A stretch of DNA of 62,238 nt, the filler included. It is 13 parts of 13 records of this genome, joined end to end, with 100 filler letters (N's around TTAATTAATTAA, not from the genome) between each part and the next. Parts side by side here need not be neighbours in the genome. Positions count along the whole stretch, not along the records: positions 17,115 to 25,704 come from SRR15195285_10510; 12 more parts are not named here. The stretch is one strand, 5' to 3'. Positions 1-62,238 of this stretch are shown here, in pieces. The notes beneath the pieces were generated by a model. It was given only the letters and a program-made list of their open reading frames with translations. It was not told the DNA's origin and made no database searches. Within the stretch, counting starts at the first letter, position 1, and every line of letters starts with the position of its first letter. A program made the translations under genes and the position numbers.

Positions 1-437
1 TCGCTCATGCACGGGTGAAAATCACTGGGGTATGGGGCTAGGAACTTCCTAGTCGACCTAGGAATTCCTAGCCCGTATCGAATTCCCGACCAAACGTTCG
101 CATTACCCGCGCGGAATTACGGTACGCAACTTGGCGCCGAGTCCAGGTCTGGAGTACCCAGGTACAGTAGATCTACACAAATTCCGGTCCCTCATCGACG
201 AGTGCCGGCCGCATGCACACGAGGGTCACGAGCATCGCGCGGGGAGCTGGGCATGCAAGCGCGCCGAGGGCCACCCCCTTAGCGCTAGCGGTATACCTCC
301 GTCGAGGTATCGGCAGCCTCGCGTGCGTGCAGGGCGGGGGTGAGGGGACAGCAGGCGGCGCGCGCGCCCGGGAGGGCGGGGCCGGCATCGCGCGACGCCC
401 GGGTGGGGCCCTGTGGCTTTAAACCCCGCTCGAAGAG

Positions 438-1610
438 ATGCTGGGGCGCCTCTGCCTTTCAAGATTAACCCGGCGGGTTCGATCGCCAGGGGGCTCGCCC
501 TGCCGTTGCTTCGCATCCAGCCCTCCGCCGCCACCGCGCAAGCCGCCGACGCCAAAACGACCGGTTCCGCCACCCAATCGGTCGGCCGGCGGCGGCGGAC
601 AAGGGGGAGCAGGAGGGCGCGACATGGTGCCGGCGCCTCCTCCAATGAACCAGAATGCGGTCGCGAAACTCAATCTCGTTGGCGGCGACAGTTCCAGGAC
701 GTGGAATTTGGTATGGCTCTTCGGCGGGCTTGCCTTTGCAGGATACGTGGTGTCCATGGTGCCGCAGCGCATCCAGTTCCTGAACGACCAGCGGCGGGCG
801 TCGAGCCCCGCGCTCAGTGCGGCAGAGGTACGGCAAGCAGGCGTCGGGAACGTCCCACAGCAAGCGATTCGGAAGGCCCACAAATTTCTGCTTGACCTCC
901 GCGTCACTCCACGGCAGCTTGACGAAGCCATTCGACGGGTCGCCGCGCTGAACGTCGCTGGAACCGGTCTGTCAGAGGTTCTCCAAGAATTCTTGCTGAG
1001 CGGAGCTGGCGATGGTTTAGATGGTGCAGACTCGTACCTTGGCTACAGCGCGTGCGAAGGTGCACTGAAGGCGGTGCTGGTGACCGCCAATCGCCTCGCA
1101 GCCGCTGGGCTGCTTGAGATCGAGATTACAGCGCAGGGGTCCACCAGTGCAGTTGATGAGGGAAGTTTCGACGAGCAAGGGGAGCAGCGGAACGAGGGTC
1201 GGGACGAAGGAGCAGCATCGAGGGCGTGGTCAGATGCACACTCACTGCTGCTGCTATGCCTGGTTGCACGAAATTGCGGGGCGACGGATGAAGAGTCTGT
1301 TCAATCGATCGTGCAGCCGCTGCAGTTCGAGGGTGCGTGCTTCACATGGCCATACATCCGCGCTTCACATGGCCATGCACCCATGCTTCTGCACCAGAAA
1401 TAGCTCACCGTTGACGGATTTGCTGCTGCACGACCAGGTGTGGTTGGTGTGTGGATGGAGGACGCCGTCCTAGACTCGTTGCGATACATCGATAGTCTCT
1501 CAACAAGCACGAAGCTGGACGAGATGGAGTACGACGACTCTGCAGATAGAGGGGGTGGAGAAGCTACCCCTCCTCCGCCCTTTCCATCAGTTTCGTCTGA
1601 GCGCGTATAG
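438..1610 (+). CDS. Hypothetical protein with Arg/Ser/Pro-rich N-terminus (possible mitochondrial presequence) and one TM helix; 2 exons (438-1332, 1438-1610)
   Basis: Long ORF from ATG 438. An intron GTGCGT(1333)...CAG(1437) restores the frame to GVVGVWMEDAVL...SERV*. Hydrophobic segment WNLVWLFGGLAFAGYVVSMV. No family recognised. Confidence 0.6.
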
Positions 1611-1754
1611 TCAACGAACATCAACGTGAAAGAGGAGTGGATGAAGTCGTGTACGCAATTAAAGAAGCGATCACAAAGCAACGAATCTTGCATCACTTAG
1701 ATCATCATTGTGCTGTCAGGCAGCCACACTCGGGTCCTGGTTACTGCTATGATC

Positions 1755-3319
1755 CTACCTGTCACGCACCATGGTGATGTTGCCCTTGAAGGCCTTGCAG
1801 TCGAGTGTCACTGTTGCCTTGCTCCAGTGGCGCACAAAGATCTCACTCCCATCGCTCGTTTCTTCGCAACGCCCAAGTGGCACACCGTAGTCACGCTCGA
1901 AGAGATCGACGCGGATGTCCGCAATTTTGATCGGTCTCTGGGCCGCCACGTTGTACTGTAGCGACAGCGCCCAGCCGAGGATGTATCCTGACCCTATCCA
2001 AGCGACTGGACCGCGCCCAATGAGGTAATACGACACGTCCAGCATCGCATCGATGGGAGTAAGGCCAAGCTGCTCAGTCGGTGTGTGGTTGAACCGTACC
2101 TACTCGCGCAACCACAGCTTGCGTCAGAGTAGCGAAAGGGATGAGAGAGAGAGAGCGTCGACAGAAGTGTGAGTCAGGATCTGATGCTTGCGCTTGCGTT
2201 CCAGTCTATGCTGAGCGAACAAGAGCTAGTCAACACTAGTAAGCACTGTCGTGGTGTGATGCTCGTACTGTGAAGAGCATCGGGCCTGTCTCCGGCGTGC
2301 CCGGGGCGCAGCCAAGTTGTCGCATGCGCTGCGCGCACTGCGTGTGGTTGTGGCTCCGCGTCGACATGGAGTCACCAGCGTAAGTAGGCATGATGTACTT
2401 GCCACGTGCGGACACTTCCGCTGAGAGATCTTGCAGGAGCCGCGACCAGTTTCCTTGGATGTCTGCAACATCATCGCTGCTGAGGCCCATGTCGGACACA
2501 GCTGCGCTGTTCTCTTCGGTCGGACCGGTTGCATACCAAAAGTCGTCCAGAATCAGCCCATCGATGTCATCGCTGCCGAGGCAGTCACTTCCACCGAAGT
2601 ACTCGTGGACCATCCAGTCTCTCATCGAGCGGTTTCTGTGATCGAACAGATATTCCCCGCAGGGGCTAACCCCACAGTCGCAGCTCGGGCCTCGAGTGCA
2701 GCTGAGATTCTCAAACGGATGCAGCGTGTCATTCATCCAGTTCCTACCCGGGACGTGCGGGATCTGACGTGAGTCGTGGTAGAGCCGCTTGTTGCACTTG
2801 CTGCGGTTGGCACCATCGCACATCGGCACGTGCACGTCCGTGACGGACGAATTGCGGCAGACGAGCTTGTTTGCTTGCACAGACGTGCACCAGCACTCGG
2901 TCGGCGAGGTGGCGCCCACGCGGAACGGGAGAAAGTAGCCACCGTACGCCTCGCTGTCGATCTTGGCGCCGACATCGGCAAACTGGTTGAGCGCCTTCAC
3001 GCTGTTCCGATAGACGACGCATTTGGTGCGCGGGTAGGCCGCCTTGATCGCCCGGCACTGCTGCGCAAGCGCGGCGCCGTCGCTCATCGGCGAGTAGTCG
3101 TTGATCCAGTGGCCGGCAGCGTGCGCCCAGTCCAGCATCACCACACCGTAGCCGGCGAAATCTGCCACGGGCTGCAGGCCGGTCGCGTTGCGCCAGAAGA
3201 GCAGCGTGCTCTCGTTCATCGCCCAGCTCGGCGCCCAGCCGCCGGCGCCCACGCTGCTGCTCATGGGTGCGGTTGCGACCGACGCAGCGAGCAGCAGCAG
3301 CAGCAGCAGCAGGAGGAGC
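1755..3319 (-). CDS. Secreted putative glycoside hydrolase, GHL15/GH168-like; start lost at contig edge; intron 2100-2268
   Basis: Poly-Leu signal peptide at the contig edge. Motifs VVMLDW, KCVVYRN, LFDHRN..W, DGLILDD and C-terminal DYGVPLG.C.E...F.R.WSKATVTLDC resemble this family. Intron GTACGA...TAG joins ORF 2236-3264 to ORF 1755-2045 in frame. Confidence 0.6.
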
Positions 3320-3419
3320 NNNNNNNNNNNNNNNNNNNNNNNNNNNNNNNNNNNNNNNNNNNNTTAATTAATTAANNNNNNNNNNNNNNNNNNNNNNNNN
3401 NNNNNNNNNNNNNNNNNNN
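3320..3419. other. Artificial contig linker (stops in all frames). Identical copies at 6434-6533, 10221-10320, 17015-17114, 25705-25804, 30200-30299, 33503-33602, 39742-39841, 43001-43100, 48653-48752, 53573-53672, 57198-57297
   Basis: Exactly 100 bp: 44 N, TTAATTAATTAA, 44 N. Flanks often end in microsatellites or homopolymers typical of assembly breaks. Confidence 0.99.
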
Positions 3420-4938
3420 ACAACAAGAAGTTGGCTCGCTTCGAGGTAATGTGGGACTCCAAGGCCACCTGCGGCTGGGGGCACGTTTCGACCACCGATT
3501 TCTTGACCTTTGTAGATCATGGCTGCGCAGGGCCGAATCGCACCGGCGGCCCGACCATGTCCGGCTCGATTGTGTATCGCCCGGATGGAGTGCCACTGGC
3601 TGCAGTTGGCTGGAAGGGCGACATCTTCTTGTCAACGGCGGACAATGATAGCATTGTGTGGTTGTCTCCGTCACCATCCGCGCTGGGTGTGGAGCAGGCA
3701 GCGGTCGGACCGAGCAACTGCAGATTCTGCCCTCCCCTGCCAATCGGCAAGCGCTGCAAGCAGTCGTGTTCCACCACAAAGTTTGCGAACGTCAACTCGT
3801 CCTTCATCAACGATCCGTTCCTATTTGCGCGCATGGAGGAGCCAGGGCGGATGTACCTGCTCACCTCTGGTTCCATGTGTGATCAGAATGGTCCTACTGG
3901 CGTTCCTCAATCACTACTGTGGGCGTCCGATGATGCGCCACAGTTCAAGGTTGGCAGCTGGAATTTTGTATCGCGCTTCTGGAGTGGCAACTGGGAGGCG
4001 TACGGGCCGCGAACCTCTTGTGTCGATACGTTCGCACTAAGTGGTAAACAGGTCTTCCTTTTCTCCGACTGCAAGTACCACAGAGTACGTTGGTTCGTTG
4101 GCAAGCTGACTGCAAAAAAGACATTGGATGTGGAGAGCAGGGCTTCGTGGATTGGGGGCGGCTTTATGCATCTCAGTCTATGGATACCCCCGATGGACGA
4201 CGACTTCTAATCGGGAACATTGGGCATCCTAACTTCTGCACGGGTACCAAGCTACTGCCGATTGGCGGTACGGACTGGAACTCCATGCTGTCACATCCTA
4301 GGCAGATCCATCTCGAAGCACACAGTAGTCGATTGACATTTGCTCCTGCAGACGAGCTGCGCAAATCACGTGTCGTGTCGACCCATGGTGTTGTGGAGCC
4401 GACTGCTATCAGTGGTGAAAAAGCAGTCGTGCTGGGTAGTGCTAACGGCAACACAAGAGAGGTGCAGCTGTCGCTGCAGCAGTGGGTCAATCGCACGCGG
4501 GGTGGTTCTTGCGGCTTCCAGCTTCGACAGGCAAACACCGATACCACAACGCTAGTGGAATCAGGGTGTGTGCTTGAAGTCATGTTCACAGCAGCCTCCT
4601 CGATTGTCGTGCGTAGCTGGTGCGGGATCCCCGGTAGTCCACACGGGAAGACAGAGTGCCTGGCTGAATCAGACGATGCATTCAACGAGTCGTCGCTCGC
4701 AGGCTACTGCTACAACGTCAGTCTGTCAGTACCCCTCACAGCCACAGGTGCATCGGAGTTGACTGCGTATATAGATAGAAGCGTTGTCGAAGTGTTCGCG
4801 GCGAATGGGCAGGTCGTAATATCTAGCGGAGTGTTCGTAGACAGCGAGAGCGCGACAGCGGTGGTTGAGTTGGTTTGCGACGCCGGTGCCGAGGCTGTCA
4901 TGGCAGCGGAAGGCTGGATGTTACTAAAGCCAGGGTAG
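3420..4938 (+). CDS. GH32-like beta-propeller plus beta-sandwich protein, 5'-truncated, with a frameshift near 4135
   Basis: WGHVSTTDF, MSGS, INDP (RDP position) and SCVD (ECPD position) in ORF 3431-4210. DWGRLYASQSMDTPDGRRLLIG, LSHPRQI and YIDRSVVEVFAANG in overlapping ORF 4090-4938. Confidence 0.75.
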
Positions 4939-5031
4939 TGTCATCGTTATCATCTTTAGTTATCATTGAAATTATAGTCGGGCGCGCCGACTTGTTGCAA
5001 GCACGGACACCGTCAAAGATAAGTGCAAGTG

Positions 5032-6433
5032 TTACTCCAACCGCTCCTTCGGCGCGAGCACCAGCACCATATCCTCTGGGCGTAGCCCAAGTGCCTTGTC
5101 TTTTTCAGGCGGATTGAAGATCCATTTGTTTATCTCGTCATCGCCGTGCCGCTTAACTGCAATGGGCGTGCAACCTCTCAGCCGGCAGGCCGCAAGCAAG
5201 TCCCAAAACGTCATCGCGCCCACTGCTGCCTTAGGAATGTTCAGCAAGATATGTGTTGTACTGTCCACCCAGTCGACTATTGATGTACAGTCGACACAGC
5301 GGTTCACGGGAACGATTGCGAACTCCGACGTGCCACTGCTGAACACGTTGTCGATCCAAAAATGGCGTAGACTGGGGTTCCGAGCGAGGTGTACGGTCAT
5401 CATGCTCGTCAGTTCATCGCTAATTACAAAGTGCGAGATACCCGCCACGCGCAAAAGCTGCAGCGACTGGCGATCCTTGATCTCAGTTGTGATGGAGTCA
5501 TCCGTCCGCCCAGACTGCTCTCGCTGCGCGCGCATTGAGTGCACAAGCATGCTGCAGACCACAGCTCGGGCATCAAAGTCATTGCTGCCCTCTATATCGT
5601 CAGAAAACACAAGGACTGCGTCATATGCCGGCGACTCGGCGGACAACAACACCCTTTCAAGGTGCCGCTTCTTGACGGTGTTATACGTCAGGTGCTTAAT
5701 GCGCAAGTTGCGAAGTTTCTTGAGTCCGCCACCTTCGTCGAGCATCCGGTGGCGCTCCTCGATACTCAGGTGCGAGACGATGGTGAGGACAGCCCCAGGC
5801 CCGGCTCGCTTATCTAGCGCGTGTAAGACATCCTCCATGTCATCCCTCCAGTTGCAGATTAGCAGCTGTTGATTTGGCTTGCGTTCACTCAGCCGCTTCG
5901 ATTCCGGCATCGACAAAGCTGTCCTGAGACGGGCTGGAGCTTCCCGGACTTTGAATGCCTGCGGTGTTTTATCCTGTGCAACGACGCATAGCTGATCGCC
6001 AGGCTTTACGATGAAGTCATCCGGAGGGTTGAGCACCATCGGACACGATTCTTCATGGCTGCTGTCAAAGCTTTGTGCGTCCAGCTTCTGCTCTCGATGC
6101 GTCAGCACTCCAAGAACTACTGCACCATCGCACATGAACGAAACCTCGGCAAAAGTGCGATTCTGTAGCTGCGGCCAGGCATCCAATGATGTGATGTAAA
6201 CCTCGTTCCCTTGGCCTTCGGCGTAGTCCAGAAGGTGGTGGATTACCTTGCTGAGCCCAGGCTGGAGTGCGGCCTGGACCATGACGTTGCCAACAATGTC
6301 TTCGCCAGCACACGGCAGCACATGTGGGCGTTGGTGGGCCAGAAGAAGGTGCTTACCGCTCCTGACTGCTTCACTTTGTGGCGCCTGGCCCTCGGTCAGC
6401 CACTGCCGCCGCCGCCACCGCTGCTGCTGCTGC
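5032..6433 (-). CDS. CASTOR/POLLUX(DMI1)-like cation channel, C-terminal RCK gating-ring region, 5'-truncated
   Basis: MVQAALQPGL..WPQL...F.EV, LNPPDD....GD.L.V.A.D, LLICNWRDDMED, RHLE and DARAVV match the DMI1/CASTOR/POLLUX pattern (QPGLA, WPQL, LNPDD, CGWRRD, RRHLE, DSRSL). The frame is open to the contig edge. Confidence 0.8.
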
Positions 6434-6533
6434 NNNNNNNNNNNNNNNNNNNNNNNNNNNNNNNNNNNNNNNNNNNNTTAATTAATTAANNNNNNNNNNN
6501 NNNNNNNNNNNNNNNNNNNNNNNNNNNNNNNNN

Positions 6534-7024
6534 CAGGGCATACGGCCGTATGCCCTGTGTGTTCCAGCTTCGCCGCCTCTCTCTCGTAGCGCTTGAACAA
6601 TTCCGCCATATGCCCTCGCCAGTGCAGTGTCGTGTGTCGATGCACTTTCCTGCGTTGCACTTGTCTTCCTATTCTCTTGTGTCCGTTTCTCGCTCAGGAA
6701 GTGTAGCCACAGCTCGTGGTTCGTGGCTGCGCAGCCTCTCCACCTTCCTAGTTCTTCATTGGTGCTGTACTTTTGCAAGACTTTCGCTGCTGCTAGTCTT
6801 TGTCTTGTTCTAAACCGCTCCCAACCATCTCGATTTTGGTCCCGTTGCCGTGCTTCTTCGCTCAGGAACCATCTCCTGGTCTCATGCACCGCATCTATTT
6901 CCTTTTCACTCTCGCCGTATTTGAGACAGAATGCCCGTTCTGTCAGTGCGAAGTTCCCAGAGTAACAAAGCGGTGTTCTCAACGCATGAAAGCGCGCGTC
7001 GACGGCGCGCACGAGCCGCAGCAA
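6534..7024 (-). CDS. Hypothetical charged protein fragment, 3'-truncated
   Basis: Open frame of about 160 codons running into the linker. No recognisable motif. Confidence 0.3.
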
Positions 7025-7129
7025 CAGTGTGTCGGAATGGATTTGTTCATTGGCACACAGAGCTTGTAGTGAGCACCACCCACTCCCGCGTTCAAATAGT
7101 CTAGCAGGCTCTGGCTGAGAAATGGCTAG

Positions 7130-9716
7130 CTAGCACGGGGACCTTTTGCCTGCATTTGTACATAGCGGTGAGCCGATGAGCCCTTCCCACCGATTGAACA
7201 CCGGATCAAAACACTCAATGTAGAATCGATGTGCACCAGAGCCAAACGAGTTGCACGGGATCATGAGATCAAACCCATGATCACCTGCTTCTGGTCGATG
7301 AATGGATGCTGATGCATTCGAGACCACGGTCGGGCCATCAATACGTGCTCGCACTTCGCGTGGTGGTCCGCTAAACTTGGCTCCAGAGCACCAGCCGCTG
7401 ATTGAGCTGCGTCCACCGATGCACTGGCCCAAAGACTGATGTATGTGGCACAACCATTTCGAGTGAGGTTTTACTGGGAAGCTTAGCACACTGTGTAATT
7501 CCAAACAAGTGTGACCAGTGCGACTCTTACGTCCACGTGACCTTCGCCCGGGCCTGGCAGTGGCGGACTTGGAGGTGCTGGAGGGGCCGGTGGTGGCAGA
7601 CAGTGTGGAATGTACGAGGGCGCCGCGTTGCAAGATGGTTCACGCGCGCCTCGCCATGGAAACACCGTCCCATTGTTGTATTTCGCCGGATTTGCCAGTG
7701 GGTCCGGTGGGCAGTCGATCTGTTCATTCCAGCTGCAGCCTGGCCTAGCAGACAGTTCGGACAGCGTGCTGACCATGTGTGTCACCACCTCCGGTAGCTC
7801 CTCCGACAAATCGTGCTTCTCGAGCGGATCGTCAAAGACATCGAACAACCATGTGCTGTTGATCCTTTTTGTCGGCGGTGGCATGGGCTGAACCCCTGGA
7901 CCGGGCAGTGGATTCCACCCCGTTGGACAGCTGTAGTTGGCGCAGATGTACTCGGTGTTGAAGTAAATTGAGGCGTGAAAGCGGACAATCTTGTACTTGC
8001 CCTCCATGTAGCTCTCCTGCCGAATTCCATTGTCTCCCCCTATCTCGTGCACCAGCCCCGTCGTTGGACCACGAGCTGGTGGACTTTCTGCTGTCGTGGT
8101 CAAAGCATCCCACTGGTTCACTCCATCCAACGGGTAGCGGAAATGGTCCTGGTCTAGCTCTAGTCCGGCCACGCCCGCCACGAAGGTTGGTAGCCAGTCT
8201 GCGACTGCGACGACATCGTTGCTTACCGCACCTCGAAGCGTAGGCGCAAGGCCAGGCCAATGCATGAAGCCGACTGCTCTGACGCCTCCCTCAAAATTTG
8301 TGGACTTTTCTCCCCGTCTACTCAGCAGCAGTTGTGCGAGTTAGTCTGCGTTATTTTGTACTCGACAAGGCTTAGCTGCGCGTAGACATGATGTTGCAAT
8401 GACTGAACGCACAGTGGGGCATTGTTGCCACTCGATCCCACATGTCCACCGTTGTCAGCTGCGAGCACCACAAGCGTGTCTTCCCAGATAGAGAGCGATT
8501 GGTAAGTCCGTGTTAAGTTGCCCACGCCCTCGTCCAGGCAAGCCATCCTAGACAGACCATCCTTGAGGAGATTAGTTCGCTCTCGTCTGAGCAGACCATC
8601 CTATCAATAGTTCACAATTCGAAGATAGACAACAGGGCGCCGGTAATCCTACATTCCACAATAGATGTTCCTCTTGTTCAGCTTTGTCACTCGCGAGCAA
8701 AACGCATTGTTGACGTAATGATCTGGCGCCTCGATTGGACCGTGCATTGCCTCTGATATGCAGTACCAGAACCTTGCGGATTAGAGAAGCGTTGCCTCCT
8801 TGCACGACAGTAGAAGACTGAGGATGCACACGATGGCACAAAAGGCTAAGGTCGAAGTCTGCTTGCTGCTGCGACTCACGGTATGCCAAATACAAGAATG
8901 ACTTCTCAGCTTTTTCTTCGCCCACCGTTTTCTCTATCCAGACCTGGGCCTTTTCGGTGTAAAGATTTGTTGAGTACACACCAGCCTGTGTGTAGTCAGT
9001 GGCAAAATTCTCGTGGAGATCCAACGCGCTCGAACCACCGTGTGTATAGTAGTCCTGTGCGGCGTTCCAGTAGCCGTAAAAGTAGTCAAAGCCGCGGCAG
9101 GTAGGAGTGTAATCCCACGTTGTCATCCCTGCGTCCTATGCGCGCATCACAGGCTGCATCAGCTAACCGATGCAAGACTACAGAAACCTCTACGATCAAC
9201 TTACCCACTTCCCGAACGCTGCTGTCTTCCAGCCACCTACACTGAGACGATCTGCCACCGTGCTAACCTCCTTCGGTAGGTCGATCGCGTGACCGTTGAC
9301 AATCACGCAGCCCTGCATCGATAATGTAGACGCGTAGCGTCCAGAAAGAAAGCTGGTGCGCGACGGCGAGCAGAGATTGTGCGTGTAGTATCGCTCCAAG
9401 CGCAGCCCCGCCAGCGCCAGCCCATCAATATTGGGCGAACTGAGGTCGGACGTATTGCGGTAGGACACCTGCTCGGCCAACAAGCGCCCTCACTGATCAG
9501 CGCCTGAAATACTCCAGGCGTGGCTGACAACGCAATCCATGCAACGTGTTCGTCCAACACAGTCGGACTAGCGAGGCATTTAGAACGTACGTCATTGTAT
9601 CCAAGATCATCGATCATCAAGAACAGGATATGCTTCGGGTTCGCAGACTGCGCCGTGCTTAGGGCACACAGTAAGCTTAAGCAGCTGGTTGCTACGGAGA
9701 CACCCTGCCAGTGCAT
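7130..9716 (-). CDS. Secreted arylsulfatase (S1, ARSB-like) with Pro-rich linker and C-terminal Ig-like module; 7 exons
   Basis: Signal peptide, HILFLMIDDLGYND, FGly motif CSPSRTSFLSGRY, GKW, RGFDYFYGY, AMHGP, DNGG and PLRGEK..FEGGVR. In-frame GT-AG introns at 9469-9590, 9136-9204, 8753-8879, 8548-8652, 8318-8412 and 7436-7530. Confidence 0.92.
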
Positions 9717-10320
9717 CGCGCGATGGGAGAAGGTCTGACTAGCTCTAGATCTACTGACTGTGCTCAGATAGAGTGGAGTGAGGGAAGATGAGCTTGGATT
9801 AAAGTAGCAGAGGGGTCGCGGTAGCACCAGAACTCAAGAAAGAGTCTGAATCGTACGCCCGATGGCCCCTCAGCCACGCACGAGCCGCGGTGGCCCGGGA
9901 CCGCGCGCGGCGCGCAACGATCCGATCACGGAATAGCGTTCGCACCCGCCATGCACGAGGGCCCCGCCCCGCACAGGGGGGCGGCGCGCGCGCGCGGCCT
10001 CGCACGTACGTATCGAACTACATTCGAATATTGGGACGAATATTTTGTACCCAGCTACAGCTGTAGGTAGGATCCTAGTCGGGAACCTATCAAGTATTAT
10101 AGCAAGGTAGGCCATCTTCTAATCTCTTGACTTGGAAACGCGAAGTACGTACGTTCGGAGAGGACCACAAAATGACATTGACAATTACGGTAAGCTTAAG
10201 TAGAGTGTATTGACGTACCCNNNNNNNNNNNNNNNNNNNNNNNNNNNNNNNNNNNNNNNNNNNNTTAATTAATTAANNNNNNNNNNNNNNNNNNNNNNNN
10301 NNNNNNNNNNNNNNNNNNNN

Positions 10321-12792
10321 TATTCGGCGTTGATTATCATAGCGATCATCTTCATGAATGTCTTTTTGGCTATGGTAATGACTTCGTGGGAAAACCTTGA
10401 CCAGCTTGATGAGGAGCACGAATATCTGATCCCTGTGTCGCAGACACTCCTCGGCCATGATCTGCCGATGATGCTGCACATACCAACATCCATCATCACC
10501 GATCTCATCAATGACATGCCAGCGCTTGTCGATGGTCACGAGAAGGAAGATATGACACCAGAGGAGCTAGAGCAAGTGATGGAAGACGCTAAGGTGTCGG
10601 AAAAACAGCAGACAATCATTTCCAGTTGGTTCTGGGCTCATCCGACAACGGAGCAGATGCTCGCGTCTTCACCGTCACAAAGTGACGACGTTTACGCTGC
10701 ACCGATGCGTAGAGCTCCGCGGAACCGAAAACACAGGAGGAATTTGTCAGAAGACATGGACACTCTTCGTCAGATTTACGTCGAGTCCGAACATGACCGT
10801 GATCCCGCAGCAAAGCCGCGAAAGTGGCTTGTGGCTGAGCTGCGCAACATGCGACAGCGACATGTTTGGATCCAAGAACTGTGTCATTTCATACTGTTCT
10901 CGGTGGTTTACGTACTTGTCCTTTTCCGGGAGCGAGACACGGCGGCGATGCACGCCATAAACAGATTAGTGGAGCAATCTCTCGCTGGTCTAGAGAACAA
11001 CGCGGGGATTGATTTCAATAAGATTGCAATCATGGATGATGTCTTCACGTGGCTAGATGAAGCGTTCATTCCAGCAATTTACGATGACTTATGGTATAAT
11101 GGTGATCGCAAGGAGCTGATCAACCAACACACGTTCGGTCCTGGCCATACGAGAATGATCGGTGGTTGGCGCATCCTACAGAACCGCTATTCAGAGAATG
11201 GGACCTCGTGTTATGTCGGGCGTTTTCACCGGCTGCGCCCAGTGTGCGTGACAGATGAACTCGACAAACTATCCTTTGGGCCTGGTGTCGGCAACACCAT
11301 CGTCTCATCAGACCCGAACGATGACCCTGCAATCTTCAGTGAGGTTTCTCAAAGTTTCAAGTACGCATGTGACCAGCCACTCGGGCGTGCCGTTGGGAGC
11401 AAAGACTGTGGGTACATGCTCCATGCGACGTTTGCCAACAACTCCGGTATTATGGAACAAGCAAAAAATAAGGTGACAATGCTCAAGAAGTATCGATGGC
11501 TTGACAGACAGACTAGAGCGCTGCGGATCGGTATGACGTTGTACAATGATAATATGAAGCGCTGGATTTCTGTCGAACTGATTCTCGAAGTCAGTCGGGC
11601 AGGCGGCGTCAAATCGAGCCGGTCGGTGGATGTGCTGCACCTGTCCCCCTTCGACTCGCAGGGTTGGACTGCCCAAGCGTCCTTTGATTTGATACTGCAA
11701 ATATGTTTCGTCATACTCACGGTGGCGTACATCCGTGATGTGGCATACAAGCTCAAGCATGCCACGACGGCAACACGAAGGGCCCGATTTCATCACAACA
11801 CAATGTGCCACCCAGCACAGTTCGGGCTCGAACTAACGTGTCTTGTTTTATCCGTTGCTGTCATCATTATGTGGATATATTTTTTGAGCATGGATTTTAG
11901 CAGGCTTCATGAGTTTGGGCTTTCCGGAGAAGAGAAAGGAGCGGATGCCAAGGGTTATATATACCCGGACGTAACCGCAGCAGTCGACTGGGAAATAAGT
12001 TGGACTAGTCTGAATGGTGCAAATGTAATGCTGCAAACGCTGCGTGGCATCACATATTTCCAGCTCAGCAAGTCAGGTAGCCGGCTGATGGGTGCAGTTC
12101 ATCGATCTGGGCCACAGCTCGCAAATTTCATTCCCATTTACATGGTGGTAATATGTGGTTTTGCTTTCTCTGGCCATCTCATGTTTGGAATTCGGGACAG
12201 CGACTGGAGTCTCTTTGCAAACGCTTTCTACAACGTGTTCAATATGCAGGTGAATCTATTCTCTGCGTTCGAAGTGTACGATAAGTCACGATGGTCCGTG
12301 TTCTGGATCTACACCCTTATGGTGCTCTCTGTCGTAATCCTCACAAATGTGTTTGTAGCTATCATTATGGCTACTTGGGACGAGATTGGTGAAGAAATTG
12401 ATGCAAAGCAGCACGAAGTCGAACGAGACCTACGGAAAGACTGTCAGCTTCTGCTTGTCCATTCATCAGAATGGAAGAAAGCGGCAGATGCGCTCGAAGC
12501 GTCTACCCAGCAGTTTTTGACTGAGACCGAGGTAGTGAATATCATCCAGCCCGTAGTCCAGCAGCACTGCAAGCCAATCTTGGCACAACTGTGGGACCAA
12601 CGTGATCAGGATGGTGTGAGGAGCATAGTTCAGCCAGCAGCATTGCTGTCTGCAAGATCGCAGGCGCCTGCTGCACGCGGGAGCAGCTTTGACACCCCAC
12701 ATAGTATGGAGGGCGACGACAACGGCGCGAAGAACCTGGAGGATAACCTTGCGGCAATATCTTTCTCGCCGCCAGCACATCAGCAGCCATAG
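10321..12792 (+). CDS. Polycystin (PKD2/TRPP-like) cation channel, 5'-truncated, apparently with a second upstream channel repeat
   Basis: S1 (ELCHFILFSVVYVLVLF), polycystin loop motifs FTWL...IP.IY, IGGWRILQNR and WLDRQTRA...TLYN, then S2-S6 ending ILTNVFVAII. The N-terminal IFMNVFLAMV looks like another S6. Confidence 0.85.
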   Translation, partial: YSALIIIAIIFMNVFLAMVMTSWENLDQLDEEHEYLIPVSQTLLGHDLPMMLHIPTSIITDLINDMPALVDGHEKEDMTPEELEQVMEDAKVSEKQQTIISSWFWAHPTTEQMLASSPSQSDDVYAAPMRRAPRNRKHRRNLSEDMDTLRQIYVESEHDRDPAAKPRKWLVAELRNMRQRHVWIQELCHFILFSVVYVLVLFRERDTAAMHAINRLVEQSLAGLENNAGIDFNKIAIMDDVFTWLDEAFIPAIYDDLWYNGDRKELINQHTFGPGHTRMIGGWRILQNRYSENGTSCYVGRFHRLRPVCVTDELDKLSFGPGVGNTIVSSDPNDDPAIFSEVSQSFKYACDQPLGRAVGSKDCGYMLHATFANNSGIMEQAKNKVTMLKKYRWLDRQTRALRIGMTLYNDNMKRWISVELILEVSRAGGVKSSRSVDVLHLSPFDSQGWTAQASFDLILQICFVILTVAYIRDVAYKLKHATTATRRARFHHNTMCHPAQFGLELTCLVLSVAVIIMWIYFLSMDFSRLHEFGLSGEEKGADAKGYIYPDVTAAVDWEISWTSLNGANVMLQTLRGITYFQLSKSGSRLMGAVHRSGPQLANFIPIYMVVICGFAFSGHLMFGIRDSDWSLFANAFYNVFNMQVNLFSAFEVYDKSRWSVFWIYTLMVLSVVILTNVFVAIIMATWDEIGEEIDAKQHEVERDLRKDCQLLLVHSSEWKKAADALEASTQQFLTETEVVNIIQPVVQQHCKPILAQLWDQRDQDGVRSIVQPAALLSARSQAPAARGSSFDTPHSMEGDDNGAKNLEDNLAAISFSPPAHQQP

Positions 12793-13018
12793 ATGCATTT
12801 TCTTTGCTCGCTGCACAGCACAGCTGTTGCATTCTGGAGCCATTTTGAAACGAGGATCGTTGTACGGACTGTGCAATGGATGCAGTGAGTGCGATCAGTG
12901 TTGCACATGCGGTTTCAACGTACTCCGTAGTCCTTGCGACCTGTATTGCCTACAAAGTATACACTATGTACCACCGCTGCCAACCAACACAGGATAATGC
13001 AGATGCTGTAATCGTGCG

Positions 13019-13909
13019 TCACTTCATCTTCAACTTCATCACACTCGCCGCAGCTTTGAGTGTCTTTTTGCCCTTTGATTTCCCTTTTACACGCGTCAAA
13101 AACATTGGAACTAGCTCGTCTTTAATGAACTCGCTTACCATCTCGGCAAAGATGTCGTCCTCTTGCTCGTTACACGTGAGTCTTTTCTTTGTTCGCTCTC
13201 TCTCAGCTGCACACACTCAAGGAATTCATCGTAAACAAGTTCTTCAGCCGAGTTTCCGTCACCGGTATCCACAATATCGTAGAGATCATCGTTCATATTC
13301 ACCTTTACAAACACTGCGGTAGCAGTACGCACAGTACTGACGCCATCGAAGAACCCGCATTCACGCATGAGTTGCTGCCACTCAATCATATTTATCGTGT
13401 CCTGCTGTGCCCCGTCGAAAGCTGTCTTGTCAGCAGCAGCGTAATGCGTGAAAATTTGCTTGAGCGACGCGTCGTGTGTCTTCAAGACAGTTGACATCGA
13501 GTCGGACAACATCCGATCATCAATATCATCATGTAGCTGTTGGAAGCATTTGTGTGCCTTAATTTTCTACTCAATCAAGATATTAAAGCGATTTGCAAGG
13601 CCGGTCACTTCTCGTTTCCAGTGATAAGCTACCCGTATGCAGCCTTCTGCGAACTCATGGAAGACCATCTCGTCCTCGTTATCTGCACGGTCATCCTTTT
13701 GCGTAACACGATTCTTCAATGAGGTGAAGTCCTCTTCTTCTTTCTTATCTTGGTTCGCACGGAGGAAAATGAGTGGCAGCTCCGATGAAGATAAACCAGG
13801 TTGCTTTGCCGAACCGAAGCCAGAGTCTTTGCAGAAACGTATCCACTGTGACAGGTTCATCGAATCGGATGCTGCTGCATCGGTTGCGCCACCCTCAACG
13901 CAATAGTAT
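13019..13909 (-). pseudogene. Disrupted EF-hand-like (flagellar-type) protein gene
   Basis: Two EF-like units (MNLSQWIRFCKD...EMVFHEFAEGCIRVA; LKQIFTHYA...INMIEW...LVYDEFLECV). In-frame TAG at 13567-13569, frameshift near 13210, and no clear 5' exon. Confidence 0.55.
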
Positions 13910-13917
13910 CTAAGCAG

Positions 13918-14640
13918 ATGCGGGAGAAAATTAGGTTGTGCGACGACACGGGCCGGATGATCTACAATTGGCTTGGAGAGGCGACGCTCTTCGATATCTG
14001 CCGCCGCAATGGCGTGCAGATGACGTGTGTGTGGGGTGGGTGGAAAGAGACGAAGGCCACTGCAGGGCTCCTTCTAGACAAAAGCGAGTTTAGCAAGTTA
14101 ACGACGCAGCAACGGGCAGAGCGAAAGGCGAAGATGAAGGAAGAGTGGGAGAGGACTTCGGTGGCACGCCATGACGGCCAGCGCGACCGCAGGCAGTTTT
14201 TTACGGTTGATGCACGAGAAGGAATGGTGGCGAAGTTTACATTTCAACCGGGCATCTACTTTGGTGGTGAAGACACTGGGTCGTTCTCGAAGGAGGTCGT
14301 CTTCACAGGCAGGTCCCCCACAGAGATACGCCTCCACTTGGGCTGCCTCAGCTCCACTAGGCCAACAGATCGCGAGCGCTTCCGGAAGCGGGGTGGTGGG
14401 TCGCTGACGGCCACCCTCAACCAAGCTCACGCAGCGTTTGAGACGCAGGGTGCTGGAGCCCCAGGTCGACACCCCATCTTGAGCTTGGCCTGGCAGGCAC
14501 AGAAAGCGCGCAGTATGCACGACTTCCTCGTGGGAGTGAGGGACGTTGCAGGTGGCCTCAACGTGCACGTCGCCATCAAGGAGGCGAACAACAGTACAAC
14601 GAAGTGGTCGTTCCAGTCGCAAGGATTCCGTGAGGGATGA
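13918..14640 (+). CDS. Hypothetical 240-aa protein, opposite strand to both neighbours
   Basis: ATG-to-TGA ORF with protein-like composition, including a charged helix (QQRAERKAKMKEEWER). No family recognised. Confidence 0.45.
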   Translation: MREKIRLCDDTGRMIYNWLGEATLFDICRRNGVQMTCVWGGWKETKATAGLLLDKSEFSKLTTQQRAERKAKMKEEWERTSVARHDGQRDRRQFFTVDAREGMVAKFTFQPGIYFGGEDTGSFSKEVVFTGRSPTEIRLHLGCLSSTRPTDRERFRKRGGGSLTATLNQAHAAFETQGAGAPGRHPILSLAWQAQKARSMHDFLVGVRDVAGGLNVHVAIKEANNSTTKWSFQSQGFREG

Positions 14641-14853
14641 GCAGAAGCTGTCCTCAATGAGCACATTTGATGTGGAGTCTGGATCCTATCAACCCGTACG
14701 TCATGCAGCAACAACTCACAATACGATACAACAGTTACTTGCACGGAGAAAGAATCAATCTGTTTGAGTGGCAACATCGCTCAAAGTCATATTCGTGCAC
14801 AACTTTTACGAATCCACCGGTGTTCCTGTCCACCACTCGTGCTCGCTCGAGGT

Positions 14854-16887
14854 CTAGTTGGGCACCCGCTCGTTTGCTTTGGCTCCGGGTTCAGGGGGGG
14901 TCAGTGGTTGCTTGCTTCGGAAGCCATCAGAGATGGAATCGCTAAAGTCCGTATTGATTTCACGCCACAGTCGATGGTACAGCTTCTTGTAGCGCGAGTC
15001 AGTCGCACAATACTTCAGTGCCTGTGATACGGAGCGAAGCGCTTCGTATTTTATTCCCCTGCGTTTTGTTGCCTCGCTTGGATCCTCAACTTTGTCTATG
15101 ATGTGTACAGCACGCGAGTGCAAAGCCAGAGCTTTACGGTAATGGGCTTTGGCACTGCCAAGCGGGCTATCTACGCTCATCTCAATTGCTCTGTTGGCAT
15201 CGGAAAGAGCCGCATCAACGTCACCGGCCACAAGATAGTAAAACGAACGCTGCTCAAGTAGTTTAGCTGCTGCCTCAGATGTGCCGGGTCGGTCTTCACC
15301 ACGCCGAGCGCGCTGGTCTGCAGTACACTCAACACCACTGTGCCGGTCAATCGCAACAGTGAGGCTGTCAACTGCTGCAGCCAAGTCGCCTTCACGGAGC
15401 TTCGAATTTGCGAGTTTTGCATAACTGTCTCGTTCAAAGGACAGCTCTCCACTGAGCTGTGCCCACAGCTTCTCCTCGTCTCTCGGTTCTCGCTCAGGAG
15501 GTGGTCGGTGCGGTGGCATCGGTAGCACTTTGTAGTCTCGCGGAGGGCCTGGATATGTCTTCCCCATGACTTCTTGAAGCAGCAATTCAACTTCTGGCTT
15601 CTGCAGGTGCCGCGGCGACATGCGACCACGTCTTTGCTTCCGGCGGTGACCTCGGACGCTGCCTGTGGGGCTCGAACCGCAGTGGCTCCGAGCAGACTGC
15701 GTCACAGGGGAAAGCACTGACATCCTGTCGGCAGTGCTTGGCCTCGAGCTGGCGATAGACAACCCAGTGCTTATGTACGGCCGCACCACAGGGCTGGAAG
15801 AACTACTCGTCCTAGGCCGTGCCGGTGGGGCCACGGGACGTACCTGCAATTCGAGCGACGGGTCGATGCCTTTCCATTCGTCACCCACACCCCAATCGCT
15901 TGCAATGCATCCAACACTTGGTGCTGCAGATGACATACTCACAAAGCTCTGAAAGCTCCAGTTGCTTGTGCTGGCAAGGCTCGGCATCGGCCCGATCGGC
16001 AGACTGAGGGATGCAGACGAGCACGTGTTGCTATCGGGCGGCACCAGCTGCTCAATGAAAAAGTCGATAAACTCGTCTGCAGTTACCTCCTCGTGCTCAT
16101 CAAATGCAAGGCCAAAGCAGTCTAGTACCATTTTGCACGTCTCAGCTGGGAGCTCCAGGGCGTTTGAAATTGCGTCACTGCTCAGCTCACTGAGGAGCAG
16201 CTTTCGGCTCGAACTCATTGTCCCATGACTGGCTCGCTGGAACAGCATTCTCAACCGGCCCTCAACGTCGACCACTTCGTCGTCCAGTGGCGCGGATGGT
16301 GATTGGTCAGGCTTACTCCATCTCCGCAGCGTGCTGTTCACGCTGGACTGCGGGAAGCTGCTTGTGCAGGCGGTCGAAACTGCGCCCACATACTCTGCTG
16401 AGTATGGCTCACCCGGCCGTGGGAGTCGATGGGCAACCTGCCGCGCTAGATGCAGCTCGTGCTGGTATCGCCTGGCTTTGCGCCGACGCTCGTTCTCCGT
16501 CGCCCGGCGCACTCGCTCGAGCGACTGGGGATCGCTAAGAAGCTGCTTTGGGTCTGAGTATGCCTTGCTGGGCGGGGGCAGCGGCTCAGGTGCTGCCGTG
16601 CTCCGCTCAGGCGTCGGCGGCGCCAGCCTCTGGGCGAGTGGGCCGCGTGGCGGCGGCGCGCGAGCTGCCCGGCCCGCGTACCCGGGCCGCCTGCGCGGGT
16701 CCGGTGTCGTTTCCCCCAGCAGGACGGGCTTCCAGCGTTCTTCCCAGGTCCTGAGCTCGACCTCGCTCGCGCTGCTGTGCGGTTTCCGGTACTGAAACAG
16801 AACCGTCGTCGGGACCCGCCTGTCCAGCGCCTCGCGCAGCTCGCGCTCTGTGGCCGGTCGGTCGGCGTCGGGCCGGCTTCGTCGCAA
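14854..16887 (-). CDS. TPR-containing protein with long Pro/Ser/Arg-rich N-terminus (first exon probably missing)
   Basis: 677-codon frame starting after a TAG acceptor. C-terminal TPR-like helices (GDLAAAVDSLTVAI; RSFYYLVAGDVDAALSDANRAIE; KAHYRKALAL). Confidence 0.7.
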   Translation of the reverse strand: MRRSRPDADRPATERELREALDRRVPTTVLFQYRKPHSSASEVELRTWEERWKPVLLGETTPDPRRRPGYAGRAARAPPPRGPLAQRLAPPTPERSTAAPEPLPPPSKAYSDPKQLLSDPQSLERVRRATENERRRKARRYQHELHLARQVAHRLPRPGEPYSAEYVGAVSTACTSSFPQSSVNSTLRRWSKPDQSPSAPLDDEVVDVEGRLRMLFQRASHGTMSSSRKLLLSELSSDAISNALELPAETCKMVLDCFGLAFDEHEEVTADEFIDFFIEQLVPPDSNTCSSASLSLPIGPMPSLASTSNWSFQSFVSMSSAAPSVGCIASDWGVGDEWKGIDPSLELQVRPVAPPARPRTSSSSSPVVRPYISTGLSIASSRPSTADRMSVLSPVTQSARSHCGSSPTGSVRGHRRKQRRGRMSPRHLQKPEVELLLQEVMGKTYPGPPRDYKVLPMPPHRPPPEREPRDEEKLWAQLSGELSFERDSYAKLANSKLREGDLAAAVDSLTVAIDRHSGVECTADQRARRGEDRPGTSEAAAKLLEQRSFYYLVAGDVDAALSDANRAIEMSVDSPLGSAKAHYRKALALHSRAVHIIDKVEDPSEATKRRGIKYEALRSVSQALKYCATDSRYKKLYHRLWREINTDFSDSISDGFRSKQPLTPPEPGAKANERVPN

Positions 16888-17114
16888 CTACCGACAGTGC
16901 AAACGGCATCGACTCTCAGGCAGCGGCGGCGGCGGCGGCGGTGGGGAGGACAGATTGCACGCGCGCGCGCGAGCACACACACATAGAGAGACAGAGAGAG
17001 AGAGACAGAGAGAGNNNNNNNNNNNNNNNNNNNNNNNNNNNNNNNNNNNNNNNNNNNNTTAATTAATTAANNNNNNNNNNNNNNNNNNNNNNNNNNNNNN
17101 NNNNNNNNNNNNNN

Positions 17115-20100
17115 TTCGTGTGAAGAGCAGATTGCTATGCAGGGTATAGTGGCGCAAGACTTTGCAGAAATGGGCTTTCCTGCCGACTTTGCATCCGTAG
17201 TGTGGCTCGGGCAGTTTGGAGAGTCGTGCTGCACCGACTACGCCCCCCCATCATTCGAAGGGTCCTGCGACTTTGATGTTGACGTCTATGTGAGTGACCC
17301 TGTGCTCTTGCGTCTTTTTCAACTAGACGATTGCCTCATGGCTTGAGATGACATTCGTGGCTGACTCGCGTTTATGTTGGTGTGTAGAACGACATTGTGG
17401 TGTGCGACGCAGATGAGGAGTGCGATATGGACCCTCTGATTGCGCAGCTGACCGTGACCTGTCTCCAATGCTTGATTGACAATGACAGCAGCAGCTCGGG
17501 CGTGCCGCCGATCGAGCCGTGCCTGTCTGATCGTTGCGAAGGTGCTGAGAACGACTGTGATCCACTGCATGCCCTGTGCATTGCCACCGGTCCAGGGACG
17601 CATGAATGTCGCTGCGCCCACGGCTGGAACACTACAAACGATGGCCGTACCTGTCAAGACATCGATGAATGTGCAAGTACTCCGTGTCAAAACGGAGGGC
17701 ATTGCTACGAGTCTTCTTGTGCGAGCAGCACATATCCGGAAGGCACACCATGTGATCCCTCCTTGCCGGGGGAGTCGGGTGTCCCAGTCGGAGATTATCG
17801 TTGTGAGTGTGCACCTGGATTTGCAAACGGTCAGTGCGCAGCCGGTTGGGACGCACATAGCGTGATGAGGAGCCATTACTTCGAGCTGTGTACGCACACC
17901 CATGGTGGCTTTTGTGACGTGGACATAAACGAGTGCATCAGCAACCCATGCCAGAACTCTGCAGAATGCTTCGATTCCCGAGCAGGTATTGAGCGCGATA
18001 TTATCACAGATGTGTCCGCATCTGCGTACAAGTGTGCCTGTCAGCCCGGTTTTGCAAACGGTGTGTGCAATTCAAGCTTAAGTCGGTATGAGACTGCGTG
18101 CAGCGTGTCCGAGAGTACGGCATCTCCCATCCTGAACGGAAATTGTAACATGGACATCGACGAGTGTTCAAGCACTCCGTGCCAGAATGCAGCTGCGTGC
18201 GCTGACTCCTCGACGATATCAAACATTAGCTTTGATGCATTCAGGTGCACCTGTAGAACCGGCTACGCAAGCGGATACTGTTTGCATAATTTGATTGACG
18301 AGTACACGGTTCTATGTGAAATGATGGAGTCCATCGCTCTGCCTTATGGCCAAGGACTATGTCAAGTCGACATAAATGAGTGTGATAGCAACCCGTGCCA
18401 GAATGGTGCTGTATGCTCAGACTCAACAACTGACGCCACGGTTTCTGTTTCCGCGTATCGCTGCACCTGTGCAGATGGTTTTGCGAGCGGCACGTGCGAG
18501 TATGCATTCCTTCCAGACTATACGGATGAGTGCACGATACTCGACACTGCGTCAGCTGCTGTACCAGCGACTGGCAACTGCGAGCTTGATGTTGACGAGT
18601 GTTTGAGCGACCCGTGTCAGAACGGAGCTGCATGCATAGACTCGAATAGCAACAGCACACAGCCCGGGAATGCTTACGAATGCGTTTGCCCTGCGGGGTT
18701 TGGCGATGATAACTGTGACCGGGATATTGATGAATGCAGCAGTACACCCTGCATGAACGGAGGCATTTGCGCTGAGTCAAATGCGAAAGATTCCGTCACC
18801 ATTGGGTCTTTTCAGTGCACGTGCAGGCCTGGTTATGCGAGTGGCGTGTGTGAGTACCAATTCATCACCGAGTACACCGCAGAGTGCACGATTACTGAGA
18901 GTAGCGAAAATTCCACCCGCACTGATGGCAACCGTATCACTGTTCTTCAAGGAAGATGCGAGATTGATGTGCACGAATGCAGCAGCAACCCTTGCCAAAA
19001 CGGAGGTCTGTGCGGCCAAGACTCTGCTGGAGATGACGGTACTTGCGCAACCCCGAACGCTTACAGTTGTGACTGTCCGCCAGGGTGGTTCGGGCAAAAT
19101 TGCGAGATCAACAACCCGGTGTGCTCTTCGGAACCATGTAAGAACGGTGCTCATTGCACCGCGTCTGGGAATTCTTACAACTGCACATGCACCCCGGGGT
19201 GGACGGGCCCAACTTGCACAAGCAATGTCGACGATTGTGCTGAGCAGTGTGTCAATTCAGGCGTGTGTGTCGACGGTATCAACTCGTACTCGTGTGTTTG
19301 TGCTGCTGGATACACAGGCCTCAATTGTGCTGAGAATGTTGATGAGTGCATCTCAAACCCATGCCAGCACGAGGCTATATGTGCCGAAGGGGTAAATGCG
19401 TATTCATGCATCTGCGTTGCCGGATTCGACGGTGACAACTGCGAAGTTGATATCGACGAGTGCTCCAGTGGGCCCTGCCAGAACGGGGCGAATTGCATCG
19501 ACTCTACGGTAGTCGGCGTGAGTGTGCCGTTTGGAGCATACCGGTGCGAGTGTGTGGTCGGATACAGTAGTGGAAAGTGTAACTATGTCAATGAGGTTTC
19601 TGGTGGTCCCGATGACTATGACGAATTGTGTAGCATTGATTCGTCGATGCAAGATGGTCTCCTCGACGGTGCAGGTAACTGCGCTATGGATGTAGACGAA
19701 TGTGTCAGCAACCCTTGTCAAAATGGCGCTGAGTGCAGTGACTCGACAGTTGATCGAAGGTTGCAACCTGGCGGATATCGATGTGCCTGTATACAAGGAT
19801 ATAGCTCCGGTATGTGTGACTACTCTCTCCGTACCCCGACTTACACAGCAAGCTGCACAATTGCTCTATCATCGGGCATGGACGCGGCACTAGGGATGGG
19901 CAATTGTGAGGTGGACGTGAACGAGTGTGCGAGCAGTCCATGCATCAACGGTGCCACTTGCTCGGACTCAACTGATGCCAGTAGTGGCGTTGCAATTGGT
20001 GCTTACGCCTGCAACTGTCTGGATGGTTTCGCAAGTGGTGTATGCTCGTATGAGTATATTCCACAGTATGCGGACCAGTGCAGCATCCAGAGTTCAACCC

Positions 20101-23100
20101 TTCCTGGTCTATTCGCTGGTTCTGGGAACTGTGAAGTGGACGTCGACGAGTGTGCCAGCACTCCGTGTGCCAACAGTCAGCCATGTGTCGAGAGTGGCTC
20201 CGTTGGAGCAGACATCCCGATAAGCGACTTTAGTTGTGACTGTGGCAGATTCTGCAGAACTAACGAGTCAGAGATCAAGCCGGAACAGGAATGTGACCCA
20301 AACCTCGGGGACAGCTCATTGCAAACCACGACTGGCGACGAGTGTGAGATCGTAGCGTCCTCGTGCTATGAGGACGAAGAGGCTCAATGTGACCCAGTCA
20401 ACTCCCAGTGCATCAGTCTCGGTGCTGGCTCATTTGAATGTGTCTGTAACGACGGATGGGAGCCAAATGGTGGCACAGAAGGGACAGTTTCTACCGGTGG
20501 CTGCATTGATATTGATGAGTGTGGCTCAAGCCCGTGTCAAAATGGTGGAATATGCACGGAGTCCGCATGTGCGCCTGGTGAAGTCTGTTTAGCGGGCACT
20601 AGCTCCAGCAGCAACCCACCACTTGGGAGTTTTCGTTGCACCTGTGCTGTCGGCTATGCAAACGGCGTCTGCGCAGACGGCTGGGACGCGAAAGCGCAAG
20701 TGATGACAAACTGGTACACACCAGATTGCACCAGGAGCACTGGGGGTGCCTGTGATATTGATATCGACGAATGTATGAGCGCACCATGCATGCATGAGGC
20801 GACGTGCGCAGAATCAGGCACCACTATGGACATTTCCATAGACGCATATAGGTGCACATGCCTGACTGGTTATACCAACGGGGCGTGCGATTATAACCGG
20901 GACGGTTTTGTGAACAGAGCTGACGCATACTTGGTGCAGTATACGGAGCGTTGCACCGTGATGGAGAGCACGTCGATGGATGGCAACTGTGATGTTGATG
21001 TCAACGAATGCGATAGCAATCCATGTCAGAACGGTGCGGAGTGTCTCGAGTCTAGCAGCCCTGCGGTGGCGGTATCGCTCCACGCATATGTATGCATGTG
21101 CACGCCGGGTTTTGCGAACGGCCTGTGCGGCTACACACCACTCCCAGAGTACAGTGCACAGTGCAACGTATTGGAAAGTGACGACGGCAGCTATGCTGGT
21201 AACTGTGATATTGACGTTGATGAATGCGCCAGTAGTCCTTGCCGAAATGGAGCGACATGCACTGAGTCCTCGGTGGACTCAACAATTTCGTTATGGGCCT
21301 ATCGATGTACATGTGTTGCTGGCTACAGCAGTGGAAAGTGCGACTACAGTTTCATCGCTGAGGTTGCAACCGGTTGCTCTGTGGCTGAGAGCAGTGTGGC
21401 GCCGATATCGGGCGCAGGCAACTGCGAGATCGATGTGGACGAGTGCTCAAGCAGTCCATGCGCAAACAACGCCACGTGCACTGAGTCCCTCGTTGAGCCG
21501 AGTGTATCGCTGCACGCGTATCAGTGCACGTGCTTGCCTGGCTTCGCAAACGGTGCGTGCAGCTACACGTTCATATCCGAGTACACAGATGAGTGCACCG
21601 TGCTGGAAAGTTCTACAGATGAAGTATGGGGCGGCAACTGTGATATCGATGTCAACGAGTGCAACAGCAGCCCGTGTGTGAACGGCGCGAAATGCTCGGA
21701 CTCTGTCAGCGAGCCGGGCGTGTCATATCACGCGTACCAGTGTACATGCCAAGCTGGTTTTGCCAACGGGCAGTGTGACTACGAAGGTGTGAATGCAGCA
21801 TACGCGACGCGCTGCTCGGTGTTGGAAAGTAGCGCGAGCTTCGAATACAGCGGCAACTGTGATATCGATGTTGATGAGTGCATAAGTACCCCGTGCAGTA
21901 ATGGTGCACTCTGCAGGGAGTCTACCAGCCATCAAGCGATTCCAGCAAACGTGTACCAGTGCTCTTGTGTGCCTGGTTTTGCCAATGGTCTCTGTGAGTA
22001 CGACTTTTTGCACGGCTCCGACACGGGCACGGTCTCAGAGATCGGTGGAATGTATGCCGATGAGTGTACCGTCGAACACTCGCGCGCCAATGATTTCACT
22101 GGTAATTGCGATATTGACATCGATGAATGCGTCAGTAGTCCCTGCCATCACGATGGAACATGCTCTGAGCTTGAGATGACCATCGAACAGCGTGGGGTAT
22201 GGGACGGCGAGCATGGCCAGTGGACCAACCTTGCAAAGCTGTACAGCTGCAACTGTACGGGCAGCTGGATATCTGGCTCAGACTGTGAGGTTCGTGGAAC
22301 TTTCTCGTGGGCGTGCGAACGCGGCCAAATGCCCGTGGACCCAGCCGTAACTAACTGGGACCTAGAGCCTCCTCGCATAATGGAGTGTAGAGAATGCGAG
22401 CCTGGTCGCTACTCACCAGATGGTGTGCGGTGCAGAAAGTGCTCTGACGTCGCACCGCTAGTCACTACGACCTGCAGCAGAGTGACGAACCTTCGGGGCG
22501 TGATTTTGCGAGAAGAATGGCCCTGTACTCGGCAGTACACGTGCATCAAGTGTCCGCAGGGCCTTGTTCCAAACAACCCAGACAACGCGACCCACTGTGT
22601 GAGCGCCATGGACTCCAACGACACGTCCCTGACTAGCCTAGGAGACTCTATCGCTCCAGTCGTGCCAGTGGCCACACTAGACGTAGCCATCAGTGGTGAA
22701 CCCGACGTGGATGCGATCGTGCAAGCTCTAGCAAATACAATGGGCGTAGATATCGCTTCACTAGCCAGCAAAGAAGGAGGTCCTCCCAATCTAGTGTGCG
22801 TGGCAAAGTGCTGCGATGACTTGACGCAGACTGGGCGATTGCCTGATGATGATCCGGACCCGCAGGAGGTGCCAATCGACTGTGCCTGTGACGGCAGCGC
22901 TGATGGCAACCAGCGCGATCCGTTCGACACCTGCGTATCGGTCAGGGCAGCCGGTAGACGCCGGGCCATGCGGGCGGTACCCCTTAACACTCTACTAGCT
23001 GCAGGCAATATGACTCGACGTTTGCAAGATGGAAACGCCCGAGACTTCTCACTGGAATTTGTCATTCAGGATGATCCACTCGCTCAGATAGCTATCGACA

Positions 23101-25704
23101 CCTTATCCGAGCAGTCGCAATATGCTCTATCTGGTATCGATGGAGCTTCCATCGGCGATGTGGTAACCACCACAATCTGTCCGGAAGGGAAGGTTCGTGC
23201 CGGTCCCAACGTGCTCTGCCAGCAATGCCCATATCCAGACTTCACACCGGATGCGGTTGCATGCCGGTCATGCCCAGATAGCCAGGTGCCGACAGACGAT
23301 GGTAATGCACTTGCACCGTTTATTGTGTCTGTGCCCAGCATTCGAATTCGTTTGGATCTCACCCATGTTGGCTGTGTACTGTACACTGGCATTGAACCGT
23401 TATGCAGGCAATGACTGCCGCTGTGCAGACGGCTGGTACAACAGCAGCACTGGCTTCGTTACTTGTCACGACGAAGGCGTTAGTGTTGATCACATCCGTG
23501 ATTCACCAGAATTTCTTTTCGCCGCACAAGAAACTACTGTGGGCCTAGGACCAGGGATAGGGGAGGCTGTTTACGGGACACAGTGCAGCCGATGTCCAGG
23601 CAACTGTGTCACGTGCGCCGACGGAATCATTCGCGTCAAACCAGGTTACGCGCTCAACGCGCGTCAAGCAGCCGAGAAAAGTGCGCTGCATCCGTTCAAG
23701 TCAAGTCAGTCAATTTACAGCATTTTCACTGGTGACTGTGCTCCACCTTCGCAGGGCCGCTAGATGCAACATACGGTATGCGACATGTGTTCAAGTGCAC
23801 AAATGTCTCTAGCAGCGACCAGTCGATTGAATGCCTCGGTGAAACCGAGCGTCAATGGGATGGGGAGATCAATGAAACTTTACTGGAAGGCCAGAACGGG
23901 ATGGAGCAGACAGTGTTCATGTTCAGCCAGTGTGACAACTCTAAAGAGCAGTGCGACAAAAATGTTTGGTGGTTGTGTGATGACAAGGATGAACATTGCG
24001 TGGACCCAGAGGAGACACCCAAGCTGTGGTGTGGCTTAGGCTACGAAGGCCCACTGTGTAGTCAGTGTGAGGATGGCTATGGTCGCAGCGGTATCGCACG
24101 CAACAACGCCTGCACGCTGTGTGGGTGGTTCATGAAGACATTTGGGTACTATGTGCTGGTTCTTGCTGGTATAATTTTGATCTATATGCTTCATTACCTG
24201 ATCGGATGGTTTGCCGTGACAAAGGCTGATCTGGCGCCTACTAAAGCCAGAATTGGGATAGCATTGGTCATTTGCAATTCGGATTACGGAAACCAGCAGG
24301 ACAGCTGGCCAGAACTACCTGCTGCTGAAGCAGATAGTAAACTCATTGTCACTAAGCTCAGATTGTATGGCTACGATGTCATACACGTTGTGAATGGGAC
24401 CAAAAAGGTGATGGACGATGCTATCAAATCATTCAAGCTGAAGTTGAAAAATGAGTCTAAGTACCAGCCTTACAAACAAACCCACCCTGGTTTGGCTCCG
24501 GGCGAGGTGGCAGCGTTAATCTTTTATGTGGGCCACGGATGTCAGGTCGATGGCGAGAATTTTCTGGTTCCTTCAAATCATACTGACAGGCACCAACACA
24601 ATCATCTTATTCCTGTGGATGATGTGCTCAAGGCCGCAAGACCGAAGGGTCGAAAGGGTCCAACGATCTGCATTCTCGACGCCTCTCATCCGAAGGAGCG
24701 CGGCCCACTGGTTCCGATGAAGGACGGCTCAAAGAAAGACATGTTCCACTGTCCTCTAAGCAAGGGGGTGATGTTGGACCCAGTCTACCTGAATGCAGAC
24801 CCGCCCGACTCAGACAAGCACTTAAAGGCTTCTGCCGAAGCTGGCGAACACATGAAAGGGGTAATCGATCAAGGTTGGTGCTATGAAAGAAGCGCTCTGA
24901 TTGACTATTGTAAGCGCACCAAAAAGGCATCTAACGGCGCAATTGTCGGCAACCCTCGAACTGGTGAGCCGATCGAATGCAAATACATTGCATCTGAGGA
25001 CAGGTTGGTGCTCGACATCACCCCACACGAAGAGCGACGGCAACATATTCTCGAGTGGACCCACCAGAGTGCGCTCAGTCCCATCGATGAAGATAGTCTG
25101 GACCCCGATACAGTTGTAGTTCTGGCTACAGAACCGAACCAGTTTGCGCCGACTACGTCCACTGAAGACGAAAATGACTTCAATTTTCACGCCGGCCGCC
25201 CCTACGAGCCATCCCGGGGATACCCGAGGACGTTCGCGACCATGCTCACAATGCGAAGAGGGGTAGATGAAGTACTGAGCCTGATAGCTACAAGAGTCTC
25301 AGCAAAGACCCGAAATCTTCAACTCCCGCAGCGCACAGGACAGCTGAGCATTCGGGAGACGGAATACTGGGTTCTGAACAAGAATGGTGACGGATCACTG
25401 GTACGCAAACGGTGGACCAACGGATTCATCATAAATGGCAAGCTTCCAGTCGATCCGACTCGTGCAGGCGGTGTGCAATACAGCCTGCCTGATGATGAGG
25501 ACGAGGAAGAATACGGTAATCAAGTGGTTGACGGAGCCGACGGTGGCATTGATGGTGAAGATGTTGATTTCGGTCGGTCGACATTTGCTGCTGCAATGAA
25601 TTCCGGGATCTCCTTCCTCTCCACGCTTGTGCCGTCGTTTCGCATTGCCCTGGGAATGATCCAGATTATGAGCGGAATGCAGTTTGCGTTTTCCATTCAA
25701 TTTC
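17115..25704 (+). CDS. Giant receptor-like protein: about 24 Ca-binding EGF repeats, Cys-rich stalk, TM, caspase-like (C14) domain with inserted U-box, further TM; truncated at both ends
   Basis: In-frame introns 17290-17387, 23302-23407 and 23681-23754 join ORFs 17137, 17397, 23197 and 23778 into about 2,770 aa. D[IV][DN]EC.S.PC.NG repeats; TM 24141-24218; IALVICNSDY, FYVGHG and ILDASH; FHCPLS..M.DPV / G.CYERSA / NPRTGEP. Confidence 0.85.
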
Positions 25705-25804
25705 NNNNNNNNNNNNNNNNNNNNNNNNNNNNNNNNNNNNNNNNNNNNTTAATTAATTAANNNNNNNNNNNNNNNNNNNNNNNNNNNNNNNNNNNNNNNN
25801 NNNN

Positions 25805-27117
25805 GGCGGCGGCGGGGGCGGCGGCGGCGGCGGCGGCTGCATCATCACTCTGGCCACAGACACATGCTTCAAACAGTGTTCTCACTTGGGTAGGACATGG
25901 TGTTGGTCATGGTGCTTGCTCCGGTAGAAGCCTGGGATCGTGACGTCCATACGCGTGTGGTTGATCGCAGGAAGAAAAGCTGCCGCCAGAGCAAACACAG
26001 CGACGCTAGAGGCGTGCAGCCCTATCGTGCGTGACACGATAATGATTGCAAGCAGGTGGATGTACTCCCCAACAAGGTACTCAAACGGGTGCTCGTTGAT
26101 CGCATCCTCGATGCCGTTGCTGGGGACATGCTGCTTGTGATGGTGTTTGTGCACCCATGCGTATCTGAGCGGGATCAGCAGACAAAGCGCACAACACGCT
26201 GAGACTGACGCAGAGGCTGCCACAGAGCAGCAGGGTACAGCTGACGAGTACGCACAGCCTACGGTGATGAAGAGCACGATGAAAGAAAGAGTAGAAGAAG
26301 TCGTAGACAATGAACAGCAGTGGCGTCGCGAGGACCGTGTTGAACAGTGACATCTCGCTCGGGTTCCACATGACGTGCTTCTCCGCCGTCCACATATATC
26401 GCAGGGTGTGGTAAAAGAACACCGGTACATACATCTTGTTGAACCTGCACTCAGGAGCCAGCAATGGGATAGCCCACGCAGACAGCGCATGAGCGTACGC
26501 AGATGATGGCTACAGCATGCATCGGGCACCAAGCCAGCAGGTGTGACGAGGGGCAGGAACCCGGGCAGGCGTACCACATGTACCAAAAGTCGCGGCCGTA
26601 CAGCGCCCCCGGGATTACATGTGGTTTACCACGCGGCGCTATGGGCTCCCATGTCCCAAGGCCTACACTAATTAGGCCTGGTCCAACGCAGGCTGTGGCA
26701 ATCTGTCCAGCAACGGCTGCGACACGCAGCATAAGCAGGGCCAAGGTGAGACGGGCGGTGTGAAGAATGCCAGCCAGATGCGCTCAACACAGAGCGCACC
26801 AAGCAGTAGCTGCAGACTGATTGACCAAGCTGCAAAATGAGATCCGCTCCATGTGCTGCTATCCCATATCTTGACCTCCATGTCCTCCCACTGCGCCACA
26901 CATGACACATGACATCACATTGCCGGTCACGACCCTATTCCGCACCCGCCCACAGTTGGACCGTTGGCGCGTGCTTGTGCGACAGTGCGTAGATAGACTG
27001 TACCTCCCACGTTGTCCTCGTCTCGTTGCCCCTCTCCGTGCCCGAGCGCGCCGCGACACACACAGCAGATACCACCAGCGCCGCTACAGCTGTCCGCACG
27101 CTCGTCCCAGCTGCCAT
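25805..27117 (-). CDS. Fatty acid hydroxylase / sterol desaturase superfamily protein, multi-exon, 3'-truncated
   Basis: His boxes HRALHH, HKHHH, NH and HDQHH plus HPFE. In-frame introns at 26165-26255 and 26445-26574, probable introns near 26720-26799 and 26891-27003, and a final donor at 25885. Confidence 0.85.
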
Positions 27118-27835
27118 CTTGAGCACCGCCCGCCCCTGCACAGCTCAGCCACCCTGCCCCGGCAACACGGCTGCCACACGCGACAGGCGGCGCCCTTGAA
27201 CAGTCTGCACTCGCAGAGTACGAGTGTACGCAGAGCTAACGCTACGTTCGCATCTTCGCAATGAGTTCAACGCTAAGCGCACGCACGCACGCCGCGCGCG
27301 GGAAACTTCGCACGCGCGCGCGCCGGACGTCGTCCTCCTCCGTCCTGCACGCTACACGATCTACCAGTAGCGCATGCACCATGCATGCAGGCGGCATGCG
27401 CGCGAGCAGGCAGAGTATCCTAGATATAACCAGAGAGCGATGAATGTGGCATCCGCAGACAGCTAAAAATCACGTTGTCGAATTCGGGCACGTCATCTAT
27501 AGTGGGACCACCCAGTGCATTGGTGTGCCCCGGGTAGGTCCGGAGATTCTAGGAAAGTGAGAAAGGAGGCCTCCTGCTGTTCCTCATGCTAGGGCACACT
27601 TGACGCTATGGCTAAAGGCTAATGCTCGAGGGCATACTAGGCGAGCGACGTACTAGCAATTTACATGGAATTTATGTGTGGTGCGGAAAACGCTCGCCTC
27701 GATTCCCAACCGCGCGAAATTGCGCTCGTCTAGAAGGCCTTCTCTTCGTCAGTCGTTCGTCGTGGAGATGCTAGTAGCTCTACCGTGAGGGCTAGCGCAA
27801 GGAGTTGGCGCAAGCAAGGAGTCGACGTAAACCAA

Positions 27836-30025
27836 TTATCGGTGCAGTCCATCCCCCTCTGGTGGAACAATCTTGGTCACCACGACGGTCGTCAGCACTT
27901 TGAGCTTGTCGTCCGCGGTACCCACGACAGTCGTCAGTGGGTTGCACATCTCGTCGGTGCTCGTAGTGGTGGGACTGGCAGCTAGACGGCACTGCGCACA
28001 GTTGCAGAGTGGATCGTGGGCAGCGACATGTGTTTGCATCCGTTGCTTGCTAAATCCAACGTGAATGAACTTGGCGTCATCTTCGAGCAGGCCAACAGGT
28101 TGGTGTTCGTTTACTGGTGGCGACGCCTCGGGAACGGCAGCCTGCGTCAGCAATGTGGCGTGTCGGTAAACACAAGGAAGCCACAACCAATTCACGGTGA
28201 CGCCGACCCAAATCGCCAGAAATCGGAAATCCGGATCCGTCTCACCAATTACAACCACAAGGAAGCCGACGTACAGACCCATTGTCCATGTCCAGAAGAA
28301 CACGTTCAGGTACAGCGGGGCGCAGACATTCGGCGCGTGCTTGCACTTCTTGCAGCCACAACAGATGAGGACGCCCATGAGCCAGCAGCCTCCTGCCATG
28401 GCTCCGAGGACCGGCAGCTCCTGTCGCTGTTGGTGGGAAATAGGAGTCCACTCTCCAGACTCAGACTCTGACTCTCTGATCGAAAACTGACAGGTGGGCT
28501 CCACCTCACAGTCTCCAGCCCAGTGCGTGGCGCCTTCGTTAGATGCACAGTTGCACTGCCCACACGCATCTTCGAACGCAGAACCAAAGCACACGCCTGC
28601 ACAGTCCTTGTCAATCTCTGCGCAACGCTCATCACCGACCTCGGAGACCAGCAGCCCCGGCGTGGTGATCCAGCCGGATCCATTGTTCTCTTGCCACCTG
28701 CCAGCAGCACAGGACGCCGGAGAGTGGTCGCAGTGTGAGTGCCACACCCACGACACGCCAACAAAGTGCGAGCCTTCAGGGCGCTGGTACAGGCACTCCG
28801 TCTTCTGAGCAGCTGGCCCGATCATCCAGACGTACGCGTAACCATCAGGTTGGTAGATCACAAGGTTGTCTCCACCCCGTTCGCGCTGGTAAGTCGGCTT
28901 GCCGTTGCAGCGCGCTTCGGTTATCATGTAGATTCCCGTTCGGTCCTTTGGATTGATGGTGGCTGATGCAGGCAACCCGAACCCTGAGACGCGCACAGCT
29001 TCAGGATACCCCATCTGCAACGGGACCCAACCACCCTCGCTGAACAGGGACAACGGGACCCACCCGCCCTCGCTGAACAGGGACGGGCAAAGGCGCGCAA
29101 TCTCAGCGATGTACGAGGCGCAGACTCCATCCGGATCGATCGTGTCGGGACGCTGCCACACTACAGTGTGGGTCACGCCTGTCTCGGTGTCGAAGCGCTC
29201 ATCTCGCTGTGGCGAACACGTGCTGTCTCCTGCATTGCCCGGTCCGACGCAGCACAGGTGCTTGATCGTGTCGGCAATCGCTTGGTGCTCATCACGCGCG
29301 GTGCATTGCGCGCGTTTGCCCTCATACGCAGTCGTTGCAATCGATCTTGCGACTAGGTTACGGATCCCGAGGTCGACGCATCCTGAGCATGCTTCCAGGT
29401 AGCTTAAGTAGAGGTTGAAGCAGAGGTGCCTTTCTGGGGCTGGCATGCCGTACGGATCCGTGTTGGTCGGCGTGCCGCAGCCATGCCACTCCAAAAAGGA
29501 ACTTCCGAAAAGAGTGAAGATGTTTGCGCACTCGGGGACCATTGGAGCAGCAGCGTGCGTATGAGTGACCCGTGGGCTGGCCAGACAAAACACCATATCC
29601 ACGTGATCCAGGCCGCTCAGAGCCCGGCTGAATGTATCGTTGCCGCTACGACACTGCTCGCTGCACTCCTGGTGGCCCTGGTGATAGGCGCAGTCGAAGC
29701 GCTTCTCTCGCTGGGGCCCCAGCAGCTTCAATACACGGACAGCCTCTTCTGTGAACATCCTTGTGGAAGCCACGCCGTGGCGATCCACTGACTCGTATGC
29801 CTGGCCTTCGCACGACCTGAGCATCTCCGCGATGGTCGCCTGGCATGCGGCGGTGCAGGTGTGCTGGGAACACTCGCCACTGATGGTCGCGCTTCTCGCG
29901 GCTTGGTAGCTGATGTTGCACGCCAACTGGATGCCCTCCTGCGGCGGCCAGAGAGGGTCATTAACAAAAAAGCTCTGGGCTGCGACGCTGTCCCACGCGA
30001 GGGCGATGAGGGGCAGCACGCGCAT
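27836..30025 (-). CDS. Cys-rich cell-surface protein with signal peptide and about 3 C-terminal TM helices
   Basis: Single 729-aa ORF. MRVLPLIALAWDSVAA signal, DCAGVCFGSAFEDACGQC motif, and three hydrophobic segments near the C-terminus. Confidence 0.75.
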   Translation of the reverse strand: MRVLPLIALAWDSVAAQSFFVNDPLWPPQEGIQLACNISYQAARSATISGECSQHTCTAACQATIAEMLRSCEGQAYESVDRHGVASTRMFTEEAVRVLKLLGPQREKRFDCAYHQGHQECSEQCRSGNDTFSRALSGLDHVDMVFCLASPRVTHTHAAAPMVPECANIFTLFGSSFLEWHGCGTPTNTDPYGMPAPERHLCFNLYLSYLEACSGCVDLGIRNLVARSIATTAYEGKRAQCTARDEHQAIADTIKHLCCVGPGNAGDSTCSPQRDERFDTETGVTHTVVWQRPDTIDPDGVCASYIAEIARLCPSLFSEGGWVPLSLFSEGGWVPLQMGYPEAVRVSGFGLPASATINPKDRTGIYMITEARCNGKPTYQRERGGDNLVIYQPDGYAYVWMIGPAAQKTECLYQRPEGSHFVGVSWVWHSHCDHSPASCAAGRWQENNGSGWITTPGLLVSEVGDERCAEIDKDCAGVCFGSAFEDACGQCNCASNEGATHWAGDCEVEPTCQFSIRESESESGEWTPISHQQRQELPVLGAMAGGCWLMGVLICCGCKKCKHAPNVCAPLYLNVFFWTWTMGLYVGFLVVVIGETDPDFRFLAIWVGVTVNWLWLPCVYRHATLLTQAAVPEASPPVNEHQPVGLLEDDAKFIHVGFSKQRMQTHVAAHDPLCNCAQCRLAASPTTTSTDEMCNPLTTVVGTADDKLKVLTTVVVTKIVPPEGDGLHR

Positions 30026-31450
30026 CGCTTGTGTTGTTGTGGACTTGTGGACGAAGGTGGTTGCTATGAATACTACTAGTAGTAGTCGTATGCTGTGGGG
30101 AAGCGGGCATCGGCTGGTTGGCGGGACGGAGGCGCCGCGGCCTACGTATACCCCGGCGCGCGCGCGGCCGCGCCGCGCCGCGCCGCGGCGGCCCCCCCCN
30201 NNNNNNNNNNNNNNNNNNNNNNNNNNNNNNNNNNNNNNNNNNNTTAATTAATTAANNNNNNNNNNNNNNNNNNNNNNNNNNNNNNNNNNNNNNNNNNNNA
30301 CCTCCACTGCTGTGCCTGCCGGATCCGCGGCAGCTGCTTTGGCGCCGCTCGTAATCCAACCACAGACGCTGTTCTCGCCTCCGGGCGCCGCGCGGGTTTG
30401 TGTTCCACCGCGCTGAAATCTGGCAGCTGGCCTTGTCGTGCCGCTTCTACCCAACACTGTGGACGCTTTGGATGGCCAACGACATCTACTTCTCGCAGCG
30501 CTCGATGTGCGTCCTCTCGCGGCACTGGTCGACACAGAAGCGTCTCTCCCAACGTCACGCGCAGGCAGCCATTATATAGAGATCGCGGAACCGAGATCGC
30601 GCCGCGGCTGCACACTCGCCCAACGGCCGGCTGTTTTCCCATGTTCGACATGTGTTTTCCCGCGGATTCTCAAGCAAAAAACGCAACCCTTGACTGAGAA
30701 CACCACGAATTTCAGTACTAATGCGCGAAAAATCGCATCCTAATCCGGACTCAACCGCTACTACTATATCATACTATCCGGATAGTACCTAGGTACTTGA
30801 GTAGTACCTCAGTGCTCGAGTGCTGTACTCGAGTACTATGAATAGCTAGCAGGAACTTCCTAACAGAAAACAGTGTTTAGTGTGTACACACGTGCTGCAG
30901 AAATAGTACGGTACTCAAGTACAGTACGTGGTCATGCATTCCCCAATGGCCCAATGCGAATCCCGAGGCCGTCAGAAAAACCGTCGGTATCGACACAGTT
31001 CTCAGGTCCCCTTTTCGTATGGGGAATGGAGACTCCAGAATGGCACCATTTTCCAATACACATTGCACCCAAATCAAAAATCCATATACCCCGGCGCTTA
31101 ATTTCGCATGGGGACGATCGCAATGATGAGCTCAGGCGATGGTGATGGGCTGCCATCCTCTTCGATGAGATGCAGATGCTATCGCTATCAGGCTTGTATG
31201 TGCTATGTCTATGGGATAAGAGGGCCTCTTAGTAGCTAAGCAGCAGCCGCCGCCTCCGCCGTCCCCGCCGTCCCCGCCGTCCCCGCCGCCTGTGTGGACG
31301 CTGCAAGGAACGTGGACCTGGGTGCTTATGAGAGGCTGATGAGATGAGGGCGGCGGCAGCTCTGCAAAGGTAGGTGTCGGGCTGGATGGTGTAGCTCCTG
31401 GTAGGCGCGGGGGAATGGGTTGCGGCGGCGCTGCCGCCGCCTCAGATCAG

Positions 31451-33502
31451 ATGAGACTGGCGCTCTGCAGGGCGTCGGTGGCGGCCCCGAGCAAGCGCTT
31501 GCTTCCGCGGTTGCTTCTGCTTGCTCTGGTGAGCCGTGCGTGGGGGCAGCAACAGGGGGCAGACCCTCCAAGCGAGAGTGGAGGCGCGTGCGGGCAGACG
31601 CTAGCGGAACCTGGCTTAGTGACCGTGCGCCATGGCGAGAGCTTCGGAATCGCGCATCAGGACGACGGCCAGTGGCACAACACGAATTGCCACTGGGAAC
31701 TCGAGTGCTCCTCTGGCCGCGGTGCCACCGTGACGTTCACGTGGTTCAACACCGAGGCCTCGTGGGACTTTGTGAACGTCTTCTCGGATGGCTCTGCGGC
31801 CGCGGAGATCACAGGCCCGGGTGGCATTTCAGGCGACCTCGGTCGGTTCGACGGGAGCGAGCTCCCCCGGCTGTGTACGGCGCAACGCTCGTGCAATACA
31901 TCACAGATGGCAGCGTGATTGCTTCTCCTTCTGGCTTTGATGCCACCCTAAGCTGCATGGGCGAGGTAGATCTGCAGGTAGGTACGGGCGCGGACTGGTG
32001 CTCCGGGTGGCGGACAGAAGACTGCAACATCGGAGCTCTCGCACATGCGCTGCAGGGGCTGATGCAAGATGAAGCGCCGGACCCACGCGTGCGCAGAGCG
32101 TTCGACTTGTCTGGTGGAGATGGCGCTGCTACGGAGGATGTCGCTTCTGGCACTGTCCGCCTTCATTCAAATACCGACCCGTTTGTGTCCCGACTAGGTG
32201 ACGAGCAGCTGGTTGGCCTTGTTTTCCAGAATGTCTGGATACCTCCACGAGCTGTCGTGACTTCGGCGTCGATAGTGTTCGAGAGCGGCGAGGTCGGACC
32301 AGACTTTACCCAGGGCCATCTTTTCGGCGAGAGAGATGGTGTGGAGCCGCTTTCAGAATTACCCGGAGATTTGTCAAATCGCACTGCAACAGATGCTGTT
32401 GTCGCATGGGAACTCCAGGAGTCCGATTGGACACATAGCGGGAGCGTGGAACTACGCACTCCGGACATAAGCGGCATCGTCAGCGAAATCGTCCATCACA
32501 CGGAATGGTATAATGGCGCGGCCATGGCTATCCTGTTCGCACACCGCGTCGCCGACGAGTCTCGTTTCACGCCACTGTCTGTCGCACTGGAGGTGTCATA
32601 CGTTTCGTTTGACAGGCGCGGTGATCTGGCGCACTGGGCCGTCCGGGGAGATTCCCCAGATCCTTTGATCAACCGGCTTCCGCAAGAGATCTACTGCCCG
32701 TGCCACGCGGTTGCGAGCAGAATGCAGGCCTCAAATGTATTGAAGACTGAGCCAGTTCCACCAGTTGCTGCGCAGTGCGACCACGCCGACTGCATCGGAC
32801 AATGGTCTTGTGATGCCTCGTGCACACGCGTGTGGGTTGAAGAGCGCCCCCAGAGTGGCAACGGTACGGCATGTCCCAGCGAGTCTTCTGATGCTTGCTC
32901 TCCAGGAGAAGGCGAGTGCCCACGTGATTGCACCGGATTTTTCGAACCGTGCACTGCTGTGTGCGAAACGTCTTCCAGTCGAGTGTGGGTAGAACACACG
33001 TCAGCAAATGGCGCCGGTGCACCGTGTCCTTTACCTGTGGCGTGCATAGCAGGCGACGGAGAATGCGTAGGGTGAGTGGTGCTGATAGACTCCCCATTCT
33101 GCATCAAAGTCGCAACTGCTGACACGCTGTGATGCCCGGCCTCTCAGGCATGCTGACTGCACCGGCATCTGGCTGCCTTGCACGGACAAGTGTGAGACTG
33201 CTGAGCACCGGGTCTGGATCGAATCTTCCCCACAACGTGGCACAGGCCATTCGTGTCCAGCTGCGCATGACTGCCGTCCATCCGAAGGGGGGTGCCCGCC
33301 TGATATTGACTGTGATGGTCACTTCAGTCCGTGCACCATCCACTGTGAGGTCAACGCGGACAGAGTATGGAATCAGATTGCCCCTTCACTTGGCCGCGGT
33401 TCCACATGCCCTGAACCGTACAGACCGAGTTCCGTGTACATGTACGTTGCAGGTGCATCCTCGCCTGCATGTGGACAGCTCGACACGCCAGGCTCTGTGG
33501 TC
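31451..33502 (+). CDS. Secreted CUB + bacterial-type beta-sandwich + TSP1/spondin-like repeat protein; frameshift at 31864-31868, intron 33072-33147, 3'-truncated
   Basis: Signal peptide RLLLLALVSRAWG. CUB motifs (CHWELEC, VTFTWFNTEASWDFVNV, GRFDG, then ITDGSV..SGF in the next frame), QLVGLVFQNVWIP..A.V.SASIVF, and four DC.G.W/F..C...C....RVW......G.G..CP units. Confidence 0.75.
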
Positions 33503-33873
33503 NNNNNNNNNNNNNNNNNNNNNNNNNNNNNNNNNNNNNNNNNNNNTTAATTAATTAANNNNNNNNNNNNNNNNNNNNNNNNNNNNNNNNNNNNNNNNNN
33601 NNAAACTGAAATTGAGAATTCTCAATCAGGATTCTCCGGAATGCCTCGAGTCAGGCAAAAAATCAGAGTGGGTCAGCGAACCCGCAAACGTCGACTGCAA
33701 CCAATTCTCATCCTATACTGATTACTGTACCGTATACGAGCAGTCGCGAGTCGGAAAAGAAACGCAAAACCCGTCGATTTCAGGAGTAGGATCCTCAGGA
33801 AACGACTGATCTCAGATCTGTCACGCCAGGTCGATTCTCCTGCTGCACCGGGGAACCGTATGTTCATGAGAGG

Positions 33874-34011
33874 CTCTACAGTCTCGTACTAATTACCGGA
33901 AGGTGGCTCTACATTTGTATCTACAACTTGATGAGATGATTATGAGTTTATTGAGTGCGAACCCCTCTACAATCTCGTAGTAATTACCGGAAGGTGGCTG
34001 TAAGTTTGTAT
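33874..34011. repeat. 47-bp direct repeat (42/47 identical), copies 33874-33920 and 33965-34011
   Basis: ctctacagtctcgtactaattaccggaaggtggctctacatttgtat versus ctctacaatctcgtagtaattaccggaaggtggctgtaagtttgtat. Confidence 0.9.
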
Positions 34012-34077
34012 ATTAAAATCGTCGGGATTACTATGGGTTTATGCAGAGGGACCGTCCGAAAGCGTTTTGCCGACAAA

Positions 34078-35591
34078 ATGTCCACGGTGGTGGCCGAGGA
34101 GGTCGACCCTGCGTACGTTGACGTCCTTGCCCGCTGCCTCTCTCTCCCCATAGCGGTTCGCATCACGTCGGAGGTGATGCCGCAGACAGACAGAGCGAGA
34201 GCGGGAGAGAGAGCGACAGAGAGCAGGAGAGAGAGGCAGAGAGACGGACGTGTTTTGACGCACCTTGCCCACTCTCTCGGTCCGCGCGCCGCGGAAGGGA
34301 CTGGAGCTGACGGTGGTGGTGCTCGCTGCGTTACAGGTATGAGCCGAACCGGCAGGAGATCCTGGACTACGCCACATGGTGCGGCAAGCACCCGCCGCCT
34401 CTCTCCCGCGCGGGCAGTTTTTTCGGTTTCTCGAGAGGTGTTCTGTCGCTGACAGCAGTGCGCTTGCCGCTGTGACCAGGCTTGGCATGGACCCGGCAGC
34501 GCACCGCTCGCTGCTGTGGATCGCGCGCGAGGCGCTGAAGGAAGACCTGCCGCCGAACTGGAAGCTGTGCCAGACGCCGGAGAAGGACCCTTTCTACTTC
34601 AACTTTGTGACGGCGGAGAGCAGCTGGGAGCACCCGTGCGACGACGCATTCAAGCAGTTGTTCGCGCGCGAGAAGCGTAAGCTGCAGGAGTCGGGCTCTA
34701 CCGGCGGCGGGACACCCCGATGCGACGCAATAGACGCGCTGGCCGAAAGCGAGCAACTCGAGGGCTGCCTCCGCCGAGCAATTCAACTCGACCTGTGCGT
34801 GACCAGCCGCCCCTGCATAGCTATGGACTGTGGAGAACAACAGGCTGAATTTTGGTTCGTGCGCGTGTGCCGTCGGCAGGATTACTGACGATAGCGCAGC
34901 GATCGCGCGTGCAAACGTAGCGGACGGCCTGCTGACTGCGAGCTATTATGCTGAATGGTGGACGACGCGGATCGCGGAGAACGCGCTCGCACAGCAGCAA
35001 GCTGCGCGCGACGCCAGCCTGGCTCAGCCAGAGCGCGGCGATTCGGAAGCCAGAGCGGGCACTGTTGAGGCGGCGCTCGACCGCTTACAAGAGTCAGAGC
35101 GCTGGAAGGTGGAACGCTACCTCGAGAGTGACCGAGCGGGTTCGACCGGGAGCTCGGGCGGATCGTCCGGTTTCCCAGATACGGAGTTCTGGGAAGACGA
35201 GGCGACGGCGTTTGATTTGCAGGGAGCCAGAAGCAGCAACGGTGGGCTGCCGTCGCCGCAGCGCCGCAGCGCCGCGGCGCAATACATAGCAAAGCGACTG
35301 CTCTCCGATTCGGAAGACGAGGGCAGTTTTGACGAAGAGTGTGGTGCTACCGTTTCCGCCCCGGTCACACCGGCCTCGTCGGCTGGTTCGTCCTCCGAGG
35401 ATGTGCGCTCGTCCCTGGAGTGGATACCGGGCGGCATGTGGGTAGCGAGCATGATGCCAGATATTGCCCCCCATTTTTCTGGTGCAGTAGAGAGATTCAA
35501 GGCTGCCGTGAGCCCTCGAGCAGGACTCCTAGCGCAGCCGCCGGTGCTGCCATTACACAGTGCTCCGGCACCGAATTGGCTGGTCAGCTGA
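34078..35591 (+). CDS. CEP164-like N-terminal WW-domain protein, about 367 aa, 4 exons
   Basis: Spliced MSTVVAEEVDPAYEPNRQEILDYATWLGMDP...LLWIAREAL...LP..WK.CQ....FYFNF.T.ES.WEHPCD matches the CEP164 N-terminus. Introns at 34113-34336, 34379-34479 and 34795-34879. Confidence 0.85.
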
Positions 35592-35904
35592 GCGCAGGCC
35601 TGTGCCTGTGCGAGCGCCAGCGGATGGCCTCAAGAATTGTCGATACCGTGAAGGTCCAAGTCTTAGAACGGAAGCCAAACGCAAAGACTTCCGTTCTAAC
35701 TTAGACGGCCATACTACGTCCGTTCCTAGCTTACCATGACTTTTAAGACGGACCCTGGCTGGGTGATATAAACCGATCAGGGGCGGTTCGACTGGCGTAC
35801 TGTGGAGCGCTGCTCGAGATCTCATTTGTGTCCGCAGCAATTGATAATCAAATACATTCACCATTCACTTTCGTCAAACGTCAAAGCGCCTGCTTGTAGC
35901 TTTA

Positions 35905-38900
35905 TCAGGAAACTAGCGCTGGGAAACACAGCGCCTCATGGGGTGTAGCATGCTGCTGTTTTGCCTCTTCTGCCTCTGCCTCTGGCTCCGCTCCTTGCTG
36001 AGAGCCACCGCCAGCGTCCTCGAGGAGGAGAGCAGCTGGCCTTGCCATGAGCTCTGGTAGAGCCTGCAGCAACCGGCCACTAGTATCTCGGCCTGGGTAG
36101 TACTGCCCGGCCCTCCAACCACCAAGCAGGGATCCTTTGTCGTCCTGCCACACGATTAATGGTCAGAAGCGGCCACACAAAGCGCCCGTCAAGTAGTAGT
36201 CGCAACCATAGCCAGCAGTGCGCTCAAGCTGCGGCGCTCACACACCACACCTGGGAGAGCAAGTCTAGCACTCACCATCCATGCACCACGCCAGATCACT
36301 CCTTCCCGGAACTCGCCAGACTGCTGGTGTCCATTAGGTAGCGACAACGTTCCCCGCCCAGTCATGGCGCCATTCTGCAGACAACCGCAGCAAACCAGGA
36401 GTGTCGACGACAGAGACGAATGAGAATCACGTAGAAGAACGCATACGTAGAGACATTTAGTGTGCTGTCAGTCCACCGTGACGACACCCGCAGCGCTGTT
36501 GTTGATTCGTACCTGCCATCGCCCAGAGTATGTTGAGCCAGAGGCGGCCGTCCACGTGCCGTCGCCGTGCCTGCGGACCGGCAGGAGACGCAGACATTAA
36601 ACGTCATTTTCGCGTGAGGCACTGCTACGCGCTCGTTGTGGTCACATGTGTCGCACCTGTGTCCCATCCTCCAATCACCTTCATACTTGGAGCCATCTGT
36701 GCATATCCACACACCCTTCCCTGCCTGCAAACCGTCGTGATACATCCCCTTGTATGTGTCCCCTGCGCGAGACGACACACTCTAAATGAGAACGCGCGCA
36801 GCCAGTTTGCAAACTTGCATACAGGAACCTCGCAACTGTCGGCATCAAAGTTGCGCACCGTTCGGACTTTCCTGCACGCCCCAGCCATCTCGTCTTCCAT
36901 CTTTCCACTCGCCCTGCAAGGGCAAAGATCAAATTTGGCACAATTCAGAGCGAAGCATGTGTATGTCCCGATGTTCTGTTGGCAGATCTAGAACAAATCA
37001 CGGAATGAATGTAGAATCCACAAAACGTGAAACACTCCGTACCTCATAGCACCCCCCGTCTTCTTGCTCCAACTTTCCCTTGCCATTAGGTAGGCCTTGA
37101 CGAAACGTTCCAGAGTACACACCGCCGCCGCCGCCCGGTGCAAAGATCACAGCTTTCTCGACAGCACCGGTCTGCTCGTCGTGCCGCCATTCTCCGAGGT
37201 ACTCTTCGCCGTTTTCGCGGGTGAGGTGACCGCGGCCGTGACGTTCTCCATGCATCCACTCGCCCGAGTACGATCCAGAGGCATCGATGCAGGTACCCGT
37301 GCCGTGCAAAAGCCCATTCAGCCACATGCCTTCGAATCGCGTACCGTCTGCCGCCTCGTACGTACCCTTGCCCTGCCATTGCCCGTTGACGTACGAACCT
37401 TCGTACCTCGAGCCATCGGCGCCCTCCCAGATACCTGCCGCAACCACCAGGTAATCAGCCGGGGAACCACACGCAAATGCGCAGCGCTCGAAGCGGCAAC
37501 TTAGTACTCACCGAATCCGGACTTTTCGTCACTATCCCAGTCACCAACGTAACGCTCGCCGGAACGCAGAGTCTCCTCTCCTTTGCCACAGCGCCGGCCA
37601 TCGCGCCACTCGCCCTCGTACGCGCGGCCGTCAGGTCCTGTCATCACACCGTGGCCGTGGGGCTTCCCGTTGCGCGTCTCGCCTGTGTAAGGGTCGCGTG
37701 TCGGGGCGGGTGGCATAGCATACCCACCAACGACCTGCGTGCCGCCGATTGTCTTGCGAATCTTGGCGTCGGCAAGCGTTGTGCCCGGTGGGTTAGCACG
37801 GGGCACCATGGCGAGCGAGCTCCTCGAGCCGGAGGGCTGAGCGACCACTCGGCGCGAGCTGGTGCGTGGTGAGGCACCTGGGTTGACGTAGCCCCTGTGG
37901 GTCTCCCGCGCTCGTGCGCGCCGCGTGCGTGGCGACATCCCGCCGCTCGGCGGCTGCGGCATCTTGTACTGCGGCTCTGGGATGCCGCGCTCTTTGCGCA
38001 GCGCCATGACAGCGCGCTCAAGCTTCACGGCATGGGCTGGTCTGAAGACAGCCAGCTGGGTGTGTACCAACGTGCCGTCCAGCCGAACTACGTCCTCAAA
38101 GGTCTTGTACCCCGACGTGCAGAAACTGGGCCAGTACTGAACCAGCCCGAGGTCCTTCAGCCAGTCCTTGACCTCGCTACTGTCCAGCAGGCCCAGCCCC
38201 TCGTCCGTGCCGCGCAGGTCGTTCTGCAGCTGCTGCCGCACCCTCGCCGACTCTTGCGTCTTCCTCGCGCTGTACGACCCCGCGACTGCCAACGCCAGGC
38301 TGTCGGCCGACCGCTGGGGCGTTGGCGGTGCAGTAGCCGAATCCGCCAGCTCTGCCGCCTCCGGAGCAGCGGCTGCATCGTCGGCCGGCGCCTCTGTGGC
38401 CGGCGGCGCCGCGTCCTCCACAGCGCGCTTCTCCGCCTCCTTGGACGCCACCGTCGCCGCCTGCTTCCCCTTCCGCTTCTTCTTGTGCTTCCTCTTCTGG
38501 CCGTACACGCCGTGCGTCCTGCCCAGCCGCTGCGATGCGATGGCTGGGCTGTCGTGCTGATTCGCATCCCATACGTTCTCCCTCGTCGCCATCGTATACC
38601 CACTCAGCGTCTTGAAGCTTGCCGGCAAGCCCTGTCGGCGCAAACAGTCAGTCAACTCCACGACAAACAAAACAGGGCCACTCCTCTCTGTGTCTCCTCT
38701 CTGCCCTCAATACCCTCTCTGCCCTCGCTGTTCTGGCTGCCTGTCTGCCCCTGTCTCTTTGCGGGCACGCCTGTGTGTCTGCTAAAGAGATCGCTGCGGA
38801 AAGCACACTCCCCTCGCTGCTCTCGCGCGTTCTCTCTCTCTCTCGTTCTCTGCCATTCTGTCTGTTTGTTTCTCACCGCTGTCGACGAGAAGAACTTCAC

Positions 38901-38972
38901 ATCCATGATCGACCCGCGGGCGGCGTTCGCCCTGTGTTCGGCAGTGATCTCCCCAGTCAGCGAGAGCGCCAT
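35905..38972 (-). CDS. SAM domain + MORN repeat protein, multi-exon
   Basis: SAM (VKDWLKDLGLVQYWPSF...HAVKL), then many YxGxW..G..HG.G MORN units across ORFs 37501, 36998 and 36362. First intron 38632-38876; the internal exon borders were not all resolved. Confidence 0.8.
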
Positions 38973-39001
38973 CTCCTCCTCCGCCCGCCACCTGCGGCAG
39001 C

Positions 39002-39103
39002 CCACACAGCCTACAGACCGCGGCCTACAGGTGCCACACAGCCTACAGACCGCGGTCTACAGGTGCCACACAGCCTATATACCGTGGCTACAGGTGCCAC
39101 ACA
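39002..39103. repeat. Minisatellite, about 3.2 copies of a 32-bp unit
   Basis: Unit ccacacagcctacagaccgcggyctacaggtg starts at 39002, 39034, 39066 and (partial) 39097. Confidence 0.92.
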
Positions 39104-39955
39104 CCGTATGTTCGGCCACCTGCAGCTCTGCTGGCTGGCTCTCGCTCTCTGGCCCTCTCTGTCTCTCCGGCTGGCGACCCCTCCGCCGCAGAGACAGAGA
39201 CCTCACGCCGCGCCGGTACGTAACGGCGTAACGGTGTAACGGTCTGTGTTCGAAAGAGGGCGACCACGGCCCTGCACAACAACAGCGTGGCAGCGTGGCA
39301 ATTCTGAGGTCAATTCAGTCACAGTTCCAACATCACATAATCCCCTTTTCTTTCAAATACACGTGAGGCTGTAAACATACAGATATATACAGCGTGGTAG
39401 TGGAAAATTGGGTCTGTATTGTGATTCCGATTGTGCGTCGATAAGCGGTAAGAATTCGCACAGCACGTCTGTTTCTCTTTTGAGGAGCCAGTTTTCAACA
39501 TGGTTTTCAGGCAATAAACTGGGGGAACATTACGCGACCCGTCGATTCACAGCGGAGTGCGTCGAGGCGGATTTCAGTACTAAATCGTGAATGCGCCAAA
39601 ACAAACAGCAGCGACTCGAGTTGGTCGGAAGGATTTCTCAGTGAGTTCTCTCTACTGATAGTCGTTGACCTGTGAACGGTGCTGATGACTGCAGGCTCTA
39701 AGGCAGGTGACTGTAATTAATCAAAATGAAAAGAACAAAGTNNNNNNNNNNNNNNNNNNNNNNNNNNNNNNNNNNNNNNNNNNNNTTAATTAATTAANNN
39801 NNNNNNNNNNNNNNNNNNNNNNNNNNNNNNNNNNNNNNNNNCGGCCGACCGGTGTGCGTCGGTGGAACCTGCGCAGGGTGAATAGGTGTGTGTGTCATTT
39901 CCACCGACCCCAGAATCACATTGTAGCCGCCGTGGTGGCTGGCAACTGGCAATTG

Positions 39956-42683
39956 ATGGCGGGTAGTGGTTTCAGCTGCGCCTGCGGCGGTGGGCGACGA
40001 CCACTGGTGTGGTGGCTGACCGCTGTGACATGTGTCTGGATGATCGACCGCACGGTGGGTGCTGCGGCGCAAACGCACGGCCGGGCGGTCTGGAAGAGTG
40101 GCGACTGGAAACGTGACGACGTGTCTGGCACTGGGTCGCGCGTCCTGCACATCGTCGATGGAAACCTGCTAGTAGCAGGGCACACCCAGAAAAGGATCGG
40201 CAGCCTCACCAGTCAGCTTCAGGCAGAAGTCATCGATCAGTCAGCGCTGTGGGCGCCGGCGCCCTTCCAGCACAACGTCACCGCCATCGTCAACGCCTCC
40301 GTGCTGCGCTATCTCGTCATATCTGGAGTCTACCAAGCGGACGCTGCGCTGCGGCTGCCCTCGTTCTTTGTGCTCGACGCATCGGGGGCTACGTTTGAGG
40401 CCGCTCCCGACTGTGCTACCAGCACCGACACCCTGTGCTCCAACTCGCAGCTTGTCAAGGACGGCGCGATCGTGCTGGCGAACCGCACGAACTTCACCGC
40501 TGTGCTCGGAGGCAACTTCAGCTGCGCCGCAATCGAGCCTTCAGTGGGCGGCATTAATGTTAGCTTTGGTGTCCGCGGGATCTGGAACTTGGCATCATGG
40601 GGTTTCACTGCTCGCGACGCGACCGTCGCGCACTGCGGCATCGGGCGAAACCACAGCAGTGGCAACGTGCACATGCAAGGTCGGAACGGGCTAAACTTTT
40701 CGGAGCCGCTCCACGGCGAGCTTACGGGATTGAGCATTTACGGGCCGAGCCGTGGGATTTGGACTGAGACCATTGGAAAGGCTGCGATTCACCACAACTA
40801 TGTGGCGGCTGACGTGGGGATCGACCTTGACGGATTCACGGGCGATGTGTACGTGTACTCGAACCAGATCATTGCCAGAGACAAAGCGACTAGTGGCTAC
40901 GGTCTGTGGATTGAGGAGGGTTCTCAGGGTGTCTTTGCGTGGAACAACACGATAAGTCGGCATGCCGTTGGCATGTACATCTATAATGGTGGCATCAAGA
41001 GCAGAGGGAACTCAAACCATCAGCTATTTGAGAACTTCCTAGTCGATAACCGTGGCGCTGGCCTAGGATGGGGCTACCACAACGGGGCGGCGGCTGTAGC
41101 GTCAGGGTCGTACTTTGGTAGCAATACCTTCCGAGGGAACGGCAATCGGACCGAGAGTGCCACGCCAGCACAGGTCTTCACGCAAGGAGGGCTGGGGCAG
41201 GTGATGATCGACAACCGCTTTGATGTGCCGTTGGTCGACGCCGTCGCACCGCTGCTTCAGCAATCTGTTGGTGCAGTGAGTGTCTTCGATCCCGCGACCG
41301 ATGACGGCCGTACAGCGCAGACCTTCTATCGCATTAAGGATGGGTATCTGATGAGCAACGACGGTGCCCGTGGTGCTTTCATCGGTACAAACACATCGCA
41401 GTTGCAGGCGTTCATTGGCGCTTATGACCCACATACTGGGCGGGTGGCCGACTCGTCGCACTTCCCGGTCCCTCCCATCGCCAACGTAACTGCCCTCGTA
41501 AACTCATCCGTGCTGAGATACCTCGAGCTGGAAGGCGATTACATCGCAGATGTGGCGCTCAATCTGCCGAGCCTTTTCGTGCTGAGGTTTGCAGAAGGGG
41601 CGCGGCTCTCTGCCGCTCGCATTTGTAATGTCGCTGCGTCGCCGTGCCGCTTCTGCGAGGCGGACGGCTGTGACCATCTGATCGAGTGCTGCGAAAGTGA
41701 ACTTATTGCGGGCGGTGCGCTCATCAAAGCCAACAAAACGCAGTACACGGCCGTACTCGGCGGTGAGCTGTCATGCAACGAGACCGATCCAAAGCTCGGC
41801 GGGATCAACGTGACCTTTGGTCTAAGGGCGGTCTGGGCGATCAAGAGCAAGGGCTTCACACTCAGCCATGCGACCATCCAGCACTGTGGTGTAGGTGCAA
41901 ACAGCAGCTCAGGCAACGTCGAGTTCGAAGGCGGTGGGTACGGAGGTCAGATGAGCTTCAACACAATCAAAGGAGGCTCTAGAGGGCTGTGGACTGAGCG
42001 AGGGATGAGCAAGCTAAGCGTTCATCACAACTGGATCGAACAGGGCATCGACTGTGATGCTGGCAGCGGTGGGAATTACTTTTACTCGAACTCCATCGTA
42101 AACTGCAATTGTTACGTGAGTGCTCAGACAGACAGGTTTCCTAACCAGTTTAGTTTTCGTTCTTAAACCTTATGAAGCCAACTGAACGGTGTCATACCCA
42201 TTGATGCTGGTGTGATTGCAGGGACTGTGGTTTGAGCAAGGTGCATCAGGCAGCTATTCCTTCAACAACACAATCGCTGGGAATGCAGTCGGCGTTTACA
42301 CCTACAACGCTGGCACTCAGGTCGTCATAGGAAACCGCTTGACGAACAACTACCGATGGAAGAATAGCTCGGACCACAGCGAAGGCCAGCTGCCGGGCGG
42401 ATTTGGTTTCGGCTGCAATCAGGCAACCAGTGCGCCGTCGGTGCACAACTTCTATGGGTCAAACATTGTCAAAATCAATGTATCTGGCGGCGAGCCAGTG
42501 GGCGTGGTCGGCCAGCAAGGAGTCGTCCACGAGAACTGGCTGGTTGGAAACGAGTTCGGCTCGGGCTTGCCAAACGGCAAGATGTGGTCGACCATTCGCG
42601 ACCGCACCATCGCAGTGAGCAACTTCGCGAGGGACAATGTGAGCGATGTGGCGATTTTCATGCCCGACACCCGCGCGGAATAA
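39956..42683 (+). CDS. Secreted protein with two tandem right-handed parallel beta-helix (pectin-lyase fold) domains; intron 42116-42221
   Basis: Asn/Gly-rich coils (SRGIWTE, IHHNY, GIDLD, YSNQI, YGLWIEEG, NNTI) present twice. Splicing gives CY|GLWFEQGA, matching YGLWIEEGS in the first copy. Confidence 0.8.
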
Positions 42684-43218
42684 ACGGCAATGTATGTACA
42701 ACAGGTTCTAAGGTTCTTATTCCCGCAGACTAGTACTAGTATACACGCTCAGACGTCGACTGCCAAGCATATTATCCCACTGGATCAAGGACGAGGACTT
42801 TTGCCTCATTTGGCAAAATTTAAACGTTTTGGACCGTTGTTCGCGAGGGATGGGAGTGGAATCTTGCATTTCTCGGCCCGAGAACGTTGGAGAACGGGAC
42901 TAGTCGGCCCCGAAAATGTACCACAATGTACCGGTATTCCAACTAGAACACGTATTGTAACCCACAACGTTGTGATACACATAGTCTTGTTGTCTCGGCG
43001 NNNNNNNNNNNNNNNNNNNNNNNNNNNNNNNNNNNNNNNNNNNNTTAATTAATTAANNNNNNNNNNNNNNNNNNNNNNNNNNNNNNNNNNNNNNNNNNNN
43101 CCCCCCCCCCCCCCCCCCCCCTCCCTCTCTCTGTGTGTTGCCCCCTTGTTGGATCAGAGCTTTTCGCCGAGTTGTTTGCGCGTGGCTTTGCTGAGAGCGT
43201 TGTGCCATCACGCTCCAG

Positions 43219-46200
43219 GGGATGGAGACGGACTGCTTCACGGCGGCGACCGGCGTGTGCTCCGACCCGGCGCTGAGAAACGATGGTTTCTGCGACGAGC
43301 GGCTCAACTGTGGCGCCCCCGACCCGGATTGCAACTTCGGGGCGCCGACCAGACACCACCCGAACGCCAACCACTTCGGCGGCTTGATTGTGCGTCCAAC
43401 AGCTGTGTCGGACAAGTCCCCGCACACCCCACACTCCGCACACTCCGACCCAGCCACCCTAACCTCAAGTGCAGGGGCGTGGCCTGGTTTCAGCACCGCC
43501 ACCACCCGCTCGCCTGATTTCGTGTGGCGCACGTGCGCAGGTTACCGACACGAACACCGCGCGGATCTTGCAGTACGTGCCCGAAGATCCCAGCCTGGCG
43601 GCAGAAGCAGCCTGTGCCTCTCCCGATGCAGCCGGCGCGTGTACCCCGCCGCTGCAGGTGCCCGACGGGGGTGAGTACCGCGTGCTCACTGAAGACGACG
43701 CTCTGATCGACTTCAAGCTGAACGGCCAGATCGCTGCCGGCACCACATCACAGACAAAGCGTTACCTGTTCGGCATCACATCGAGTACTGCCTCTCACAC
43801 GCTGTATCGCATAGACACCTTGACTGACACGATTGACTCCAAGTCGCTCATCAATTTCCCAGCACGATGGGAGCAGCTCGGTACCCACTCGAGCACCAAA
43901 TGGCGATACAAACTACCAACCAGCCACAAAGCCAGCCACCCGTGCCGCTGCACTAGCTCCGACACGGACTGGAAGCAAGGCTCGGGGCTCCCGTGGCAGC
44001 GGGACGAGAGCGTAGATGGCCAAACCATCACGCTCATTGACGGCAACAGCGACTTTGAGATCCCGTACCGAACCGATGGTAACACAGGTCTAGCTATGAC
44101 CTTGAGCAACGCGGGGGGTAGCCCACTTCAATGGGCTGATCTGGAGACCGCGGGCTGCATCGCGGCTGAGGTTGTTGCTGAAACATCTGCCTGCGGGATG
44201 ACAGCAGCTCAAGAGACAGCGTTCCTCGACACGCACACCGTCAGTTACTACCCGGCTACCACCACAGCTGATGACACCGCCTGTGCCGTCCTCGAGCCCC
44301 GGCTATGCTCGCTTGCCGTCGACGAAAGGTCTGGAACAGCAAGGACCATCAACTACGTCGACATGTGCTCGGGTGCCACAGTCGCCGAGGAGCCGGAACC
44401 CCGACAAATCCCAGGTGGTACGCAAATCGGTGATGCGAATACATGCATCGTGAACGGCTGCTGCTCGTGCACCTATGGCCTGTGCGATGCCGCTATGGCA
44501 GTCGATGCTAGTACCGATACTGCCGACGCGTCGTTTCAGCTGGACTTCACAGACGGTTGGGGAGGGGCCGGGTGGCAAGGAATTCAGCTCGCTCCATACA
44601 CTGACGCTTCGCCAAGACCGACCAATTATGCAGATGGGGATCAAGAGGCAATATTGACCACGTCGGTAAATCACGCTCAACGCATGTACGCTGTGTCTCA
44701 GCCGTACGGAGTCTTCAAATACGACCTGGCAGCAGATGGCACACCCACTTTTCTCGGCACCGTGCTGCAGTGCGAGGACCACCAGGGCAACCGTATGTCA
44801 GGGGCAACAGCCAAGCTGACGATGAATGCCCCCGGCAACGGGCACGCCGAAGGCATGTTCGTAGTGTGCGAGCGGCGTGACAGTGTTAATCTGCCCGATG
44901 CGGCTTACCTCTTCTATTGTGCCCTTGACACAACAAGCGATGCGACGTGGAGAGAGCAGGGACGATGCGCATATGTGGCTGGTGGTGGGCAGTTGTCGGT
45001 CGGCGTCGACGTGCCGGACTTCCAAGGAGGCGCCGATGCTGCGAAGAAGCTCAACAATGAGTTGATCCGCGACGTAGTCATTCTAAACGCAGTTGAAGCT
45101 GGAACCAGCAGAACGTACGATCTCGTTACTGTCGAAAGCCGTGTCCCAACCTCCAAGATGTACAGGTACAGCGTCACCATTAACCACGGATCAACTACCA
45201 GCAGCCCGTCAGTCACTGCTGTCAGCTCTGTCGAGTTTTTGGACGGCAACGACCAGGACCTCAAAGATGCAACGGGTCGTGACGTTTTCGACTTCTGGGC
45301 TGCAGCAGTACAGCCTGACGGCAGCGCACATTTTATTGCCCCGCAGGCACCCCCAGCCGAGCTGTATATCACAGACTATTCCTTCAACGCCATCATCAAA
45401 GTACGATATGCCGCAACGGGCCCCGCCTTAGCAACCGGTGCTAGGATGTTTGGTACCAAGTCAGCGATGGTTCCGGCCGGCGTCCCTATGTTTATGGATG
45501 GTCCTGTGGCAGCACAGAGTTATGTGCACGGCTTTCGCGACTCTGTGGCAGGTCATAAAGTCTACGTCAAGGTAACCGTACATAATATGGCTGGCCAACC
45601 AGCAAATGAGGATGAGGACCAAGCTGCTCACATTGAAATCGCTGTAACTGGACAAGTGTCTATTGGCGGGCAGGACGTGACAGTTGTCATTCCCGGGACT
45701 GTCGCAGCTCGCGACGAGGACATCTACAGCACTGGCTGTGAGTGCACTCCATCTGGAACTCCATCTGGCTGTGAGTGTGCACAAAATGTGTTCTGGGCAC
45801 ATTATGTCGCCACGCAGGCAGGCGTGTTCAGCGCTAGTGCCACGATGGGCCCGTTTGCAGAGCACGTGGTCGGCAGCCCGCACAGCGTAACGGTTGTGCC
45901 AACAGAGGTTGATCCACAGAAGACGCTTGTTACACGCGATGGCGATGCAAATGTACGAGCCGGGGAGGGAGGCGTGCTGCTGATCTCCACATTTGACGAG
46001 TTCGGCAATAAACGGACAGCGGGTCTTCAAACGAGAAAAGACCCGCCTGAGAGGTTCAAATGGTCTCTCAAAACCCAACCAAACGGCATGAACGTAATTA
46101 ATCGTCGCGACACGTATGACCCGCAGGCACAGGTTTCTACCGCGCCTGTAGAGCTGACGGACGCAGAACTCCGCGGTCAGTGCGAAAGGGACTTGCTCAC

Positions 46201-48055
46201 CCTTGAGACAACACCGTACTGGCAAGGGGAAGCTGACTACGAAGTGTTCCGGTCAGGAACGTATCAGTTCCAAATGTTCATGCTGGTGAATGACATAGAC
46301 TACAATGTTTACGTCGATACCGTGGTCGTGCTACCTAGTGAGATCAGCGCCGGCCATTGCACTGCTGAATCTCAGTTTTTTTACCGGGCAGACGTCAACG
46401 AAGTCACTGCCGTCATTTCTACCCCGGTCTCGGTCAAGATTACGCCTCGCGACCAATACTCCAATCCTGTGACTACACCTCAGACATTTGTGATCGACCG
46501 TAAGGCGACTGCCTACACTGGGCCACTGCCGATGGATTGCTTGAACGATGCAGCGGCTGGAGAGTACGATTGCAACGCAGTGTGGACAGAAGAAGCACAA
46601 GAAACATATGAAGTCAGGTTCTACCTAGATGATGGCACCCTCGTCGATGGAGTTGGTGCCGATGCACTTGTAACACTCTCATCAGACGAGCTAGAGGCGA
46701 CAGACACTCTCATTGGCGTGGCATGGCCAGCTGGTGGGGGGGCCACAGGTGTGGCTGAGATCCGTGCAGTCTCTAAGGACGGGACCCCGCCTACATGCGA
46801 TGATGTTGAGAATATAAACATTCTCATCCAGTTTGTGACGGCTCTTGTCATATGCATTGGGCTCGGAATGTCCGTGTGGCTTGCGATGGCGCGCACAAGC
46901 AGCTTCATCCGAATGACATCGCCGGTACTCGGCCAGGTCATCATTTGGGGCGGTGTGATCCATCTCTTCTCGGTACTGCTCTGGACGATCGACCCAGGCG
47001 AGTCGGGCTGGTCGTCAGACGGCTTCAATTTCTGCTCTGTGCGCATGTGGACATTCTCTATGTCATTCGGGATGATATGGGGGACCCTCTCGCTCAAGAC
47101 GTATCGGGTCAAGGAGCTGGTGATGCAGCAGTCAAATAACGCAGCTGGATACCAAGAGATATCCGACTCTAAACTTCTCACATGGGTCCTTCTCATCGTG
47201 TTCTGTGAAATGGTCATTTCCTGCGTGTACTCGTTCTACGACGACGGGCCGCAGTATGACCGGAAGCCTTGCCCTGAGGGTATACCACCTCAAACATTCT
47301 GCGACACCGGGGAGACGTTCAACACGTTTGCAGCAATGCTGGCAGTCTTCAACGGTGCACTTGTTGTTTTCGCGCTCGTGCAGGCTATCCAGACGCGCGG
47401 GGTGCTGGGACAAGCAGTCGGTGGAGGTGACAATGCCGCTCAAGCGCAGAACTCCGCAGCCGCGTTCGTTGAAGCTCCACACATCGGGTTCTCCATCTAC
47501 AATATGGCGTTTACATCTGTCGTCCTGTATCCTGCGTGCGGGCTGATGAACCCCAAAACCAGCACCACCACGTACACGCTGCTCCGGTCCGGTGCATCAA
47601 TATGGTCCTGCTTTATCGTTTTCGTCTTCGTCTTCGGTCTCAAAATCCGGGACAAAAACCAGTTCGACGAACAAGAACGATTGAATCGTTCGCAGAAGCT
47701 GTCGGCCAGGCAGTTGGGTGGTGGACCGTCAAGCTACTCAGATGGTGGCATGCACAGCATGCGCGGAGGCGGACAGGCCCCACCGGGTGCAGGTGGACAG
47801 AGTTACCGTGGCCAGTCGCCCGCGCGCCAGGGTGGTGGCATGAACCCTGCGCGTGTAGGTACGTCCCCTGCGCGCGGCGGCGGCCCCTCCCAACCGGGTC
47901 AACGTGGCCGCTCGCCTCAGCGCGGTGGTGGTCCTCCGCGCGGCCCACCGCGCGGCGGTGGTCCGCCACGAGGCATGTCGCCGCAACGCGGAGGGCCACC
48001 ACGAGGCATGTCGCCGCAACGCGGCCCGCCTGCAGGCGGCGAGAACTGGGCCTAA
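43219..48055 (+). CDS. Class C (7tm_3, GABA-B/Dictyostelium Grl-like) GPCR with large ectodomain containing filamin-type Ig repeats; 5'-truncated; intron 43390-43540
   Basis: IRMTSP...IIWG, CSVRMW...SFGMIWGTL.LKTYRV and EA..IGFSIYN fit the class C 7TM pattern. VGSP.SV.V.P, DEFGN and PRDQYSN are filamin-like. Gly/Pro/Arg-rich tail. Confidence 0.85.
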
Positions 48056-48752
48056 CCCTCAGGAACGTCGTCCTCAAGCCCGGCATGCAGAGACACCACA
48101 TAACCTTCTTGTGGGTTGGTGCCAGTATGGAGCAACAGAGGTCGCGGAAGCTCTCAGACTGATGCAATGGATTGTCATTCTCCGAATGATGTTTTTTCAC
48201 CGTCCGTGTGCATTCACGCGCACCAACTGCACTAGACGTCTACCGACTGCAAAAGACCCTGATGAGATTCACCCACGGCCTTTGCACCACGCTAATGTCT
48301 TTAGGTCCCAGTCGCTTATGAAAGCTGTTTCGTTGCCAGCTTTTCATTGGTGTACATGTAGTCTGACAATTTGGTCTGGTACAATGCCTTCGGGTATTGC
48401 CGTGACGTGATGCTGTGGTCTCGCTTGTGCTTTTCGAGAACCGATGCAAATGGCACCACCCGCGTGGATACCCAACGTCGCAGCCTAGCACAGCGGCCCC
48501 CGAGCCGTGGCTCAACAAGAGTACCACACGAGACGCCATTGAGCCACAGAGATAGTCAACCAGGGGCGTTAGGGTAATTTGAGTAGTTTTGGGGTACACG
48601 TAGAGGGTTTGTCGAGGCCAGGAATCACGTGAGTCATCTGACAGGTGGGTGGNNNNNNNNNNNNNNNNNNNNNNNNNNNNNNNNNNNNNNNNNNNNTTAA
48701 TTAATTAANNNNNNNNNNNNNNNNNNNNNNNNNNNNNNNNNNNNNNNNNNNN

Positions 48753-49044
48753 GCATATGCCGCCTCGTTGCCGGCGTCACCAGCGCACACGACTTCTACA
48801 ACGACTCCGTAGCAAGTCGTGCTCCGCGAGGTAGAGCCCTTTGTTTTCTGGAGCAGCTGTCCGATACTCCAACCGCCCGATTCGGCTTTCGCGATCTCCT
48901 CGTTTCGCGAGCGTACGTCTTCTCGATTGATGAAATCCAGGACGACCTGCGTCAGCAGCACGCGCTCGGTGTGAGCAGCGCCAGCAGGCTAGGCGGCAAG
49001 CGTAGCAGGTTGGGTATGACGACCTGGGGGGTGCCGGCGCTCAT
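48753..49044 (-). CDS. 5' end of a hypothetical gene (MSAGTPQ|VVLDFINRED...), intron 48947-49023
   Basis: ATG at 49044. A 77-nt GT-AG intron with a CTGAC branch site joins it to the frame that runs into the linker. Confidence 0.5.
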
Positions 49045-49504
49045 CTGATCGAGCTTGCAGACAGATTCTGTTGCACGCGCCGCGCGCCCTTGTCCGCCGC
49101 CCCTCAAGCGTGTGCGCCGTTCTTCCTGCACTGCTGCACTGCTGCACTGCTGCTGCCCCTCCGTCGTCCTTGTCCCTCCGACGGTACTCCGTCTATACGT
49201 AACAGTAGTTCTGCTGCAGCTGGTAGCCTACGCAGTAACCCGCCTAGCTCCGTCAGAGATCTCAGAATGCTCTTCCGGGACGCGGGCGTGCGACGTAGTG
49301 ATCCGGCGGTAGTGTCACGCTATCCGCAATACAGGCAGGTACCTCCGGAAGGTTAGTATCTCTGAGGATATTATGGTCACGGTGGAATCAGACGGCCGTC
49401 GGGAATCTCGAGATATACCGTAGCAAATACTGCGCATTGACACGGTATCAAAATTGCATTGTTGCATCACAATGATTCATGATTGTGCGACCGCGGCTCC
49501 CGAT

Positions 49505-49932
49505 TAGGGTGGGCCCACGGAAGTGAACATCAGGTGGTCACATCCGGCACAATTCCGGATGGCTTTGATGTGATCACATCCAGGTCACATCCTGCACCAT
49601 TTGGGAACATCCGAACTCAAACTCAGACAAACAGGGGTCACGCTGGATTAGAGTATATTGTACACTGTACTGTAGGAATTCCTACAGTAGAGAATTCAGT
49701 AGGGAATTCCATTCTGTGCGTTGATCCCGTGGGTGGCAGGTCGTCGTGGGCGTGCTTGGTGGCGAAGGGTCGCGCGCGGACCGGGATTCCGGGAGGCAAA
49801 TCAACATCAATCACATCAGATGTCCGGATGTGACATCACATCCTGCATGACCGCCGAGGCAAATCAACATCAATCACATCGGATGTGACATCACATCCTG
49901 CATGATCTGGTCACTTCCGCGGGCCCACCCTA
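49505..49932. mobile_element. Non-autonomous hAT-type MITE, 428 bp
   Basis: 22-bp TIRs TAGGGTGGGCCC[A/G]CGGAAGTGA (49505-49526 and 49911-49932, one mismatch). Perfect 8-bp TSD CTCCCGAT (49497-49504 and 49933-49940). Many subterminal TCACATCC repeats. Confidence 0.92.
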
Positions 49933-50413
49933 CTCCCGATGCGACTGCGGACTGGATGCGGATGCCGGCAGGAGGCTCCTGCATGAGGGAGGTGCCAGTG
50001 GGGAGGGGTCTAGTGAGGGGTTTTAGCTGGCGATAAGGTTAGGGGCAGGGGCACAGGGCTGGTGCAGACCGTGCTGTTAGGTCAGGTAGACGGTGTGGCG
50101 TCCCTGCAGCCGCTTGTAGCGTAGCGGGAATGGGGTGTCGGAGCACGGGCAGCCCCGGTCTCGCTGTGCTGGTGTGGCTGCAACGGCGCAACCTGGCCCG
50201 AAATGCACCGGATTGTGATTCCAGACAGACTCTGACATCCTAGGCAGGACGCGGTTCACGGTGGGTTCAGACGCAATTGCTGTATCACCCTGATGTTCTT
50301 GATATCCAGCTCGTGGACTTCGGTTGGAGGACGCCACCATCGTCAGCTTCACTCGTCGTTCGCCACGCTGGGCCTCATGATGAGACGTGCATGCAACGCC
50401 GACCACGTCTTGT

Positions 50414-50700
50414 TTACCGCTGGAGCGCGCACACTAGCGCGCACACTAGTGCCAAGAGTGGTGCTGCCACGGGCGTAGTGGCGGAAGCCTTCTCCTCAGG
50501 TAGAGTGCAGCCGCTCAGCGTGTACGCGCCAGCCGCAGTGCACGCCGCCACGGCCGGAGTGCCCTCGTAGCCCGTGGCGCACACCGGAGTCACGTCGAAG
50601 CCAAGCGTGACACTGAGCTCGGCTTCCGTGACGTTGTAGCCGGTAATGTCGTCCGGCTGCGTGCACAGGATCTGAGTGCAGCCGGCGTCATAGTACGAGC
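50414..50700 (-). CDS. Terminal exon or fragment of a Cys-containing surface protein with a GPI-like hydrophobic tail
   Basis: CTQP...GY...E..L....FDV...CATGYEG...A.C...G.YTLSGC module followed by ASATTPVAAPLLALVCALVCAL*. No upstream exon found. Confidence 0.55.
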
Positions 50701-51236
50701 GCACCGCAAGACGCACCGCATGCATCGCCAGCTAGCCTGCGTGGGAGAATGCTCAGAACCAGTATATCATTTCGAATCAATTCTATTGATGGATGATAGT
50801 AATTGGGTCCTACGGACGCCACCCATGACGCCACCCATGCATCGCCAGCTTTTGGGTGTCTTCCGCTGATGGACAAGTGACTTCCCGAGGTCCGCTAATG
50901 GCTGATGCAGCAAGTGTCCGGCATCGAAATTTGTCCAGAGAATCACTTGCAATGAAGCGCCGGAGTGTACTAAACGCCATGCATTTTCGGAATTCCAAAT
51001 TTGAGCTCGACTGATTTACTGGCTGAGTTTCACTCTCGCTGGGTATGAAGAACTCACTGATAAATACAGGGTCCCACTCTTCATCGCCTCGAGATTTTCG
51101 TATTTTCGGGGAATACTACCACAATTACTTCTAATTCGACTAATTTTGATGACTTCCGCTGTGACTGCATGTGCAGGCTCGCTGTGACTGCATGTTCAAA
51201 TGTGCAGTCTTGCTGTCGAAGAGGTCCAGCAGCTCG

Positions 51237-53359
51237 ATGGTGGGCGCGGTTTCGCTGTTCACAGTGCTCGCAGTGCTCGCAGTGCTAGCAGAGACGGCAT
51301 GCGCTCTGCCGCTCAGCAGATCCTCGCAGCTCGGGGCGGGTGTTGGTGACGAAGCCTTGGTGGCCGCCCTGCGTCGCTCGAACTTCATCCAGGTGCCAGG
51401 GCCCAACCCGCTGCTCAGGGCAAGGCACGCAGGCGACGACGGCGATGACAACGGCGCGGGGGCGAGCTGGCCGGGGGCAGGTACGATGATGGAGTTCGGA
51501 GACGTCTTCCGCGACTTTGACGTGTACTACCTCTACACACACGCCGGGCCGTTCGCGGACGGCAACTACGAGATCGGCGTCGCCACAGCTCCATCGCCCA
51601 CCGGGCCCTGGACGCTGCGCGACGACGTCAACCCGGTGCTGCGCTCCGGCGAGCCGTGGAACAGTAAGTCGGCAGGCGTCGCATGTGCTTGCATGGTAAA
51701 GCGTGGCATCGCGTCCAACCTGGACAGCGCTCCCAACTACCACGATGGTGAGGACCACTCGCTGATCCCACTCGGTGGTAATCACACGTACCTCATGTAC
51801 TACTGCGGCACAGACGGCTCTGAGAAGGGCGGATGGAACATGGGCGTGGCCACAGCGCCACACCCACTTGGGCCCTTTACACCGTACAAAGGCAACCCGC
51901 TCGTGCCCAAAACCTGGCCGGGTGTCAACGAATCGGAGGGCTTCTATCCCTCTCAGGTTCTCAACGTTGACGGCGGCTATATCATGTACGGCGAGACCAT
52001 TCTCACCCCCAGCCATGGCGCTGGTGGCGACGGTCCTGGCAGTCCTGGACAGACCAGCTCAGTGCCACTCGGTGGCATCGGTGTTTGGCGCAGCCCGAGG
52101 CCAGAAGGACCGTTCACCTGGGCTGGCGAGGCTGACATGCCAGCCTACTGGGGTGGTTGGGACGATGGTGGGAGCTCCTCCGGGGCAGTTACGATCCACG
52201 GTGGAGTGTTCGAGATGTGGTGCGTGCATGCCACTGGCCTAGCGTGCTGACAATCTGATTCTCTGTCTAGAACGGTGGGTTTGAGTACGCCTGCTGCATG
52301 CCAGGTACGACGGCGCGAAGCTGCGTGCACAGGGCGCTAAAGATGTGTACGCCGCAGGGTCTCTCGGTCGGTGGGAAAACATTGGTGTGGCGTATTCGAC
52401 GAACGGCGTAAATTTCTCCAAAAATGTATGTACGCAAGAGCCTAATATCACTGACATTCTTGCTCGGCTGACGCTGCTTTCAATACTTTATTCGACAGGT
52501 GAACAATCCCATCGTCAACGCAATCGACCAGCCCTCCGTGCCACAGATTGACCGCAACACTGCCACGTCTCTTTCGGAGTGCAAGATGTTGTACGAGCAT
52601 CCGTACCGATACGTCTTTAGCACGATGCGATGGGAACATGGAGCCCACGGCTCGATCTCGTCAGATTCTGTGGAGGACCTTGGCGTGACAGTGCTTGTCG
52701 ATGCTGAGTATGCTGCCAGCGCTGGGTGGAGGCTGCCTATGAGTGTCATCGCCCCACGGATGGTCCGCAATGGCGAGAGCCTACTGGCGAACACCACGCT
52801 GTCGATCGCGGCGGCAAAGGAGATCGATATCACGCTCAGCTTCGTCGCCCCTGCCGCGATCACAACCAACCCGATCTCGTACAACATCAGTGTCGTGCTG
52901 CTCACTGGTGAGGTGGACGGTGTGTTCGATTCTTTGGCGAACGTCCGACCTGCAGAGTTCATCGGCTCGGTCGGTGGTGCAGCGCAACACCACCATGCAT
53001 CACCACCAGCTCCTCCATGCACACCTGCGCAGAATGTTAGTGGCCCACCAGTGCCAGGAAAGAAGGATGGTTGCGATGCGTCTTGGCACTGTGGCGTGTG
53101 CCGGATAGGTTCGATCGCGCCCAGCGACTGCATGAGTTGCCAACCGGGTTTTGTGTTCGACCGTCGCAGCGCCGATTGTACAGGCGTGTGCACGGTTCCA
53201 GCGGAACGGTTCAGGCAGCAGACGCTGCCAGCCGCGGGCGGTGAGCGCGTCCGTGGACGGTTTGCACAGATCTTAGCGAAGGTGGAGCTGGATGATGGGG
53301 AGGTGGGGAAGCCTTTGTTGCTTGAGGACTTCAGTGTGATCGTATCGCTTGCAGGTTGA
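51237..53359 (+). CDS. Secreted five-bladed beta-propeller glycoside hydrolase-like protein (GH43/32/130 type); introns 52220-52304 and 52426-52498
   Basis: Signal peptide. Repeated blades YYLY...IGVATA.SPTGPW..NPVL, YLMYY...MGVATA.HPLGPF...NPLV and EMWY...IGVAYS.NG..F.K..NPI. Cys-rich insert near the C-terminus. Confidence 0.8.
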
Positions 53360-53760
53360 GCCCTTTGCTGAGAGTGGTCATACTAAATTATCCGATGGCA
53401 AAGAGCTCGTCTGAAGATGCGCATGAGTGGACATGGCATTTGCATGATTTCCCAATGAATATGATGTGTAACTGGATGACCAATCGATCTGAATTACCCC
53501 CTCTCATGAACACCATGTCGCTTTGCACTGAGACCAACCACTGCATGGTTTTCGCAATCGTGGTTGACAAAANNNNNNNNNNNNNNNNNNNNNNNNNNNN
53601 NNNNNNNNNNNNNNNNTTAATTAATTAANNNNNNNNNNNNNNNNNNNNNNNNNNNNNNNNNNNNNNNNNNNNTCTGATCGACACGTCTGGCGCACGTTGA
53701 GGCGCCGGCCGGTGGTGCCGCCGTGCGTGAGCCTGGGGCGCCGGCGCCTGCGTGGTGGCA

Positions 53761-55545
53761 ATGACCAGCGAGCAGGTGTCGCTCCTGCAGGGCAGCGACA
53801 GTGCTGGTCGCATCCACGTCCAGGGCGACGACGACTGCGAGGCGTCCACACACAACGATGCTTTGGTCTACGCTGAACTGGCAACGGGCCACGGCGACCT
53901 GGCGCCCACAATGCCATCGGAAAGGCACTGGAGCGCGCTGGACTTTGCGCGCATGTGGATCTCCATCTTGGTCAATCCGTCAGGTTACATCCTGGGCGCT
54001 GCGCTGCTGCACCTTGGGCTCGGGTGGAAAGAGGCGCTGCTTGCTGTCTTTGTTGGGTCCAGCTTACTGGTGCTGGCCCTGATCGCCAACGCCGTTGCCG
54101 GAGCGAGGTACGGAATACCCTTTCCTGTGCTGGCGCGGCTATCGTTCGGGTACGAGGGTGCAAAGGTGGTTGCAGTACTGCGCGGCCTGATCGCAATCTA
54201 TTACATCAGTATCAACATGTGGATCGGAGCCGAGGCACTGGTGAAAGGTTACAATGCCGTGGTGGCTCCCAGTACAAGCAGCGGCAGTGGTAGCGACGGG
54301 AGTGGCCCAGGCGATACTGCGGATGCTGGCGACAGCGTGTCCGTCGGCCGGCTCTCTTCATTTGCTGCCTACGCGCTGCTGCACGTCGCAGTATTTGCAG
54401 GCGACGGTATCCGTGCAATGCGTTTTCTTGCAAAATGGTTGATGCCACTGCAGATCGGTGGATTGATCGCCATCATTTCCTGGGCGCTGTCCTCCGTCCC
54501 ACTCAGTGCAATACTTGCAAGCACGAATAGTATGGTAGGACAACGACAGGGTTGGGCGTTTCCGGTGGCCTTGACGACCGTGGTCTCGAGCTGGAGCACG
54601 ATGTCCCTCAACATTGCGGACATTTCGCGCTTCGCTCGGTCACAGCGCGCGCAAGCTGTGGGGCAGTGTGTCGGGTTTGTGCTACCGAACGTGTTGGTGG
54701 CCTCTGTCGGTATCTTTACGACTGGCGCTGCAAGCAAGCTGTACCCAGAGAAGGCCAGTGAGCTGTGGAATTTTGTAACGCTGCTGGAGTTGTGGCCGCC
54801 AGTCGTCTCGGTGGGTGCGGCGCTCATCTTGTCGGGATCAATCCTGAGTCACAACATCGCTGCAAATGTCGTGAGCCCGGCGAATGACCTCGCGAATCTG
54901 TTACCTAATCGGGTCAGTTTTCGTGCAGGTGCATACGGTTCCATTGCGATTGCAGCATGTCTCATGCCATGGAAAATCCTTGCGACACCGGGCGGTTACA
55001 TCCAATCATTTGTACTTGCCTATTCGACGTTCACAGGGGCTATTCTGGGTGTTATGCTAGCAGACTTCTTTGTTGTCCGCCGTGGCGTGTTGGACGTACC
55101 TACTCTCTACCAGGCCCATGGTCCCTGCAAATACAGCTGCGGTAGGCCTCTGTTCCCAATGACTTCGTTGTATTGTGCCACCTAACCTCTGTTCAGCACC
55201 CCTGTAAATTGAGTGCATGTGTACGGTTGCTGCCGCTCTATAGGGATCAATCTCGTTGGTTTCTCGAGCGCACTGTTCGCCGTCGCGCCGTGCTTACCTG
55301 GCCTCTTCGCTCGACTGATGGGGCGGGAACTCGCTGCCTCGGAGACCAGCACATCACCAATCGTCGTGACGCTGTCGCACATTTACGACTGCGCGTGGTT
55401 CTCTTCAGTTGCATTAGCCGCTGCTTGTTACATATTGCTATCGCAGTGCGTGCCCAGCTACCAACAGTTGCCTGCCGTGGGCACACGACGAAAATTGGGG
55501 GGGTCTTTGCCTGACATCATCGTGATTAATGAAAACGTGAACTAA
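53761..55545 (+). CDS. NCS1 nucleobase:cation symporter (uracil/allantoin permease family); intron 55142-55243
   Basis: GARYGIPFPVLARLSFG, WSTMSLNIADISRFARSQ, NIAANVVSPANDL, MPWK, GAILGVMLADFFVVRRG.LDV..LY; about 12 TM segments. Confidence 0.93.
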
Positions 55546-55587
55546 TGGACACCACGGATTGAGAAATGCCATGCTTCATTTTAACGC

Positions 55588-57197
55588 TCATTCATGTTGT
55601 CCTGCCAATCCATGCGGTCCGCGCGGAGGTGGAATGCCTTCTGATACCGTGCGGTCGGCAACCTCTTCGGACGGTACTACGACCTGCGAGTCGAAGCTGG
55701 TTCCGATGGGCTCGATCGACGAGTTTGTCCTCGATGACGGAGTGCTCTTGCGATGTGTGTGCCCCCGAAAGACGGCCTGCAGAGTCATTGCTGCGGCTTC
55801 GGCGATCTGGGCTTCAATCTCAGACTTAACGCTGTCCAGCTCCTGTTCCAGCGGTGACATTGCAAATGGAGTATCAGGCTGAACATACCTGTGAACCCAG
55901 CTGCTGTTTATCACCGGAGTAGGTGATCCATGTGCGAACCCGACTGCAGAGACATCGTGGTGCCACAATTCGGCTGAATCTACTGTGGGGCTGCTTTCTG
56001 TGTACAAAGACTCTGGTACGAGCACCAAACTCTGAGCGCGCATGGATAATCCGAAGCTGCTGTGCACTGTCTCGTCCAGCGTAAGCCAGTTTCCTGCCAT
56101 GTATACAACAGCATGCATCGCAGCAGCGCCTGTTTCGATACGCATCGATACCAGTGCCCACTCTCGCCACATTCTGAACGCTGCACCCACATTGAGCTTC
56201 AAGATGCGTGCGCTGAACTGTCGTTCGCTGGATCTCAGGCATTTGTGTGTGTGTGTCACCCGCGCCCACGACAAGAAATGTGCCTTGCAGTCACAGCGAC
56301 TGCGAAAGCTGTCCGCCACCGCTATCAAACGTGCTGATCGTTTCTCTTCCGGAACCACATCCTGGTCAACTACGGTGACAGTGTGCTCGATATGTTGTGC
56401 TGCAACATCAATCGTTAGACGCAGCCGATCAATCTTCGGTTGCATCGCCTGAAGCCGCTCTCTAAGCTCTATCGTAGTCGGGCTGCCCAGATAAATCAGG
56501 TTCTTGCGACCGTCTGCTTCTTGTACAGTGACCCAGCCACAATCTGCGCCATGCACAGCTAGTTCTCCTCGCAGCTGACCAAGCACAGACCGGATGACAC
56601 GTTTTAGTTCAACCCGATCTCCTGGCCGTATCATCCGACCCGCCTTTGTGTGCAAACAATCAGCCTCGTTGTCGTTGTAGTATCGACCATCTTCAGTATG
56701 CCTCGAAATGTAAGCAGAGCTCCGCAGCTCTTTATGAGAGGTAACATCCAAAGGTCTTACGACTCGATAGACGCCAATAGTCTGATCCAGTTGCAGATCC
56801 TCATGCTGCTGAAGGGTTTGACTTACACTTTCATACTCACGAACCCTCCGATCTAGGGCGATCTGACAAACTTGGAAAACCAAATGTGACCAGAACTTTT
56901 TGAGGCACTGCTCGCGAAAATGTTGTGCACTCCCAGCGATAGCTCTTCGTCTCAAATTCAGTCTTATTCGGAACTGTTTAAAAACGTGAAAAGCCATGCT
57001 CACCACGGAACTTTGATGTCGTCGCTGCAGTCGATCGGAGCTCGCACTAACAGCAGCATACAGCCAAAACTGAAAGCATCGAACTGTGCAACGCAGTTCT
57101 TGAAGAGACTTCGACACTCTGGCTGCTACGTCAAACGTCTTTACAGTATCGATACCCCCCGCAGACACCGCTCGCTGAGAAGCATCATCAGGTGAAA
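55588..57197 (-). CDS. Hypothetical protein with Sfi1-like Trp repeats and an IQ motif, 5'-truncated
   Basis: Open frame of more than 526 codons. CFQFW, KKFW, HFLSW and AFRMWREW spaced helical motifs; IQ-like TLQAVFRGHTHRK. Confidence 0.55.
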
Positions 57198-57644
57198 NNN
57201 NNNNNNNNNNNNNNNNNNNNNNNNNNNNNNNNNNNNNNNNNTTAATTAATTAANNNNNNNNNNNNNNNNNNNNNNNNNNNNNNNNNNNNNNNNNNNNCGC
57301 AACTCGAGGTGGTCAACGGAGTGAACGATATTTCTCAGTGAGTTCTCGTGATACCACGCGAACCCAACCCAGCCTGTGAATTGAATGGTCCACGGCGGCG
57401 CGTGCGCGTGCAAGCAAAAAAAGGCGCGCTCCCACCGGCAATTGAACAACTGCTGCATGGCGCGCGCCGCACACCGCGCGCTACGCTCGCGTGCACGTAT
57501 CGAATGTATATAGTTAATGTATACGCGTGGACGCGCGCGCGCGCGCGCGTGGCGGCGCTTTTTTGCACCACATGGAGCTGACTGGGGTGGCAAGCGTCGG
57601 TGGTGGCTGGTAGAGTGGTCGACCTACGTAGAGAGCTGGCTGGG

Positions 57645-60600
57645 ATGGCGCCGAAGGCGATGGAGCACGAGGAGGAGGAGGTGGAGCTCTTCAGCAGGAG
57701 GCTGATCAGCGCGACGTGGAAGCTGGTGCTGGGCAGTTTCCTGCTCCATGTAAGGACACACACACACAGACAGAGAGAGAAGCGGGGAGAGAGACAGAGA
57801 CAGAGAGCTTGCATGCCCTGTGTGTGTGTTTGTCTAGCCCTCGGCACCCTCGTGCTCCATGTGACAGACAGACAAACAGAGAGCGCGCCCTCTGGCAGAT
57901 CGCGACGACACCAAAGCTGCCTGTCACTGTCGCTGGCTGGCTGGCCGGTCGTCTGTGACTGCCCCTGTGGCTTGCTCCCTGCCGCTCGCTATAGTCTTCT
58001 GCTTGGGTTTTTTGCGCAGTAGGCCTCTTCCTTCTGGCGCGGCACTCTCGCAGCCAGCTGAGCAGCGAGCGCGGCTGTTGGGGAGAGCAGGTGCACTCGG
58101 AGGTCGACGCGCTGCTCTTCATGCCCTTCCTCTACTCGCGCGTGCACTGCTGCCCGGAGACGCCGGAGCCGTCCGCGCGCTACGCGGTGGACTACCCAGA
58201 GACACTGGACTATGGCCTCAATGTCTCCCACCTGGAGGCTTGCGAGCTGCCCGCGATGGGTGCGCTGCTCTTGTCGCACATTGCGCTGTTGTCCGCAGGC
58301 CGCTCAGGCTGAAGGTGACATGTGCGCGCGCAGGAGTGGAGGACCCGGCGTGGAGCCACAGCGCGCACTGCGGTAGCTTCGCGTACGTGCGCAACCGCGC
58401 GCAGGCGGTGCTCTCGATCTACTCGCCGGTGCGGACGACTTTCACTCTCATCATGTTCCCAACCGCGGGCGTCGTCGCGGACGTGATCGGGCGCAAGCCC
58501 GTCCTGGTCGCGGCAGCTTGCGGCCCGCTGATCGCCGCGAGTATATTCTGGCTGGATACGTACTTCGAGCTGCGGACCAATGTGCTGCTCTACTGTTGCT
58601 CCGCTGTGCTGGCGCTCGGTAATTTACCCCCAACCGCCACTGCCCCTTCCAACCTGGATAGCACTGAGCCAAACAAGCAGACGCCGCAGAACGCATGTGG
58701 GCCGCTATGCATTGAACGTGTGGGTACTGTGGCTCGGCAGGACGGCTTGTCAATCCAGTGATTGCGGCGATGCTGGCCGACTCTGTCACGTGCGGCTATC
58801 CTGCCTTGCCCCGTTGCCCCTTTTGGCAAAGACCTGGTGCTCGGCTTCTGGCCGCAAGACGTGCTCTCGATAGTATCCTCAGTAGTGGCGGTTTGCCTGG
58901 ACGCATGCAGAGAGCGCGAGCGAGCTGTTTGCTTTCCAGTGCTACAGTCAATGGTGCAGGTACGACATCTCTCGTACAGATGCTTCAGTTGTGCCCTGAA
59001 GCCGCCAGGTTTTTGGCTGTATCAAGGGGCATCTGGATGTGTGTTCTGACAAGCTGTGTGACGTGACGATATTTGTTGGCGCTGTCGATATTTGCAGGCT
59101 GGTCCGCTGGTCGGCTACTTCATTGGCTATTACGTGCTCCACTTGCATCTGCAGGACTACCAGCCGTGAGCATTTGAAAACTTGGGCGTTTGGTCCAGTA
59201 GCCCGTAGTGACCATTCTTGCGTGACATATTCTTGTGAGCTATTTGAATTGCTAGACACTTTATGCTGCTTTGACGCCTGTGTGGATGCGCTGCAGGTAC
59301 TGGGAAGTGATGGCTGTCACGCAAGTCATAATCGTTGTGTTTATTCGCATGCTGCTGACGGAGACGCTATCGGATGCAAACGCTAGGTAGACACCACCAC
59401 CCACCATCCAGTATTCACGTGTTGCCTGGTCAATTGCACATTCAGCTCTTGCGGATTTGTTCTGGGCCAATGTTCTCACAACACCTTCTGATGCTGTCGC
59501 TGTTGGCATTACGGTGCTGAACGACTCAATGGCATCGTGCTCTGGGCGATGTACAGTATCGCAGCCAAAGCGAATGAGGTCGCAGCAGCGGGCAGCGGCA
59601 TCAGTAGTTTCACACCAAAGCGTGGTTACAAGCTGGTCGACAGCAGGGCGAAGGGGGAAGACGGGCAGCCTATCGATGTGGCCGACGAAGGAAGCACGGA
59701 TGATTTCACACAGATGGAGGTGGGAAAGGCTGGTAAGCACCGTTCAGAACTGCCGCAGGCATACAACAGCCACACGCTGTCGTTGCAGCTATTGTTGTCG
59801 AGCTTGGAAATACACGGCAAGCACAGCAGTAATCTGCACGTCCCGTCTTATTGAGTCTATGCAATGGCTTGCGCCACGTGTTTCTACCTGCCTGTGCAGG
59901 TGACGACAACGGCAACGATGAGCAGTACTCACGAAAGTTCTCGCGCCACAACCGGGCACTGTCCTGCAGTGCAATCATCGGCCACTATACAACTGGTGCG
60001 CAAACAGAAACCACCCATCTGACAACAAAATGGACGTTCCCAGATTGTTGCTGCTGTTGCTAGCCCATGTGTTTCCCACAGAAGTTTCGACAACGTGATA
60101 TGCCTTGTTCACTCGCCAGGCCTTGCGCTCTTTCGGGCGGACCGTGTACTCCTTGGGTTGGCGGGGATCCAGCTTCTCTCAGTGCGCTACCAAAGCATTC
60201 GCAACAGCACAGTTACGCAGACATGAGGAGTCTGAGAGTGTGGTTTGTACGGCAGGAGTTTGCACTGCATGGCTTCTTGGGAGTGACATTTTCGTTTCTG
60301 GTTGGAGAGTTGCACTTTACTCAAGAGGCAGCCATTTTGCCGTGAGTTAACCCGGTCACAATAAGCATCTCGTATCCAGTACAAATGCTTTGAATGCGAT
60401 TATTTGGATCATCCAGTTGAGTAGTTGTGCCTGATTTTCACGGCGTGACCAGTGGCATTACGAAAAAGGTGTCTCAGACAATCGCATCGGCCTTTGCGGC
60501 ATGGATGCTACCGAGAACAGGACAGTGGGCAGGTAAACGAAACCATATGTGGCTTCTATGCATGCAAATGATGATCGAATCATCGAGCAGTTTCCTTGTA

Positions 60601-61420
60601 TGCAGAGTCATCATGGACAGAGAACTGAATTGACACTGTTCATCAGGGGCGGCTTGTGGGCTCGTTATTACCTCCCTCGGCCTATGGACCTATGGTATTG
60701 GCTCTCTCTGCTGCCTAGACCGAGCCGGGGCCTACCTTGGATCGTGCGTGTGTCCGAAAGAATGCATCCCTCGAATGCTGGCTGCTGTTGGCGGCCAATT
60801 GCTGCTTACAATTTCCCGCGTGCACGAATGCTGGTCGCGGGGATTTCTCTGTGGCTGGTCTGCGCTGTGATTGTACAGTGTGCTGCTCAGCTTCGGAATC
60901 GGATTAACGACACCAGCGCTTCTGACAGCCACGTCATGGCGGGTGGTGTGCATTTGCTCTCGCAGCCAGCTAGCCAGAGCCACATTCGAATGCCAGTTTG
61001 TTTAGGAGGTGCTGAGCGCATGACGACTACGGCTTGGCATTCTTCTTTTTTTCTGTTGGCCTTGTGTTTGCGCAGGGACCAGAGCACCAAGCGAAGGTGC
61101 AGGCGTCACTTACTTTGGTGGGGTCCGTTGGCACCGCAGCCGGTGTGTCGTTTCACTCGCGCGTACTACATGAGGCGACGGCGCACGGATACGAGAAGGC
61201 GTTGCCGATGTGTGTATCCGTGTGCAACGCCAATTCGTTCGTTCGTTTCCTTTTGCGCTGATTAAGTATGTCCGTGGTACTGAATAGGACGGTCTCGGCG
61301 GTGGCGTTCCTATGCTCCGCTCTGCTCACTGTGGCGGTCGGGTGCAGCGCTGGCTGGCAGGACGACCCCGACTTTTCACGTCGCAATCGACGAAGGGACG
61401 TAGCAACATTACGACCTTGA
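57645..61420 (+). CDS. Major facilitator superfamily transporter, highly intron-rich
   Basis: Motif A GVVADVIGRKPVL. Later exons include IAAMLADS, FALHGFLGVTFSFL, HQAKVQASLTLVGSVGTAAG and a final exon ending TGA at 61420. Exact exon borders only partly resolved. Confidence 0.75.
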
Positions 61421-61628
61421 AGAGGCCTTCAACTCCGCCGTTGAGTGAAGCTACATCTACAAGTTAGAGCTGAGGCTTGCGTGATGATATTATAATAAAC
61501 TCATAAGTTGGTTCGTTGTGATCACATCTCGCGATAGATGCTGCCCGCCGATATCAGGTCTACGAGTAGTCGATAATGAGCTGCCTGTGCTCCTGCTTTT
61601 ATCCGGCCTGCTACACTTGCCATCGTCG

Positions 61629-62140
61629 CTACATATCCTCCACGGAGAATTCGTCGTCACTCGGTTCGTACTCGGACTCGTCTGAAAACTCTCCGCCCAT
61701 CGACGACCGACCCCGGATGCCCTCCTTTGGGAGACCATTTTTCTCTCTCATGCGTTTCACATAGTTGTCTGTGTTGTCCTGTAGACTCACCCTGCGTAAG
61801 CACGGAGGGCAAACCAAGTTAGTGCCACGCCCACACAGACGGTAAATCTTTCGAAACTTGACGCAAAGCTTCACATGTTGCCGACAGCGGGTCAACCTTA
61901 CAGAGCCACACAACACACAACGCACCTCTGTGGTTTTCTCTCACGCAGTGCCCGCTTCTCTCGCAGTAGGTACTCGTACTTCTCTCGGCTCTCCGCAGCA
62001 ACACGGTCGGCCTCAGAAGTCGACCGAATCAATCGTCCGTCTGCAGCTCTCGTGGCGTTTGCAAACGAAGTCGTGCCAAAGCATTCAATGTGCTCGGCGG
62101 CCTTGCCAGCCTTGGTCTTTTTTGAGCCCTGGCGCCGTGC
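61629..62140 (-). CDS. 3' exons of a hypothetical charged protein
   Basis: Coding-like segments (ORFs 61898-62161 and 61629-61925) separated by GT-AG introns, with an acidic C-terminus. The contig ends in (GT)n. Confidence 0.45.
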
Positions 62141-62238
62141 AAAACACAAGCACAGCGACATCCTCGTTTAGATTGACGGCAACCCGGCAAGGAGAGTTTC
62201 CTTTTTGTCTGGTGTGTGTGTGTGTGTGTGTGTGTGTG

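Follow-up and report, generated by a model that had tools for sequence, protein, structure and literature searches.

Both caspase-fold proteins and U-box ligases have central roles in cell-death and immune signalling, in which they normally meet as separate proteins. MALT1 works together with TRAF6, and caspases work together with IAPs, again as separate proteins. Known U-boxes are generally stand-alone terminal domains that lie beside ARM, TPR, WD40 or kinase modules. In true caspases, the L2 loop rearranges upon substrate binding or dimerisation. In type II metacaspases, the linker is autoinhibitory and subject to cleavage.

In the following, the window denotes the whole stretch of DNA that was analysed (62,238 nucleotides, filler included). 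A gene located therein codes for a predicted giant membrane receptor of a marine protist, in which a divergent U-box appears to be nested in the L2 loop of a caspase fold that lacks the catalytic Cys. No description of a C14/U-box fusion was found in the literature searched, which consisted largely of openly accessible papers. Nor did this literature contain the arrangement as a whole, that is, a ligase-type domain inside the regulatory loop of a non-proteolytic caspase fold on a huge adhesion-type receptor.

Results

Gene structure and membrane topology

The upstream exon (17397..23301, + strand) was taken from the ORF listing and codes for approximately 1970 residues of EGF-like repeats and Cys-rich modules, which are presumed to be extracellular. 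It is followed by intron 1 (23302..23407, +), a GT..AG intron of about 106 nt whose boundaries were read by eye and at which tblastn matches break. Intron 2 (23681..23754, +; GT..AG, 74 nt) is the sole donor/acceptor pair that kept the junction open in a scripted test, and this junction agrees with that of the ortholog P0163. Positions 23755-25704 constitute the caspase/U-box exon, one open exon of a eukaryotic gene that also codes for about 2000 residues of EGF repeats and a membrane helix. The ORF of the module (23778..25760) meets a gap of N at 25705. For the relatives P0007, P0011 and P0015, tblastn matches run from ORF 17397..23301 on through the caspase exon, and Pfam identified 10 EGF stretches in P0163.

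The membrane helix (24153..24209, +) directly precedes the caspase-like domain and corresponds to ORF residues 126-144, with a Kyte-Doolittle value of 2.19 in a 19-residue window. By the same measure, a strong helix occurs at the equivalent place in all five family proteins that were checked. Downstream of the module, an acidic linker and the start of a further membrane region (25356..25704, +) were found. Here the gene is cut by the gap (25705..25804, no strand assigned), in which a TTAATTAATTAA linker is flanked by runs of N. The protein of the window and P0162 are the same (one mismatch in 642 residues), with P0162 being 395 residues longer; this extension contains hydrophobic segments and a RING-like finger. 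In P0162 the finger narrowly misses the Pfam cut-offs, and in P0163 it reaches 27.3 bits for zf-C3HC4 (cut-off 21). A crude hydropathy count of the helices between the caspase/U-box module and the RING-like finger was ambiguous.

The TRP-like/Flc membrane domain PF06011 (Pfam threshold 28.5 bits) was detected downstream with 30.5 bits in P0015, and scores of 19.0 and 9.8 bits were obtained for P0011 and P0008. P0162 gave no PF06011 match at E<=0.01, and the window's own gene is cut by the gap before the comparable region. A search for longer homologues yielded one protein, P0154. Along the receptor, an ectodomain of EGF repeats is followed by a membrane helix, then by the caspase/U-box module and finally by a multi-pass region. 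From sequence, the module is predicted to lie next to the membrane on the cytoplasmic face of this giant receptor.

A complete caspase fold that has lost its catalytic Cys

The p20-like half (24240..24719, +) has a Peptidase C14 fold, as deduced from Pfam PF00656, the structural model and structural matches. The window ORF matched PF00656 with an E-value of 8e-12 and 45.8 bits (cut-off 21.4); in relatives, the match spans the insert and reaches profile positions 230-231 of 233. The p10-like half (25095..25355, +) comprises a strand, two helices and a strand. As had been claimed in the first-pass annotation of this DNA, it resumes downstream of the insert, and it completes the caspase fold; DTVVVLATEPNQFA, which lies downstream of the U-box segment, is in frame with it and with the motif ILDASH, which lies just upstream.

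An AF2 model of the module, based on 103 alignment rows, had a pLDDT of 85.7 and a pTM of 0.87, although the underlying alignment is flawed in that the catalytic Cys of insert-less rows was placed under the U-box residue Cys171. Single-sequence AlphaFold2 gave a pLDDT of 36.5 and was unusable. With the module model, Foldseek identified MALT1 at an E-value of 2.2e-8 and a TMt of 0.72. When the whole-module profile A1 was compared with the PDB, MALT1 was matched at 2e-19, and U-boxes were matched as well, at 1.8e-10 to 2e-4. The caspase-haemoglobinase fold is thus complete and includes the p10-like part. The suggested structural check for a caspase fold with a looped-out U-box came out positive for the caspase fold. 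No U-box chain occurred among the 50 matches listed in a VIA-align search with the whole model; that list is filled by caspase-fold and other alpha/beta chains and has no bearing on the insert.

In the HMMER alignment, the catalytic His (codon 24534-24536) lies under the His of MALT1, and a Ser (codon 24684-24686) lies under the catalytic Cys of MALT1. The Asp that precedes the nucleophile position is retained. The catalytic His is kept in all 16 rows of the family alignment, and the Cys position is occupied by Ser (3 rows), Asn (4), Gly (4), Ala (4) and Cys (1). These states recur in independent contigs. The His-Cys dyad is therefore absent from the window protein, in which the His is present and the Cys is replaced by a Ser. 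By fold and descent the protein is a member of C14, but judged from these residues it is a pseudo-peptidase. The replacement of Cys by Ser favours a role of the caspase body as a scaffold.

The insert is a divergent U-box

The U-box domain (24744..25064, +) is nested in the loop that follows the catalytic strand, that is, in the inter-subunit linker (caspase L2). Translation of 24744-25058 (+) gave 105 residues without a stop, identical to the peptide that had been quoted as following ILDASH. The proposed location of a U-box in the inter-subunit linker proved correct, with the insert lying between the p20-like and p10-like halves, and the proposed U-box pattern was corroborated by relatives and by solved structures. 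Both outcomes that had been named as refuting the proposal were looked for and did not occur: U-box profiles and structures are matched, and the downstream segment completes the caspase fold.

For Pfam PF04564 (U-box), the gathering threshold is 21.4 bits. It was passed by four of the eight far-clade relatives scanned (P0010, 38.1; P0019, 36.4; P0009, 30.0; P0008, 24.3 bits), in which the insert occupies a position identical to that in the window. The matches in these four proteins cover profile positions 3-70 of 73 and are flanked by the ILDA-x-[HR] strand on one side and the p10-like half on the other. P0014, P0015 and P0011 stayed below the threshold with 19.7, 17.6 and 17.1 bits. The inserts of 10 distant relatives served to build an HMM, from which the window and its close relatives were excluded. 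This far-clade HMM assigned 43.6 bits to the window insert (E 1.3e-15 for one target); among 2000 shuffled versions of the insert, the highest score was 6.4 bits. The match consists of two pieces with a 22-residue loop between them.

The insert profile A4, which includes the window, yielded 12 PDB matches at E<=0.01, all of which are U-box, SP-RING or NOSIP domains. E-values for solved U-boxes ranged from 3.8e-12 to 6.4e-5, with 3.8e-12 for LubX, 3.9e-7 for PUB12 and 2.8e-5 for AtPUB14 (1t1h). The window insert alone gave 30 matches in the ESM Atlas, with a top score of 0.92; 29 of these are U-box-type clusters (21 U-box, 8 U-box/zf-Nse), and one is NleG.

More direct searches did not detect the domain. 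Pfam reported no U-box at E<=1, neither for the window ORF nor for the 105-residue segment. None of the six near-clade proteins scanned passed PF04564 (best, P0004 with E 0.13), and a PDB search with a profile of six near-clade sequences gave no U-box up to an E-value of 10. A phmmer search of the PDB with the insert alone returned just two methane-monooxygenase chains at chance level (E about 0.3). Because Pfam, phmmer and the near-clade profile all miss it, the U-box call for the window's clade is based on transitive homology and on the lead from the Atlas. Standard Pfam annotation overlooks the U-box in this clade.

In the whole-module AF2 model, the U-box elements follow each other in the order strand, strand, helix (217-228), strands, helix (264-275), with block pLDDT values of 70-95. 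The family alignment contains no set of Cys/His zinc ligands in the insert. Cys171, Cys214 and Cys247 are invariant in the near clade, and a newly formed zinc site was considered as a candidate. The window residues at candidate E2-contact positions are Leu173, Tyr223 and Pro239, the positions of which we take to be E2 contacts in U-boxes. Throughout the family, Pro239 does not vary and Pro172 hardly varies. Two residues after CP-L, at a position that forms a hydrophobic E2 contact in some U-boxes, the window has a Lys; the corresponding residue after CP-[IL] is polar across the family. Taken together, statistically supported homology to bona fide U-boxes identifies 24744-25064 as a genuine, divergent U-box, as far as can be deduced from profiles and alignments.

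Two extra loops in the U-box of the window's clade

A first extra loop of 22 residues (24804..24869, +) is specific to the window's clade and lies between the DPV and GW.YE strands. It is not matched by the far-clade HMM and is missing from all eight far-clade rows of A4. The loop is coding, shows a near-clade identity of 44%, and was modelled by AF2 as a helix (192-201). A second such stretch, about 11-13 residues long (24972..25010, boundaries approximate, +), lies between the P-x-T-G loop and the last U-box helix. AF2 modelled it as a beta-hairpin with strands 244-250 and 255-258. An internal insertion in the U-box had thus been noticed correctly, but its length is 22 rather than about 25 residues, and the second stretch comes in addition. 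A retained intron as the source of the 22-residue loop was rejected, since the stretch is coding. The loop region contains two in-frame GT..AG candidates, both of which would remove a conserved strand and not the extra loop.

Conservation and origin

All family members that span the region carry the insert in frame and free of stops, at sequence identities of 25-67%. Near-clade sequences share 70% of the residues in the U-box core, 69% in the p20-like half and 58% in the p10-like half. CP-[IL], the central-helix aromatic and the Pro of loop 2 vary little or not at all between clades that share only about 35% identity. In a tree calculated on the caspase columns alone, the 12 rows with the insert group together as one clade (SH-aLRT 95). 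By this phylogeny, the insert-bearing family is a single clade that would trace back to a single origin. The arrangement is conserved as a multi-paralog family. All named relatives belong to the Picozoa, an uncultured marine lineage.

Discussion

Function of the module and alternative explanations

We consider it probable that the insert is a divergent U-box in the L2 loop of a paracaspase-like pseudo-protease and that the protein is a U-box ligase with a dead caspase body as its platform. We propose that the module has ligase activity, for which its caspase body would provide a scaffold or a switch. The U-box would recruit a ubiquitin-charged E2, and the dead caspase body would hold a substrate or partner, possibly in the remnant of the specificity groove. 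As the U-box is attached to the mobile L2 loop, occupancy of the groove or pairing of the domains might be coupled to ligase output. The receptor or bound partners would then be ubiquitinated, which could lead to turnover, endocytosis or signalling.

It is also conceivable, albeit unlikely, that the insert is derived from a U-box and is no longer a ligase. Both parts would then be pseudo-enzymes and would form a structural or protein-binding platform next to the membrane, e.g. for docking a partner or for holding receptor chains. This would be in line with the failure of all six near-clade proteins to pass the Pfam U-box threshold, with the missing PDB match of the near-clade profile, with the interruption of the domain by two clade-specific loops, and with the polar residue found family-wide two positions after CP-[IL]. 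Furthermore, the host caspase fold is already a pseudo-enzyme, and the separate RING-like finger further along the chain (P0162, P0163) could supply ligase activity. However, the U-box core is conserved like the p20-like half (70% versus 69%), and the near-invariant CP-[IL], helix aromatic and loop-2 Pro form the pattern that would be expected of a selected E2-binding surface. Given the retained His, an active Ser protease would be another option, in which the U-box would serve as a regulatory or autoinhibitory plug in the linker, comparable to the long linker of type II metacaspases. We regard this as improbable: sisters that are 54-57% identical have an Asn at the nucleophile position and other clades a Gly or Ala, so that this position is not under selection for a nucleophile. 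Moreover, known C14 proteins with a Cys-to-Ser exchange, such as Trypanosoma brucei MCA4, are inactive. Pseudo-orthocaspases with a Ser are described as presumably inactive (PMC6426788).

It is hardly credible that the resemblance to U-boxes is due to chance or that the insert is an artefact, i.e. an in-frame retained intron or an assembly chimera. Such an origin could be suspected from the short GT..AG introns nearby in the gene, from the gap about 640 bp downstream on the scaffold, and from the metagenome proteins, which were probably predicted without splicing. On the other hand, an artefact would not account for an open insert at 25-67% identity throughout the family members covering the region, for a far-clade HMM score of 43.6 bits compared to at most 6.4 bits for shuffles, or for pLDDT values of 70-95 in the AF2 block of the insert; both in-frame GT..AG candidates would delete a conserved strand.

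If the U-box is active, as the ligase interpretation implies, the module would exemplify a protease scaffold that nature has recruited as an E3's substrate or regulatory arm, and would offer a compact model for coupling loop movements of a caspase fold to another activity. A more far-reaching proposal, which we deem rather doubtful, is a new type of allosteric ligase: the L2 loop would be a hinge that bears the U-box, and ligand-driven pairing of receptors or a peptide in the groove would switch on E2 recruitment. Together with the RING finger, this would make a self-contained unit of receptor, scaffold and ligase. If true, such a unit would have been invented independently by protists and would be comparable to the paracaspase-TRAF6 axis of animals.

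Comparison with known systems

Inactive caspase-like proteins are represented by the protease-like domain of c-FLIP (3h13) and by bacterial pseudo-orthocaspases (PMC6426788); these are not known to carry an inserted ligase domain. Pseudo-orthocaspases also swap the His for a Tyr, whereas the window family keeps the His in 16 of 16 rows. Type II metacaspases (Arabidopsis MC4, 6w8r/6w8s; MC9, 8a53) are active proteases, and their linker is not a separate folded domain.

Among zinc-binding ligases, the SP-RING SUMO ligase NSE2 (2yu4, 9lwj) was matched by the insert profile at an E-value of 8.2e-7, which is nearly as good as the values for plant U-boxes. At the zinc-ligand positions of NSE2, the window family contains Asp/Gln, Trp, Ser/Asn and Glu instead of Cys or His. 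An SP-RING/SUMO ligase identity was rejected for this reason, and the insert is of the zinc-free U-box type. U-box E3 ligases (PF04564; PUB12, 7xed/8hpb; AtPUB14, 1t1h; LubX, 4wz3) have a motif order in common with the window family, namely F-x-C-P-[IL], DPV, G-x-x-Y-E-x-x-A-[IL], P-x-T-G and a C-terminal helix. The U-box of the window's clade differs from known U-boxes in that it is nested in another fold, carries two extra loops (22 and about 12 residues) and stays below the Pfam threshold.

The nearest solved relative of the caspase-like domain is MALT1 (3v4o, 6f7i and others). Pfam detected neither a death domain nor an Ig domain in the window ORF, P0162 or P0163; in the strict sense, the protein is thus not a MALT1-type paracaspase. 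MALT1 is an active, Arg-specific protease with its catalytic Cys in place, whereas the Cys is replaced in the window protein and in nearly all of its relatives. MALT1 is soluble, possesses death and Ig domains, and has an L2 loop without a domain, its ligase being located on a separate protein. If the module works as proposed, it would be functionally comparable to MALT1 in combination with the separate ligase TRAF6, but with the two components fused in one chain.

Gene structure and membrane context

The segment 24744-25064 (+) encodes a domain of the U-box family. It is nested in loop L2 of a caspase fold that is complete but lacks its catalytic Cys, and this caspase/U-box module lies immediately on the inner side of the membrane in a giant EGF receptor. 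The gene is eukaryotic. By means of tblastn with relatives, an EGF-repeat ORF of 2005 aa (17397-23414) was assigned to the same gene as the caspase exon downstream of it and the short exon in between. The 74-nt intron at 23681-23754 is the sole GT..AG pair yielding an open junction, which matches that of the ortholog P0163; the boundaries of the other intron (about 23302-23407) were judged by eye from the bases. A strong membrane helix (24153-24209) separates the ectodomain from the caspase-like domain. The insert lies in the long open frame 23778..25760 (+), which enters an assembly gap (25705-25804; N runs flanking the linker TTAATTAATTAA). Translation of 24744-25058 (+) gives a stop-free peptide of 105 residues, in exact agreement with the one quoted in the first-pass annotation. 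ILDASH lies upstream of it and DTVVVLATEPNQFA downstream, in the same frame.

P0162, a near-identical copy of the window protein from another source (1 mismatch in 642 residues), runs on beyond the gap position; this part contains hydrophobic segments as well as a RING-like finger (residues about 763-813), whose Pfam zf-RING_UBOX score is 24.8 bits versus a cut-off of 25.2. A RING-type finger of P0163 (residues 2534-2582) reaches 27.3 bits for zf-C3HC4, versus a cut-off of 21. In both proteins the zinc finger occupies a loop within the membrane region that follows the module. The full protein therefore has two E3-type domains, U-box and RING. The TRP-like membrane domain PF06011 is present in some relatives, for example in P0015 (30.5 bits, cut-off 28.5).

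In the window, the receptor gene is interrupted at 25705-25804; a GGC-repeat stretch comes after the gap, and the DNA past it belongs to a different gene on the minus strand. A weak fatty-acid-hydroxylase-like ORF (25882-26586, minus strand) is sub-threshold (23.7 bits, cut-off 31). The 729-aa ORF at 27836-30025 (minus strand) has no Pfam match and contains an exact tandem duplication of 11 residues (SLFSEGGWVPL x2) and a hydrophobic C-terminal region. The same scaffold carries a further gene of the receptor-channel type, the ORF 10330-12792 (+) with Polycystin and PKD cation-channel domains (E 1.5e-15 and 1e-11). The 1528-aa ORF 43469-48055 (+) has a long N-terminal region without Pfam match ahead of a class C GPCR 7tm_3 domain (E 5.4e-25), and 53752-55185 (+) codes for an NCS1-type purine/cytosine permease (E 1.1e-65).

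A complete caspase fold without its nucleophile

Pfam called Peptidase_C14 in the window ORF with E 8e-12. A single-sequence AlphaFold2 model was unusable (pLDDT 36.5). Fed with an alignment of 103 rows (A2, composed of the window, 87 C14 proteins that have no insert, and 15 relatives), AlphaFold2 gave a mean pLDDT of 85.7 and a pTM of 0.87. A2 has one misalignment: in the rows lacking the insert, MAFFT set the catalytic Cys beneath Cys171 of the U-box (module numbering). After the insert, the model contains a strand (291-295), two helices (324-335 and 342-356) and a further strand (364-368). In the alignment these elements correspond to the C-terminal region of C14 domains that have no insert; the p10-like half thus completes the fold and resumes after the insert, as had been proposed from the sequence alone. 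According to the model, the insert occupies the loop following the catalytic strand, i.e. the caspase inter-subunit linker. The paralogs P0008 (residues about 300-450), P0154 and P0156 carry a further large insertion within the p20-like half, which is acidic and helical and has a weak Myb-like match (E 0.061). The caspase fold therefore accepts insertions at more than one loop.

In a HMMER alignment to MALT1, His is opposite His, and the Ser of ILDASH is opposite the catalytic Cys. The His is conserved in all 16 of 16 family rows. The Cys position is occupied by Ser (3 rows), Asn (4), Gly (4), Ala (4) and Cys (1, P0015); the same states were found again in further cluster members on separate contigs. 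Judged from these residues, the host caspase fold is a predicted dead protease. P0006 (592 aa), which reads LDASH as the window does and has no U-box, and six other insert-free C14 rows of A2 have Ser at the expected nucleophile Cys; the Cys-to-Ser change is therefore recurrent in the superfamily.

The sole family branch keeping the Cys (LDACH) consists of P0015 and the cluster members P0193, P0194 and P0196. It has the most degenerate N-terminal U-box motif, with C-S-M replacing C-P-[IL], and scores 17.6 bits on the Pfam U-box model, below the threshold. This single branch hints at a possible trade-off between protease and ligase function.

Identity of the insert

Pfam reported no U-box on the window at E<=1, and none of the six close relatives or longer forms scanned passed its U-box threshold. 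The best score in the window's near clade was that of P0004 (E 0.13), covering the first 18 profile positions. A phmmer search of the insert against the PDB returned nothing meaningful, and a profile of six near-clade sequences had no U-box match there.

Distant relatives were collected with HMMER by searching 1.84 billion representatives exhaustively (193 matches at E<=0.001, 13 at E<=1e-10). They contain a shorter insert at the identical alignment position, and four of the eight scanned passed the Pfam U-box gathering threshold of 21.4 bits (P0010, 38.1; P0019, 36.4; P0009, 30.0; P0008, 24.3; profile positions 3-70 of 73); three others scored 17-20 bits, and one truncated protein gave no score. 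An HMM built from 10 inserts of this far clade alone matched the window's insert with 43.6 bits (E 1.3e-15, one target) in two pieces with 22 unmatched residues between them; the best of 2000 shuffles reached 6.4 bits. With a 13-row insert-only alignment including the window (A4), 12 distinct PDB sequences were found at E<=0.01, all 12 being U-box, SP-RING or NOSIP domains (LubX, 3.8e-12; PUB12, 3.9e-7; NSE2, 8.2e-7; AtPUB14, 2.8e-5). An SP-RING identity was rejected because the aligned zinc-ligand positions are neither Cys nor His. A further, independent lead came from the ESM Atlas, where the window's insert by itself (120 aa) retrieved 21 U-box, eight U-box/zf-Nse and one NleG cluster among 30 (top score 0.92; 170 of 256 features in common). 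Furthermore, in the A2-based AlphaFold2 model the structural elements of the insert follow one another in the order that a U-box would have (block pLDDT 70-95). The far-relative Pfam passes, the far-clade HMM and the PDB matches of A4 bear out the U-box reading of the first-pass annotation, and we regard the segment's identity as a U-box-family domain as supported.

Compared to the far clade, the U-box of the window's clade has two additions. The first comprises 22 aa (24804-24869) between the DPV and GW.YE strands and is modelled as a helix; the second, of about 11-13 residues (about 24972-25010), precedes the last helix and is modelled as a hairpin. Neither is an intron: both are in frame in every near-clade sequence, and each of the only two in-frame GT..AG candidates in the loop region would delete the conserved strand. 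Within the near clade, identity amounts to 70% for the U-box core, compared with 69% for the p20-like and 58% for the p10-like half, and to 44% and 49% for the two stretches; the U-box is conserved as strongly as its host caspase fold. The module cysteines C171, C214 and C247, located in or close to the U-box, show no variation in the near-clade alignment (A3). With the exception of C171, they have no counterparts in the far clade.

Origin and proposed role

A tree was calculated from caspase columns only, excluding the insert. Twelve rows of the family and 30 without the insert went into it; the fragmentary P0007, P0013, P0014 and P0019 were omitted. All rows with the insert fall into one clade (SH-aLRT 95). 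Within it P0015, which keeps the Cys, branches as sister to the others with a support of 83, a placement that is not firm. Partner domains such as SH3_3, PEGA, GUN4 and CHAT suggest that the outgroup is bacterial. Picozoa sp. members (EukProt label) occur in three of the ten clusters examined, the remaining members being metagenome proteins. No C14/U-box fusion was found in the full-text literature searched, largely outside subscription journals, nor by term look-up in PMC3417536, PMC5756287 and PMC3734836.

We infer a mechanism in which the U-box would recruit an E2, and the pseudo-caspase body may offer a platform for substrate, partner or pairing; as an outcome, the receptor or its partners would be ubiquitinated. 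Leu173, Tyr223 and Pro239 of the module stand at positions that serve as E2 contacts in U-boxes.
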